Below are positions 1 to 64,000 of a stretch of 64,000 nucleotides of DNA, piece by piece (within the stretch, counting starts at the first letter, position 1; every line of letters starts with the position of its first letter). The notes under the pieces were generated by a model. It made no database searches, was not told the origin of the DNA, and worked only from the letters and a program-made list of their open reading frames with translations. A program made the translations under genes and the position numbers. This DNA is from a virus (Duplodnaviria > Caudoviricetes): positions 26,600 to 90,599 of the IMG/VR virus record IMGVR_UViG_3300033145_002015; one strand, 5' to 3'.

Positions 1-69
1 TCGTTGTACGTCGCTTCCAGAGCGACCGCATTATTTCGGGGGATAATGTCGTGCATCACCTCCTCCCCA

Positions 70-267
70 TCAAAGATTAGCAAGTTCCTTCTGTAGCCGA
101 CGCGCAACCGCTTCCGCTACAGACCAGCCGCCGCTTACCTTTTCCTGCTTAGTACATCCGTCGGAAAGCCTGACTACCACCACCCGGTAATCCCATTTTC
201 CGGCACTCATTTGTCCCGAAAGCGGGGTGATGAACGTCCTGAAATCCTTGTCAAATGCGTCGTTCAT
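70..267 (-). CDS. hypothetical protein
   Basis: 65-aa ORF with an SD-like GAGAGG and a promoter (296-324) directly upstream. Confidence 0.55.
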   Translation of the reverse strand: MNDAFDKDFRTFITPLSGQMSAGKWDYRVVVVRLSDGCTKQEKVSGGWSVAEAVARRLQKELANL

Positions 268-295
268 GAAACACCTCTCTCATAGTTTTGGGATA

Positions 296-324
296 AATAT
301 ATACTATAAAGGAAAATAGATCAA
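296..324 (-). promoter_or_regulatory. sigma70-like promoter
   Basis: TTGATC-N17-TATATT preceded by GATTTTTCCC, the same upstream tract seen at the other promoters. Confidence 0.6.
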
Positions 325-340
325 GGGAAAAATCAACTCG

Positions 341-601
341 TCACGATTCCGAATTGAAAAATTCATCCATTGACTCTGCGATCTCATCCCAATCAACTCT
401 ATTCAGGGCGACGCGGATAAGCTCCCGCGGCAATCCAGATATATCCGACAACGTCAGATCTTCGATCATAGAACGAATGCTGTCTGCGTCTTTATCGAGA
501 AAAGAATAGTATCGGTCCCGGTCGGACGTGAGCCATAGATGAACAGTCCACGTCTCCCGGTTTTTCCATCCCTGATAGCCCTCTTCCCGTTCTGCCTTCA
601 T
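341..601 (-). CDS. conserved phage hypothetical protein
   Basis: N-terminal YQGWKNRETWTVHLWL motif recalls a common small phage protein family (GWxNxETW). Confidence 0.6.
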   Translation of the reverse strand: MKAEREEGYQGWKNRETWTVHLWLTSDRDRYYSFLDKDADSIRSMIEDLTLSDISGLPRELIRVALNRVDWDEIAESMDEFFNSES

Positions 602-616
602 CGAACCCCTTCCCCA

Positions 617-1180
617 TCAATGCCTGACGAAAATCACATACTTGTTCCGCAGGCACTTGTGACAATGCACCATGCACTTAATTCTTTTATCTGGATAAGG
701 ACATATTTCCCCGCTCCATCTCCAAGCCAACTCTTCGGCTTCTTCCCTTGTGGATGCCACGTTCTCCCGACCATCCGGCAGGATACTTTCCACCAAAGCG
801 AAATTAGAAAGCATCTTCGGACGATAAGGGCTTTTAGTATAGGCCAAAAACTGCAAGTCCGACCGTCGCATAATTTCGGTCCACTTGTCAGCGTATTCCT
901 GACTGTAGAAATCGCCGGATTCATGGATCCGAAAGTATCGGACTCTCGGCGGAAGTTTTTTGATCCGCTTCACCATGACATCCACGAACCAAGAATGCTG
1001 ACTTGCCCACAAGTTCCGATACCGGGATCGGACCACGCTCCAATATATGTATTCGGCCTTCTTGGCATAACAATATCGAACGCACTCCTCGGTTTTCCCC
1101 GGGCACGTTTTCTCCGCCGGAAGATTGAAGATCGCAACGCTCTCGGGAAGTTTATGGTTCCCTAAAGATATAGTGATCAT
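617..1180 (-). CDS. GP88-like phage protein (Cys-rich)
   Basis: FNLPAEKTCPG..C..YCYA, FRIHESGDFYSQEY and AYTKS motifs match the gene product 88 family; C-terminal CxxCxxC. Confidence 0.7.
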   Translation of the reverse strand: MITISLGNHKLPESVAIFNLPAEKTCPGKTEECVRYCYAKKAEYIYWSVVRSRYRNLWASQHSWFVDVMVKRIKKLPPRVRYFRIHESGDFYSQEYADKWTEIMRRSDLQFLAYTKSPYRPKMLSNFALVESILPDGRENVASTREEAEELAWRWSGEICPYPDKRIKCMVHCHKCLRNKYVIFVRH

Positions 1181-1204
1181 ACTTGAAATAGTAATATCGT
1201 TTTC

Positions 1205-1828
1205 TTAATCGATAATCTGTTCGACATTGACCGGGGTTACCTTCTCGAACGAGAGCTTGCCGCTGCCGTAAATGCAATAGCGGCCTCCCGCTTTACATTT
1301 GACTAGGGCCTTTGGCATTCCGATAAGACGACTGTTTGACGGGAACTGCGCCCGCATAGCCTGATCCGCCGTCGCATAGACATAGAACCCTCCCCTATGT
1401 CCCCGACGTGGAGTTTCCCGTCGCTCTTTAAAAAGGATCCAGGAGGATCCGTCGAATACAGAATACATCCGACCATCTTCCCCCAGAGCGACTATCTTAT
1501 AGGCCACTCCGTCGGGACACTTACGATTCGGTGGACGTCGATCACTCATCCGGGCCTCACCTTTTTCAGCTTCCGCCAGCAATCGGCAGTTATCCTCTCC
1601 TAACTTTTGCACGACTTTTTCGACGTGCTTTCTGGTTCGGCAATGATGGAGAAGGCTGTACGGCCACCTCCGACTAGGTACTCGAATCTTGCGACAGCAG
1701 GAACATTCTTCCGATTCGGAAGGATACCACCTACCATGACGGTCAAAAGTCCCTTCCGGATGCGACGCCCGACTCTTCCGAGCAGCATAAATTCGATCCA
1801 CGAATTCATTATTCTCTTGCCTAGTCAT
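1205..1828 (-). CDS. phage hypothetical protein, probably two domains
   Basis: HPEGTFDRHGRWYP..CSCC..PSRRWPYSLLHHCRT motif (putative metal-binding) followed by a second unrelated region. Confidence 0.6.
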   Translation of the reverse strand: MTRQENNEFVDRIYAARKSRASHPEGTFDRHGRWYPSESEECSCCRKIRVPSRRWPYSLLHHCRTRKHVEKVVQKLGEDNCRLLAEAEKGEARMSDRRPPNRKCPDGVAYKIVALGEDGRMYSVFDGSSWILFKERRETPRRGHRGGFYVYATADQAMRAQFPSNSRLIGMPKALVKCKAGGRYCIYGSGKLSFEKVTPVNVEQIID

Positions 1829-1986
1829 CTTTTTCCTCTTTTTTGAAGCGGTTCACGATTTTTTCGACCACCCATCCTACGAATAGAAATAAAATGGCCG
1901 AAAGTTGGATGACTATCCACCTTTTCGTGATCATCTCTGGATATTCCGCCAAAGCACCACCCCCTTCCCATTCATTTTGGAATAAG

Positions 1987-2015
1987 ATTATATCTTAAAT
2001 GTAAAAGGGGGTCAA
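1987..2015 (-). promoter_or_regulatory. sigma70-like promoter
   Basis: TTGACC-N17-TATAAT preceded by GATTTTTTTTC. Confidence 0.8.
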
Positions 2016-2044
2016 GAAAAAAATCAACTACAGGGCGGGAGGGG

Positions 2045-2058
2045 CGCAATCAATTGCG
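2045..2058. repeat. dispersed palindrome copy 1 (CGCAATCAATTGCG)
   Basis: intergenic; arms extend to GGGGCGCAAT-CA-ATTGCGCCCC at 2041-2062. Confidence 0.9.
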
Positions 2059-2070
2059 CCCCGACTTGGA

Positions 2071-2331
2071 CTATCGAAGTTTCTTGGGGGGAACTAGGGT
2101 GGGCACTATCAACCCGCTTCCGGGGCGGGCGATGCTTGTTTTCCGCAACGATCCGTCTCCTGTTGCTTCTCCGGCAGCAGCCCTTTCAATAAAGAACCTA
2201 CCGACTGCAATCATCGCCTCCGTAAGCAGACGAACGGACTCGTGATATGACGCTGGAAAGTTTTCCAGAACCAACCGCCCATCGCTCATAATAGCTATCC
2301 CGACCTTCTTGATAACCTTCGCCTGCTCCAT
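2071..2331 (-). CDS. hypothetical protein
   Basis: 86-aa ORF with GGAGG SD upstream. Confidence 0.6.
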   Translation of the reverse strand: MEQAKVIKKVGIAIMSDGRLVLENFPASYHESVRLLTEAMIAVGRFFIERAAAGEATGDGSLRKTSIARPGSGLIVPTLVPPKKLR

Positions 2332-2471
2332 AACTAACCTCCTTCGACGTTCCTGTTACCGAAAACAGTAGTAATAACCCTCGAACTAATTTTTAACGCT
2401 CTAAAAATCGACAAGAAATCCAATGAAATGCATAGTAATAACCACCGACTGATTTTTTAACGCTCTTTTTT

Positions 2472-4748
2472 TCAAACGATTCTCGCACGAAAACGCCTCC
2501 GTGCCGGCCTCGCTGATTTGGGTCTATTCTTTCGAGATCGTCGGGAACTACGCTCAGAAGAATCATGCGTTTCCTCCTGCCTGCGTCGGCGGAGAGCTTG
2601 CATCGCCATAACTTCTTCTTCATCAAGAAGCATATCTTGCTCGTTTGAATCAGTGTCTTTTTGCTCTTCCTGTTCTATTTGTTCAGCGTCCGATTGAGCA
2701 GATGTGCTGAGCCATTCCGGAAGCTGAAGATTCAATTCTTTCTGGCTGGCATAAGTAGCTCTGAGTTTGGTGAGATTGTAAACCACCCCGCAAACTGAAT
2801 CAGCCAAGTCTTTGGATCCGTTTGGAGGATGATCCACTTTCGCATTCTCACGATCCAGTTCCAGCTCCCGCAATTCGGATAAGAGAACCGGATGCGGAGG
2901 ATATAATACCCGCTTCTGCCGCAAAGCCAGTTTGAAAGTCATATATGGATCTATGGATCGGTCCACGCTGATTCTTTTCGTAAAGATAGTACTGGTCTTT
3001 CTGACATTTTGCATAAGCTGGGCCGACTCGTATTTATCCATCGAAAGCCAGATGATCGGAATCCCCACCTTAGCCATGGCAAGAACCAGACCCTGAATTT
3101 TCTCAAGATCAATTTCTTCAGTTCGAGGCGGGACGACTTGAAGAATACCATCAATAAAAATGACTGGAGCCTTGATCCCCCGCATCGTTCGATAATTATC
3201 AGTGGCAGGGACATAATGCATGAGTTCGGCCTTGGGATTCAATCCCATCACTCTTCCGACAGCAATGCCGACGCTATTGGCAGTCAGAGCGGAATCGATA
3301 TGAATTGCGAATTCCGGTTCCCGCGTGAATCCGTGTGCGATCCAATTACGGATAAAAGTATCCACGTACTCATAATTGATTAACTGATCCAGATCGGTGC
3401 TGGAAATTTTATCCAAATCAATAGCATCATCGGTAAATAATTGCATCGGTTCCGGAACAATTCTTCTGTACGCAGTTATCGGCCATGTAATCCATTCACG
3501 ACTCGGGATAAATTGATGCCTTCGCACCCTCGGAATACCTGCAATATCTCGCAGGGCGGCGTCCATATCCTGTTCAAAATCCTGTTTATGCTCGATTGGA
3601 ACTTCAATTACATTCGATGGATCATCCGCTTCATCCATGGAGTTGATGATTCTGGCCTGTTTTCGCTCGTCTCCCAGATCGATCAGAAACATTTTTCCGG
3701 AATATCGTCTGGAATCCAGCCTCCCGTCATCATATCGAAACGCTTCCCATTGAGGCATTGAAATATAAAGTACGGTTGGATTATTTTTGGCTTCAATTTC
3801 TTTCTGAGATGTGAAATCCCCAGGGTAATTGGCCGAAGAAACCAAAAATAATTTCCCCGGAAGGGTCCCCCCGGACTGTAAAAATCTCGATTTCATCCTG
3901 CGGAGGATGGTCAAATACAATTCTTTCGCCTTATCGTATTCATCTTCACCTCTTAATTCGGCCAATTTTGATTTTCTGGACCTTGCCATAAAATTTATTT
4001 CGTCAATACAGGCTGCAATTATGTTCATTCCCAGAGCAGAAGTGTCGCTTCCGCTTATTGGAAGGACGGAAATGTTATTTGGGAAGTGTAATTCAGTCGT
4101 AAAAGAAGGATCATACGGAAAAACGGACTTAAAATACGGGGAATTGATTATTTTTTCTCGAAAAGAGGAGAATAAAACCTTTTTTGCTAGAGTCAAGGTG
4201 ATTGATTGAAACGTCAAAACGATTGAAGATCCCGGAGCCAGGCCGAATTCAATTTGCGGATTATGATAACAGGACAGCAAATATAAGAAATATCCCATGG
4301 AAAGGTCGATTGTATAGTTCTTTCCCCATCCAATACTCCCAGAAAGCACAACCTCAATATACTGATTGGACTGAAAAATCTTATTTATTGCCCTTAAAAC
4401 ACCTGGTCGGACTGCATCGGCCTGCCCCATATACTCAGGGGAACAGATAAACTCTTCCACCGAAACCGGTTGTCTGGCAAAACCACGATTTTGATAAAGA
4501 TAATCTGGATTGCTGGTCCTGATACTCGCAATCCAATTCTGATAAAAATCAATGATGTCTGCGACCCTGAAGTACCGCTTCCCGTTTTTTGTCCTCGATT
4601 CGACGGAGAAAATTACCCGTTCCATTTCCATCTGAAGACCTGCGGCCTCCCTGTGCGAAAGCTGCAGTTCTTCATTGGCGAGACGAACCAGATAATCCCG
4701 CACGGATTCTTCGGAAATCCAAGAATCTCGTTGAGCTTTATTCGTCAT
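2472..4748 (-). CDS. terL: terminase large subunit
   Basis: Walker A-like SGSIGWGKNY, Walker B CIDEINF, RNase H nuclease motifs IHIDSALT and KVDHPPNGSKDLADSVCG; N-terminal PVSVEEFICSPEYMG typical of large-phage TerL. Confidence 0.9.
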   Translation of the reverse strand: MTNKAQRDSWISEESVRDYLVRLANEELQLSHREAAGLQMEMERVIFSVESRTKNGKRYFRVADIIDFYQNWIASIRTSNPDYLYQNRGFARQPVSVEEFICSPEYMGQADAVRPGVLRAINKIFQSNQYIEVVLSGSIGWGKNYTIDLSMGYFLYLLSCYHNPQIEFGLAPGSSIVLTFQSITLTLAKKVLFSSFREKIINSPYFKSVFPYDPSFTTELHFPNNISVLPISGSDTSALGMNIIAACIDEINFMARSRKSKLAELRGEDEYDKAKELYLTILRRMKSRFLQSGGTLPGKLFLVSSANYPGDFTSQKEIEAKNNPTVLYISMPQWEAFRYDDGRLDSRRYSGKMFLIDLGDERKQARIINSMDEADDPSNVIEVPIEHKQDFEQDMDAALRDIAGIPRVRRHQFIPSREWITWPITAYRRIVPEPMQLFTDDAIDLDKISSTDLDQLINYEYVDTFIRNWIAHGFTREPEFAIHIDSALTANSVGIAVGRVMGLNPKAELMHYVPATDNYRTMRGIKAPVIFIDGILQVVPPRTEEIDLEKIQGLVLAMAKVGIPIIWLSMDKYESAQLMQNVRKTSTIFTKRISVDRSIDPYMTFKLALRQKRVLYPPHPVLLSELRELELDRENAKVDHPPNGSKDLADSVCGVVYNLTKLRATYASQKELNLQLPEWLSTSAQSDAEQIEQEEQKDTDSNEQDMLLDEEEVMAMQALRRRRQEETHDSSERSSRRSRKNRPKSARPARRRFRARIV

Positions 4749-5520
4749 CGAGTTCCACTACCTCAAAGACACCTTCCTGATTCTTCAATGTGTCTAAAAA
4801 CTTCTCGGATGCCGTCAACATCCGATCCATTCCAACAGATGTATCTATCTTCCGCCGGTGCATTTCCAGTCCCTGTTTGGCGAAACCGATATTCAATTGA
4901 TACGGCTGCCTCGGATAAATTCCAAGCTCAATAGAATACTTCAGATAGGTGTCAACCAGTTCATTCAATACTTTCAATTCTTTATTGAGACCTTTAATTG
5001 GAACGCCTCCCCCGAGGCTCTGCTCTCGTTGATAAAATCCATCAATACGCTGGATTTGAATTTTGATTGCCTTACTCAGAGTATCCAAACCATCCACACG
5101 CTCTACGATTTTATCTACGATTTCCCGCTTCTTTGCCGTCCATTCGGCCAGCTCGGGCACGCTTTCAGCCTGGCCGAGAAGTCCTCCGAGTCTAGCCTCA
5201 TATGCCATGATGGCTCTGGACACATGCCAAATCGTTAGATCAGTCAGCTTGCCAAAATCTTTCTGGATTTTATGGGCCAGTTCTTCATAGACAGGCTTGC
5301 CTCGTTGCTTTGCGCTCTTGAGACGTGCGGCTACCTGAAGCAATTCTTCGTCACCCAGCGCATCGAGAATACTTACGACACGTGCTCTCGATCCATCGGG
5401 GTTATACCGCATGGCTTTGCGAAGTTTGTAAAGAATTCCATTCCTGACTGCCCTATCCACGACCAGATCGGAAACTTGCCCGGTTTCTTCGACTGTTTGA
5501 AGCAATTCGTTTGATTCCAT
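4738..5520 (-). CDS. putative terminase small subunit
   Basis: helical 260-aa protein immediately upstream of and overlapping terL; assignment is positional only. Confidence 0.45.
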   Translation of the reverse strand: MESNELLQTVEETGQVSDLVVDRAVRNGILYKLRKAMRYNPDGSRARVVSILDALGDEELLQVAARLKSAKQRGKPVYEELAHKIQKDFGKLTDLTIWHVSRAIMAYEARLGGLLGQAESVPELAEWTAKKREIVDKIVERVDGLDTLSKAIKIQIQRIDGFYQREQSLGGGVPIKGLNKELKVLNELVDTYLKYSIELGIYPRQPYQLNIGFAKQGLEMHRRKIDTSVGMDRMLTASEKFLDTLKNQEGVFEVVELDDE

Positions 5521-5526
5521 AGGTTA

Positions 5527-6456
5527 CTATTGCCCTGCCGTTTCTTCCAGTCGATCCAAAAACTCTTGATTCAATTCCAAGTCCAAAGTTTTAGGTTCTG
5601 GTGTGTCGAGTTGATCTTTGAATTGCGTGATGAACTTCTCGGTCAATCCTTTTTTAATCAGAAGGCGAATCGCTGAAGATACAGTCACTTCATGCTGTTG
5701 GCAGAGAAGAAACTTTTCCTTGATAAGTTTGAAATCGGATGCCTTTTCCAGACGCACCCATAAATGCTGCTTCCCGCCAAAGTCGAAAATCATATAGTTA
5801 TAATCAAGACTGTCGCCATACTTTGAAAACAGCTTATTAAGAATCCGAGTCAGATCTTCCACCGATTTGATCTCGTGCTTAATCGCATCGAATTCCTTTT
5901 TGATCTTTCCTTCCAATCCAGCCGAGACATCCTCAACCAAGGATTCAAATTCCCTCGGCTCAGGAAAGGCCATGTTGTGTTCGATGTCAGGAATTGAGTA
6001 CCCCATATCCAGCAATTCCTGCACCAAAACCTGAAATTTCTTTTTATTGAGTTGCCCACGAAGGCGGTTCATTCTGACAGTCTGGAATCGTTGTTTCGTC
6101 TCATCAATATCTTCTTTGATGATGCATGGAATTTCAGTCGCATCGGTAAATAATTTAAGCCCTTGATACCGCTGCTCCCCATCAATGATTCGATACTTCC
6201 CGGTAGGAGTCCCGTCTGATCCTTTAATCGGAGTCACGAGAATCGGCTGAGCCATGCCGAGTTCATTCAGATTATCCACCAAGAAGTTGAACAAATCTTC
6301 CGACATTTCTGATGGATTCCATTCATTTGGAACCACATCATCAATGGGAAGCATCTTATATGGAAGATGCTCTACATGCTTCAACTCAATTTGTTCTTCT
6401 TCAGCCTGATTCTTGCTGATCTTTGCGTCTTCAGTTTGTTTCTTTTTTCGAGGCAT
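5527..6456 (-). CDS. ParB/Sulfiredoxin N-terminal domain protein
   Basis: VVPNEWNPSEM, GMAQPILV and YRIIDGEQRY ParB-N motifs; HTH-like LLDMGYSIPDIEHNM downstream. Confidence 0.85.
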   Translation of the reverse strand: MPRKKKQTEDAKISKNQAEEEQIELKHVEHLPYKMLPIDDVVPNEWNPSEMSEDLFNFLVDNLNELGMAQPILVTPIKGSDGTPTGKYRIIDGEQRYQGLKLFTDATEIPCIIKEDIDETKQRFQTVRMNRLRGQLNKKKFQVLVQELLDMGYSIPDIEHNMAFPEPREFESLVEDVSAGLEGKIKKEFDAIKHEIKSVEDLTRILNKLFSKYGDSLDYNYMIFDFGGKQHLWVRLEKASDFKLIKEKFLLCQQHEVTVSSAIRLLIKKGLTEKFITQFKDQLDTPEPKTLDLELNQEFLDRLEETAGQ

Positions 6457-7951
6457 TGCGATTTCCTTTCTTCTTCGATTCGGGCCAGATCAATCTGGGC
6501 ACCGGAGAATCATAAGTATCTTGCCACCCTGCTCTCAACAGATCCACATAAACAGCGTAAAGAGCTGGTGCTCGCACCGTTCCTTCTTCATCGAATTTGA
6601 TCGTTCTCCCGATCTTCTTAAGTTGATGTCGAAAAGTTCCAAGATCAATATCCTTTCCTTCTTCTTTATAGGCATCCGCAAGCCGGAACATGGAATTGCG
6701 GAACGACCCAAACTTTGATTTCGTTACAGGCCCATTGGCCGGAGCGATGGGACATCCCGCTGTTCTGAATAGCTCCACCGCCCGCTTGATTCTTTTCCAT
6801 TCTCGATCAAGCACAGCGGAACTGCTCTTATTCTGTTCGATCCAATTGCGTATCCATGACGATTGCTTGATGGCTTCATCATAATTCTTGTAGAAGTAGG
6901 TCAAAATCCGTAGCGCATCTGCTTTGTTCTTGTAGAACCAAGGAAAGTTGTCGGGAAGTACCGCCCTCGCCCATGGCCGATCAGGAAAGAGCACCAATCC
7001 ATTGAGAACATAAAGCTGCTCGATAAAACCCTTCGGTTCTCCTTCAGTCACTGAAGAACAAATGGCACAATGCGCTCTTGGCATGATCTTCAGATAACGT
7101 TCTTTGTCGCAGTTTTTCACGAATAGTTTCAAAAAGTTTTTCCGTCGATCAAAATCGGGAATAGTGGACTTGGAAAGCGTATCCTTCGGCTGAGTGATAT
7201 AGCAGTCAACATCTCTCCCCATTTTTGTCAGCATTTCCATGAGCCAAAACGCTTCTTTGGCATTTTTGGCCCAGTTGAGACGGGCACCGAATAGAATTGA
7301 AAATCGCTTAAATTTGGGCGGCTGTTGGGCGACAATACGCTTCAGGCTTTCTACATCAATACCTCTCCCCGCCACCATGACATTCTTATCGTAGTTTTTA
7401 AGCATCGTTGCTGAAACGTGGCGACGCAAGAAATCACGAATGCGTTTGTTGTCATGCTCATTCATCACCCATACGTATGAATATGCATATGACATCGCAC
7501 GCATCAGTCTTTCTGCCAACGGGAATGGATAATCAGAATCCACCCGCCAAGGCACCGGATCGTGGCTGAAAATCGGGATCGATCCACGCCTTCGCATATC
7601 ATTGATGGCTGTGGCCATCATGACCTGGCACGGAATCCTGGAAGCTATAATCGCATCCACCTGATACTTCCCGACACCAGTACCGAACATAGACCTCCAC
7701 AAAGGCATATTAATATTCATGCTGTCTCTGTGGAAATCAATCAAATCTTCTCGAAGCCCTATGAAATGAGTATTTTTGGAAAGATCGCTGAGAAGTTCTC
7801 TTCCCTGATCAATCAAACCGATAGGCAGCAGAATATAGAAGAAACAAGGATGCTTGGCTGAATAATATCGCATGAGACTGGCGTAATGATGCCAGTCGGA
7901 ATCTCCATTCAGATTATTGATTCCAATGATCGGAACAATTAGAAGTCTCAT
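6431..7951 (-). CDS. GT-B fold glycosyltransferase (GT4-like)
   Basis: N-terminal MRLLIV beta strand; C-terminal Rossmann domain with ILFGARLNWAKN and CSSVTEGEPKGFIEQLY donor-binding motif. Confidence 0.7.
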   Translation of the reverse strand: MRLLIVPIIGINNLNGDSDWHHYASLMRYYSAKHPCFFYILLPIGLIDQGRELLSDLSKNTHFIGLREDLIDFHRDSMNINMPLWRSMFGTGVGKYQVDAIIASRIPCQVMMATAINDMRRRGSIPIFSHDPVPWRVDSDYPFPLAERLMRAMSYAYSYVWVMNEHDNKRIRDFLRRHVSATMLKNYDKNVMVAGRGIDVESLKRIVAQQPPKFKRFSILFGARLNWAKNAKEAFWLMEMLTKMGRDVDCYITQPKDTLSKSTIPDFDRRKNFLKLFVKNCDKERYLKIMPRAHCAICSSVTEGEPKGFIEQLYVLNGLVLFPDRPWARAVLPDNFPWFYKNKADALRILTYFYKNYDEAIKQSSWIRNWIEQNKSSSAVLDREWKRIKRAVELFRTAGCPIAPANGPVTKSKFGSFRNSMFRLADAYKEEGKDIDLGTFRHQLKKIGRTIKFDEEGTVRAPALYAVYVDLLRAGWQDTYDSPVPRLIWPESKKKGNRNASKKETN

Positions 7952-8334
7952 ATAGATTTCCTCTTCCGACGAAGGAGCTTTCTAGACATCCGCTTCGATT
8001 TTTCGGGTCCATCGGGCATGATTTTAGGCATCAATTCCAATGTTATTTGTAGACGTTCCGGATATAACATTCTGTAATTGCAATTACCCATATTGTGATC
8101 AGCATATACGTCACTTGGAGAAGAGGGTATATACGTAACATCGGACACTCTAACAATATCATAGGCGTCAAAAAGTCGAAATATCTCGTTCTTAACATCA
8201 ATCTGGCTTAAAAGACGGTTTGGGGCATCAAAATTCATGGGTTTTCTCAGAACTCCTTTTTTGGCGAAGCACCTTCCTGATATGTCTTTCGCCAGAATTT
8301 GATTTCTTCGATTCCATGCCACAATCAACGCCAA
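7948..8334 (-). CDS. hypothetical protein (paralogue of 8228-8554)
   Basis: C-terminal LQITLELMPKI...basic tail; start uncertain. Confidence 0.5.
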   Translation of the reverse strand: MALIVAWNRRNQILAKDISGRCFAKKGVLRKPMNFDAPNRLLSQIDVKNEIFRLFDAYDIVRVSDVTYIPSSPSDVYADHNMGNCNYRMLYPERLQITLELMPKIMPDGPEKSKRMSRKLLRRKRKSI

Positions 8335-8554
8335 TTCTCGGAATCAATCGCAGTGTAAGTGTGAACCTTCCAGAAAGTGGCACTTTGCGATTGTACCCAG
8401 CACTACCATCCGGCACATCTATTAGATCATTTTTTCTGGAGATCTCCGTAATATCGCATTGATCTAGAAGATCCCGCACCATTTTTTTGACCTCGGCTTG
8501 ATACATATTCCAACTACAATCTGTACTCACCCCGATGTGGCAGTATTCAGTCAT
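8228..8554 (-). CDS. hypothetical protein (paralogue of 7948-8334)
   Basis: C-terminal FTLTLRLIPRI...basic tail; start overlaps the stop of the upstream gene. Confidence 0.55.
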   Translation of the reverse strand: MTEYCHIGVSTDCSWNMYQAEVKKMVRDLLDQCDITEISRKNDLIDVPDGSAGYNRKVPLSGRFTLTLRLIPRIGVDCGMESKKSNSGERHIRKVLRQKRSSEKTHEF

Positions 8555-9534
8555 GCTTTCCCCTCAAGCAGCACAGTGACTCCAGATTCGTTTGCCCTCC
8601 GAACGATCTCCTCCAGAATCACAGAGCGTTGCTTTGTATAATACAAATCTCCACTGCGATTTTCAAGATTCTTCTGTAGAATCGTGCGGAAGAAACAGCC
8701 GTTCTGAGTCGGAAATGTCTGAAAAGACTCGAAAATAAACCATTTGAATGCTAGAGCATCGTATGTTGTATTCAATCGCCTCGCTGCCCTATACAAAGCC
8801 GTCTTCCCGATTCGAGTATGCTGGTCATATGCCCAATAGGGCAGAATCCGCTTCCCCCGTACCAGAGCAGTTTCTTTGTTGAAATCAGTCTTCGGAGGAG
8901 TCATATGCGGCATTTCATGATATTCGGTAATGGCCAGTATGGCCGCTGCCAGAAACTTATCTTCTTCATGAGGCATTCCATTCATAAAATATCGATATCT
9001 CGCCGCTCTGACAGTATGCTTCACGAATGGATGTTCAGATGCCTTCTTCTCGGCGGCAGTCGTTAAAAGATCCCATGCTTCCCTGGCTTCTTTTTTCCCT
9101 TCAAAACAAGTAGTATATAGCTTTCGCATCGCCTTGAACTGTTTCTGCTTCAAGGCAGGCCACTTCTTCATCTCCCGCTCTGTCACTCTGGAATCCGGGC
9201 GGTCCCACATCAAGACACCAAGAGCAGCGGCGTCTTGATTCTTGAAAGAAAGCACCAATCGCTTCCCCGCTTTGAATAGAATCTTCCTTGCGGCTTCCTT
9301 TGCATCAGGAGTCGCATGCTTTCGGAGACCAGGAGCGGCCTTAGTGTAGGCATCAATCGTATCCCCCAAAAGAGGCCACACTTCCTCACATGCGTAAACC
9401 GGCATTCTTCGATGCAGAAATGCTGGATCCACGTCCCAAATTACGTCAAAGGCTTCCTCGAAAAGAGGAAGATCAGATCTCCGAATCGCCTTCTGGATGG
9501 CGGATCGGCATCCCCAGTAGTACTCTTCGTCCAT
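8551..9534 (-). CDS. stand-alone RarA/MgsA C-terminal-like helical protein
   Basis: SAIQKAIRRSD motif and WAYDQHTRIGK motif; no Walker A/B. Confidence 0.6.
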   Translation of the reverse strand: MDEEYYWGCRSAIQKAIRRSDLPLFEEAFDVIWDVDPAFLHRRMPVYACEEVWPLLGDTIDAYTKAAPGLRKHATPDAKEAARKILFKAGKRLVLSFKNQDAAALGVLMWDRPDSRVTEREMKKWPALKQKQFKAMRKLYTTCFEGKKEAREAWDLLTTAAEKKASEHPFVKHTVRAARYRYFMNGMPHEEDKFLAAAILAITEYHEMPHMTPPKTDFNKETALVRGKRILPYWAYDQHTRIGKTALYRAARRLNTTYDALAFKWFIFESFQTFPTQNGCFFRTILQKNLENRSGDLYYTKQRSVILEEIVRRANESGVTVLLEGKA

Positions 9535-9568
9535 GATTCTCCCCCAAGACTATTTTTATTTTGGAGGT

Positions 9569-9597
9569 ATTCTATACGAAACAAAAGGATGTGTCAA
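9569..9597 (-). promoter_or_regulatory. sigma70-like promoter
   Basis: TTGACA-N17-TAGAAT preceded by GATTTCTTC. Confidence 0.8.
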
Positions 9598-10547
9598 GAA
9601 GAAATCAGACTATCGTTGGTCGAAACCCATTTTTCGCACATCGCCGAAACTCGAACCCAGACCAAAAACCAATCTTCTTCCGAGATTGAGGTCCTGCGCA
9701 AACATGCCTGCTTGAGAAACCTTTCCCATTGCAGTTGCCGATTGGAAGTCACCTTATCCGTATAGAAAATCCGCCATGCCAGTAGAATATCTTCAGGGCT
9801 GATGGAATTTGTTCCAACCCGCAATCCGTTGGATACCGATCGAGCAATTTGTCGTCCAATCGATGTTGATGGATGTACGATATACCACGGAATAGTATTG
9901 GTGAAAGTGTTTGATTCTGGATTCTCACGATCAGTTTTAGTGATGTTCCAATTTGGAGGTTCGGTGATCAGTAAAATACACATTGCAAGCGCAAGCAGGC
10001 GATCCTGCGGTTCGCTGCAACGCAGCGCCAATGCGGTAGCATCTTCCAGTAAGGACCGAATTACCGGAGACGCTTTGGGACGAATCTCTTCGGCTATAAA
10101 CACTCTGATCTTGGATTTCTTCCCGTCAGCGATTTCGGCGGCAGATTTCATAAGACGATATTGTTGTATCAACCTAGAAGTCGCAGATTGCGGAAGCCGG
10201 AAAAACTTCAAAGTCGGATCTGCGAATAATTGCCATAAAACATAACCTGAACGGTTTCCCACTCGCTTAGTCATCTCGAAATAGGCAGTCTTAGCAATCT
10301 TCTTCGCCAATTCTTCATTGCCGTTTTCGAGATGAAGTCTGCAAAGCCGATGCGCAGTGGAAGCCAAATCGAAAGAATGAAAACATTCTGAAGCCGCAAT
10401 CAATTGCAGGTCTCTATCCACGAAGTCGTCCCGAAAAAATCTCCACATTCGATCGAACATAGCAAAGTGGGCGGTCGCAAGATTGCGACGCACCCCCATC
10501 ATCAATCCAAACCTAAGCGTCTCCCGCCACACGCCTGATTTGCGCAT
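9594..10547 (-). CDS. diverged paralogue of the RarA-C-like protein
   Basis: LRFGLMMGVRRN aligns with AIQKAIRRS and WYIVHPSTSIGR with WAYDQHTRIGK; similar length. Confidence 0.5.
   Translation of the reverse strand: MRKSGVWRETLRFGLMMGVRRNLATAHFAMFDRMWRFFRDDFVDRDLQLIAASECFHSFDLASTAHRLCRLHLENGNEELAKKIAKTAYFEMTKRVGNRSGYVLWQLFADPTLKFFRLPQSATSRLIQQYRLMKSAAEIADGKKSKIRVFIAEEIRPKASPVIRSLLEDATALALRCSEPQDRLLALAMCILLITEPPNWNITKTDRENPESNTFTNTIPWYIVHPSTSIGRQIARSVSNGLRVGTNSISPEDILLAWRIFYTDKVTSNRQLQWERFLKQACLRRTSISEEDWFLVWVRVSAMCEKWVSTNDSLISS
10395..10408. repeat. dispersed palindrome copy 2 (CGCAATCAATTGCA)
   Basis: inside a CDS, read as LQLIA. Confidence 0.9.
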
Positions 10548-10903
10548 CAGTCGGCCTTATCGAAGGAATGAAGATGTTCGATGACATCATCAAGCAGCAA
10601 TTCTTGATCTTCAACCCACAGGCCGAATGCCAGCAGCCGATAATTGATCTCATCCCTTAGTGTTTCGACGACATGGTCAATATCAATTGACCGCTCTTGA
10701 AGAATCCGATAAAACGTGACCGTATGCTTGGAAGCATTCCCAAGCAAAGCATCCATCGGATCGACCCGGCGGAGAGCTGCTTGGCTTTTGAAATTCTCGA
10801 AACGATCTCTGCTGTCGGCATAGAGCTTGGCTCTTTGGTCGAGGGTTTTAAAGCTGATCTTGATCAATTCTTCCGCCAATGTCTTAAACATATCCGCACG
10901 CAT
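10547..10903 (-). CDS. nucleotide modification associated domain 1 (DUF1599-like, all-alpha NTP pyrophosphatase fold)
   Basis: KLYADSRDRFENF and ETLRDEINYRLL motifs. Confidence 0.6.
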   Translation of the reverse strand: MRADMFKTLAEELIKISFKTLDQRAKLYADSRDRFENFKSQAALRRVDPMDALLGNASKHTVTFYRILQERSIDIDHVVETLRDEINYRLLAFGLWVEDQELLLDDVIEHLHSFDKAD

Positions 10904-10907
10904 GTCA

Positions 10908-11177
10908 TTATGCCTCCTTCATACGAGACCAGTGAATATGGATATCGGACTCATTCTGCAGAGTTTCCAACATCCGCTTTTGAATTTTGGTCATTTCCGA
11001 AAGCACCTCAATCAGCATATCCAACCGCTGAAACAATTCTTGTATCGCAGTATCTGGGATAGAGTATTCTTTAGAATACTCGTAAGTGGCAGCTTCCGCT
11101 GATTTATCCAGTATATCCTGTATATTGGAATTAAACACCATATCCCTCTTCCCCTTGCTCGGAAGTAGTGTCTTCAA
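10908..11177 (-). CDS. hypothetical protein
   Basis: ORF in the operon; probable start near 11139. Confidence 0.45.
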   Translation of the reverse strand: MKTLLPSKGKRDMVFNSNIQDILDKSAEAATYEYSKEYSIPDTAIQELFQRLDMLIEVLSEMTKIQKRMLETLQNESDIHIHWSRMKEA

Positions 11178-11394
11178 TATCGCCGCTCAGAATCATCTTG
11201 ATAATATTTTGACGCATCCGCTCAACGCGGGCATCGACAAATTGAACATACACCTTCATGATCAGAATCTGAATCAATGCCCACACTATCATCTGGGGCA
11301 ATGCCTTCCAGAGATCTTGCAAAATATCCATGTTTCCCCTCCCTTTTGGTTCAAGAGAGGGGCGAAACATCGCCCCTCTCCGCTGGAAAATCAT
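11131..11394 (-). CDS. hypothetical protein with hydrophobic helix
   Basis: MIVWALIQILIMKVYV hydrophobic segment; probable start 11331 after a GGAGG SD. Confidence 0.45.
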   Translation of the reverse strand: MIFQRRGAMFRPSLEPKGRGNMDILQDLWKALPQMIVWALIQILIMKVYVQFVDARVERMRQNIIKMILSGDIEDTTSEQGEEGYGV

Positions 11395-12374
11395 TTAATG
11401 CCCAGCATTGCATTGATATCGATTTCTTCTTCTCCATCATCAAAGCCAGGATCAGTTGCCTGCGCTGCCAGAATCTCATCGACGATATCGTCCACGCTGG
11501 CTCCCCTTGCGATCTTGATACCAAGCCCTTCTTTCTGGATGTATTCCCGAAGCTGGGCTTTAGTCATACTCCGCAAAGTGACTTCCAAATCATCTTCTGC
11601 AACAGGCCCTTCTTTCCCTCCTTCGACCTCCTCAGACTTGGGTTTGGTCTGTCGTTTTTTCTCCTTTTGCTCAACAGTATCTGCGGGCACCAAATCCACC
11701 ATGAAAATGTTCTTGGCATACGCAATCAGGCTATCCAGCGTAGGCGCAGTCGCATCTTCATGCTCCTGGAGATACGTCATGCAGATCATCTCCAGAGCAG
11801 TCACCGTATTCTCAGTGTCGATTTCCTTCTTGGCGGACTCAATGGCGTTGAGAATCACATCCGCTTCGTCGGGAGACATCCGAAGACTCATCCGAACCTC
11901 CCCGATCTTTTGGGTGGTTCCAACAGATTCTCCACGGCGCTCCCTGATAAACTGCACTACAGCAGGAGTTGGATTTTTCTCCGCCACATCCAAAAGCTCG
12001 TCCACGTTCTCTTCGGTCATTTCACGGACGATTTCCTTGGTCTTGGTCCACCCGATTTGAAGCAGCCTCTCTTCCGGCAATTTGAGTTGTTTTGCCTTCC
12101 GCCAGATATCAATTAGATACTGAGCCTTTCTCTCCTTCGTGCCCAGATCCAATTCGGCGTATTCACGGAAGGAATTATAGCCGTAATCAATGTAATACTG
12201 CTTTTCCCGAACCTCATACAGCAATTCGGCCAGCCTCAGGTAATTAGATACGGTTTGGATCTTGATCTTGTTGATCTCTTCCCGTACCTTTTCGGCTCTG
12301 GTTAAAGTCTTTTTCTTTCCAGGAACCAAAGCCTTGCCCGTGTCCTTGTCTTTTGTTTTAGCTTTACGCGCCAT
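11391..12374 (-). CDS. putative DNA-binding protein (HTH-like N-region, Rho-N/HeH-like C-terminal helix pair)
   Basis: YGYNSFREYAELDLGTKERKAQYLI HTH-like segment; C-terminal SMTKAQLREYIQKEGLGI..ASVDDIVDEIL. Confidence 0.5.
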   Translation of the reverse strand: MARKAKTKDKDTGKALVPGKKKTLTRAEKVREEINKIKIQTVSNYLRLAELLYEVREKQYYIDYGYNSFREYAELDLGTKERKAQYLIDIWRKAKQLKLPEERLLQIGWTKTKEIVREMTEENVDELLDVAEKNPTPAVVQFIRERRGESVGTTQKIGEVRMSLRMSPDEADVILNAIESAKKEIDTENTVTALEMICMTYLQEHEDATAPTLDSLIAYAKNIFMVDLVPADTVEQKEKKRQTKPKSEEVEGGKEGPVAEDDLEVTLRSMTKAQLREYIQKEGLGIKIARGASVDDIVDEILAAQATDPGFDDGEEEIDINAMLGIK

Positions 12375-13965
12375 CGATACTCCCTCCTGTTCCTGTCTTT
12401 ATCTTGTGTTTAACTCGTCTCATCTTAACCTCGCCTCCTTCTGATGCCTTGCTTTTCGCACTCGTGCTGACAGGCTTGGCTCTATCCGCACAAAATTTGC
12501 GAATAGCAGATATCTTTTCTTTGTCGGCTACAGACTGTGGATAAAACTGTTTGATCTCAGCCAGGATGTCTTCGGTGGTCACCTCCCGCCCACCATCCGC
12601 AAAAGCGGTAAACATTGCTTCCTGGATTACGGCCTCGATCTCGGAGCCGACAAAGCCAGCAGATGCCGCAGCCAAAAGTCTGAGATTGAACTTCGATGGA
12701 TCACGATTTCGCTTTCTGAGATGAATTTCAAAAATTTCCTTTCGCCCATTCGTCTGCGGCAAATCGGCTGCAAATACTGCATCAAACCTCCCGGCCCGAT
12801 AGACTTCCGGTGGAATTCCTTCAATTCGATTCACGGTCGCTACACAGAATGCAGGACATGTTCGTTCCTGCATCCAAGTCAAAATAGTACTGATCACTCT
12901 CGCAGTAACACCGGAGTCAGCCGATCCAGACGAAGAAAGTCCAGCGAAACCTTTATCCAACTCATCGAACAGCACCACAATCGGGGAAACCGTTTCAATG
13001 GTACGAAGCGCTCTTCGGACCATTTCTTCGGATTCGCCTACATATTTCCGAAAGAGACTTCCAATATCAAATTTGATCAGCGGCATCTCCAGATATGATG
13101 CTATTACTTTGGCCGTCAAAGTCTTTCCAGTGCCTGGCGGTCCGATTACTACGATCCCTTTCGGCACCGGAAGGGGATATTCCCTCGCTTCATCAGAAAA
13201 CGCTCCTGCCCGCTTCCGCACCCATTCGATCAGAAGATCGAAGTCTCCAAGATCGTCAATCGTCTCCGAAACGTCCATGATTTCGAGGATCCCGCTCTTC
13301 TTGATGGCCTGTGTCTTCTCTGCCTGAATCATGCCGATATCGATTGCATCTTTCTCGATTATCGAAAGAGAAATCGCATTTTCAGCTTCGATCTCAGTAA
13401 GACCCAAAGCGGATTCGGCTGCCTTATCCAGGATAAACCGATAAGCAGACGATTTCCGATCAATCGGCAATTCAGATGACGTTACTATGTTATCGAAAAG
13501 GTCTGCCAAGGATGCCTTATCCGGCAGAGGAAAATCTACATACGTTATGAACGGAGTCAGCTCCGAAGGAAAATCGTATCCAGGACCCACGAAAATTATG
13601 TGGCTTCCCTCCTTTCGACAGCGAAGAATGGCATCCTTGGCAGCCTGCAGCACCAGCGGCTGGACGAGATATTTGATGGCGTTGAAGAATACCGCCACCA
13701 CCCGCCTGGAATCCGTTCCGAGGACATCAAACGCCGATTTTATATCGGCAGCCTGAACAGGACTCCCTATCTCGTTCAACAGACCAGTGGTGCTTTTCCA
13801 GGCCCATACGTAGAAATTGGAAGATTCTTCCACCATCGTCTGGACCTTTTCCACTTCTTTTTTAATCATGGCCATAGCTCTATCGTCCTCCGCTGTATCA
13901 ATGTACAGCGCAGGAAAGCCTGCCATGATATAGGAAGACAGTTCTACCCGCATAGCCTTACTCAA
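12364..13965 (-). CDS. Ycf46-like AAA+ ATPase
   Basis: GPPGTGKT Walker A, LFDELDK Walker B, YRAGRFD arginine finger, N-terminal inactive AAA-like domain as in Ycf46. Confidence 0.85.
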   Translation of the reverse strand: MSKAMRVELSSYIMAGFPALYIDTAEDDRAMAMIKKEVEKVQTMVEESSNFYVWAWKSTTGLLNEIGSPVQAADIKSAFDVLGTDSRRVVAVFFNAIKYLVQPLVLQAAKDAILRCRKEGSHIIFVGPGYDFPSELTPFITYVDFPLPDKASLADLFDNIVTSSELPIDRKSSAYRFILDKAAESALGLTEIEAENAISLSIIEKDAIDIGMIQAEKTQAIKKSGILEIMDVSETIDDLGDFDLLIEWVRKRAGAFSDEAREYPLPVPKGIVVIGPPGTGKTLTAKVIASYLEMPLIKFDIGSLFRKYVGESEEMVRRALRTIETVSPIVVLFDELDKGFAGLSSSGSADSGVTARVISTILTWMQERTCPAFCVATVNRIEGIPPEVYRAGRFDAVFAADLPQTNGRKEIFEIHLRKRNRDPSKFNLRLLAAASAGFVGSEIEAVIQEAMFTAFADGGREVTTEDILAEIKQFYPQSVADKEKISAIRKFCADRAKPVSTSAKSKASEGGEVKMRRVKHKIKTGTGGSIDGA

Positions 13966-13988
13966 GCTCCTTTCGTTGATTTTGGAAT

Positions 13989-14017
13989 ATAGTACTAAAG
14001 GAGCTTGTAAAAGTCAA
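13989..14017 (-). promoter_or_regulatory. sigma70-like promoter
   Basis: TTGACT-N17-TACTAT preceded by GATTTTCTTC. Confidence 0.75.
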
Positions 14018-14025
14018 GAAGAAAA

Positions 14026-14301
14026 TCAACCCGATTTCCTGCTGCGACGGGTTTTCTTCCCTTTTGAATCAGCTACCAGTCTGAAATTCTTCCTGACATT
14101 ACGATAGTCTTCCCACCTGATGACCGTCTTTTTCGAGGTTCCCAATCCCACCCTGGAAAACGCCAGATCGACCACGTAAAACTTCTTCCCGGTCGAAGTT
14201 TCTTCGATTTGCCGTCCCTTCCACAAGAAGGGTCGGCTGGTGGCCAAATCCTTGATCGCCAATAGTTCTTCCGCACTCTTGCGCTCACGAACTCCTTCCA
14301 T
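14026..14301 (-). CDS. hypothetical basic protein
   Basis: ATG at 14301 preceded by GGAGG SD. Confidence 0.55.
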   Translation of the reverse strand: MEGVRERKSAEELLAIKDLATSRPFLWKGRQIEETSTGKKFYVVDLAFSRVGLGTSKKTVIRWEDYRNVRKNFRLVADSKGKKTRRSRKSG

Positions 14302-14932
14302 CTTGCGCCTCCTTCCATCCTTGAAAAACAGTATACCAGTCTGGATTGGTTTCCAAAACCTTCTGGACACACTGTTCTTCGTATAGATATAGATCGTTCT
14401 TGTCCCTTACTACCACTGCCTCTACCAATTTGGCTACAGCGAAAGCATCGCAGACATCATCATTGGGAAAAATAATCTTCCACTTGGCGTGGGCGTAGGC
14501 CAGATGCAAATTCTTTTTCACATTGGAACCGTGACCCACAATAAACTTCTTCAACGTTTTGGGATTCACTTTCAGGGGGAGCCTCCCGGTCAAAGACCAA
14601 AGGGTCTGTTTGATGAGACATCCGACTTCTGCCAGATCAATCAGCCGTCCCACGACTTTTCCCAAAGCATAATCTTCAATGCCCCACCAGCAATTGGTCG
14701 GCGGCTCCCCAACAACCTCACACACCTCTGAAACTTTTTTCATGACTTCCGTAGCAATATATCGTACCCTCACCTCCTTCGACGTAAAATTTTGCGGCCT
14801 AGTCTTGACCACATGCAGTTTCACTACCGAGCCGCAATTAATTGCGGCTATGCCGGTAGCCGTCAATGAAGAATCAATTCCAATTATGAGCGGCTCTGGT
14901 CCCATTCCAAACACTCCCTTTCCACAGGACAC
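14285..14932 (-). CDS. ruvC: RuvC-like Holliday junction resolvase
   Basis: IIGIDSSLTATG, GIEDY and DDVCDAFAVA acidic catalytic motifs. Confidence 0.85.
   Translation of the reverse strand: MSCGKGVFGMGPEPLIIGIDSSLTATGIAAINCGSVVKLHVVKTRPQNFTSKEVRVRYIATEVMKKVSEVCEVVGEPPTNCWWGIEDYALGKVVGRLIDLAEVGCLIKQTLWSLTGRLPLKVNPKTLKKFIVGHGSNVKKNLHLAYAHAKWKIIFPNDDVCDAFAVAKLVEAVVVRDKNDLYLYEEQCVQKVLETNPDWYTVFQGWKEAQDGRSS
14833..14846. repeat. dispersed palindrome copy 3 (CGCAATTAATTGCG)
   Basis: inside ruvC; perfect 20-bp palindrome at 14830-14849. Confidence 0.9.
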
Positions 14933-15804
14933 TGATATTTCCCAAAAGCAGCTTTAGGGCACCTTGCCATTTTTGAAGATGGTGTCCTAGATGGTAAGTC
15001 TTTGATTTCATTCAAAATCGGATCATAGCTATCCAAAAGTATCTGTCGCATATTATCAATGTCACCCACTATTTTAGCCCGTCTCCTTACTGAAAAGAAC
15101 TTGAACGGAAGTTTGTTTTCCGTCCTTGGAATCTGTTTTGCAGCATATAACACATAACCTATCGAAGTATCCACCGCAAATGGAAAACTGGAATAATCCA
15201 CCAACAGCATATACGCGTGCAGTTGCATTACATCTTGCCATCTTGGACCTTTCAGAGATTCAAATTCGCCGACCGCCATCGTCTTGATCTCGCCCAAACG
15301 AATTATCTTGGAATCATCATCCACTCTGATTAACAGATCAGGGTGGCCGGACATGCCGGGGATCCGAAGCTCCAATTCATTGTAGATCAAAGCTCCCGCA
15401 TTTGATTTACATCGTGGGCAATACTTGGGCTTACGTTCCAAATACGGGGTTGAATACGTGCAGGCCAGACATTTCCATCTTCCTGCTACACGATTCCCCA
15501 AATACTGAGGATCGTTCTGTAAAATACGATGGACAGCATTGCCTATCGCAAAAGTCATCTTCGTATGAATCGCCAAAGATTTCTTCAGGCGATCGGATGC
15601 CTGCAAATATGATCCCAAAATGATTTCGCGAAGACATAGCTGACTTACACTGCTGGCATGAATCGTTCCATCATACATTCTACCCACATCGAGCTGCTTA
15701 CTCCGATCTCCAATACAGGGCATCAACGATATAAGCAGTTCTTGATCGGTCATTGAATCAACCCTGCACTGGGCTTCGCGACGCTTTCTTCTAACGAATC
15801 GCAC
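14884..15804 (-). CDS. Cas4-like PD-(D/E)XK exonuclease with Zn-ribbon insertion
   Basis: IHASSVSQLC, GNAVH, GHPDLL, GEIKT and QLHAY motifs; CxxC...CxxC insert; C-terminal Cys cluster. Confidence 0.8.
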   Translation of the reverse strand: MRFVRRKRREAQCRVDSMTDQELLISLMPCIGDRSKQLDVGRMYDGTIHASSVSQLCLREIILGSYLQASDRLKKSLAIHTKMTFAIGNAVHRILQNDPQYLGNRVAGRWKCLACTYSTPYLERKPKYCPRCKSNAGALIYNELELRIPGMSGHPDLLIRVDDDSKIIRLGEIKTMAVGEFESLKGPRWQDVMQLHAYMLLVDYSSFPFAVDTSIGYVLYAAKQIPRTENKLPFKFFSVRRRAKIVGDIDNMRQILLDSYDPILNEIKDLPSRTPSSKMARCPKAAFGKYQCPVERECLEWDQSRS

Positions 15805-16357
15805 GGGACTTCCTCCCGAACATCTTGGAAACAGCAGCTTTACCCAAATATGCAGGAGCTAAAATCAAATTTCCATCACCGAGCTGCTGAACTATCTGAG
15901 TAAGTTTAGACACTGCTCCGATTCCCCACCAGCCTTTGGCTTCCAGCAGCTTGCCGAATTGAGGAAACCAGAAATCCGGAATATAAACACTACCATCATC
16001 CATCCGAATAGCCCTACGCTCGTATTCAAATTCGATATTTTCTACAGTAAACAGCCATGCCAGCGCACGCTCATACTCCGAACGCATGTTTCTCCCGTCT
16101 CTCCTGAACCAAGACGGTCTATCGATAAGCAACCCGGATATATCGTTTGAAGCGGGTTGCTGAATCAATTGCAGCAAACATGGTAGTGAACAGCATAAAA
16201 CATTCCAAAATGCTGAAATATTGCCGACATGAGATCTCTTTCGTTCTACGACGAAGATATCGCCACATGATGCACACCTAAGCCGAAGATTGGTCCTTTG
16301 CGGTGATCCCTTTGATTTTTGCCGTTTCAATTGTAATCCTCCGTAAGATTTTAGCAT
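15791..16357 (-). CDS. PD-(D/E)XK endonuclease with N-terminal Zn finger
   Basis: RSEYE..FEYE..YIPDF..LEAKG motif; N-terminal CASC and CCSLPC. Confidence 0.75.
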   Translation of the reverse strand: MLKSYGGLQLKRQKSKGSPQRTNLRLRCASCGDIFVVERKRSHVGNISAFWNVLCCSLPCLLQLIQQPASNDISGLLIDRPSWFRRDGRNMRSEYERALAWLFTVENIEFEYERRAIRMDDGSVYIPDFWFPQFGKLLEAKGWWGIGAVSKLTQIVQQLGDGNLILAPAYLGKAAVSKMFGRKSRAIR

Positions 16358-17426
16358 GTACAGGATTCTCGTCCAAATGAGCCATAATGCTATTCAAAGT
16401 CTTAAATCTTAAAATTTCCTCATTGATCTTTACAACATACTTCGCCGAAGAACCTCCATCCATAATCGTTCCGATCTTTCTGGCCCATAGAACCAGCGTC
16501 GGGATATCCAGAACAGTCCCTTTGGCGTAGTTCTCAAAAGAATCCGCACTTACAATTTCATATTCTCCGCTGGTTCCCAGAACTCTTATCTTGTATTTGT
16601 CAATCTTCACCGAGGATTTGGTTACCAAAGGAAGCCCGGTCATTTTATCTATTTTTTGATCCGCTTCCTTGGGAGCTATCGACCGTGCCCCGACCCTGAG
16701 CGATAAACTATATGCAAACTTGGCCGCCCAGCCAGATGGTTGTTCTTCCGGGCTGCCAAAGACTCTTCCGATTTTAGAACGGATTTGATTGATGAATAAA
16801 GCCGCCACCTTGTGGCCTATTTTCCGCTCGTGGAGCACTCGGGAAGTCACCTTCCTGAACATCTTGGCCACAAGCCTGGCTTGAAGACCTGGTTGTAGAT
16901 CATCGGCCCCGCCTTCCAGTTCTGAAGTCGGTTCCAGCATGGCCAGCGAATCAATGATTACTAGACCGCAATCCTGCGCCCGAACCAGACTTTCAGCCAA
17001 ATCTACTGCAGCTTCCCCGGTATCAGGAAGACAATAGACGTAACTTTCCGGATCACACCCCAGAGCTGCCGCCCAATCACGATCCAGAGCACCTTCGACA
17101 TCCACATATGCTGATTTCATTCTAAGCGGTGCATCGCACTGACATTCTTCCAAATACTTGAAGCAATTCCAGCATATTGAATTGACGCCGATCACCCACT
17201 TCATGGCCAATGTTGATTTCCCTGCCGCAGGAGGTCCCCAAACGCAAGAAGATCTCCATATAGGCAGCCCTCCGCCGGTCACGAAATCAACTGGAAAGAT
17301 ATCGGACGGGATTCGATTGACATCACCCAAGACAGCACCGCCGGGGACAATAGTCCCATCGCCGTATTTCTTGTTATAATTAGAAGTCAGTTCCGCCAAC
17401 GTCGGACCCCGTTGTTTTCCTGTCAC
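16278..17426 (-). CDS. recA: RecA/UvsX recombinase
   Basis: GPPAAGKS Walker A, DVEGALD, IIDSLAML, QARLVAKMFRK, FINQIRSKIG. Confidence 0.92.
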   Translation of the reverse strand: MTGKQRGPTLAELTSNYNKKYGDGTIVPGGAVLGDVNRIPSDIFPVDFVTGGGLPIWRSSCVWGPPAAGKSTLAMKWVIGVNSICWNCFKYLEECQCDAPLRMKSAYVDVEGALDRDWAAALGCDPESYVYCLPDTGEAAVDLAESLVRAQDCGLVIIDSLAMLEPTSELEGGADDLQPGLQARLVAKMFRKVTSRVLHERKIGHKVAALFINQIRSKIGRVFGSPEEQPSGWAAKFAYSLSLRVGARSIAPKEADQKIDKMTGLPLVTKSSVKIDKYKIRVLGTSGEYEIVSADSFENYAKGTVLDIPTLVLWARKIGTIMDGGSSAKYVVKINEEILRFKTLNSIMAHLDENPVHAKILRRITIETAKIKGITAKDQSSA

Positions 17427-17748
17427 CTTCCATCTCCTTTACGACGGCATCCAATTTTTCGTCTACCCATCCCAAAACATCGGCATAGACTGAATCTATT
17501 TCTTCCACATAACACGGCATTTCTAAAGAGACATCAACTCTTCCGAATTCCATATTCCCGAGATTCACAGTCGCTCCCATTCGGACAGAAACTTTGGCCG
17601 GTTCAGTGACAAAACTACGAACCTGAATCACTTCATCAGTTTGTTTCAGCGAGGTCCTGTACGTTGAGATCACCGCTATCGCTGCTGCGGATTTCTGTTT
17701 CTTCTGGGGCTTTGACTTCAGTATTGACTCGTTTGGTTTGCGGGTCAT
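17380..17748 (-). CDS. hypothetical protein
   Basis: AGGAGG SD; VSVRMGATVNLGNMEFGRVDV beta-rich motif seen in phage proteins near recombination genes. Confidence 0.6.
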   Translation of the reverse strand: MTRKPNESILKSKPQKKQKSAAAIAVISTYRTSLKQTDEVIQVRSFVTEPAKVSVRMGATVNLGNMEFGRVDVSLEMPCYVEEIDSVYADVLGWVDEKLDAVVKEMEGDRKTTGSDVGGTDF

Positions 17749-18214
17749 AAATAACCTCCTTATTCCAATACTTTTTCAGCAAAAGCCTGGTTGCTGCACG
17801 TTGTTTACGAGTCATCCGCTGATACCCCTTCATTTTGCTCAGCAGCAGAATCTGGGTCGGCGTGAACCACCGCCAGCGCCTCGACGTAGTGTCCCGCACC
17901 GGCTCAGGAATAATCCCTTCCTTGATCCAGTGTCGAACAGTCAGAATAGAAACTTCCGCAATTTTGGCCGCATACGATATCGAATAATAGGTCATCCCAT
18001 CTTTGATGACAATGTTGTGAGCCACATCAGTAGGCTCCCCGAATTCATACACCTTCTTACCTTCCCGAATTTTTCGTCTTCGATAGCTCTCTCTGGAAAG
18101 CTGCTTCAGACGTTCGCGATAGTCGGGATCAGTTCGATACCTCTCGCGTTTTTTCTTGGCTATCCGGTGTTTATGCACTTCGTAATAGTCTCTGTGATAA
18201 GATGCATCTACCAT
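17636..18214 (-). CDS. MerR-type HTH DNA-binding protein
   Basis: YYSISYAAKIAEVSILTVRHWIKEGIIPEP..RWFT; start re-assigned to ATG 18214 with a GAGG SD. Confidence 0.75.
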   Translation of the reverse strand: MVDASYHRDYYEVHKHRIAKKKRERYRTDPDYRERLKQLSRESYRRRKIREGKKVYEFGEPTDVAHNIVIKDGMTYYSISYAAKIAEVSILTVRHWIKEGIIPEPVRDTTSRRWRWFTPTQILLLSKMKGYQRMTRKQRAATRLLLKKYWNKEVIYDPQTKRVNTEVKAPEETEIRSSDSGDLNVQDLAETN

Positions 18215-18216
18215 GG

Positions 18217-19593
18217 CTACCTCCTCACTTGAACGATTTCCGCCCCCATTGTCGCATAGTGTCGCAATCTTCGCTGGAGCATCACCCGGCAATCCGAATA
18301 GACCAGATCCACCAAATCTATGACGACCGGGGGCTTCTTGCCTGGAACATACCTGCGAATCCTTCCTACTACCTGCGTGGCCGAGCTTCTGGGTGTTCCC
18401 CAAACTAAGGCTGATAATGTCGGAATGTCGGTTCCTTCCTGGATAGCGCCGAATGTGGCCAAAATGACCGAACATTCACGTTCAATCCTGGCTCGTTCTT
18501 CATCATTGGTCCCGCTCACATATTTCCCCATCGCTCCGGGCGGAATGCGGTATCGATCAAGAAGCATGTCATATAACAGCTTTATCTGTTTCAGCCTGCT
18601 GGAAACCAAAAGCACTCGATATCCCTTCCTGCGGAGGACATCGATATATTTGGCGATAGCTGCGTTCCGCCGCCTATCGGAAGCCAATCTACTATCCAGT
18701 GTCCCCATTCGGAGCATATCGTTTTGGATCGATTTGAGCCATTCCTCCAAATCAGGATTCCCGAATCGATTTGGAATGACGAAAACCTTGGGAGCCGGCA
18801 TCTGAATCTGATCCATTTGGATGATATGTTGCCCGATGGTCATGGATGGAACGACATCCATTCCATCGGTACGTCTCGGAGTGGCAGTCAAACCTATCCG
18901 ATAGCGGGCAGGGAACATAGATGCCACCCGTCCCAATTGCTCGGCACCTGTTCGATGGCATTCATCGATCACGACAGTTCCGAAGTAATCATAGATCTCC
19001 TTGGGATATGGATGTTTCCGAAGTGTGAGCGAATGCATCATTCCGATAACGATTCGTTTTCCGTCGAAATTACAAACGTTCTGTCGAATCAGCCCAATAT
19101 CATCGTCAGTCAGAGTCGAATGCTTTTTAATTCGCTGTCTCCACTGTTGGATGAGATTCTCTTGGTGGACCACTACAAGCGTAGGTCTCGCAAGTTTGGC
19201 CACCATGCGCAAAGCCATTACCGTCTTCCCGCTTCCAGTAGGAGCGATCAGCAGAATTCCAGTGCCCCCATTATCCACGATACGAGCAAATTGATTCAGC
19301 GCCGCATCTTGATGCCCCCGTTTGGCAAAGTTCGGATCATCCACGAAATTGAATGGTTCGATATCAGGCCCCAAGACAGTATAGTCTTCCACATCAAACC
19401 ATCTTTTCGCTTCAGGGGCATACCGTGGAATTCCAATATGCGCCTTCGCTTCCCGAACCAGAGATACGGTCGCTCGTGTCCCATCCGCCCTGACGAAGCG
19501 AGATCGAAACTGATACCGCTTCCGAAGATCCTCAAGGGAAGGAATTTCGCTCTTCGGAAGAAATAAATGGGTATAAAGTATGGCCTTGCGCAT
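18217..19593 (-). CDS. superfamily 2 DNA helicase (UvsW/ResIII-like)
   Basis: APTGSGKT, DECH, TAT and QVVGRIRR motifs. Confidence 0.9.
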   Translation of the reverse strand: MRKAILYTHLFLPKSEIPSLEDLRKRYQFRSRFVRADGTRATVSLVREAKAHIGIPRYAPEAKRWFDVEDYTVLGPDIEPFNFVDDPNFAKRGHQDAALNQFARIVDNGGTGILLIAPTGSGKTVMALRMVAKLARPTLVVVHQENLIQQWRQRIKKHSTLTDDDIGLIRQNVCNFDGKRIVIGMMHSLTLRKHPYPKEIYDYFGTVVIDECHRTGAEQLGRVASMFPARYRIGLTATPRRTDGMDVVPSMTIGQHIIQMDQIQMPAPKVFVIPNRFGNPDLEEWLKSIQNDMLRMGTLDSRLASDRRRNAAIAKYIDVLRRKGYRVLLVSSRLKQIKLLYDMLLDRYRIPPGAMGKYVSGTNDEERARIERECSVILATFGAIQEGTDIPTLSALVWGTPRSSATQVVGRIRRYVPGKKPPVVIDLVDLVYSDCRVMLQRRLRHYATMGAEIVQVRR

Positions 19594-19605
19594 GCGGTCC
19601 TGCCT

Positions 19606-20352
19606 TTAGAACGGAATATCATCTTCCGAGTCAGCGGATTCTCCCCCCAGAAGGTCTTCAAGCGTCTCGCCGGATCCAGCTCCAAATTCATCCGAATGCC
19701 CTACCGGAGGAGGCAGTTTTGCCATTTCCCGCAATTGGTCTGCAGATTTCGGAGCAAAAATTTCCAGATAATTGAATGGTTTGAGCCATTCTTCTTTTTC
19801 TGCAAGAGTAGCTCCCTGTGCAATGGACAAAAGCTGCTTTTTGGTGAGTCTTCCAATATATTGGAAATCTTCACCTGTGGCAGCTTCATCCGGAGCGTCC
19901 CTGGAAACTTCCATGACGACATTGGTCAGATCTCCTTTGATGCGCTCATCCCTGTCTCTGACCTTCTTCAATTTTCGATGCGCCCGAGGCTTCATAACCA
20001 GTAGCCGCTTCGTATTCTGAACGGCATTCCCGTCCTTCGTTGTGAATTTGGTGTGATCGATGATGGTGTATGCACATACCCATACAGGTTTATCCTTGAC
20101 TTCACACAAAGGACAATTATCAATATCCGACAAGCACGTCTCGTAGGAAAAAGAAAACGATCCACCGACCTGCTGCTGCCTGATCTGATGCTCATAAAAG
20201 TAGAAACCTTCGCTGTCTAGGAAAGTAATTCTGGTAGACTTTCCGTCCTTAATCCAAAACCGTTGGTCCTTGACCGACCTGGATCCAATGGGATTCCTTT
20301 CCAACTCCTCTGACCTGGCTTCTCCGTCTCGTCCTCGCTTGTACCAAGACAT
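19606..20352 (-). CDS. putative single-stranded DNA-binding protein
   Basis: H..C....CPLC Zn site, acidic C-terminus ending EDDIPF, located between primase and helicase. Confidence 0.7.
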   Translation of the reverse strand: MSWYKRGRDGEARSEELERNPIGSRSVKDQRFWIKDGKSTRITFLDSEGFYFYEHQIRQQQVGGSFSFSYETCLSDIDNCPLCEVKDKPVWVCAYTIIDHTKFTTKDGNAVQNTKRLLVMKPRAHRKLKKVRDRDERIKGDLTNVVMEVSRDAPDEAATGEDFQYIGRLTKKQLLSIAQGATLAEKEEWLKPFNYLEIFAPKSADQLREMAKLPPPVGHSDEFGAGSGETLEDLLGGESADSEDDIPF

Positions 20353-20365
20353 ACCTTAGCCTCCT

Positions 20366-21358
20366 TCAAACTTTTTTGGCCCGTTTGAGAGCCTGCGTTA
20401 ATTGATGTTTGGATTGAAGCTCTCCGGGATCTTTCACTCCAACATCGCCCCAATCCACTTCAAACATCCTGAGCGCCTTACATTGACGCTTTACCCTTTC
20501 TGCGCTTGCCCTTCCGGCATCATCAGCGTCAAAGCCCAACACGATGGTCGGAAAACATAGTGCGCCTAACTGCGAACGCCGTATGGGTCCGGCCGTAGCG
20601 ACGGCATTACCGAAACCCAGATCATATAGCCTTAAAACATCCAAACAGGACTCCACGACCAAAACCGGCCGGTCATAATCGATCTTATCCAGACCGAACA
20701 ACATTCCTGTCTTTGCCACTGTCGGCAATGGTGTTTTGCTGCCGATCAATTTTTCGGTGATCTCGAAAAATATTTTCCGTCTGATAGATCTCGAATGCAG
20801 ACCCCAACAGAGTCCATCATACCCGATTAACGGGAAAACAACATGTGGATACGAATCCAAATACTTCCAGCATCTGAGCCGATAGCGCTCCACTGTAGAA
20901 AGCGAAATTTTGCGTCCTTCAAAAAACGTCGAAAAAGCGTCGAAATCAGGCATATCCTTAGTTATCAAAGGAAATTGATCCAATACAGCCTGCGGAACGG
21001 CCTGAATCTTTTCTTCGTCGAACGCTGATTTATATGGATCGACGAATTTGGCTTTGGTGCCGCTTTCTTCTTCATCGATCTCATATTCGGCGAGAAGCAT
21101 GGATGCTTCCCGATATCTGTACGAATGCCTGAATGTCAATGTGTGCAGTAATTTGCGGAGAGAACCGTTTCTCCCGCATCCGAAGCAGAAATACCATGAT
21201 GGAGCATCATCCAGGATTTCTATTCCAAACGAAGGATGGCGGTCCTCCCCGCCGGCATGAAGCCAACCGAACGGGCACTTTCCCCGAAGCCATCTATCGG
21301 AGACTTTGAGGTTCAGATTAAGTGCCTTCGTAAACGCCATTATTGCTTCGCTGTCCAT
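20366..21358 (-). CDS. dnaG: DNA primase (CHC2 Zn finger plus TOPRIM)
   Basis: CPFGWLH...CFGC Zn finger; VVESCLDV and FDADDAG TOPRIM motifs. Confidence 0.88.
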   Translation of the reverse strand: MDSEAIMAFTKALNLNLKVSDRWLRGKCPFGWLHAGGEDRHPSFGIEILDDAPSWYFCFGCGRNGSLRKLLHTLTFRHSYRYREASMLLAEYEIDEEESGTKAKFVDPYKSAFDEEKIQAVPQAVLDQFPLITKDMPDFDAFSTFFEGRKISLSTVERYRLRCWKYLDSYPHVVFPLIGYDGLCWGLHSRSIRRKIFFEITEKLIGSKTPLPTVAKTGMLFGLDKIDYDRPVLVVESCLDVLRLYDLGFGNAVATAGPIRRSQLGALCFPTIVLGFDADDAGRASAERVKRQCKALRMFEVDWGDVGVKDPGELQSKHQLTQALKRAKKV

Positions 21359-21783
21359 TATTTCCGCTTGATAATGATTCCAGAAATCGTTTCTGTCTCG
21401 GTCCAGATCTGGCTGAGATCCATCGCCCCGATGTATTTTTTGGCATCCGCGACCCTGACAGTCACCAGATCATAGAACATCCGGGCTTTTCCGAGCTTCT
21501 TCAGCAAGCTATGAAATGCCTCGGGAGGAATTTGCGTAAGAACTCGGACCTTCGGAGTAGCGATATGAGTAGGCGTTTCAAGAACCATGCTTTTCCCGCC
21601 ATTGAAGAATTCGATGATCGCCTGCTTCAGCGGTTCCATCTCTTTCTTGAGACTTTTCAGCTCTTGCTCCAGCACGGAACGTTTGAAGTCCAGCTCAGCA
21701 TAACGATCCACAATAGTCGTCATCCTGAGAGTCTTTTCCCGTCCATTCCCATTCAGAATTTTTCGTTTGAGTAATCTTGCCAT
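21358..21783 (-). CDS. hypothetical protein (coiled-coil N-terminus)
   Basis: GGAGG SD; first gene after promoter 21816-21844. Confidence 0.6.
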   Translation of the reverse strand: MARLLKRKILNGNGREKTLRMTTIVDRYAELDFKRSVLEQELKSLKKEMEPLKQAIIEFFNGGKSMVLETPTHIATPKVRVLTQIPPEAFHSLLKKLGKARMFYDLVTVRVADAKKYIGAMDLSQIWTETETISGIIIKRK

Positions 21784-21815
21784 CGCCCATCACCTCCTGT
21801 TATTTTGGTTACCCT

Positions 21816-21844
21816 TTTATAGCATTGTTTCATCCAAATGTCAA
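21816..21844 (-). promoter_or_regulatory. sigma70-like promoter
   Basis: TTGACA-N17-TATAAA preceded by GATTTTTTTC. Confidence 0.8.
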
Positions 21845-21852
21845 GAAAAAAA

Positions 21853-23175
21853 TCAAGAAAAATCGTTTTCCGACTCTAAAACTTCCGATTGAGCGAAAAT
21901 GACTCCCGCCTCAGCAATTCTCATGCGGAACAGGTCGAATAGAATCTTTATCACAGCGAAGCCTCCCTCCCGATCTTTCATGACTGTCAGAATCCGTGTT
22001 GTTTCCCCACTATCCATGCTGAAGTCATCAACAGTAGACTCAGAAGTTTCGTCCAGAGAAATATCCAGGGCGATGGCGGCCGCCTGTCCGATGGTATCCG
22101 AATAACCGATGGTTTCCAAAGTTCCTCCCGCCATCGAAGAAGAGCGATCTCTCTTGGCTCTATTGGATATGACGGATTTACGGCCTTGTTGATATGATGC
22201 CACGACTGGAATTCTGAGATCCAAGGCCAATTTTCTAAGGTCTCTGGCGACGGATGAGACACGTTCCCACGTTGATGGTTCCCGCCGATCAGGTTCGACC
22301 ATGTAAGCGCCATCCACAAAGACAATATCAGGTTCGATTTCTCGGACACGCATCAGCAAATCCGAAATTTTCGTGGATAAACTGCCTTCCATGATGAAGA
22401 ACTCATCCCGTTCCGCCAACATTGCTCTGGCTTCTTCGACTTTTCGCATGGCATATGGGCTTAGCTTACCGGAACGTAAACGCCCATGCGGGACGTGGGA
22501 TATCAGGGATAGCAATCTCGACGTACATTGAGACGCCGGCATCTCCATTGATACGAATAGCACTTTACGGTTTTGGGCGAAGTACGTATTGAGAGCCATA
22601 TGAAGCAAAAGATAAGTTTTACCAGCACCAGGTCTCCCGGCCACCACCAAAAAGTCTTCATTCTGCAATCCCCCTGTCATGTTGTCCAATGTCGGAAATC
22701 CAAGAGATAATCCCAAGAGCGTTGACGCCCTCTGGTATTCTCGATGCCTCTGCACGACCATTTCAGAGGCATCGCTGACTTTAATAACCGGATTGCTTTG
22801 ATGAACAGTCCTAGATGCAACCGCAATTGATTGCAGCCGGTTATAGGCTTCTTTTGGTTTACCACTAGCCAGAAGCCTTCTCGTGTCTTCGATCCCCCTT
22901 TCCAAAATCTCATGAAGACGACGCTCTTTGATCCGCTCCGCCCAAAAAGCGAGCGGAGCTTGGGGCATTTGCCGCGGAAATTTGATTCCAAGCTCCGCTT
23001 CGACGATCTCCAACTCAGGAATAGTCCCGAATCTAGAATAAAAGTTCTCGATAAAAAGCAGCACATTTTTTTCAGATTCATGAAAGAAGCTCCTGTCCAA
23101 GCCCAATTCCGTCAGCACTAATGGGGGGCTCTTCTCCCTTATCAACGCCTTCAGTATTCCCAGCCCAAGGCTCAT
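21853..23175 (-). CDS. dnaB: DnaB-like replicative helicase
   Basis: AGRPGAGKT, FVSMEM, VFVDGAYM, YQQGR and VMKDREG motifs. Confidence 0.92.
   Translation of the reverse strand: MSLGLGILKALIREKSPPLVLTELGLDRSFFHESEKNVLLFIENFYSRFGTIPELEIVEAELGIKFPRQMPQAPLAFWAERIKERRLHEILERGIEDTRRLLASGKPKEAYNRLQSIAVASRTVHQSNPVIKVSDASEMVVQRHREYQRASTLLGLSLGFPTLDNMTGGLQNEDFLVVAGRPGAGKTYLLLHMALNTYFAQNRKVLFVSMEMPASQCTSRLLSLISHVPHGRLRSGKLSPYAMRKVEEARAMLAERDEFFIMEGSLSTKISDLLMRVREIEPDIVFVDGAYMVEPDRREPSTWERVSSVARDLRKLALDLRIPVVASYQQGRKSVISNRAKRDRSSSMAGGTLETIGYSDTIGQAAAIALDISLDETSESTVDDFSMDSGETTRILTVMKDREGGFAVIKILFDLFRMRIAEAGVIFAQSEVLESENDFS
22822..22835. repeat. dispersed palindrome copy 4 (CGCAATTGATTGCA)
   Basis: inside dnaB, read as LQSIA. 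Confidence 0.9.
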
Positions 23176-23749
23176 CCAACAACTCCTCTGCTTTATTATC
23201 GATTAGTTTCGCTATTTTAGCCGAAAAAGCATCTCCATATCCTATGTCAGGTTCCATAAACAACACAAGATGCTGCTTATGTGTCAGAATTTCCAGCAGA
23301 AAATTGTCAATTCTCAGATAAGACGGGACCGATTCGACAAAATACAAAATCATCCCCGGCGCTCGAAGAACGTCTTCATAATATTCCATATCCCTTTCCC
23401 TGAGCGCCAAAGCCAACTCCGTATACGAACAGCGGGCGGCCCGCTTCAACACGTTGCAAGCATATCCAATCTCGGTCCATTCGGCCAAGTCAAGCACTTT
23501 CTGCGGATTCGCCAAGCGGACAATCGGCCACTTGCCCCTATTGAGAGCATTTAGAATCAAGCTGAATCCACGACATACCCACCCAGGAGGTGTCGTCTTC
23601 TCCAGAAGCACCTGCCTGTGATTCGTTATCAGATACCTCATCAGATTCGGGGAAACTCGCCCAGAATTCTTCATCAGTTGGTCCGGCCATATCAATGTAT
23701 TCTCTTCGGTACATTTCTTCAAAGATTTTATCTTGTTCTCGCTCTTCAT
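23078..23749 (-). CDS. hypothetical protein, possibly a degenerate DnaC/IstB-like helicase loader
   Basis: sits between the initiator-like gene and dnaB; SYTELALALRER..EDVLRAPGMILY resembles the DnaC mid-region but has no intact Walker motifs; true start probably near 23540. Confidence 0.35.
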   Translation of the reverse strand: MKSENKIKSLKKCTEENTLIWPDQLMKNSGRVSPNLMRYLITNHRQVLLEKTTPPGWVCRGFSLILNALNRGKWPIVRLANPQKVLDLAEWTEIGYACNVLKRAARCSYTELALALRERDMEYYEDVLRAPGMILYFVESVPSYLRIDNFLLEILTHKQHLVLFMEPDIGYGDAFSAKIAKLIDNKAEELLDEPWAGNTEGVDKGEEPPISADGIGLGQELLS

Positions 23750-24827
23750 GCCTCCTCCACTTTTCAGGATCTACCAATTGCCAATAAAATTTGTCTTCAT
23801 CGGACACAGTGAGCAAGGATTTCCGCCGTTTCTCTTCTTCCCTTCGCCTCTCTGCGTCTCGTAGTCTGGCTCGTCGCCTAGCTTCCGCGCTTTGTCTCTG
23901 CATATCCTGCCATTCAGCTACTACTTTCCTGAAGACTTTGGCATAGGTGAATAAATTTTCCAGATTGGGGAGGGTACTAATGGCCGTCCGCATCTCATAC
24001 GACATCGACGCCTGCGCCCTTTTCGAGTAGATATGCCAATTCGTCAGAACTTCTGAAACAAAGTCAATAGCTTCCTGCTCATTCCCGTCGAAATACAGAT
24101 TCAGGAAGTTTTTGGCCTGCCCCCTGAATTTCCCCGTCAATACAGGTTTCAGCCGCTTCTCCGGCGGGAGCGCATCAATAAGCCGGCATACCTTCCCGAC
24201 GAAGGTTGACGGGGGACGCCCTCGTTTCTTGGCCAATCGCCGCTGGCGTTTGATCTTGCCTGCTTCAATCTTTTGTTCAGCCGCTTTTAATGCATCATCG
24301 ATCGTCGAGAACATGGTTTCAACCTTCTTCCAATTCGGCCTTCGGCCCGAAAGATCGAATTTCATCCCGTTCATGATTTCCAGCATAACATCAAGATGGA
24401 TGAGTAAGTCAAACCCTTTTTTATCGCCGTCGATCCATCCTTCATCAACAAGCCGAAGCAGCCGGGGAGCCATCAGCATCCCGCAAGAACGTCCCTTCAG
24501 CATGAGATGCGCCGCAGAAACATACCCTTCGGAAATAAGCCACCTTCTGGCTTTCACAACAGTCGGCTTGGACCTAAGACATCCATTATGGGCGGATTTC
24601 CTCCCGAAAACCAACTCATTGAGCGGGAACAACTCAAAAATCTTCTTCCACTTCACCAAGGTTTCCTCGATAAGGAAATTCAACATCCAATCGTATTTTA
24701 TCCTTGTGCGGGACACTTTACCAGGCAGAACTATAGTTCTCAAGGCTCTAACAGATTTCCGGCCGCCGATCCAATCAATCACGTAATCGTTGATCGCATC
24801 AATGATGGAGCATAGCTGCGTTCTCAT
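23538..24827 (-). CDS. putative replication initiator
   Basis: wHTH-like N-region (SKPTVVKARRWLISEGYV); first gene of the dnaB operon; ATG 24827 with GGAGGTG SD. Confidence 0.45.
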   Translation of the reverse strand: MRTQLCSIIDAINDYVIDWIGGRKSVRALRTIVLPGKVSRTRIKYDWMLNFLIEETLVKWKKIFELFPLNELVFGRKSAHNGCLRSKPTVVKARRWLISEGYVSAAHLMLKGRSCGMLMAPRLLRLVDEGWIDGDKKGFDLLIHLDVMLEIMNGMKFDLSGRRPNWKKVETMFSTIDDALKAAEQKIEAGKIKRQRRLAKKRGRPPSTFVGKVCRLIDALPPEKRLKPVLTGKFRGQAKNFLNLYFDGNEQEAIDFVSEVLTNWHIYSKRAQASMSYEMRTAISTLPNLENLFTYAKVFRKVVAEWQDMQRQSAEARRRARLRDAERRREEEKRRKSLLTVSDEDKFYWQLVDPEKWRRHEEREQDKIFEEMYRREYIDMAGPTDEEFWASFPESDEVSDNESQAGASGEDDTSWVGMSWIQLDSKCSQ

Positions 24828-24853
24828 CTCACACCTCCAAGCGTGGTTTGCCC

Positions 24854-24882
24854 AAGATAACAAACTTCCAGGGCAATGTCAA
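24854..24882 (-). promoter_or_regulatory. sigma70-like promoter
   Basis: TTGACA-N17-TATCTT preceded by GAATCTTTGTC. Confidence 0.65.
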
Positions 24883-25105
24883 GACAAAGATTCGCCGTTC
24901 AAACGATCCAAACAACGCCACCATCTCTCCAGCAAAACTGAATCTCATTCATTTTCGCGTCTATCCTTTCAGCACTTTTTTCGACGAAACGCTTCCCTGA
25001 AACCTCTTCTTATCCCAATGTCTTCCCCTGAAGGCTGCCGCTGCCGCTCCGACGGCAGCAGTTATGCAGTTCCCTGCAGTTCCCTGGAGACTAGTTTTTA
25101 GATTT

Positions 25106-25220
<115 letters not shown>

Positions 25221-25487
25221 CAGTCCTTTCTAAAAGAAGACCTTATGGTCTTCTATATAGTAAGAAGGTATAGGGAGTAAACCCAGGTAACTAGGGATGA
25301 GTTAAATAACTTAACTAGGCATGAGTTCAATCCTTTGTACGAAAAAGATATTGTAAAAGTACCACATTGTGGTAGCATTTTTGAGTATTGTAATATCATC
25401 TTGTTTGCATCAAATTTGGATGGTGGGGATATTGTTATGGTATATTCTTTTCCCCACCATCTCAGTGTCAGTACCAAGAATATCTGA

Positions 25488-25748
25488 TTAGTCGTCATCA
25501 TCGAAATCATAAAGAAGTCGTTTCATGATTTCTTCATCCTTCCCTCGAAGATAATTCAGATCCTTTATCGAAGTATTGATCTCATCCACCAGATCTCCGA
25601 AAGACATTCCAAGGGAAATCGCAATGGCGATCGGACCGAAGACAATTCTATAGATCTTGTAAGTCTCCCACCATTGAAAGTTTACATAGAGCAGCCTTTC
25701 CAGGCTGAAGTCGAAGTCTACGATGATCGACCAAGCAAATTTTTTCAT
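25488..25748 (-). CDS. hypothetical protein
   Basis: ATG 25748 with GGAGG SD; acidic C-terminus. Confidence 0.5.
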   Translation of the reverse strand: MKKFAWSIIVDFDFSLERLLYVNFQWWETYKIYRIVFGPIAIAISLGMSFGDLVDEINTSIKDLNYLRGKDEEIMKRLLYDFDDDD

Positions 25749-25936
25749 TTCCACCTCCATTTTTTTCTTGACAAGCACCAAGGCTATTGCTATCATGTAC
25801 TTACGATGTGGGCGAGGGGCGGCATTTTTTGGTTCAATGAAACTGTTCCCCTCTTCTCAACAGTTTCAGCTTTAATGGTTACCACCTCCTTAAAGACAAA
25901 GCCAAAGCATCCAACACACCTCCAACAGCCAATCGC

Positions 25937-26230
25937 TCACATCGTTTTTTCTTTGCACCTTAAGAGCCATTCCTGAATCAGCCTTCGTTCTGTTGCTATA
26001 GCTTCTCCCCGATTCTTGAAGATGGATGCGGCGGAAGCCAATGCTTCCCGTGCTTCCGGGGAAATCGGAATAATTTCCCAGCCTCGCTTGGTTTCATTAT
26101 ATCTGACATCAGTCATCCGCTTCACGGAAACCGATGTCGCCTTTTCGAGAATCGATACCAATGCATCGTCATACATCCCGGCCAGCGTCCCGTCCTGTTC
26201 GATCCTGAGAACCAATTTGCTCATGACCAT
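25937..26230 (-). CDS. hypothetical protein of the kind found next to DUF2997/DUF1257 genes
   Basis: LRIEQDGTLAGMYDD..VKRMTDVRYNE..GWEI..FKNRGEAIATE motif pattern. Confidence 0.6.
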   Translation of the reverse strand: MVMSKLVLRIEQDGTLAGMYDDALVSILEKATSVSVKRMTDVRYNETKRGWEIIPISPEAREALASAASIFKNRGEAIATERRLIQEWLLRCKEKTM

Positions 26231-26412
26231 TCCTCTTCAAACTGCGGAATCTTCTCTTCAGCATAATATTCCGGCTTAAGGCGGGTTTCTGTGGCTCCCC
26301 CAAGGCGGGATATTAGATGAGAAGTTAAATCCGTACAGGATGCTCCCATCACTCCGTCCACATCAATGGTGATTGTTCCATCATGCTTTACTCTTACTTC
26401 TATCCTCGACAT
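26221..26412 (-). CDS. DUF2997 family protein
   Basis: IEVRVKHDGTITIDVDGVMGASCTDLT..LKPEYY. Confidence 0.8.
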   Translation of the reverse strand: MSRIEVRVKHDGTITIDVDGVMGASCTDLTSHLISRLGGATETRLKPEYYAEEKIPQFEEEWS

Positions 26413-26425
26413 AGCTTCACTCCAA

Positions 26426-26818
26426 TCAATTCTGATATACTAGGACTAATTCCTGAGTCGCAGGATCGACCTTCTTTTCAGTCATAATGTATCCTTGGTT
26501 CATCAATTCTTCGGAGACCACGATTTCGGTATAAGTTTTTGCCAGTTTGCCACAATTGCGGCCAAGAATTCCTCCGATTGGATTATCATAATAATCCAGG
26601 ACCACATTATAGTGATCGCCATCTTTGACCACAGCGGCCCCGTAGGTCGGCGTAGCTTCCTGGCCAATTTCAGTGATCACCCCGGCGCAATCAATTGCGC
26701 CTCCATACTTGGAAACATATTTGGCTTGTTCCGTGAATTGCAAATTCAACATCGCCAAAGCCCGCTTCAAGGTGGGAAGATCTTTGATCTTCCAGGTTGA
26801 CTTGGTGAAGTGACTCAT
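26426..26818 (-). CDS. DUF1257/Ycf35 family protein
   Basis: MSHFTK..KIKDLPTLKRAL..L N-terminal signature; LAKTYTE..V..E...QGY. Confidence 0.8.
   Translation of the reverse strand: MSHFTKSTWKIKDLPTLKRALAMLNLQFTEQAKYVSKYGGAIDCAGVITEIGQEATPTYGAAVVKDGDHYNVVLDYYDNPIGGILGRNCGKLAKTYTEIVVSEELMNQGYIMTEKKVDPATQELVLVYQN
26686..26699. repeat. dispersed palindrome copy 5 (CGCAATCAATTGCG)
   Basis: inside the DUF1257 gene, read as GAIDCA; arms extend to 18 bp. Confidence 0.9.
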
Positions 26819-26837
26819 CTGATACCCTCCCTTTCGA

Positions 26838-27482
26838 TTAGTGTTTACGTCTTCGGGTCACCATTCTTACTTTCGCCGAAGGCGGTGCGCTCACGGTGAC
26901 CATCTGCTGCAGCATTCTCAAAGGAAGCTGAGCAATGTTCCAGTAAAAAGATAATGATGTTTTGTTTCCGGCCAAAGCCTCTTGAAGTTCGGAGCCATTC
27001 ATGATTTTGAACTTCCCGCACAGTAGCATGGATGCTGGTTTCTTGAATACAGGATTCAAGTCAGTTAGCCCCACCACAGAAGCATCGGCGTCATCGGATG
27101 CCAGCTTGAGATATATGCTATACGTATGTTTCCTCCTACCATCCCCAAACTGTTTTGACAAAAATAGTTTAAAATTCGGAGTCGTAGATTGCACGAATAT
27201 GAGATACGACGTTTGGCTCATTTTCAAATTGTCCCTGATGGCGGAAGGAATAATATGTGAAATCCGAGGCCATATCTCGGGAGTAATCGAAGATACTCTT
27301 ACATTGAAATGCAATTGCGGGATCACTTGAATAGCCTTGCACACCCCGAAGCTGCGGCATTCTGAAAGATACAGTTCTTTTCCTCCTACAATGGGAAACA
27401 GGATAAATTTGTCCCCTGACGGGGAGATTCTCTGTCCGAAGTTGTTAGGATCCGGGGCCATTACAGCGTAAGTATATGCCAT
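26838..27482 (-). CDS. hypothetical protein
   Basis: 214-aa ORF, first gene after promoter 27530-27558. Confidence 0.65.
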   Translation of the reverse strand: MAYTYAVMAPDPNNFGQRISPSGDKFILFPIVGGKELYLSECRSFGVCKAIQVIPQLHFNVRVSSITPEIWPRISHIIPSAIRDNLKMSQTSYLIFVQSTTPNFKLFLSKQFGDGRRKHTYSIYLKLASDDADASVVGLTDLNPVFKKPASMLLCGKFKIMNGSELQEALAGNKTSLSFYWNIAQLPLRMLQQMVTVSAPPSAKVRMVTRRRKH

Positions 27483-27529
27483 GACAGACTCCTTTGAAAA
27501 AAATACTTATCCCGATCTATGTTGGGATG

Positions 27530-27558
27530 AGTATATCTTATCAGAGAGTCTTTGTCAA
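27530..27558 (-). promoter_or_regulatory. sigma70-like promoter
   Basis: TTGACA-N17-TATACT preceded by GATTTTTTTC. Confidence 0.8.
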
Positions 27559-27570
27559 GAAAAAAATCGA

Positions 27571-29274
27571 CTATCGCTTCTCTTGGATGTGTTGACCCAG
27601 ATGGTCCAGCAAAATGACAGCATCCCTGAATTCTTGGTCCCCCTTGGCTTTTTCTTCCGGGGAAGTCGCTCTCGGTGCCGGTTCGTAACTACCAGCCAAA
27701 TTTGCAGCAAGCGAAGGTCCGGCCGTAGTCATAATATCTTCTGGAAGGGCCAATAGTCCCACTTTCGCCAGGCTCAGCACGATCGGCAATGGATAATCTG
27801 CCCACGGAACATCAAGGGTCTTAAGTTTCAAATCAAATTGCTTATTCGCCATTTGAATGGCATTATTCATGGACAATGCTCCGGAATTGACCAGATGCTG
27901 GAACAAAGTCGCCAGTTCATCAGACCTGATGATCTCCGGCCCTTTCGTTCTGATTTTCCAATCAGGAAAATCCCTGAAGAGAGTCCAGCTCAGAATCTCA
28001 TCTTCCATCAGGCGTTCAGGTTTGAATATCTGTTCTTCGGCAATCAACCTCGACGTTTTGGCAGAAGCAAAAGTATAAGACTCGCTGACTCCAATAAATA
28101 TCGGCGGGAGTCGAAACGCATGCCTGACAAATTCATTCGCTCGTTCAATATACGTTCTGAACATTTGATCGTCTTTGCGATATTCAATCAAAGGCTTTAA
28201 TTCGATTTTGGCCCTACTGGCCGAATCAACATCTCCCCCCAGATCTTCCGCTTCAAGGATCGCAATCTTGTTGAAATTCTCATAGCCCTTAAAACCACTG
28301 AACAAATCCTCAAGTTCGTTTATAGATTCCTCAGTCAGAACGCCTCCCCCCGAAACCATCACTACGAGCGGCGGAATCCCTTGGTTGACGAATAAATCAT
28401 AATTTACGAAATCGGCTGCTCTCACACCAAGGACATTTAGAATTTGCCCAATCCATCGCGGGATACCATACGGAGAAGTCCCACTATCAATACCGATATG
28501 AATGACTTCGGTCGCCAAGTCATTCTTTTTGATGTTTCCCCCGATTTCCCCTGTAGATGCCGAAACGGGACGGGGATCCCCAAACTCCTTAAACCATACG
28601 GCTTTGTTGGAAGATTCAGTTAGATAGGCAAATCTCCTGAACCTTTTCTTAATCTTCATCTTCATAATTTTTCCCATCCGTCTGATGGGAACGGTCACTT
28701 CAATAGGAGTTTCATCCAAGGGAGTCATACGCATATAAGCAGCCTTGACTCTATAAATCAGAACCACATCACCTTTTCGGTTGCGCACTACTTCATAGTA
28801 ACCATTTCCGGTAACTTCCAAATCTTGTCGTACATCCCGTCGAACGGATAGAAACGATTGCGATTCATTGGCCTGTTCCAGCAATTCCACTATTGGAGCT
28901 ATTGCTGCTTCCCGTTCGCTGTCACTTGGAGGATCGCCCGGAGGTTGGTAGATGAAATCGTAACCGAAACCGGGGATGTTGTCTTTCATAGCAGAGATAC
29001 ACTTGGGGAGGATCGAAGATTCCTCATAACATGAATATAGCTTCCGAAAATTGTACGGAGGAATAAGTAACTTGTGGGAAGCATATAAATTGTGATCAGC
29101 GAATGGATCTTCAATATCGGCTTTGCTTTCCAGTACTTGGGGAGCAGGATGTTGCTGCTTCATACGAAGCAGCCTTGCATCTCTTATCTTCTGTCGCAGT
29201 TCCCGAACTTTTTGAACGTGTGTCTTGCGTCGTTCATCTTCAGAAGGAACTAAGACTGTGGTTCTATTCGCCAT
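27571..29274 (-). CDS. portal protein (PBSX/HK97-like)
   Basis: PPYNFRKL..ILPKCI..GFGY, DLEVTGNGYYEVVRN, SPYGIPRW, NQGIPPLVVMVSGG, DDQMF, AFRLPPIFIG motifs. Confidence 0.88.
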   Translation of the reverse strand: MANRTTVLVPSEDERRKTHVQKVRELRQKIRDARLLRMKQQHPAPQVLESKADIEDPFADHNLYASHKLLIPPYNFRKLYSCYEESSILPKCISAMKDNIPGFGYDFIYQPPGDPPSDSEREAAIAPIVELLEQANESQSFLSVRRDVRQDLEVTGNGYYEVVRNRKGDVVLIYRVKAAYMRMTPLDETPIEVTVPIRRMGKIMKMKIKKRFRRFAYLTESSNKAVWFKEFGDPRPVSASTGEIGGNIKKNDLATEVIHIGIDSGTSPYGIPRWIGQILNVLGVRAADFVNYDLFVNQGIPPLVVMVSGGGVLTEESINELEDLFSGFKGYENFNKIAILEAEDLGGDVDSASRAKIELKPLIEYRKDDQMFRTYIERANEFVRHAFRLPPIFIGVSESYTFASAKTSRLIAEEQIFKPERLMEDEILSWTLFRDFPDWKIRTKGPEIIRSDELATLFQHLVNSGALSMNNAIQMANKQFDLKLKTLDVPWADYPLPIVLSLAKVGLLALPEDIMTTAGPSLAANLAGSYEPAPRATSPEEKAKGDQEFRDAVILLDHLGQHIQEKR

Positions 29275-29285
29275 TTCAAACTCCT

Positions 29286-31838
29286 TTACGTCTTCAATTC
29301 GATTTCTTCCATTTCAGCAAGGGTTTTTCCTATCTTGCACCCCACCATGATAGGGACAGATAACGTAATCCCAAAGTATTCTTGTAGCGGCAAGTTTGCC
29401 GCAATGCGGGGAACGACTTCTGTAACGCGATCAACATAGTCTTCATCCACCTCGAAGACAATCTCATCGTAAACAAATAATACCATCTTTGCTTTTGTTT
29501 TATCAAGATTGCCGCTACGATACACTTCTCTGGCGATCAGCAACCCAGTGTCTGAACTGGCTCCTTGGATTGGGCTATTGATCGCCTGCCTTTCTGCTAG
29601 AGATCTGACAGACGGATTGTCAGAATCGATCGTTGGTAATCTTCTGATCCTGCCGAATATACTTCTCACCTGCTTATACTTTCTTGCTTCCCCGATCCTT
29701 CGTTGATGCCATTTGGCTACCTTTGGATAAAGTGAGAAATATGTTTCCCGCCATTTGGTAGCCTCTTCAAGATCCAGCCGAATACCATAGTCTATATAAG
29801 CATGTCGCATAAACGTTTTTGGCATCATGCCATACATAAATCCGAAATTCACAGATTTGGCCGAGCGTCTATGCATAGCTTTCTGCTCGTCGGAAATAGA
29901 GTTCCATTCTTTTCCGACCAAGGCCATGGCGGTTCTAGTATGAATATCTCCTCCGGTTCGATAAATATCTAGCATCACCGGATCTTGTGATTCGTGAGCG
30001 ATGAATCTCAACTCCGACTGATCCAGATCGAATGCCGCCAATACCTTGCCTTCAGGGGCGGCATACAGTCTTCTCACAATCTTAGCCAAGGCAGATCGTT
30101 TTGGAATGTTGAACACATTTGGGTTGGAAGAAGCTGGTCTTCCCGTCACAGTCGATACCATCGAAATGGAAGAATAGATTCTTCCATCGGGCTTAATGGC
30201 TTTTTTGAGGCCATTGATGCTTCTACTGAGAAGCGTAAAACTTTCATGGTAATTCAAATATGCTTTGATGACGGCTTTCGTCTCATCATCCATCTTCGGA
30301 TGATCCATAAGAAGCATTAAATGATCCTTCTTGACCGAATGACCGTTCTTATCAGTCTTCATTTGCGGAGGAATCTTCTTATACTCAAACAAGAAGTCCC
30401 TCATGATATCACGCCTCGTCAGAACGAGACCCTTGTCTTCATGTGCCTTGATCAGTTTTTTAGGAAATCTACTAATGCAGAAATTCTGCTGCTCTTCCAA
30501 AATACGAGTCAGTTGCTCTTCCGCCATCGGAATATATTCTTGATCGATATAAATTCCATTGGCAGTCATCGGATAGATAACATCAGTCAGAATGGGCTGC
30601 AAGAATCTGGCAAAATAATTTCCAAGTCTTTGGTCTTCCAGCAGCTTTGTTCGCATTGAAATATATGCCCTTCTCGTTCCGTCACTATCCCCTGCCGCGT
30701 ATTTCGATACTTGAACAGGATCAGAACCAATCATATCGTCCTTATCAATGTGTTGCGACAACAGATCTTTGTTTCCTGCAGGGAGATCAGTAAAATCTTG
30801 AATGACTTGATCTAAAGAAGACATTCGATAGACATTCTCATCGATAACATGCGCCGCCGCCTGGCAATCCATTACATAGCCATTGATTTCAAAATCTCCC
30901 AAAAGCTGACGGAACCGAAGAAGATCGTACGTTCCATGAAACATCACCTTCTTGATGTCACTGCGGGCCAAAAATTCACGAAGCTCAGCGAGCCTCCGAT
31001 CATATTCCGGCAGATAACTGATCCCAATACGCATATTTTTTCGTCTACTTCCAGAAGACTTCCTTTGGACAGTGATCGTGAAATCACCTTCGTCGGGGGG
31101 AACCTCCCGCACCAGCCACATCACATATCCAACTCCTTTTTTCGGGCTGAAGGATACACATAATACCGGGCTATCCGGACTTGTCCAATCTGTTCCCTGC
31201 GTTTCAGTATCGACGGCGCACACAAAGTTCTTACGGTCCAATAAATGTCTGATGGACATAACTGTAGAATATGAGACAGGTGTCGGATCTTTGTGCTTAA
31301 AACCAGCTCTGTAAAAATCTCCAACAACTCTAAGCTGACTTTCAAAAGATATCCGCTTACTTGGATCATGCAGCATTGCAGCGGGATGGTATGCAGCAAA
31401 AACCGGACTGTTGAATTCTTTCGAGTGCATCCATTTTCCCACTACTGTTTTGAAGGAAGCTGAAGATGCCATAATCTGGCGAAAAGCAATCTCGCCCAAT
31501 GTGACAATGAGCTTTGGCTTAAGATTCTTGAGAATCTTTTCTACATTTGGCCTGCAGTGCTGCAGGACAGATTTGATTTCTTTCTTGGACATTTTCTTGG
31601 TGTCGATGGTACATCTTGCTGCATTGATGTAGCATATATCCCGATCAGCCATTCCAACAGACGAAACCGTCTTGCGCAGCTCTTCTCCGCTTGGTCCTTT
31701 GAAACATATACCAACTTTGTTTTCCACCGCTCCGGGGGATTCCCCCACGAACACCACAGATGCGGAAGGGCTCCCGTCATATTTGACTTCCCTGGCATCA
31801 TACAACAAGCATCCTTTGCATTTTTCTCGTTTGGCCAT
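29286..31838 (-). CDS. polA: family A DNA polymerase with N-terminal family-4 UDG-like domain and 3'-5' exonuclease (SPO1-type architecture)
   Basis: UDG: CKGC, VGESPG, YHPAAML; exonuclease VDTET; motif A DLDQSELRF, motif B RSAKSVNFGFMYG, motif C FVYDEIV. Confidence 0.92.
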   Translation of the reverse strand: MAKREKCKGCLLYDAREVKYDGSPSASVVFVGESPGAVENKVGICFKGPSGEELRKTVSSVGMADRDICYINAARCTIDTKKMSKKEIKSVLQHCRPNVEKILKNLKPKLIVTLGEIAFRQIMASSASFKTVVGKWMHSKEFNSPVFAAYHPAAMLHDPSKRISFESQLRVVGDFYRAGFKHKDPTPVSYSTVMSIRHLLDRKNFVCAVDTETQGTDWTSPDSPVLCVSFSPKKGVGYVMWLVREVPPDEGDFTITVQRKSSGSRRKNMRIGISYLPEYDRRLAELREFLARSDIKKVMFHGTYDLLRFRQLLGDFEINGYVMDCQAAAHVIDENVYRMSSLDQVIQDFTDLPAGNKDLLSQHIDKDDMIGSDPVQVSKYAAGDSDGTRRAYISMRTKLLEDQRLGNYFARFLQPILTDVIYPMTANGIYIDQEYIPMAEEQLTRILEEQQNFCISRFPKKLIKAHEDKGLVLTRRDIMRDFLFEYKKIPPQMKTDKNGHSVKKDHLMLLMDHPKMDDETKAVIKAYLNYHESFTLLSRSINGLKKAIKPDGRIYSSISMVSTVTGRPASSNPNVFNIPKRSALAKIVRRLYAAPEGKVLAAFDLDQSELRFIAHESQDPVMLDIYRTGGDIHTRTAMALVGKEWNSISDEQKAMHRRSAKSVNFGFMYGMMPKTFMRHAYIDYGIRLDLEEATKWRETYFSLYPKVAKWHQRRIGEARKYKQVRSIFGRIRRLPTIDSDNPSVRSLAERQAINSPIQGASSDTGLLIAREVYRSGNLDKTKAKMVLFVYDEIVFEVDEDYVDRVTEVVPRIAANLPLQEYFGITLSVPIMVGCKIGKTLAEMEEIELKT

Positions 31839-31867
31839 ATCACCACCCCCGTCTTAAATGATGTTAC

Positions 31868-31896
31868 ACTTTACATGAATAGCTTATAAAAGTCAA
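31868..31896 (-). promoter_or_regulatory. sigma70-like promoter for the polymerase-portal unit
   Basis: TTGACT-N17-TAAAGT preceded by GATTTTTC. Confidence 0.7.
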
Positions 31897-31912
31897 GAAA
31901 AATCCGACGAGG

Positions 31913-31926
31913 CGCAATCGATTGCG
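31913..31926. repeat. dispersed palindrome copy 6 (CGCAATCGATTGCG)
   Basis: intergenic perfect 18-bp palindrome at 31911-31928, between terminator and promoter. Confidence 0.9.
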
Positions 31927-31930
31927 CCCC

Positions 31931-32006
31931 AAAAAAGTGCCGTGGCGCTAAAGTCTTTGGCAGTCAGGGGGCTGCTTCTTGCCAATAGACCTTCTCACCA
32001 CGGCAC
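31931..32006 (-). terminator. long-stem intrinsic terminator ending the late operon
   Basis: GTGCCGTGG/CCACGGCAC outer stem, inner stems AAGGTC/GACTTT and TTGGCA/TGCCAA, followed by T6. Confidence 0.65.
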
Positions 32007-32028
32007 GCGGGGAGAAACTTGAAAAGCG

Positions 32029-32190
32029 TTATTTGCTTTCAGTATAGCTGAAGAGCTTGTCCAACAGACTCATAATAAATTCATCCACTTCGCTGTCGGG
32101 GTTGTCCACTGCTTGCTTCACCAGATCACGCAGTACTTTTGCATAAAGCAAACAAAGAATGTCGTACAGATCTTGGTATAGCATGGCCAT
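32029..32190 (-). CDS. small hypothetical protein
   Basis: ATG 32190 with GGAGG SD; AVDNPDSEVDEF motif. Confidence 0.55.
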   Translation of the reverse strand: MAMLYQDLYDILCLLYAKVLRDLVKQAVDNPDSEVDEFIMSLLDKLFSYTESK

Positions 32191-32275
32191 TCCTCCTTCC
32201 TTTTCTAAAGCGTCTTTCAGCTTTAGATACGTCGATAAGATTTTCCACAGATCCCATGGATTTAACATTCGCCAG

Positions 32276-32629
32276 TCACCTGAATTCGAGCCCCCTCCAA
32301 TGTCGCTTTTCCAGGCGCTTTGTTGCGCCAAACTTCTGTTCAATGCTTCTGGCCAATGCTTCTGCGTTTACAGTCTCCCCGCAGGTGAAGACATCCAGGG
32401 CGGCAAATCTGAATTCGGGCCATGTATGAACGGCGAGGTGCGACTCTGCCACCAAAACTAAACATGTGACTCCATGAGGATCGAATTGCTTGGTTTGCAC
32501 TCCCAAAACGGTGCAGCCCCAATTTTTGGCTTCGGAAACCAGCAATTCTTCAAGCAGCTCCGAATCGTTGAGAATAGATTCATTGCACTCGAACAGATCA
32601 ATCAGAATATGTTTTCCTACGCCGTTCAT
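32276..32629 (-). CDS. speD: S-adenosylmethionine decarboxylase proenzyme (class 1B)
   Basis: GKHILIDLFEC, FDPHGVTCLVLVAESHLAVHTWPE (E-S self-cleavage site), DVFTCG. Confidence 0.95.
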   Translation of the reverse strand: MNGVGKHILIDLFECNESILNDSELLEELLVSEAKNWGCTVLGVQTKQFDPHGVTCLVLVAESHLAVHTWPEFRFAALDVFTCGETVNAEALARSIEQKFGATKRLEKRHWRGLEFR

Positions 32630-32755
32630 AAATCCAAGCCCGTATTCGTTTCCACCATCGAATCAATTTACATAAATCAATTCTAACTCCAAAACTGGAT
32701 TTTGGGGGCCGATTCCCGGCTCCAGAATCGAATTCAGATATCTGCTTGTAATCCA

Positions 32756-32959
32756 TTACATTGAATCTTCATCGATTTCGGAATCGTCACCATATAGCGC
32801 TACCCGCATTTTTTGTAGATAACCCACAATCGTCGTCCATTCCGAATCAGAAAGCCGATGCTGCTTCCATGCAGTAAAACAGACATAGAAGATTGCCATC
32901 AATCCATTTCCTATGACATCCACTAGATCTCTCTGTGAAGCCATCGCCAAACATATCAT
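32756..32959 (-). CDS. hypothetical protein
   Basis: 67-aa ORF in the late operon. Confidence 0.45.
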   Translation of the reverse strand: MICLAMASQRDLVDVIGNGLMAIFYVCFTAWKQHRLSDSEWTTIVGYLQKMRVALYGDDSEIDEDSM

Positions 32960-33024
32960 ACCTTAAGCAATGCAGTAATATCTGTGAAAATATCGTCCAA
33001 GATATCTACTTGGATTTCGATTTT

Positions 33025-33507
33025 TTAAACATTTCCGTATAGTTTAGACCACATCTGATCTACACGAGCCTCAAGCCCATTTATCTTAGCTGATTTATCC
33101 CGCACTGCGTCAAGTCGATCTGCCAATCTTGACACTTCTTTCACGAGCTGCGGGAGAGCCTCAAGTTGTGGATAGTATCGTGCAATCGCTTGTTCCCGCT
33201 TTTCGTCCATAATAGTCAACATTTTTTTCATGTCATCCAGCGATCTGCACATGATACTCTGACACCGTTCCTGTTCACGTTCAAATTGTTTAATGGTCAT
33301 GAGTTGCAGTACCCCTTGGCGGTCAAACAGCACGTGCTTGACCCCTTCCAGATCGTTCATCATATTCTGCATGTCCTTGGTGATGTCCTGCCGGAGCTGT
33401 TCAAGCGATGCATGCAGATAGCGGATCGCCAGCTTTGTGGACGCAAAAAATGCGCCGGCGAGGAATACCACCAGGGCTACATAATGTATCCAATTAAGGT
33501 GCTCCAT
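33025..33507 (-). CDS. membrane-anchored coiled-coil protein (possible lysis-related role)
   Basis: single N-terminal TM helix (WIHYVALVVFLAGAFFAS) followed by coiled coil. Confidence 0.55.
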   Translation of the reverse strand: MEHLNWIHYVALVVFLAGAFFASTKLAIRYLHASLEQLRQDITKDMQNMMNDLEGVKHVLFDRQGVLQLMTIKQFEREQERCQSIMCRSLDDMKKMLTIMDEKREQAIARYYPQLEALPQLVKEVSRLADRLDAVRDKSAKINGLEARVDQMWSKLYGNV

Positions 33508-33727
33508 TATTGATGCCTTTGTTGTTTGCGGACAGCATCGCTTCCAGCTCCGAAATCCGCTCGGACATTCGCTTGTTCTGCTTCAGCAGTTGGATGTAGC
33601 ATCGTTCGGCGTTGGCTTTTTCTATCAATGCTTTGCCCAGCTCGAAAATGATATCATTTACTGTATAGAGCATTGGTATCTTTGGCTGGACGTTAGCGGT
33701 TTCCTGTTGTGTCATGACATTCTCCAA
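33494..33727 (-). CDS. small coiled-coil protein
   Basis: 77-aa ORF in the operon. Confidence 0.5.
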   Translation of the reverse strand: MENVMTQQETANVQPKIPMLYTVNDIIFELGKALIEKANAERCYIQLLKQNKRMSERISELEAMLSANNKGINNGAP

Positions 33728-33730
33728 TTT

Positions 33731-34126
33731 TTAGTTCATAGCTATATAAAAATTATGCACCGCCACCGCCCCACTTAAAGCGCCCGCACCGTAAAGCAGG
33801 ATCTGGCGCAGTTTGGGGGGTACGAAGTCCGCCAATACCAGCATGATCGCCGCTGTTCCTACACCCCAAGCCGCCAGTTCAAGGTCGCTTGGATGCTCGC
33901 CCAGGAACGGGTTTACCTCCCTTGCCCCGTGCTCCAGGGCATAGTGCGTCGAGATCATATCCGCCGCTCGTCCCGCCAGCATCACGCCGGCTGCTATCTT
34001 ATCCTGCTTGGTCCATTCGTACCTGTGCAGGGTGGAGCAGCCGATCACCTGCAGGATCGCCGCCCCCAACATCAAGGTGATGCCGAGCGTTAGGCAACGT
34101 TTTTGGAATGGGCTCTTTTTGTGCAT
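33731..34126 (-). CDS. putative lipoprotein/membrane protein
   Basis: basic N-terminus, hydrophobic stretch, VIGC lipobox-like Cys, GAREVNPFLG motif, further TM helices. Confidence 0.55.
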   Translation of the reverse strand: MHKKSPFQKRCLTLGITLMLGAAILQVIGCSTLHRYEWTKQDKIAAGVMLAGRAADMISTHYALEHGAREVNPFLGEHPSDLELAAWGVGTAAIMLVLADFVPPKLRQILLYGAGALSGAVAVHNFYIAMN

Positions 34127-34137
34127 GTTTTCTGTCC

Positions 34138-35385
34138 TTATATCGGCTCCGCGCGGCCGCGGCCGCCGATAGTCGAAGCCACGGACCAGCGATACATAGT
34201 CGCATTCCGCGCGCGCGACCCGGAAGACGCCCCGCTATTCCATACCGCGCCCGCCCGGAGCTTAACATCACCGTAGGTGCCTTGCTTGTACAGCGAGCCC
34301 TTAGTCCCAGGAAGATTGTACTCGCCGCAGGACGGAGCTGGATCCACGTTCGTCGGATCATACGGGTCGCCGTGGTTATGCTCGCCGCCGTCATAACGAT
34401 ACGATTGATCTCTCAGCCACTGCCACATCACGCCACAGCAGTCCTCGCACCCGATATTGGAGATCATCCTCCTTCCGGCGGTATCCACATGGCCGCCGGT
34501 GGTGACGGGATCAACGCTGCCCTGGATGTTTGTCTCCTCGTTGGAGCCTGCAGCGATGATTTGAAATTCAGGATCAGAAAGTAGCTGTTTCTTGACTTCC
34601 GCAAAATCGTCTACAAAATCCATCCAGTTACGGCTGTCGCTGATAGTACCGCCATGGGCTGATGCTGTACTTGCTCCCGTGCCGCTAGCCAAGTAAATGT
34701 CCACCCAAATGTTAGCCTTCTCGCTATAGACCATCCCCTCAGGACTGCATCTGGGACGATGTTTCAGATCCCAAATCGAAGCGGGCAAAATATCATTGGC
34801 GTAATAATTGGCTAGGTCGTGCTCTCTACACGTCCAGGTCACAGTACCATCATCTACGGTATCTCCTGGTGTGGTAGGCCATGTTGGCTCAGAGGCTCCC
34901 GAAGTCCCCGCTACAGTGACTTCGTACCAGTACCCATTGTCGGTCGTAGGAGCCCGGAAATCGCCCAGGCTGTATGCAGTCGATGCAGCCCAATCCGAGG
35001 GGTCGGCATCTGCGCAAAGAGTGTGAAAGCCTCCAATCTTGCGGGAATTATCCGCCGTGAAGCCTGATGGATAGGTGCTGTTCAATGAAATTTTGAATAC
35101 CAAGCTTCCATTATCGTCACAGGCATAGACATAGTAGTCTTTGCCATTAGCTACTGTGCCGGTATCAAGGTCGGTAGCCGTGCTGACATTTGTATCCGTG
35201 TCTATGAGAAACCAACTATCACCGATGCGGAGCGGAATAATGTCTGAGCCTTTTACCACCACCTTATCATGGTCAGTTGCATGGGCTTCTAGGATCCGAT
35301 CTAACTTATTGAGATAAAAATTAGAAAGAACCGCCGCCGCGATCATGTTATCACTTTCGTCCTTTGTGACTTTTCGATTAGCCAT
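34138..35385 (-). CDS. Mtd-like receptor-binding protein with C-type lectin (FGE-like) fold; candidate DGR target
   Basis: IWDLKHRP, GMVY..NIWVDIYL, GCEDCCGVMWQW and C-terminal AG..WNSG..SGSRARN....W......IGGRG; internal CBM5/12-like WAASTAYSLGD...DGTVTW. Confidence 0.8.
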   Translation of the reverse strand: MANRKVTKDESDNMIAAAVLSNFYLNKLDRILEAHATDHDKVVVKGSDIIPLRIGDSWFLIDTDTNVSTATDLDTGTVANGKDYYVYACDDNGSLVFKISLNSTYPSGFTADNSRKIGGFHTLCADADPSDWAASTAYSLGDFRAPTTDNGYWYEVTVAGTSGASEPTWPTTPGDTVDDGTVTWTCREHDLANYYANDILPASIWDLKHRPRCSPEGMVYSEKANIWVDIYLASGTGASTASAHGGTISDSRNWMDFVDDFAEVKKQLLSDPEFQIIAAGSNEETNIQGSVDPVTTGGHVDTAGRRMISNIGCEDCCGVMWQWLRDQSYRYDGGEHNHGDPYDPTNVDPAPSCGEYNLPGTKGSLYKQGTYGDVKLRAGAVWNSGASSGSRARNATMYRWSVASTIGGRGRAEPI

Positions 35386-35668
35386 TCTGCTTCACCACCT
35401 TTCTGTGTTTTGCAATCAGGGCAGCTATTTCGTTGCGATTTTTGAACCCCTTGCTTTTCCACAGTGGCATGGGATTGTCAATCTCTTCTGTGACTAGGTC
35501 TTTTGTCTCCTCAGATCCAGAGATGACCCTTTTGACTCTGTCATCTTTAATACCAGAAAGCCTTTCCAAATCTTTAAGAGCCTGCGCTTTGAATTCTTTT
35601 ATACTGAGCAGATTCTCAAAGTCTTGTTTGGTCGCGATATGCTTAGGATATCCTCTCATGATACTCAC
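35378..35668 (-). CDS. putative tail fibre accessory/chaperone protein
   Basis: MRGYPKHIATKQDF motif; coupled to the Mtd-like gene. Confidence 0.5.
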   Translation of the reverse strand: MSIMRGYPKHIATKQDFENLLSIKEFKAQALKDLERLSGIKDDRVKRVISGSEETKDLVTEEIDNPMPLWKSKGFKNRNEIAALIAKHRKVVKQNG

Positions 35669-35672
35669 TCCT

Positions 35673-36638
35673 TTACGTCGTATATGTCGGATACGCCTTG
35701 ATGTAGTAATAATTACCGGACGCTTCGTCCTTCACCTTCAGCACTTTGGGTGCACCGGATAGCGTGGCATCGTCTTCAAGGGCCGCAACACCGAGCTCTC
35801 CTACGTTAGTTAGGTTTTTGCCTCCTAAATCGGTATGTTGTTTAGCGCCTGAATATGGGACAAAAATGTCCTGGAAAATCTCGCTGCTGGCGGGGATCTC
35901 CCACCTGCTTGATGTATCTCCTTGGTAATAGACACGGACGGTAGGAGCGTTCCCGCCGCCGGAAACGTCGGCATACAGCTTCCCTACTATCCTGCTGGTC
36001 GCTTCCGGAAGGTAGTCCTCGTCGAGCTGCAAAGGAACCATGTAGGTCGCCTTGGAAGTTATTTCATTTGAATTGGAACTGGTGGCGATGACAAATTCGG
36101 AAGTATCGGCCTTCCGCTCGATCAGCTCCCAGTAAACCCTGAGTGTCTTACCGCCGACCGTCTTTTCAAGAGCAACATACCAATCATAGACACCTTTGAG
36201 TAGCTTAGCGGGAGCCTGCCCCGAAGCGGAGATCCAGCCGCCGATATAATCATCGTCCGAGAGACTGGCCTTCTCTATGTATGTTTCACCGTCTGAAGAT
36301 GGAGTTAGGTAGCAAGTCTTGTATCCAGTGGCATCATCTTCATCGTACATATAATATGATGCGCCGAGCGATGTGACCGCCAGGTCCACATACTCCTTGT
36401 TGACGAGGCTCTTAATATCAACGGCGCCGTTTGGAGTAGTTTCCAATACACCCGAATCTGTAATATCAATGCTCGTAACCGTGGGAGAATCGGTAAATTC
36501 AATTCCATTTTCCGTATTATTTACTACTGGAATGTCTCCGGCTTTTCCGCTGTAGGCCGAAGGAGTATCGGTAAGTTCTAAGAAAGTATCAATTTTGCCC
36601 CGGGTTAATGAAATGCTTTTGCTGACAGGAATACGCAT
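35673..36638 (-). CDS. tail fibre-like structural protein
   Basis: FLELTDTPSAYSGKAG..VNNTENGIEF motif common in phage fibre proteins. Confidence 0.55.
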   Translation of the reverse strand: MRIPVSKSISLTRGKIDTFLELTDTPSAYSGKAGDIPVVNNTENGIEFTDSPTVTSIDITDSGVLETTPNGAVDIKSLVNKEYVDLAVTSLGASYYMYDEDDATGYKTCYLTPSSDGETYIEKASLSDDDYIGGWISASGQAPAKLLKGVYDWYVALEKTVGGKTLRVYWELIERKADTSEFVIATSSNSNEITSKATYMVPLQLDEDYLPEATSRIVGKLYADVSGGGNAPTVRVYYQGDTSSRWEIPASSEIFQDIFVPYSGAKQHTDLGGKNLTNVGELGVAALEDDATLSGAPKVLKVKDEASGNYYYIKAYPTYTT

Positions 36639-36695
36639 AGTCGTGTACCTCCAGCCACGTCAGACACTACTTTTGGATAGTGGTCTCCGCCGACG

Positions 36696-37025
36696 CTAGT
36701 CGATCAAAAGCACTTCCAGAGTGCCTGACGCAGCGACGCTTTGAACGTAGAATATGGTCTCTCCCGACGTTTTGGCCAGATCTAAAGACAATGATCCTTC
36801 CACAGTAACGTATCGGGCACCATTCGATAGATGCGACATTTTCCAAGATGTGCCGTCCCGTAAAGCCGCAGCAATGCTTTTACAAGAAAGGCCGCTGGGG
36901 ACGGTTATGGCGGTCCATGACGAATTGTCCACGGACTCGTTCAAAATATCTGCGATAGTACTTCCCCCCGGAATCGGGACCAGGTTGGGATCTTGACGAT
37001 AGGCTGTTCCTTGCTGAGTCGCCAT
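36696..37025 (-). CDS. hypothetical (probably structural) protein
   Basis: ATG 37025 with AGGAGG SD; beta-rich. Confidence 0.6.
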   Translation of the reverse strand: MATQQGTAYRQDPNLVPIPGGSTIADILNESVDNSSWTAITVPSGLSCKSIAAALRDGTSWKMSHLSNGARYVTVEGSLSLDLAKTSGETIFYVQSVAASGTLEVLLID

Positions 37026-37049
37026 TCTAAATTTCCTCCTATCGCCACC

Positions 37050-37063
37050 CGCAATCAATTGCG
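37050..37063. repeat. dispersed palindrome copy 7 (CGCAATCAATTGCG)
   Basis: intergenic; arms extend to 22 bp (37046-37067), between a stop codon and an SD. Confidence 0.9.
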
Positions 37064-37067
37064 GGTG

Positions 37068-38009
37068 CTATTCAGTCTTTTCTTTCCAGTGTTCGAGCCA
37101 ATCCATAATGGATATGGCTTGGCGATCTTTGATCATTTTACGATGATTTTTACATTTGTTCAACACATCTTCGAGGATTGCCTGGAGAACCCTCGGATTA
37201 CCTTTCCGATGCTGTATAAACCTGGTAGCTAGCTCCTCTCCGCCGAATATATAGGTCGCAATAGTTCGATTTCGAGTATAGTCATCACCATTCCAATAGT
37301 AATTCCTTTTTTCTCCATGATGAAACAATGGAGGTCCTGGCATGATCCATTTCTTCTTTCCTAGAACTGCCAAGGTATAGTTCATGAAGTTCTCCCCGCC
37401 GCCGTAGATTCCTAATTCGGTCGGCCAGCCACCAACTTCGTCATACAATTCTCTAGTGATCATCATACCGCAGGTGGACATGCAAGGAACTTCATATGGA
37501 TACTCTCTGTCCCGATATCTAGTGAAACTGTAATGAATCTCTCCATGATCCAGATTTACGACTAATTTATAGATCAACTTCCGCCATTCCAGAATATGAT
37601 AGGTCAGCGGGAGATGAATAGACCCATTCAACTGTTCATGCGCTTCCTGATAAACCCTCAGCATATTGTAAATGGAATTTCTACTCACGATGCAATGAGC
37701 ATCAATAAACAACAGAAACTTGCCTGAAGATTCGGCCACACCTAAATTTTTGGCCTGCCAATGTGATAGTTTGGCGTCGTACTTCAATGGTTTGAGCCAC
37801 GGGAGACCTCTCGCTACGGCAGGAATCTGTTCACTCGCACGGTCGGGCTTTTTCCCTCCGCCTTGCTTAGCGACCTCATCGCAAAAATTATCCACTGCCA
37901 GAATCTCAAAGTCCACTCGATCTCGAAGTTCTTCTGCAATTGATCTTATGGTGAATACAACCTGCGGATATTCCAGACAATATGGAACTATCACTGACAG
38001 CTCAGCCAT
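37068..38009 (-). CDS. GT-A glycosyltransferase with polypeptide GalNAc-transferase (GT27/GT60)-like motifs
   Basis: LSVIVP, EILAVDN, LLFIDAHC (DxH), PCMSTCGMMITRELYDEVGGW..LGIYGGGEN, then H. Confidence 0.8.
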   Translation of the reverse strand: MAELSVIVPYCLEYPQVVFTIRSIAEELRDRVDFEILAVDNFCDEVAKQGGGKKPDRASEQIPAVARGLPWLKPLKYDAKLSHWQAKNLGVAESSGKFLLFIDAHCIVSRNSIYNMLRVYQEAHEQLNGSIHLPLTYHILEWRKLIYKLVVNLDHGEIHYSFTRYRDREYPYEVPCMSTCGMMITRELYDEVGGWPTELGIYGGGENFMNYTLAVLGKKKWIMPGPPLFHHGEKRNYYWNGDDYTRNRTIATYIFGGEELATRFIQHRKGNPRVLQAILEDVLNKCKNHRKMIKDRQAISIMDWLEHWKEKTE

Positions 38010-38014
38010 AACAT

Positions 38015-38503
38015 TTATTCTCCTTTCTTTCCGATATGCTGAGGAGGTTTCCGAAAACCACGTTCGATCAAAATCCGTTCTTTGAATGCTGAAAAACCGA
38101 TCACTAGATCTGGAGCTAGATATGAAATATCCTCGATCCGAACGGATGCGAAGTAAACAATCGGAGACCAAAACATCTTAACCTGATATTCTCCAGGATT
38201 CTGCGCAAGTGTCAGATAGAATCCTTCGGATTTTTTCAGCAATCCATAATAATCAATCACTAAAGCCTTTGGATAATCAAATGAGATTCCCATCAGCTTC
38301 CCGAATCTTGTGGAAGACAATCTCCCGTGTCGAACGGGAACCAGAATATGTTGTGAAAAAAATCCCTGCTCAAAGCCATTGATGATGACCTGCTCTTCAA
38401 AAGCCTGAAGGTATTTGCGAAAGGCATCACCTTTCGGCATCGGTTCAATTAAACTGTTCCCAGACCGTAAAGAACGCCTTATTTCCTTTTTTTCTGAATC
38501 CAT
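38015..38503 (-). CDS. hypothetical protein within the glycan cluster
   Basis: fills the gap between two GTs; probable start near 38440. Confidence 0.5.
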   Translation of the reverse strand: MDSEKKEIRRSLRSGNSLIEPMPKGDAFRKYLQAFEEQVIINGFEQGFFSQHILVPVRHGRLSSTRFGKLMGISFDYPKALVIDYYGLLKKSEGFYLTLAQNPGEYQVKMFWSPIVYFASVRIEDISYLAPDLVIGFSAFKERILIERGFRKPPQHIGKKGE

Positions 38504-39194
38504 GCTTCACCATCCATTCTCGCCCGATGTCACGAACTGTCGGCGGAGATAATGGTTTGGCGTATACACCATATCTCCACCTTAGAACTTCTTCCATGAG
38601 TTGAGGATGCCCGTGATGAAACTGCTTTTCGGGATTGCTGTTTGAAGATAACCATACAACCGTGTTTTTTACGAATTCGCCTCTTATCAAAGACGGATGA
38701 CCACAGAAACCTACTTCCAATTTATGTTCGGCGGGGCATTCAAAGAATTCTCCATTCCACGGGAAGAAAAAACGCCAATTCTTAGAATACGTGTCGCTCG
38801 TTGGTCTGAACGGCAATCGCAGGATCGCAAGATCTTGGTGTCGTTCCATGATCGACAGCATTTCTGACATATCAATCTTCGATACAATTTCCCAATCATC
38901 TTCAAGATGAAAAACAAAAGGCGCTTCGACTGCCTTCCATACCCTGATAAATGCGTTGGGAAAATTAGCCTGCGATGGGAGAAACGGCATAACTTGGTGC
39001 TGTTTTGGATCAAATACTGTTGTTACGAAGTCCAAGGTTTCGGCTTGGCACGAAGTCCCGATTGGATCAATATTGATAATAAGACGATATCGACCATTAT
39101 ATTCGACATTATCAAGAAATGACTCCAGAGTTCTGACAATGACTTCTGGTCGGCAGGTTGCCGTCATGGTTATGTCAACCCAAGAATTGAACAT
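38445..39194 (-). CDS. GT-A fold glycosyltransferase (GT2-like)
   Basis: VDITMTATCRPEVIVRTLES, IINID, FVFHLEDDW. Confidence 0.7.
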   Translation of the reverse strand: MFNSWVDITMTATCRPEVIVRTLESFLDNVEYNGRYRLIINIDPIGTSCQAETLDFVTTVFDPKQHQVMPFLPSQANFPNAFIRVWKAVEAPFVFHLEDDWEIVSKIDMSEMLSIMERHQDLAILRLPFRPTSDTYSKNWRFFFPWNGEFFECPAEHKLEVGFCGHPSLIRGEFVKNTVVWLSSNSNPEKQFHHGHPQLMEEVLRWRYGVYAKPLSPPTVRDIGREWMVKHGFRKKGNKAFFTVWEQFN

Positions 39195-39937
39195 ACCTCG
39201 GCCTCCTGCTCTTCCACATTGTCCGGGAGCATAAGCTCCATGTTCTTGTACAAATTTTTATGATTGATCTTGCGATCTTTTATTGTCTTATATTTTTGAA
39301 GCCCATCCAATGTTGGTTTTGGCATGCCAAGTATATTGCATAAACCTAAAATATAGGATTCGTCGGATAGTCTCGCCAATTCAGAAAGAACAACCTTTCC
39401 GCCAGCAGCTAGAACCCGTTCTCCGCAACGCTTTGCTCTGCTTGCCATTTCTAAAGTATACCAATAAATCAATTGATAATCTGATAGCTTGGTCCAAACA
39501 GGTCCCAGCTTATGGATACAGATTGAAGATACTGGATGAATGTAATAAGTAAGACCTCGTTTGCTCCTTCCTGGAATATCGTTCAGCCTGAGCATAGACA
39601 GGCAAATGTCACGGTAGGGTCTTCGGTGGATGATGAGATCATAATGAATACCCAAGTCAGATAATGCCTTATCAAATTCAATCAAAAAGAAATGGCTGGC
39701 CTCAAAATAGATTCGACAATTCTGAGCCGCAATTGATTGCAGCTTCTCATCTTTCCAAAAACTTTTCGGATCGGCTCCAGCGCAAACTTTTTCAATCCAT
39801 GGCGCATACGCTGGTTGAGGTTCGTGGAAGGCTTTCGTGGACGGATTATCATGATACAAAGCTGAAAACAGAGAAGCGATATATTTGGTCCCGCTTCTGG
39901 CAGGTGCGGCCACGAATATGAATTGTCTCGGAATCAA
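39170..39937 (-). CDS. sulfotransferase-like protein
   Basis: FVAAPARSGTKYI (5'-PSB loop), FHEP, HRRPYRDICLS (3'-PB-like). Confidence 0.65.
   Translation of the reverse strand: MIPRQFIFVAAPARSGTKYIASLFSALYHDNPSTKAFHEPQPAYAPWIEKVCAGADPKSFWKDEKLQSIAAQNCRIYFEASHFFLIEFDKALSDLGIHYDLIIHRRPYRDICLSMLRLNDIPGRSKRGLTYYIHPVSSICIHKLGPVWTKLSDYQLIYWYTLEMASRAKRCGERVLAAGGKVVLSELARLSDESYILGLCNILGMPKPTLDGLQKYKTIKDRKINHKNLYKNMELMLPDNVEEQEAEVCSILGLT
39728..39741. repeat. dispersed palindrome copy 8 (CGCAATTGATTGCA)
   Basis: inside the sulfotransferase-like gene, read as LQSIA. Confidence 0.9.
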
Positions 39938-40578
39938 GATTCACTTTCCTTTCGATTAAAAAACATCAAATTTCGATACCAAGCACTCATTTCTTTCTGG
40001 CGCTTCCATGGTTCCAGATTCCATCGAATTCTATTCAGAATTTCATCATCATAGATGAATCCAGCTTCAGAGAATTTGGAAATCCAATACTCGGGTGGTT
40101 GGCAGTTCACATGATGAAGTCCCCCCTGTCCCGGAGGAGCTGCTGAAATCAGCAGCTTATCTGATAATGCAATCAGATTCTGGACCACAACATCACTATA
40201 TTCTTCTTCAATATGTTCCAAGACTTCAAGGCAAATGGCCAAATCAAATCTATCATGAGTCCATTCCAAAGGTTTTCGCAAGTCCGCAATAATGAGCCTA
40301 TCAGTCGGAGGCAGAAAAAATTCTTTGCATGCGGGGGAGCCGTCCAATCCCCAAGCGTCCAGTCCAATCCGGAGAAAATAATCCACCAGTTCCCCCACTG
40401 CGCATCCAACATCAATCACACGTTTGACCTTCAGAACATCCAGAATCGCCACACACATCGGCTCAGCACGCCATTGCAGACGATGGCGGGATTTGAAAAA
40501 ACGCGGCGGATATAATTTGTTCAATCTTTCCATCCTAAATGCCTCGGAGCTTTCCTCAACAATGATAGCCCTGCCCAT
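39934..40578 (-). CDS. class I SAM-dependent methyltransferase
   Basis: VIDVGCAVG, DLAICLEVLEHI, HHVNCQPPEYW. Confidence 0.85.
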   Translation of the reverse strand: MGRAIIVEESSEAFRMERLNKLYPPRFFKSRHRLQWRAEPMCVAILDVLKVKRVIDVGCAVGELVDYFLRIGLDAWGLDGSPACKEFFLPPTDRLIIADLRKPLEWTHDRFDLAICLEVLEHIEEEYSDVVVQNLIALSDKLLISAAPPGQGGLHHVNCQPPEYWISKFSEAGFIYDDEILNRIRWNLEPWKRQKEMSAWYRNLMFFNRKESES

Positions 40579-41087
40579 GGTCCTGGAATCGTGAAGATCT
40601 CCAAATAATCGTATCTTGGATTAGTCCGAATCTCCCATGCTGCTTCCCACGCATTGGAGCAGTACGAATCGGAAAGTAAATCGGATTTTACCGGGTAAGT
40701 ATCATGAAGAAGAATAATCCCTGTAAAATCTCTGACGTATGGAGACCATGCATCAACATCAGCCAGAACGGCTTCTTTTCGATGATCCCCATCGATAAAT
40801 AAAAGATCGATAGTCCCAAGATCCCAAGATGCAGCAACCGATAGAGAATCTGCCTCAAATAAAACGACACCGGGTCCTTTCTTGACATTGGGCTTGATCT
40901 CGATATCCACGCCGACAGCTCTCGGTACAAGTTTGGAAATCGTATTGAAGGTATACCCATGTTGTATGCCAATCTCTACGTAAAGCTCAGGTTCCATGAG
41001 CTTTACCAACTCCACCATCAGATCTCTGAATTCCTGTACTCTCCATTTCCTTATTGCGTACATAACTTCCTCAATTCCGAAGGCCAC
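40521..41087 (-). CDS. class I SAM-dependent methyltransferase (Methyltransf_24-like)
   Basis: YVEIGIQHG, IDLLFIDGDH, ILLHDT. Confidence 0.85.
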   Translation of the reverse strand: MAFGIEEVMYAIRKWRVQEFRDLMVELVKLMEPELYVEIGIQHGYTFNTISKLVPRAVGVDIEIKPNVKKGPGVVLFEADSLSVAASWDLGTIDLLFIDGDHRKEAVLADVDAWSPYVRDFTGIILLHDTYPVKSDLLSDSYCSNAWEAAWEIRTNPRYDYLEIFTIPGPWAGLSLLRKAPRHLGWKD

Positions 41088-42175
41088 CGAAAAGCGGTGG
41101 GATATTGTCGAAGAATTCCAAACAACATCGTCATATCCGGAAGAACACGACCATAGAATCCATTCTGTGATACAAAAAAGTCGTGGGCTTCTGTTTTACG
41201 CTCTTCGTCGATTTCGTTCAGGAAAGTATGAATTTCATATGCACAAGTCGTCGGATCGGCTGAATCCGATAATACCCTAGCAACCCTGTCATTTTTAGTA
41301 AACATAGGAGAATGCCGATCCGGAGCAGAAATCATTACTGGAGTCCCACAGCACAGAGCTTCCAGAGGACCCCTATCATTCTGTCCATGTCCTCCAAAAT
41401 AAACAAAGAGTTTGGATTGATTATAGACATTCACCATATCATGATTCGGAAGCATCCCGGGAAGAGTTACATCCAAACTATGATGCTTGATATTGTCCAA
41501 AATGTGGTTTGTATAAGTTCCACGTAGAATCCTTCCCGGAAGGATCGCCTTGAGATTCTTCCCGAAGATCCGACGGTATTCAATCAAGGTTCGGATTCCC
41601 TTCCATTGCCCTTTTTTGTCGTGGATATGGGAAGCCCCAATGCAGATATCAAATGGACGTTTTATGCCGCGAATGTAATAAAAAACCTTTGGATTAATCG
41701 GTTTTCGGAAAAAGAAATGAAATCTTTGAGTTGAATCTATCCAATATCCCTCAGTCAAGTCATTCAGAATAATGTGCCAGAATTTCCATTTCTGCCTGCC
41801 GGTATTGGCCGCATAACAAATTGTCCAATGATTCCGTTCTGCCATATCAGATAAAAATGGAAACCAGGATCTAAATCCTCCACGGCACCAAATTATATCG
41901 TTAGGCTGAATAAAGTCATAGATGTAAGACATTTCAGGAATGACATATCCATGAATCTTTCCGTGACTAAATCGGCCCGGCGAGACTGCTGATTCAATAA
42001 AGATCAAGATATCATCAATCGTACCTTCGTCGAGCATAGCTTCCAATAAGGCGAAATATCCTTGTGTCGGCAATGTCGTAGTGAAAAAATTTTCGCTGAT
42101 TCTATCCCGATCCCAAGGATGCTTCGATCCTAATTTGGCTTGCCGGTCTGCTACATAAAGAAAGATCAATCTCAT
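41051..42175 (-). CDS. GT-B glycosyltransferase (GT4-like)
   Basis: KKGQWKG, VYNQSKLFVY, DRGPLEALCCGTPV. Confidence 0.75.
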   Translation of the reverse strand: MRLIFLYVADRQAKLGSKHPWDRDRISENFFTTTLPTQGYFALLEAMLDEGTIDDILIFIESAVSPGRFSHGKIHGYVIPEMSYIYDFIQPNDIIWCRGGFRSWFPFLSDMAERNHWTICYAANTGRQKWKFWHIILNDLTEGYWIDSTQRFHFFFRKPINPKVFYYIRGIKRPFDICIGASHIHDKKGQWKGIRTLIEYRRIFGKNLKAILPGRILRGTYTNHILDNIKHHSLDVTLPGMLPNHDMVNVYNQSKLFVYFGGHGQNDRGPLEALCCGTPVMISAPDRHSPMFTKNDRVARVLSDSADPTTCAYEIHTFLNEIDEERKTEAHDFFVSQNGFYGRVLPDMTMLFGILRQYPTAFRWPSELRKLCTQ

Positions 42176-42849
42176 GGCGATTGCTGCCCTCCAAGCAGGC
42201 TGAGGAAAAGATATTTCTCTTTCTTTCGCTTCGCTCGCATAACTTTCACACCATGCTTACTTACGGAAGCTCCTACTCTATGCCACACTACTGTGTTACT
42301 GGTCTTATACCAGAAGTATCCTAATCGTAGAGTATGATACCATATCCAGGCATCGCCATAAAAGATTTCTAACTGTGGCGGAATCGGTGGGATTTTGGCA
42401 TATAGGCTCGCCCGAATCGTCCATGCCCATCCTTCGTACTTCCGTACTCTGAATATCGACCAGCTAGGGTCTTCATGCCACTTTAGGAATTCATTCTTAT
42501 CGAATATAGTATGGGGAATTGCTACTCCGCAGCGATAAATATCGAAAAGAAGCAAAATTTCAGAAAAAAAGTTAGGTTTTAATAGCAGGTCATCATTCAG
42601 AACTGAAATGAAATCCACCTTATGTCCCAAAGCCAATTGCTTTCCGAACTCCCATGATGAATTTACCCCCAATTTTTTTGAGGCTCTGCGAATTTCAACA
42701 TTCAGATTCCCTTGCCAAGAAAAACCTTCTTCGGTGTTATCGATGACAAATACCACGCTAGGCCGAATAGTATTCCCTGCTAGGCTATCCAGCATAGGTC
42801 CAGCAAATTCCGAAGAAGCCACTGGAACTATTACAGCTATTCTGTCCAT
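42172..42849 (-). CDS. GT2-like glycosyltransferase
   Basis: IAVIVPV, VFVIDN, VLNDDLLL, FYGDAWI. Confidence 0.75.
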   Translation of the reverse strand: MDRIAVIVPVASSEFAGPMLDSLAGNTIRPSVVFVIDNTEEGFSWQGNLNVEIRRASKKLGVNSSWEFGKQLALGHKVDFISVLNDDLLLKPNFFSEILLLFDIYRCGVAIPHTIFDKNEFLKWHEDPSWSIFRVRKYEGWAWTIRASLYAKIPPIPPQLEIFYGDAWIWYHTLRLGYFWYKTSNTVVWHRVGASVSKHGVKVMRAKRKKEKYLFLSLLGGQQSP

Positions 42850-44099
42850 CCCATCGCCTCCCCCATCGCCGGAGCGTAGTATTTATTATAGATATGATCA
42901 TAGTTATATGATCTCTTCATAAACGTCTTGGTCATGACAGCCTCGTTTTCAAACATTCTACCGAGAATGATTTTGGCAACATCCCGGTAATAAGCATTTC
43001 GGTCTTTTATATCGACGCTGTGGTGAAACGATCCGAAGTCAAAGTAAAGACCCGTGAGCCCCGTCACCTCCAACATCATTTGGAGCGATTTATTGAATAC
43101 ACAAAATACGCCTCCCGCCAAGGCTACTTCAGGGACTACCAATCCAAAACTTTCTTCACGTGTCGGAAAGATGAACAGATTTGCGCAATGCATCAATTCT
43201 CGAAGCATCTTTTTGGGAAGCCCGAGCGCCACTTCCTGCTTCCATTCCGAAGAAAAAATGAATTCGTCATGCGGAATCAATCCTCTGGATGCAGCCAATT
43301 TGTAGAATTTCCGAATATCTTCTTTTCGTTGTCTTCCAGTGGCCCATTGATTGGCTATGACCAAACATACCGAAAAATTCATCTTCTTCATCGCTGAAAA
43401 GATCTCAATCACATCCTGAACACCTTTAGCGGTAAGCCGATCTGTAGATGCGGGATAGATCTTTACGATATCTGCCGAAAGGAGCTTCGGATAGCTGTCA
43501 ATGAAGTCACAAGTATCCTGACCGAAATCGAACCAAGTCCGAATGTCCTTGATGTGTGGGATTACTCTTACATCATTGATTGTTCCTCGAAATTGCTCTG
43601 CAACCCTAATTTGCTCTGTCTTATTGGGAAAGACAATCTTGTGATATCCTTGATATCTTCTGATTTCCCACCAATCTCGAAACGCACTCGGAATACTGTG
43701 AACCCAATGGAACCATTTGACTTTCGGCAAAGCGGAGGATGCTATTTCAACTCCCAATGCATAGGGAAGATTCCATCCGGTGAAAATGATATCATGCGTA
43801 AAGCAATAATCCGAATCCGCCAATTCTTTTTTCAGCACATCCGCAGTGTTATTGGCAATCGTATAGTGTTCAGTGCTTACTGCTGCACGGGTGGCATAGT
43901 CTTGTAGATGAGCGAAGGGAAGGACATTTTTGATCGTGACATCTTCGGAAAAAGAACCACTGCTATAGACTTCCGAGACTATGAGGTCTACTTGATGCCC
44001 ATACCGACGGAGCATTTTGGCCTGATCCAATACAATACCTGTCAACGAATAACCCGGGTTGAAATCTTGGAAGGTCGTTAAAATCGTTACCTTTGCCAT
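42837..44099 (-). CDS. GT4 glycosyltransferase
   Basis: YSLTGIV..LRRYGHQVDLI; FIFPTREESFGLVVPEVA. Confidence 0.85.
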   Translation of the reverse strand: MAKVTILTTFQDFNPGYSLTGIVLDQAKMLRRYGHQVDLIVSEVYSSGSFSEDVTIKNVLPFAHLQDYATRAAVSTEHYTIANNTADVLKKELADSDYCFTHDIIFTGWNLPYALGVEIASSALPKVKWFHWVHSIPSAFRDWWEIRRYQGYHKIVFPNKTEQIRVAEQFRGTINDVRVIPHIKDIRTWFDFGQDTCDFIDSYPKLLSADIVKIYPASTDRLTAKGVQDVIEIFSAMKKMNFSVCLVIANQWATGRQRKEDIRKFYKLAASRGLIPHDEFIFSSEWKQEVALGLPKKMLRELMHCANLFIFPTREESFGLVVPEVALAGGVFCVFNKSLQMMLEVTGLTGLYFDFGSFHHSVDIKDRNAYYRDVAKIILGRMFENEAVMTKTFMKRSYNYDHIYNKYYAPAMGEAMGWTE

Positions 44100-44123
44100 G
44101 ATTTTCTCCTTTCTGATTCATAA

Positions 44124-45194
44124 TTAAACCGTTGTTGTGGTAGTCGTGGAACTCGTCGTGGTTGTAGTTGTTGTGGTTGTTTGTCGATAACTATACTCCA
44201 CACATAGCTTTGATCTCTTCTCCGAATCTCCGGCTCTGATCGAATAGAATTCCCGCAATGCTCCAAGGGTACTACCATTATCTTCCAGGATAAGCATTAC
44301 GTCTCCCACCCCGGGCCAGTCCGGCCTGTCGATTACTTCTTGGAGCGAGGCAGATAGATCAGGAGACACGTATTCATTGCCGGCACCCCATCCTTGAATG
44401 TTAGTCCATTCAATCGTTTCCGATGTCATTTTCAGATTATCCAATTCTACTTTGGACGTAGGATTGACGGGGGAAGCCGTATCATTAAACCCACACTTCA
44501 CATTCACGAATACGGGCGTTCTGGTTCCGTACGCAGTAAAATATGCCCTGGCACTTTCGATTACGGAACCTCTGGGGATATTAAGATTTCGATATCGTAT
44601 ATACGCTCGATTTTTAGATGATGAGAAATCTCCAAAATCAATATAATCCAATTCGAGAGAAGCGTCCTGTGGATCGCCATCTGGACGGGAATATATAGCG
44701 AAACCGATGTAATACAAATTTGAAGATAAGCCATAATCCGATAGAACCAGAATTTGCTCTTCGCCTCCATTATCGGTTATGGTGTAATCTTCCGATGGAC
44801 TATAGATTGCATTTTTTGCGATCAGAAACGATACCCAAGTATCATCGATATCCATTAAAAACATTTCAATGGCTGTGGGAGAATTAGAAGAATCTGAAGA
44901 AATAGAGGCCCTCATTTTGATTTTCATGTGGGGACCTGTTGTATAATTATCTACAGGACTTCCATCATTCCATTCCCAATAGGTGATATTATCCTGAACA
45001 GCACTGCCGTCATGAATAGTGCGTAAGCGAACAGAGCTTATAGTAGAATCAAAATCAACAGAATGAGAATATCCAGAACCGGATACAACATACGGCACTG
45101 TCGGACATGCCTCCGCAGTAAGACCAACTGTAAACCGCCAAGAATGGCCTGCATCACATATTCCGGTCGCCCAAGGTTCCCACATATTTAACAT
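44124..45194 (-). CDS. accessory virion protein with DNRLRE/CBM-like domain and poly-Thr tail
   Basis: RAYIRYRNLNIPRGSVIESA..SPDLSASLQEVIDRPDW; ends QTTTTTTTTTSSTTTTTTV. Confidence 0.65.
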   Translation of the reverse strand: MLNMWEPWATGICDAGHSWRFTVGLTAEACPTVPYVVSGSGYSHSVDFDSTISSVRLRTIHDGSAVQDNITYWEWNDGSPVDNYTTGPHMKIKMRASISSDSSNSPTAIEMFLMDIDDTWVSFLIAKNAIYSPSEDYTITDNGGEEQILVLSDYGLSSNLYYIGFAIYSRPDGDPQDASLELDYIDFGDFSSSKNRAYIRYRNLNIPRGSVIESARAYFTAYGTRTPVFVNVKCGFNDTASPVNPTSKVELDNLKMTSETIEWTNIQGWGAGNEYVSPDLSASLQEVIDRPDWPGVGDVMLILEDNGSTLGALREFYSIRAGDSEKRSKLCVEYSYRQTTTTTTTTTSSTTTTTTV

Positions 45195-45237
45195 CTCCCA
45201 GTTGTACTGTTGATAATATCACCGCCACAAAAACTCC

Positions 45238-46527
45238 CTATACTGTTGTCGTAGTAGTTGAACTGCTACTGGTAGTAGTCGAACTACTCGTAGTGGTAAA
45301 TGACGACGATGTGGTCGAGGAGCTGGTCATAGTAGATGTCGTGGTAGTAGACAATGTCATAGTCGTTGTAGAAGTAGTAGTCGTTGTAGAGGTAGTAGTC
45401 GTTGTCGAGGTGGTAGTTGCCATGAAAATATCAAAATAAGGAGATTCTCGATCATTTTCATAGTCAGCTTCTCCAATTCCCCGATAACTCATAGTCGCCC
45501 ACGAATCTGAGATCAACCCTATTGGGCTGTTAGGGAGTAGAGTGACCTTCCAAAAGTACCATTTAGTGTTGGGGCCTTCTGGATTGTCGGAAATAAACTT
45601 AAGGCAATATCTTTTAGATGGTGCCATATTGGCGTAGATTACATTTGGGTTGGGCCTGGTTCCCCGCACGAAACGAGCCAGATTATCAGAAGAAAATTCA
45701 TCAAGAGTGAATTGAAGCGTATAATCCATCTTGAGGATTACGCTATCGCCCACCACTAAACCGCCTGACCTCGACAGATAGCTTTTTATTTCTTCAGAAG
45801 ATACCACTACATTGAGATCCGTACAATTGCCGACATCAGAAAATGCAGGAGCTGTGTATGTAAGATCGAAACCAAGCGGAGGCCAATAGACGAAACTTGA
45901 TGCCCCGAAATTTATGGTTACGCCATTTCTATCGGAACCTTCTCCACTAATATGAATAGCCGGATAAATATCTTCCGATATACCAGACAGATCAAATGCT
46001 TCTAGTGTTCCTTCTGCAGGATTTCCATTGATTTGCCACTCTCCATTTTTGGAGAACCAAACCTGTTTAGTATCAGCATCGTAAGCCACCCCGATGACAT
46101 CCCCATCAGTATAGGAATATGACAGATACGGGTCCGGCTGTGTATAAGAAGCGTTGTATGCCAAAGTGCCGTTTGACCAATAACCACAAGAATTGGCGTC
46201 AACCCCTAATTTGGCAGCTAAATTGGCATTTCTGGTCGCGTAACCTATACCGATAGTATCTACACCTAAAGCGCCCCCGGTTTCATTGATCGTGACTTCC
46301 CAATAGAATTTTCCCGAAGATACTGTATTCTGCGCCAGAACGACGCCGACTCCGCCGGTAAGATCTATATGTTGAACCTTAAGGCCACCCGCAATCAATT
46401 GCAGCTTGGGACTCATATAGTTTTCGTCCAAAAGCTGCGTTGCCATCGAATCCGTCCAGTTGGCAATGTAGAGGACACCTCTCCCTAAGGTATATAATTC
46501 ATAGCTTGGACTTCTGGGGATTGTCAT
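45238..46527 (-). CDS. second tail tube paralogue with SPRY/B30.2 insertion and about 60-aa Thr/Ser tail
   Basis: shares LYTLGRG, DVGNC and FxSDNPxGPN..FW.V.L with 61253-61819; SPRY motifs GKFYWEV..IG, GDVIGVAYD..VWFSKNG..YPA. Confidence 0.8.
   Translation of the reverse strand: MTIPRSPSYELYTLGRGVLYIANWTDSMATQLLDENYMSPKLQLIAGGLKVQHIDLTGGVGVVLAQNTVSSGKFYWEVTINETGGALGVDTIGIGYATRNANLAAKLGVDANSCGYWSNGTLAYNASYTQPDPYLSYSYTDGDVIGVAYDADTKQVWFSKNGEWQINGNPAEGTLEAFDLSGISEDIYPAIHISGEGSDRNGVTINFGASSFVYWPPLGFDLTYTAPAFSDVGNCTDLNVVVSSEEIKSYLSRSGGLVVGDSVILKMDYTLQFTLDEFSSDNLARFVRGTRPNPNVIYANMAPSKRYCLKFISDNPEGPNTKWYFWKVTLLPNSPIGLISDSWATMSYRGIGEADYENDRESPYFDIFMATTTSTTTTTSTTTTTSTTTMTLSTTTTSTMTSSSTTSSSFTTTSSSTTTSSSSTTTTTV
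46390..46403. repeat. dispersed palindrome copy 9 (CGCAATCAATTGCA)
   Basis: inside a CDS, read as LQLIA. Confidence 0.9.
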
Positions 46528-47540
46528 GACGAGGTTCTCCTGACCGTAATGGAAGCCGAGGCCGATTCATATACATATCCACTATCTTCAATGTAGTTAC
46601 TCAAATAGAACGTGATTTCTTCAGCCAAAGTGCCATTATCGGAGATATTCATATCTTCTGAGTACGTCCAGGTCAAGGCATCGATGCCAGTAACAGTTCT
46701 GACATCGCTTCCATTCACATAGACTTGTACCTTGAAATAACCTTCCCAAGAAGGGGGATAATCAATCACTTCTAAAGCATCGTCAGTCGAATAAGCAATA
46801 CCAAGCCCGGCACCTTGTTTCCGCACCCGCGGGGACCAAGTAAGAATAATATCTTGACTATATGTAGGATGGACGCCACCGCCATTGGCCTTTAGATTCA
46901 ACACTTGGTATGGAGTCATTGATCTTCCAGTAAAAGTTTTCTTTATGACTTTTGCAGAAGTAATACTGGCGGAGGCCATCTGAGTGTAGGGAACAAACTT
47001 AAAGTAGCGAACAGCTCCTCTCAAAATCGATTCTTCGTTCAGCACAGAAAAACAATCTTTATCCAAAAACCAAAAATGCTCTCCCCGCGAATGGAAGACT
47101 TTCGTCGTATCGAAACGCGCCCGATATACTCCCAAGATTTTAGCTATGTTTTCGGTGATTGGAATGAAATGCTGAAAGGAAATAATTTCGGAGCCGAGCA
47201 ATGCCATATTATATCCTGCCAACATTTCGGATCGAGTGATAGACTCGATCAAATCAGCTCCATATGTAAATCTGACTATAAAGCCCACATCATCGTCAAT
47301 TGTGAATGTATTACTCGTATAGTTCTCAAACAGAATCCCATGCGGTTGAAAATAATCGAATTTATCCAATCGATTATAAGTCGATCCGTCCAGACTCAAA
47401 TATAAATCATATCCACGCTCCTCCCCAGATACCTTGGCAGCCAACGGGATTATTTTATGCGGAGCACCGGACAAGACGTACGGCGCTTCCAAGATATCTA
47501 CATAGGATAGATTTGATACTATGAGATTTCTGCTTCCCAT
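46524..47540 (-). CDS. tail tip protein resembling the C-terminal half of GTA-type host-specificity/hub proteins
   Basis: NMALLGSEIISF..VYRARFDT..H..GEHFWFL and IILTWSPRVR motifs. Confidence 0.55.
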   Translation of the reverse strand: MGSRNLIVSNLSYVDILEAPYVLSGAPHKIIPLAAKVSGEERGYDLYLSLDGSTYNRLDKFDYFQPHGILFENYTSNTFTIDDDVGFIVRFTYGADLIESITRSEMLAGYNMALLGSEIISFQHFIPITENIAKILGVYRARFDTTKVFHSRGEHFWFLDKDCFSVLNEESILRGAVRYFKFVPYTQMASASITSAKVIKKTFTGRSMTPYQVLNLKANGGGVHPTYSQDIILTWSPRVRKQGAGLGIAYSTDDALEVIDYPPSWEGYFKVQVYVNGSDVRTVTGIDALTWTYSEDMNISDNGTLAEEITFYLSNYIEDSGYVYESASASITVRRTSS

Positions 47541-47542
47541 CG

Positions 47543-48001
47543 TTATGCCGTAGTTGTAGTAGTCGAACTGCTGGTCGTAGTCGAACTGCTAGTAGTGGTC
47601 GAGCTAGAGGCAGTCGAGCTAGTCGTAGTAAATGACGATGTTGTAGTCGAAGAACTGGTCGTAGTGGATGTTGTAGTGAATGAGGTCGTAGTAGTGGTCG
47701 TCGTCGAGGTAGTAGTTGTCGTGGAGGTGGTAGTAGAAATCACTTCCATAAACTCCGCACCGGCAATATCAGTATCGGAACCATACGTCCCCTCAAAGGA
47801 TAACATCGTCAAAACTTTATCCCCTGGAGCCTTGTCTGATATGTGCACTTTCCAAGAGCCGTCAGCGGAATTGCTTTGCCCAGATCCGATTCTGGTGTCA
47901 CGATTATCTTTATCGTAGACGTCGATATTACAGGAAACCGACGTGATCGGATCGCCCTTTTTATCTTTTACTGTGCCTCTGACTTGTCCGATTCTGGCCA
48001 T
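47543..48001 (-). CDS. small Ig-like virion protein with about 64-aa Thr/Ser tail
   Basis: VRGTVKDKKGDPI..SADGSW beta-sandwich start; C-terminal 42 percent of the protein is almost all T/S. Confidence 0.6.
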   Translation of the reverse strand: MARIGQVRGTVKDKKGDPITSVSCNIDVYDKDNRDTRIGSGQSNSADGSWKVHISDKAPGDKVLTMLSFEGTYGSDTDIAGAEFMEVISTTTSTTTTTSTTTTTTTSFTTTSTTTSSSTTTSSFTTTSSTASSSTTTSSSTTTSSSTTTTTA

Positions 48002-48015
48002 GATCGTTCTCCTTA

Positions 48016-48558
48016 CTATTCGGAAATATATTGGGCCGGATAGATTCGTTGTCCTGACATAGCTGAAGCTGGCCGCAACACATTCCCATCCGTTGCCAGT
48101 GCTTCTTGATCAATTGTACCGAATAAGATTATCGTTGTCGATGTTATCGCTATCCCCAACGCCTGCTTCCGGGGGAGAACCCAATCCTGAGTCAGCCCCC
48201 CGTAAATCGAATCTGACAGAAATACAGGTCTTCCGGGCCACCAGGACCACTCCGAATTAGTTATCGGCCCCACCCGCTGAACCCGGATATTGGTATCATC
48301 AGCGGAGCCATCTTCAATCAAAAGCCCGATAGCAGGCTGATGGATATGATCGAATCTGGCCTTATAGGCTTTTCCAGTTCGATCCAAATAAACAGCCTGA
48401 TAGGCTTCAGCATCTTCTCCCAACGTCACCAAAAGAAATGTATGGAGATATTCCTCCATCTTCTCAATGTCGGCAGTGAGGATTCCATTCCATCCTGTAG
48501 TGCTATATGCAATCGTTTCAAATTCGTATTTAATCGTCGTTGACATTATGCACTCCAT
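48016..48558 (-). CDS. structural protein (capsid cement/decoration-like)
   Basis: LGED..AYQAVY..AIGL..G.I....W..GRPVFLS..GGLTQ..QALGIA pattern. Confidence 0.5.
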   Translation of the reverse strand: MECIMSTTIKYEFETIAYSTTGWNGILTADIEKMEEYLHTFLLVTLGEDAEAYQAVYLDRTGKAYKARFDHIHQPAIGLLIEDGSADDTNIRVQRVGPITNSEWSWWPGRPVFLSDSIYGGLTQDWVLPRKQALGIAITSTTIILFGTIDQEALATDGNVLRPASAMSGQRIYPAQYISE

Positions 48559-49055
48559 TCAGCATAAAGATAAGGATATTTACTAGGATCACCATGATCC
48601 ACAGCATAAAACTTGACGAAACCATCAGGATAATCCCAGTTCCCATCGCAGCTATCAATAATGGCGATCATGTTATTTCCAGCGGCCCATCCAGGACGAT
48701 CCACAACCTCTTGAACCACTTCGTAAAGTCGTCGGCCACCGGAACATGCAGACGTCGTTATAGTGCCTTTTATCAATAGAAATTGTTCGCCAGCACCGAC
48801 GGCATTGTATGAATCAGCTAGCGGATCATCCCCATTCACACATTTTTTTGTAGTCAGCGGGATCGCATCCAATTCTGCTTGGGATGTTGGAGCTGTGGCG
48901 TCATCCACAGCTCCGAACCAACAGGCAAACCAATGCGCACCATAAGGATTAAATGTATGCGTTTCGTATTTGTATGCGTATATATGCGCTTCTTCAATCG
49001 TTGCGCCTTTTGGTATTTGAACATTCTCGAACAGAATAAAAACTTTATAAGGCAT
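48546..49055 (-). CDS. DNRLRE/CBM-like domain protein lacking the first strands
   Basis: FILFENVQIPKGATIEEA..VVQEVVDRPGWAAGN; homologous to the C-terminal domain of 44124-45194. Confidence 0.6.
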   Translation of the reverse strand: MPYKVFILFENVQIPKGATIEEAHIYAYKYETHTFNPYGAHWFACWFGAVDDATAPTSQAELDAIPLTTKKCVNGDDPLADSYNAVGAGEQFLLIKGTITTSACSGGRRLYEVVQEVVDRPGWAAGNNMIAIIDSCDGNWDYPDGFVKFYAVDHGDPSKYPYLYAEWSA

Positions 49056-49067
49056 AATACAATCCTC

Positions 49068-52000
49068 CTAAGATGTTCTCCCCAGAATGATATAATCCGT
49101 ATCTGTTGTCAGCGTAGAGCCATCGGACATACCATCATCTCCAGATGAAGCTGGCGTAGGAGTCGCCACACCATGAACACGGCCTAAAAGCGAGAAAGGC
49201 GATCCGGTATCCAAAACTGTACCTTGGGACATTCCATCTTCTGAAGCATAAAACGTATATTGCGGAGGAGCAGTCGTAGTTGTAGTAGAGCTTCCGGTGG
49301 CTGTCGTGCTGGTCGTAGTCGAACTGCTCGTCGTTGTAGAGCTTGATGTCGTAGTAGTCGTTGTTGGACTCCCGCCGTATTTACCAATCATGACGTTTTC
49401 ATCGGACCCATAGAAGACCCCGTTCATGCTATAACCATCATCCGTGGATTCGGACGGATAGTAACACTGCTCGCCGGGCAGGGCACCTTGTGAGCATTCA
49501 TGAGCTGTAATCTCATAAATTCCCGGCGGGAGATCATCATCCCATTGAGTAAGCACTTGAATCCTAAGATACCGATGCGCCGTGCTGTTGGTAAATTCAT
49601 GTTCCTGAACTTCGCTATTGTTTTCTTGCTCTCCTTCGTATATTTGCTTCCATTCCTGCCCATCCACACTGATCAGCACCTTAAAATCACGAATACTGCC
49701 CGGATAGACGCTCATCGTGATTTTTTCGATTACCTTTTCTTCGCCAATAGGCCATGTGTACTGCCACCACGCATCAAAATCACATTCTTCCGCCATCCAA
49801 TAAGTATCCACATCATCATCGCACGCAAATTCTGGACCGTTATCGCCTTCTCCGCCCGACGGAGTACTCTGGCCTAAGATAGAAGATGCTTTCGCCTCGC
49901 CGCCAGACAAGGCGTCATCAAAGTACTCCATACAAGTAGGAAGATCCGGTTCCTCAGTGATTGTCTGTCGTGATATATAATCGACATCCTGAGCCGCAGT
50001 GACTCTAATGATCTCGCTTCCGATATCATCTTCCGTAATTCCTCCCACCCGACAGACCATATTTTCGATATTGTAAGGAGCGTAAGAAAATCTGAACAGA
50101 TCGCCGGGCTCCAGTCTAAAATGATTCCTGTTGACGGGAAACTGAAGCAAAGCCAAAGGATATGCTTCTTTGGAAAGCTGTCTTCGTACTCTCCACATTA
50201 CAGTTTCTTCGTTGTTGAACATTCCATAGGTTTCGGATCTAGCAAGTGTTCTATTGACAATCTGCTTATTCGCAACATCATAAACCTTGACCGTTTTTTC
50301 TTTGAAATCCGAACAGGTGAGTGCCTGCCCACAGGTGGATGCCGCCGATGATGATGGAGGAATACTCGCAATTGATTGCGGGGGATATTCCGAATCTGTT
50401 GGATAATAAATCGCTGCTCCATCTTCAAAATCGCTGCTGCAATCCAGACTGCCCCATCGGCAAAGATAATAGGAACCTCCAGTAATATAATAGATCAAAG
50501 CGACGAGTTTCCCGTCCAATACATCAATGGACTTGAAATAAGAGCCTTCACTTATGAGCCTGTTATCTACACCGTCAATCCATGTCTGAAGAGCATAGGC
50601 ATGATCCCAACTCTGACCGGTAGTCGGGAAGCCTTCCCATACATAAATGTACCTTCCCCATCCGATTACCAGTCCAGGATAACTTGGATCCCACGCCACA
50701 GCCCCACCTCCAGCAATAATTAAATCACCAGCGTGGGAAGCATAAAAATCATGTTGGAATGTATTTACAATACCACCAAAGATTCCATCATGCGCCCTCA
50801 CTGTAACTACATAGCTGGAAGGCCCATCAACACTCAAAGTTACCAAATCAGTATAGAGATCCAGATCACGGATTTCGCTTGTCAGCCCCGAATACTCTGT
50901 GATCTCCGTCTGCGTCAGATATTCACTGAAGTCAAATTGAGAAGATAATGTATAGCCCTCAATATAGACTTTTTGGCCGTCTCCCCAATGTCGTACCAAA
51001 TATAAGATATTTCCATCGAAAGCCATCCCCACAATCGGATAACCTTCTTTCTCCGTGACTCCAGATATTGCAGTCGTGACACCCTTATGTCTTTTAAGAA
51101 TGTTGTCGCTGTGCCTGACTACCGTGTAACCTGATTTAGCTTCATCAGATCCCCCAGTAGCAGTTATGCGTTTAGGATAAGATGCAGAAATCTCATTTTT
51201 CGTATCGAGCCATCCAGGGCGAGTCAGAATGGGTTTTTCTTCGTTGGCAATATCTTCGTCAGTGACGTGCGGCATATCTTCAACTTCTAAATCTTTTCTG
51301 AGGAGCTTCAATCCAAATTTCCCTACAGATAAGACTCCTTCCCCGGCAACATGCTCCCGCACAACCGTATACCTCAAAATACCATCAATATGTTTCAGAA
51401 GCTCCTGAAGAACCGACAATACTTCCTTGCGAGAAGAAATCGTATAGCTTATTCCAACTCCGTCTCTCCGCAACACAGAGGCACAACTTGAAAAGGAACC
51501 CAAGTCGATGAATTCGGTAGGAAGATCACCACAATCAGTCAAGAGATGATAGATACCATGCACTGGATTATAGTTGTAAACTCCCACCAAACCGCTTCCA
51601 AAATCTTCATATTCGGGAGCTTTTTGCACGACGAATTTCAAGATCGGCGCACGATTATATTGCCCGATATAGCAATCTTTCATTCGAGCATAGCAAAGTC
51701 CTCGATATGCCGGAACCAGCGACGGGTCTTCGGCATATGTTGTCATCACATCATCAACAGGTTGGGTGGAAGTCCCAAAATAAAACCGAAACCATCCAAT
51801 TCCACCCACATTGATATCTACAAAGCCATCTCCTGGATCTTCTTCACTCCCGCACCAAACCAGATCTTCATTTCGATAAATGGCCAATAGTTTGGTGACC
51901 GGCCCCCTACACAATCCTACCGACCAAGACAAATAATATTTATATCCTGTTATTACAGTCTGAGAATGGCCTCCACCGCCCTTTCCACCAGTTTCAATAG

Positions 52001-52301
52001 TGCTGGTGACTGGCTCTGACCAATTATTCCCATACCAAAATATATTTCCAGCTAATTTGGAAATTCCCACTATTTCAGGAATTGGCTTTCCATAGTCAGA
52101 TGATGTTATATCTATTTCCTGGATTTGAGGCGCATTCTGCATTTGGGGCTTGCCGGTAATTGGATCAAGCATCGCACCCAATCCACCACCGATAGCCATT
52201 CCCAAAAATACCATTTGGGCGACAGTCAGCGCCCCTATAGGTGGAATCAGCCACCCAAGGGTCATTCCGAGCATTGCTCCTATGATAGCACCAGCACTCA
52301 T
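49068..52301 (-). CDS. tail tip/baseplate protein (Phage-tail_3-like) with F5/8 type C domain and internal Thr tract
   Basis: TSSDYGKPIPEIVG..LAGNIFW, PAYRGLCY, NPVHGIYHLLTD, LEPGD; discoidin motifs FACDD..TYW..WWQY..YLRI. Confidence 0.8.
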   Translation of the reverse strand: MSAGAIIGAMLGMTLGWLIPPIGALTVAQMVFLGMAIGGGLGAMLDPITGKPQMQNAPQIQEIDITSSDYGKPIPEIVGISKLAGNIFWYGNNWSEPVTSTIETGGKGGGGHSQTVITGYKYYLSWSVGLCRGPVTKLLAIYRNEDLVWCGSEEDPGDGFVDINVGGIGWFRFYFGTSTQPVDDVMTTYAEDPSLVPAYRGLCYARMKDCYIGQYNRAPILKFVVQKAPEYEDFGSGLVGVYNYNPVHGIYHLLTDCGDLPTEFIDLGSFSSCASVLRRDGVGISYTISSRKEVLSVLQELLKHIDGILRYTVVREHVAGEGVLSVGKFGLKLLRKDLEVEDMPHVTDEDIANEEKPILTRPGWLDTKNEISASYPKRITATGGSDEAKSGYTVVRHSDNILKRHKGVTTAISGVTEKEGYPIVGMAFDGNILYLVRHWGDGQKVYIEGYTLSSQFDFSEYLTQTEITEYSGLTSEIRDLDLYTDLVTLSVDGPSSYVVTVRAHDGIFGGIVNTFQHDFYASHAGDLIIAGGGAVAWDPSYPGLVIGWGRYIYVWEGFPTTGQSWDHAYALQTWIDGVDNRLISEGSYFKSIDVLDGKLVALIYYITGGSYYLCRWGSLDCSSDFEDGAAIYYPTDSEYPPQSIASIPPSSSAASTCGQALTCSDFKEKTVKVYDVANKQIVNRTLARSETYGMFNNEETVMWRVRRQLSKEAYPLALLQFPVNRNHFRLEPGDLFRFSYAPYNIENMVCRVGGITEDDIGSEIIRVTAAQDVDYISRQTITEEPDLPTCMEYFDDALSGGEAKASSILGQSTPSGGEGDNGPEFACDDDVDTYWMAEECDFDAWWQYTWPIGEEKVIEKITMSVYPGSIRDFKVLISVDGQEWKQIYEGEQENNSEVQEHEFTNSTAHRYLRIQVLTQWDDDLPPGIYEITAHECSQGALPGEQCYYPSESTDDGYSMNGVFYGSDENVMIGKYGGSPTTTTTTSSSTTTSSSTTTSTTATGSSTTTTTAPPQYTFYASEDGMSQGTVLDTGSPFSLLGRVHGVATPTPASSGDDGMSDGSTLTTDTDYIILGRTS
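50367..50380. repeat. dispersed palindrome copy 10 (CGCAATTGATTGCG)
   Basis: inside a CDS, read as PQSIA. Confidence 0.9.
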
Positions 52302-52774
52302 CCTCTAAGCCTATATACTCTTTTTAATCGATTAGCCCAAAGCGACGAGCTGAATCGAAGATCAATCACACCTATTCCCATTACCGATTGATACACTTTC
52401 CCATCCATATAAATAGATGAATGAGATTGAGCTTTGCCGAAACGGTACAATAAAATATCTCCATTTTTCGGCTGATAATCTCGTAGAGAAAGTTTTTCCA
52501 CCGGAAGACGACTTTCGATTTCATTTATCAGCAACTCAACATCTCTGTGAATATGCCAATCTCTAGGATAATCCGGAAGATTCTTCAGAATAGATGGAGA
52601 AGCCGCCCCAGCCTCGGCAAGTGCGGCCCCCACGAAGAGAATGCAATCGGCTCCCTGCCCTTTCACGGCGCATCGATGCTTATAGGGAGTCCCTTTCCAC
52701 TCTTCCAAAATCTGTCGCAACCGTTGGCATCTTTCTTCAGAATCGAAGTACCATTTCATTATCCGGCGCTCCAT
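52298..52774 (-). CDS. NlpC/P60 tail-associated peptidase
   Basis: WKGTPYKH..KGQGADC..HSSIY. Confidence 0.88.
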   Translation of the reverse strand: MERRIMKWYFDSEERCQRLRQILEEWKGTPYKHRCAVKGQGADCILFVGAALAEAGAASPSILKNLPDYPRDWHIHRDVELLINEIESRLPVEKLSLRDYQPKNGDILLYRFGKAQSHSSIYMDGKVYQSVMGIGVIDLRFSSSLWANRLKRVYRLRG

Positions 52775-53583
52775 GTTACAGGATTATCTTCTGGAATATA
52801 TGGAAATCCCAAGAAATTAACAACATTCGCAAACTTGTCTCGACAAGTTTCAATTCGATTATCACAGCCAGCATATACCGTCACGGATTGTCCCGTCTGA
52901 AGATTGGAAAAGGCATATTTCAATTCTATCGTGATTCCGAAATGGGCATGGATCGGACGCTTCTCAGTTTCCCACTGAGCCCATCCATAAGTAAACCAGT
53001 CATCAGCGTATGATCCAAACGCACTACTGGATAAAATGAGACCTTCGGCGTCTTCGACAGAAACTGTTGCAGTGACAGAATAGGTCGAAGACGACAGATC
53101 AACTCCGCAGCCGGAATCCCCCACTATATGGTTGCAATGTTCGGTATATTCCCATCTAGGGATAAGTTGAGACAGAAAGAATTCAAAACCGACACACTTC
53201 GCAGTCGCGGCGGCACCTTGAAACGATATCGTATGAATCTGCCCTATAAAAATAGGATTTCCTTCTAGCGGATCCGAATCTCTAAATAATTTGATTACTT
53301 CAATCCAAGCCAGATCGACTGGATTGTTGGCGATATATTCTATCATTGGTTGAGTGATTCTCGAAAAAGTGACTTCTAGTTCGGACACTTCCAGCTCAGC
53401 ATTAAACGAAATTTCTCCTCGCCCAATAGTACCAGGAAGATACTTTTTGCCCTGAAATACAATTGGAGTATCGCCACTTGTATGATAGAAATGCCGATCT
53501 TGAATCCAAATATGATACAACTCGGCGGGAAGCCTTTGATCAGCCAATTCCTTAGCAATAAAAGTTTCGCTGACATTTTTCAT
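52759..53583 (-). CDS. baseplate hub protein (DUF2163/BR0599 family)
   Basis: CNHIVGDSGCGV and AGCDNRIETCRDKFANVVNFLGFPYIP. Confidence 0.9.
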   Translation of the reverse strand: MKNVSETFIAKELADQRLPAELYHIWIQDRHFYHTSGDTPIVFQGKKYLPGTIGRGEISFNAELEVSELEVTFSRITQPMIEYIANNPVDLAWIEVIKLFRDSDPLEGNPIFIGQIHTISFQGAAATAKCVGFEFFLSQLIPRWEYTEHCNHIVGDSGCGVDLSSSTYSVTATVSVEDAEGLILSSSAFGSYADDWFTYGWAQWETEKRPIHAHFGITIELKYAFSNLQTGQSVTVYAGCDNRIETCRDKFANVVNFLGFPYIPEDNPVTWSAG

Positions 53584-54203
53584 GTCGGTAAATCCTCCGG
53601 ATAATTATTGGCTGTCTCAATTGTAGTCAGCGTTGCGTATGCGGCTTCATTCGTGACGTATTTCAAGCTCAGCTCATCTACATCAAATCTTCCATAAAGC
53701 AAAAAGCAGACCAGCAAATTGCTTAGTCTAGACGCGGAACAGTCAAATCCGATTGCACTTTCCAAGGTCAATGTCGTCCCGTCGGTATTGTCCATATCTA
53801 CCTTTCTCAAATATGGAGTAGAACTTCCCTGAGGCAGAAAGAATAAAAATCTTCCCATTTGCGACTCTTCCGCAACAAAATCTTGGTAGCCGATATCTTG
53901 AATAGTCAATTGTACGTCTGCGCTGGATATCGGCCTTGTTACCACGATATCTCTTGTCCATGTCGGAAACCAGAAATTGCCATATCTCCCCCGCACTCCG
54001 TCAAAAAAATCAATCAACTTCTGAATCTTTGCCTTGGTGGTCAAAAAGTAAGTGTAAGTGAATCTGACATCATTGTAAGTTTGATGTCGTTCTCGATACA
54101 TCAGACCATAAAAACGCATAGTCTCAGCAGGAGACATTATTTCACTCTGAGGATTTCGACCCCAATCAGGTTCTAAGTCGAATAGATTTTCCGTATCAAG
54201 CAT
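53580..54203 (-). CDS. distal tail protein (DUF2460-like)
   Basis: LIDFFDGVRGRYGNFWFPTW..RFDVD. Confidence 0.7.
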   Translation of the reverse strand: MLDTENLFDLEPDWGRNPQSEIMSPAETMRFYGLMYRERHQTYNDVRFTYTYFLTTKAKIQKLIDFFDGVRGRYGNFWFPTWTRDIVVTRPISSADVQLTIQDIGYQDFVAEESQMGRFLFFLPQGSSTPYLRKVDMDNTDGTTLTLESAIGFDCSASRLSNLLVCFLLYGRFDVDELSLKYVTNEAAYATLTTIETANNYPEDLPT

Positions 54204-55905
54204 ATTCTTCTCTAGCCCCGAATGCGTTTACAATGTCCCACAAGGAATAATAGGTCATCCGCATCCAAGATTGAGATCTTCGAACAGCGGAAATTCTTAC
54301 TTCATCCATCAATCCATAAAAGAACGATGATTGCCAATAACTACCTCCTGACACTCTTCCGATAGTCCATCGTAACGAACTTGAATTTATTGTAAAGTTG
54401 ATTTCAGCACTGTCTATTACTGTGCCGTTTACAATCAATCCGTGATATGTTTCGGCAGCGTATGCTGTTGCGGCGTAATACCAGGATCCTGCATCTACTG
54501 CAGTATTGGTACTGAGAATAGAATCCGCAGAAAAATCATCACCTTTGGATAGGCCGCTTTTGATTAAATGATCTGCTTCTTGAATCCATGTATAGAACGG
54601 AAAGTCCTCATAATTGTTGGCCGGCCATATCTGTTTGGAGACCAATACCCCTACGATACTGGCAGTATCTGCAAGATTGAATACTGTCTCTACAGTAAAA
54701 GCCTCAGTCAAGGCGTCGGTCAAATCAGTGAAAACAGCAACGTCCCTATTGAAATTCCAACAGTATCCAAATTTCCCGTATTCCCAAGCAGGCGTATTGT
54801 GATGAATGAACCCAGACGTGCTGGATGGATTTTTACTGTTGATCACCAATCCAGATGCCGGATCGTTCGCCAAGTGATAAACACCGACAAAGTAATCATC
54901 CCAAACATTGGCCCCAACGGAGCTTCCGAGATTTCCGATATATGCCGTATTATCCGGTTGGGCTGCATCATAATACAAATACAACTGCGTCGAAGAGTTT
55001 GAATTGATTGTAGGAACTCTAACATGAAGCGCCGCCAGCTCAACGACATCATTCCACATTTCAACTTCGACGTAGCATTGTGTTATGCCATCTGCTGTTG
55101 TGATGGCTATTTTTTGAAAAGAAGATCCTATTTCATCAAAAATATCCGTCAGATCTATATTTCCGATTCCTGCAGCAGAAGAAATGATAAGAGCAAGAGG
55201 AAAATTCGACAAATCTTCAGAGATATACGCTGAGGATACCGTAATCGGCCGCCTGTATTTCCAAGTCCCAAGCCATGGTGCCGGCGGGGCAGTAGTTGTT
55301 GTCGGCCCCGGAGGAGCCGAAGTCGTAGTATGTGTAGAAGTCCCCACGCTTACAGTATCTTCAATGACTTCAATTCTGAGCTTTCCGATATTACTTGTGG
55401 ACATGGTGTTCTGGATGGATGTCGATAGGTATCCAGCCAGAATCGGAAATACCTTGGCACCGGATGACCACGACGACGATAATCCAGCCTTGAGCGTTAT
55501 ACTGGTGGCATCGAATGATTCTATAATTCCTACTTCATAATCAGAGATCCCGCTATAAACCATCACAAACTTATTGACTTCAAAATTTCTATATTGCGTT
55601 GATTCGACCGGGAGTATTGTCTCTCCCGCAGATACATCAGCAGTCAGGTACGTCTCATCCTGCCAAAACGGAACTCCCCACATTTTATGAATATTTTTAA
55701 CCAATTTTCGATAGATTAAACCACTCTTGGTATCTCCCATAGGAAACAATGTGAATGATAAAGCCCGTACAGGTTTAGTAATAATCGAAGATCTTTTCTC
55801 TGACCCGTATATGCTCTTCTGAATCGTAGTCCACCATTGACGGCGGAACTCGATTTCGTCGTTCCAATCGGGAAATAAAGTCAGATATTCCTGCGGAGAA
55901 CTCAT
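54196..55905 (-). CDS. distal-tail-like protein fused to DUF2341 and LamG domains via a Thr/Pro linker
   Basis: N-terminal Dit-like region; WKYRRPITV..NFPL..WVRVP-like..LYLYY (DUF2341); WYYAA..LIVNG..IG..GLMDEVRIS..RSQSW (LamG). Confidence 0.75.
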   Translation of the reverse strand: MSSPQEYLTLFPDWNDEIEFRRQWWTTIQKSIYGSEKRSSIITKPVRALSFTLFPMGDTKSGLIYRKLVKNIHKMWGVPFWQDETYLTADVSAGETILPVESTQYRNFEVNKFVMVYSGISDYEVGIIESFDATSITLKAGLSSSWSSGAKVFPILAGYLSTSIQNTMSTSNIGKLRIEVIEDTVSVGTSTHTTTSAPPGPTTTTAPPAPWLGTWKYRRPITVSSAYISEDLSNFPLALIISSAAGIGNIDLTDIFDEIGSSFQKIAITTADGITQCYVEVEMWNDVVELAALHVRVPTINSNSSTQLYLYYDAAQPDNTAYIGNLGSSVGANVWDDYFVGVYHLANDPASGLVINSKNPSSTSGFIHHNTPAWEYGKFGYCWNFNRDVAVFTDLTDALTEAFTVETVFNLADTASIVGVLVSKQIWPANNYEDFPFYTWIQEADHLIKSGLSKGDDFSADSILSTNTAVDAGSWYYAATAYAAETYHGLIVNGTVIDSAEINFTINSSSLRWTIGRVSGGSYWQSSFFYGLMDEVRISAVRRSQSWMRMTYYSLWDIVNAFGAREEYA

Positions 55906-55908
55906 ACG

Positions 55909-64000: not shown

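Follow-up and report, generated by a model that had tools for sequence, protein, structure and literature searches.

A GT27-like glycosyltransferase beside poly-threonine virion proteins in a tailed phage: probable glycosylation of the phage particle

The gene cassette within the tail-gene block

The window, that is, the whole stretch of 64,000 nucleotides analysed here, contains a cassette of glycosyltransferase and accompanying genes within a tail-gene block, located directly after genes of poly-Thr proteins; all genes described below lie on the minus strand. The gene of P0001 (37068–38009) encodes a GT-A glycosyltransferase of 313 aa with a DxH motif, resembling GT27 and proposed to be an initiating polypeptide O-glycosyltransferase. 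It starts with an ATG at 38009, preceded by an AAGGAG ribosome-binding site, 5 nt from the stop of the upstream gene. Since this start is shared by 29 of 29 aligned homologues and the ATG follows a ribosome-binding site, 37068–38009 is taken as the real gene; on the same grounds, a longer TTG-started ORF reaching up to 38171 was rejected.

The neighbouring gene encodes a conserved 141-aa protein with no assigned function (38015–38440), which had no match in Pfam, PHROG, NCBIfam or Atlas. Its homologues are present in 18 of 50 loci, often adjoining the DxH enzyme, and in some relatives it sits between the GT-B and DxH enzymes, which constitutes a minimal three-gene cassette. The 249-aa protein with an EDD motif (38445–39194) is a variable member (26 of 50 loci), read as GT-A-like from its sequence alone, with no Pfam match and no PDB sequence match. 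A sulfotransferase-like protein (39170–39937) is known from two of the 50 loci and matches PF00685 weakly (E = 0.0018), under the curated cut-off. Two SAM-dependent methyltransferases follow: a class I enzyme of the Methyltransf_23 type (39934–40578; PF13489, E = 1.4e-9; 29 of 50 loci) and one of the Methyltransf_24 type (40521–41087; PF13578, E = 9.8e-14; 11 of 50 loci) with a weak match to rhamnosyl O-methyltransferase/CmcI. The remaining variable members are a GT-B glycosyltransferase of 374 aa (41051–42175; PF00534, E = 6.3e-5; 26 of 50 loci) and a small DxD-type GT2-like glycosyltransferase of 225 aa (42172–42849; PF00535, E = 8.8e-4; 14 of 50 loci), a homologue of which is fused to Methyltransf_24 in one relative (L250). 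The other glycosyltransferases, the methyltransferases and the sulfotransferase-like gene differ from phage to phage.

As its conserved partner, the DxH enzyme has a GT4-like GT-B enzyme of 420 aa (42837–44099), proposed to transfer the second sugar. This GT-B is present at 39 of 50 loci, at two further ones it lies on another part of the record, and 21 of 43 further records with this GT-B carry both enzymes. Its AF2 model (pLDDT 93.3) has generic GT4 enzymes (MshA, PimA and BshA; Z 16–18) as its top VIA matches, with GtfA, OGT and SdgB at Z 11.8–13.1. The only real exception to the pairing is G099, a 98-kb record with the GT-B, poly-Thr runs and two GT2 enzymes of the DxD type, in which a DxH enzyme is absent. 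A second record with the GT-B alone (G065) is no counter-example, because its contig breaks off within the gene that usually stands before the DxH enzyme, and a record with the DxH enzyme alone (G007) was rejected as an exception, its contig being cut beside the enzyme.

Poly-Thr proteins as candidate substrates

The Thr tails described in the earlier note do exist: six ORFs on the strand of the enzyme hold T/S runs of 12–60 residues, all written in mixed codons, five of them at the extreme C-terminus and the sixth internal. The candidate substrates with terminal tracts comprise a 356-aa protein with a tail of 17 T/S residues (44124–45194); a 429-aa SPRY protein (45238–46527; PF00622, E = 1.2e-12) that has a region matching the Ig-like major tail protein family (phrog_807) and ends in about 60 T/S residues; a 152-aa protein (47543–48001) whose C-terminal 65 or so residues are nearly all T/S; the 188-aa major tail (tube) protein (61253–61819; phrog_807, E = 1.8e-29) ending in TTTTTTSTTTTTA; and the 226-aa head–tail adaptor Ad1 (63183–63863; phrog_477, E = 3.4e-16) with a tail of 19 Thr residues. 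The internal tract belongs to a 1077-aa tail protein (49068–52301; phrog_1101, E = 2.4e-71) with a discoidin (F5/8 type C) domain (PF00754, E = 1.1e-15), where it occupies residues 981–1011, about 65 residues from the C-terminus. A search for a diversity-generating retroelement around an Mtd-like tail protein found no direct repeat of the template/variable kind with a length of 60 nt or more in the window.

Motifs and domain composition of P0001

P0001 is characterized by D103-x-H105-C106, a GGWP..ELGIYGGGE206N block and H230-H231, and its translation holds exactly the strings on which the earlier note had drawn, namely KFLLFIDAHC, PCMSTCGMMITRELYDEVGGWPTELGIYGGGENF and PGPPLFHH. D103, H105, C106, G204-G205-E206, N210 and H230-H231 are invariant among 30 homologues of 54–71% identity, so the motifs are no product of chance. 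In HMMER alignments, these motifs correspond to FLDAHC, IWGGEN and ..GH of GT27 (E = 0.006 for the single sequence and 1.2e-5 for the family profile). D103, H105 and H230/H231 fall on the DxH and the metal-binding His of GT27 and are predicted Mn2+ ligands, and ELGIYGGGEN falls on EMEIWGGEN, the Gal/GalNAc-T motif, with Tyr in place of Trp. Over about 280 residues, the NE, DxHC, GGWP/ELGGY, WGGEN-like, metal-binding His and RN motifs align with GT27 in order.

The Pfam family PF00535 (Glycos_transf_2) matches P0001 at E = 1.5e-10 (41.7 bits against a gathering cut-off of 23.3) and all 30 of 30 family members; it cannot separate GT2 from GT27, because the clusters of chordate ppGalNAc-Ts carry PF00535 too. 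The proposed lack of a ricin lectin domain was borne out, as P0001 stops at residue 313 and Pfam shows GT2-type domains only, with no Ricin_B_lectin. Neither a signal peptide nor a membrane anchor was found, the Pfam and fold matches leaving no membrane segment; strand 1 of the fold begins at residue 4, so there is no room for a type II membrane (Golgi) anchor.

Relationship to GT27 and GT60

The AF2 model of P0001 (pLDDT 94.7) and the family profile lead to the same neighbours. ppGalNAc-Ts were on top when PDB sequences were searched with the family profile (E = 1.2e-5), ranks 1–49 of Foldseek against the PDB are all GT27 ppGalNAc-Ts (E about 1e-16), and the exhaustive VIA search gave GalNAc-T1 at Z 26.7 (285 aligned residues, rmsd 3.0 Å) and Toxoplasma GalNAc-T3 at Z 25.1 (283 aligned residues). 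The best GT-A enzyme outside GT27 reached Z 19.6, leaving a gap of about 6–7 Z units over sugar-acceptor GT-A enzymes, and the match, at a sequence identity of 13–17%, extends over the whole GT27 catalytic domain, beyond the GT-A core into the segment on its C-terminal side. The ppGalNAc-T-like signature of the earlier note is thereby upheld by all three kinds of search, and the predicted structure groups with GT27 rather than with sugar-acceptor GT2 enzymes. P0001 is a soluble GT-A enzyme, predicted to be of the Mn2+ type, and its phage-borne family is the closest known non-eukaryotic relative of the catalytic domain of GT27 ppGalNAc-transferases.

The likeness to GT27 enzymes (mouse GalNAc-T1, 8v9q; human T2, T4, T10 and T12; Toxoplasma GalNAc-T3) concerns the GT-A catalytic domain over about 285 residues. 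Like them, P0001 has the DxH and a third His as predicted metal ligands, a WGGEN-like block, an NE motif after strand 1 and an RN motif after the flexible loop, and its presumed acceptors are Ser/Thr-rich and mucin-like. Unlike them, it lacks the ricin-type lectin domain, the stem and the membrane anchor and therefore would act in the bacterial cytoplasm, not in the Golgi. Furthermore, where the upstream motif reads VDD, P0001 has Asn for the second Asp (AVDN), and the phage acceptor tails are almost pure Thr with no prolines, whereas animal ppGalNAc-Ts favour prolines in their acceptors.

GT60 enzymes, found in Dictyostelium and Trypanosoma, are GT27-related α-GlcNAc-transferases of the DxH GT-A kind whose targets are Thr or hydroxyproline residues in polypeptides; some of these enzymes are cytoplasmic. 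The GT60 half of the GT27/GT60 assignment made earlier found no support from the Pfam model PF11397 (GT60, 'GlcNAc'), which matches 0 of 30 family members at E up to 0.1, and the fold searches returned no GT60 structure. The structural neighbours in BFVD include phage proteins named 'Glycosyltransferase, GlcNAc' (E = 7e-12; TM about 0.6).

Distribution of the family and its other relatives

Members of the P0001 family come overwhelmingly from viruses. Viruses make up 91–97% of the nearest Atlas clusters, and among 185,579 species genomes the family is confined to four contigs, all of them in metagenome-assembled genomes. Among 50,697 phage records searched by tblastn, the sole match was the cultured phage Tunturi_4, and no mycobacteriophage matched. 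Tunturi_4 encodes a distant homologue of P0001 and has poly-Thr tails in 0 of 6 structural proteins checked.

Other relatives are cellular, unlike the viral P0001 family. These are stand-alone GT2 + Glyco_transf_7C proteins of about 295–311 aa from Bacillota and Actinomycetota, together with glycosyltransferases that carry a fused LanC-like or PqqD domain. The predicted structures of the former are as near to P0001 as GT27 or nearer, with a TM of 0.84–0.88 compared with 0.80–0.81. The Glyco_transf_7C domain is common to GT7 enzymes; two of the 30 family members give weak matches to it (E no better than 0.055), and a fused relative, P0131, scores above the cut-off. In P0257, a distant relative (pairwise E = 6e-25), the DxH, GGEE and HH motifs are preserved and the glycosyltransferase is joined to a PqqD domain; domains of the PqqD kind serve to recognize peptides in RiPP biosynthesis. 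In the locus L004, tiny (APTTTTT)n proteins border, on either side, a group made up of a family member, a distant DxH paralogue and a methyltransferase; the 48.7-kb record contains no GT-B. TagN of S. aureus was considered as a GT27-like enzyme with a non-peptide acceptor and rejected on its published domain make-up; it is unrelated to P0001, since the paper gives it a TagB-like domain and a GT1-family (WabH-like) domain.

In many phages the family is accompanied by poly-Thr virion proteins, and the two were found together in unrelated phage types, both siphovirus-like and jumbo-like. Poly-Thr/Ser tracts occur in at least 38 of 50 IMG/VR records bearing a family member, a count taken among enzyme-bearing records. 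T/S runs of at least seven residues lie within 10 kb of the enzyme in 28 of 50 IMG/VR loci, 48 of 48 being on the enzyme's strand. Runs of seven Thr codons are located elsewhere on the record in 10 of 24 other records (at two loci, every T/S run held fewer than four Thr), including four of four that are at least 90% complete, and a reversed-pattern control gave one match. The enzyme is also present on 4 of 35 contigs picked solely for a run of 12 ACN codons.

Proposed role of P0001 and alternative explanations

The phage probably glycosylates its own particle, because a soluble, ppGalNAc-T-shaped enzyme adjoins six poly-Thr virion proteins. Late in infection, P0001 would take a host UDP-sugar in the host cytoplasm by means of D103, H105, H230 and a metal ion, and would place the first sugar on Thr/Ser hydroxyls in the poly-Thr tracts of the head–tail adaptor, the tail tube and the distal tail proteins. 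The conserved GT4-like GT-B may then attach the next sugar, and the variable glycosyltransferases, the two methyltransferases and the sulfotransferase-like protein may elaborate the glycan, so that the assembled virion would bear mucin-like glycan brushes. We lean towards this division of labour, in which P0001 starts O-glycosylation on the poly-Thr tracts and the GT-B and variable enzymes extend the glycan. The initiating role is the best-supported proposal; the acceptor peptide, the sequence in which the enzymes act, the UDP-sugar donor and the retaining chemistry are all inferred.

It is rather unlikely that the cassette glycosylates the poly-Thr virion proteins with the first peptide–sugar bond made by the GT4-like GT-B or another enzyme, and that the DxH enzyme lengthens the glycan, using a sugar acceptor in the manner of GT7 β-4-galactosyltransferases. 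The GT-B is equally conserved and co-occurs as tightly as the DxH enzyme; therefore, gene presence alone cannot tell which of them acts first. The known bacterial Ser/Thr O-glycosyltransferases (GtfA, SdgB and OGT) are GT-B enzymes, which counts for this order, as do the GT7 domain matches in the family and in P0131. G099, with its GT-B and poly-Thr runs and no DxH enzyme, speaks against initiation by P0001, although this record is only 82% complete. Further points against it are the WGGE-type block, which is also present in GT7 galactosyltransferases with sugars as acceptors, the bacterial GT2 + Glyco_transf_7C clusters that are structurally at least as near as GT27, the Tunturi_4 homologue, which comes without poly-Thr tails in the six structural proteins checked, and the lack of prolines in the tails. 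In favour of an initiating P0001 are its GT27-specific fold over the whole catalytic domain, well above sugar-acceptor GT-A enzymes, the DxH enzymes of L004 amid mucin-like mini-proteins where a GT-B is absent, the peptide-recognition domain fused to P0257, and the missing Thr tails in tail-tube homologues of cultured phages that lack the enzyme. In addition, the modelled GT-B appears closer to generic GT4 enzymes, which use small molecules or glycans, than to the protein O-glycosyltransferases GtfA, OGT and SdgB.

It is improbable that the cassette decorates a target outside the virion, such as hypermodified bases of phage DNA or a host envelope polymer (for a superinfection block or serotype change), with the poly-Thr tracts serving as flexible linkers or spacers that bear no sugar. 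Phage glycosyltransferases are known chiefly from the modification of DNA and host O-antigens, which counts for such a target. However, the cassette sits in the tail-gene block right after the poly-Thr proteins on the same strand, enzyme and poly-Thr proteins recur together in different phage types, P0001 has the fold of the peptide-modifying GT27 and no membrane segment, and Pfam scans of the larger ORFs, a subset of all ORFs, gave no base-hypermodification, nucleotide-sugar or flippase genes. That the GT27 likeness is convergent or generic to GT-A, with P0001 an ordinary polysaccharide GT2 from a host, is very improbable: Pfam assigns it to GT2-type families only, the identity to GT27 is low and bacterial GT2 clusters are structurally near, but several independent GT27 motifs occur in order, GT27 tops three independent searches and the family is overwhelmingly viral.

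Comparison with known virion glycosylation

To our knowledge, mucin-type O-glycosylation started by GT27 is regarded as eukaryotic and Golgi-based, and phage virion glycosylation has so far been demonstrated in mycobacteriophages only, with unrelated enzymes. Phage glycosyltransferases have been reviewed (PMC12619734), and mycobacteriophage virion O-glycosylation involving Che8 gp110, Corndog gp35–gp38 and Myrna is described (Freeman et al., 2023, as cited in PMC12363180 and PMC12619734). According to these accounts, phage-encoded glycosyltransferases and an O-methyltransferase lie among the structural genes, as in the phage studied here, and act on capsid and tail tube subunits at their C-termini, which gives a glycan-coated virion (PMC12363180; PMC12619734). 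Corndog gp35–gp38 have no detectable similarity to the cassette enzymes in BLASTP (best E = 0.05–0.19, over short segments). Unlike the mycobacteriophages, this phage has long poly-Thr tails as candidate acceptors, carried by at least six proteins, and its key enzyme resembles GT27. Literature searches returned nothing relevant on a GT27-like phage enzyme or poly-Thr phage tails.

If the proposed role is true, mucin-type chemistry reaches bacterial viruses, and the origin of the GT27/GT60 fold gains a directly testable case. Many environmental phages may then bear glycan brushes affecting adsorption, stability and recognition by hosts or grazers, and the tag and its enzyme would make a compact tool for site-directed glycoengineering in bacteria. 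A wider proposal is tentative and on balance doubtful: that tailed phages of bacteria from anaerobic sediments run a full cytoplasmic mucin-type O-glycosylation, which a lectin-less ppGalNAc-T homologue would start on poly-Thr tags standing in for the Ig-like decoration domains of the tail, that tag and enzyme would form a portable system, and that the family is the evolutionary sister or source of eukaryotic GT27/GT60. Tail-tube homologues in enzyme-less cultured phages have no Thr tail, their longest T/S run being at most three residues, and possess Ig-like domains.

Relationship to polypeptide GalNAc-transferases

P0001 (the DxH enzyme) is encoded at 37068-38009 on the minus strand, and every motif string that an earlier note quoted for it is present in its 313-amino-acid translation. 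The gene starts with an ATG at 38009, 5 nt past the preceding stop and with an AAGGAG site upstream, and the homologues share this start residue in the alignment. Its Pfam matches are GT2-type GT-A domains only (PF00535, E 1.5e-10). P0001 has 802 relatives at E up to 1e-3 in a large protein collection, and an exhaustive search of 50% representatives gave 312 clusters; its family is compact and 91-97% viral by Atlas. Residues E13, N41, D103, H105, C106, G204-G205-E206, N210, H230-H231, and R246-N247 are invariant in a 30-member alignment (54-71% identity). Among cultured phages, a relative was detectable only in Tunturiibacter phage Tunturi_4 (L170, PP885687.1:1567-2565), whose gene lies between terminase and portal and encodes a protein of 24% identity with the motif LDNHC. 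Poly-Thr tails are absent from the six Tunturi_4 structural proteins checked, and enzymes of this branch may therefore act on different acceptor sites.

A phmmer search of PDB sequences with P0001 returned ten weak matches, the top eight being polypeptide GalNAc-transferases (ppGalNAc-Ts, family GT27; best E 0.006). With the family profile, the best ppGalNAc-T improves to E 1.2e-5, and the first 14 matches include eight GT27 entries, which rank before or in among TarP, a mannosyltransferase, and heparosan synthase. The phage motifs IIPFxNE, FxDAHC, and ELGGWP..ELGIYGGGEN align with IIPFHNE, FLD(A/S)HC, and ELGGYD..LEIWGGEN of GT27, respectively; the phage HH aligns with the metal-binding GH, and Y-x-RN with the conserved YSRN that follows the flexible loop. 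The AlphaFold model (pLDDT 94.7, pTM 0.92) drops in confidence only at residues 231-240, the counterpart of the GalNAc-T mobile loop. Foldseek against PDB lists ppGalNAc-Ts at all of ranks 1-49 (E 1e-16 to 7e-13). The Foldseek-independent VIA search of 48,161 chains places mouse GalNAc-T1 first (Z 26.7, 285 residues, 3.0 A) and Toxoplasma GalNAc-T3 second (Z 25.1), with a gap to WrtF (19.6), K4CP (19.0), and SpsA (18.3). In both structure searches, the model groups with GT27 and not with sugar-acceptor GT2 enzymes, the grouping that by the earlier note's own terms would have spoken against its reading. Its identity to GT27 is only 13-17%, and bacterial GT2+Glyco_transf_7C clusters of approximately 300 amino acids reach TM 0.84-0.88 in Atlas versus 0.80-0.81 for chordate ppGalNAc-Ts. 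The suggested likeness to GT60 gained no support from the GT60 Pfam model, which matches none of the 30 family members.

Phage virion glycosylation is described for the mycobacteriophages Che8 (gp110), Corndog (gp35-gp38), and Myrna (PMC12363180; PMC12619734). This is the nearest known biological precedent for the present cassette, but the enzymes of the two systems are unrelated in sequence. Neither a phage enzyme of GT27 type nor poly-Thr tails on phage proteins are described in the literature searched. The cassette would be a case of phage virion O-glycosylation that employs a homologue of the mucin-initiating enzymes of eukaryotes.

Poly-Thr proteins as candidate substrates

Six same-strand proteins in the window bear poly-Thr/Ser (T/S) tracts. 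The tract is internal in a 1077-amino-acid tail protein with a discoidin domain, while it forms the extreme C-terminal tail of the Ad1 adaptor, the tail tube protein (61253-61819, minus strand), a 152-amino-acid protein, a SPRY-domain protein, and a 356-amino-acid protein; these five tails end in TTTTTA or TTTTTV. The tracts use all four Thr codons in proportions close to the rest of the genome, so selection acts on the protein and the tracts are not DNA repeats. The tail tube protein has homologues in 243 records of cultured phages, none of which gave a tblastn match to P0001. The two examined (L260 and L261, both Casjensviridae) are 380-382 amino acids long, lack T/S runs of more than three, and carry the annotation of major tail protein (in one case "with Ig-like domain"). 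The window protein is half that length (188 amino acids) and ends in a 12-residue Thr tail, where the Casjensviridae homologues have C-terminal extensions annotated as Ig-like; it looks, from these sequences, as if a glycan tag had taken the place of a protein decoration.

The family alignment, used to scan IMG/VR, gave 50 loci. In 28 of these, T/S runs of at least seven residues lie within 10 kb of the enzyme; the 48 open reading frames concerned all share the enzyme's strand, and in 14 of them the run ends no more than six residues from the stop. Among the 24 other records (including two loci whose T/S runs hold fewer than four Thr), 10 have seven-Thr-codon runs elsewhere, among them each of the four with a completeness of at least 90%; most records without such runs are fragments of 10-30 kb. 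One match came from the reversed-pattern control. Conversely, the enzyme is present in four of 35 viral records picked solely for 12 consecutive ACN codons, while at least 71 enzyme-carrying records were found among 2.9 million. This suggests strong enrichment of the enzyme in poly-Thr records, the background being a count of records found and not a measured base rate.

Cassette composition and proposed order of action

By tblastn of the cassette proteins against the 50 loci, the sole conserved partner of the DxH enzyme is the 420-amino-acid GT-B (42837-44099, minus strand), found in 39 loci and farther off on the same record in two more. Homologues of the other members are found for the Methyltransf_23 methyltransferase (29/50), a 249-amino-acid protein with an EDD motif and a 374-amino-acid GT-B (26/50 each), a 141-amino-acid protein (38015-38440, minus strand; 18/50), a 225-amino-acid GT2-like enzyme (14/50), the Methyltransf_24 methyltransferase (11/50), and a Sulfotransferase-like protein (2/50). 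Some relatives have a minimal cassette of GT-B, 141-amino-acid protein, and DxH enzyme, in that order. The 141-amino-acid protein is conserved and without a known family; being the sole gene between the two enzymes in several relatives, it may serve as an accessory subunit or a specificity factor. In the larger open reading frames, Pfam scans found neither nucleotide-sugar synthesis genes nor a flippase, and no match of the cassette enzymes indicated a membrane anchor. Glycosylation should therefore be cytoplasmic and draw on host nucleotide sugars, before or during assembly.

A search with the GT-B gave 43 further records, 21 of them with the DxH enzyme and the remainder mostly fragments. One candidate for a GT-B without the DxH enzyme, G065, was discarded because its record is cut exactly before the expected gene position. 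In G099 (98 kb, 82% complete), the enzyme is truly missing, and poly-Thr runs are present together with two DxD-type GT2 enzymes, which speaks for the reverse order, with the DxH enzyme not the first to act; we regard this order as rather unlikely. In the different, jumbo-like phage record L004 (IMGVR_UViG_3300028603_000085), positions 8176-11231 hold two DxH enzymes, one a family member and the other a distant paralogue (hhalign probability 94.5%), and a methyltransferase. Two tiny, almost pure (APTTTTT)n repeat proteins flank these genes directly, one on each side, and no GT-B is found on the record's 48.7 kb. This block is shortly downstream of a 498-amino-acid open reading frame taken as the putative major capsid gene. 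The model of the GT-B (pLDDT 93.3) is most like generic GT4 enzymes (Rickettsia glycosyltransferase, GlgM, MshA, PimA, and BshA; Z 16-18) versus 11.8-13.1 for the protein O-glycosyltransferases SdgB, OGT, and GtfA. PqqD and LanC-like domains are hallmarks of peptide-modifying pathways. On a bacterial contig, P0257 (L259:1313-2584) has a PqqD domain fused to a distant DxH-superfamily relative, adjoins an ABC permease, and may be a peptide (RiPP-like) glycosyltransferase; in one structural neighbour cluster of the DxH enzyme, 36% of members have LanC-like domains. Together with the other partner evidence, L004, the generic GT4 likeness, the PqqD fusion, and the LanC-like cluster favour the DxH enzyme, somewhat, as the initiator.

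Phage context

The window is a section of a 90.6-kb contig from an uncultured tailed phage, with nearly all genes on the minus strand. It encodes a family A DNA polymerase, DnaB-like helicase, primase, RecA-like protein, portal, head-tail adaptor, tail completion protein, major tail protein, chaperone, tape measure, and distal tail proteins. Nine glycan-enzyme genes form a block at 37068-44099 within the tail region, the P0001 gene being at its downstream end. Of 185,579 species genomes searched, only four contigs carry the family, every one of them from a metagenome-assembled genome; the binning of three as Deltaproteobacteria or Desulfobacteraceae hints at this host group.

The family A DNA polymerase (29286-31838, minus strand) has an N-terminal uracil-DNA-glycosylase-superfamily domain (PF03167, E 7e-22), and the portal gene is directly downstream of it, apart from the tail genes, an unusual layout. 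A tail protein (34138-35385, minus strand) matches PF21916, the "Mtd second domain" of the Bordetella phage BPP-1 tropism determinant (E 4e-23), and phrog_11262; the window showed no template/variable direct repeat of at least 60 nt, and thus no evident diversity-generating retroelement around this gene. An auxiliary polyamine-pathway gene at 32276-32629 (minus strand) encodes S-adenosylmethionine decarboxylase (PF02675, E 1.2e-33). An intergenic T homopolymer of approximately 115 nt on the plus strand (25106-25220; poly-A on the gene strand) may be either real or an artefact of assembly.
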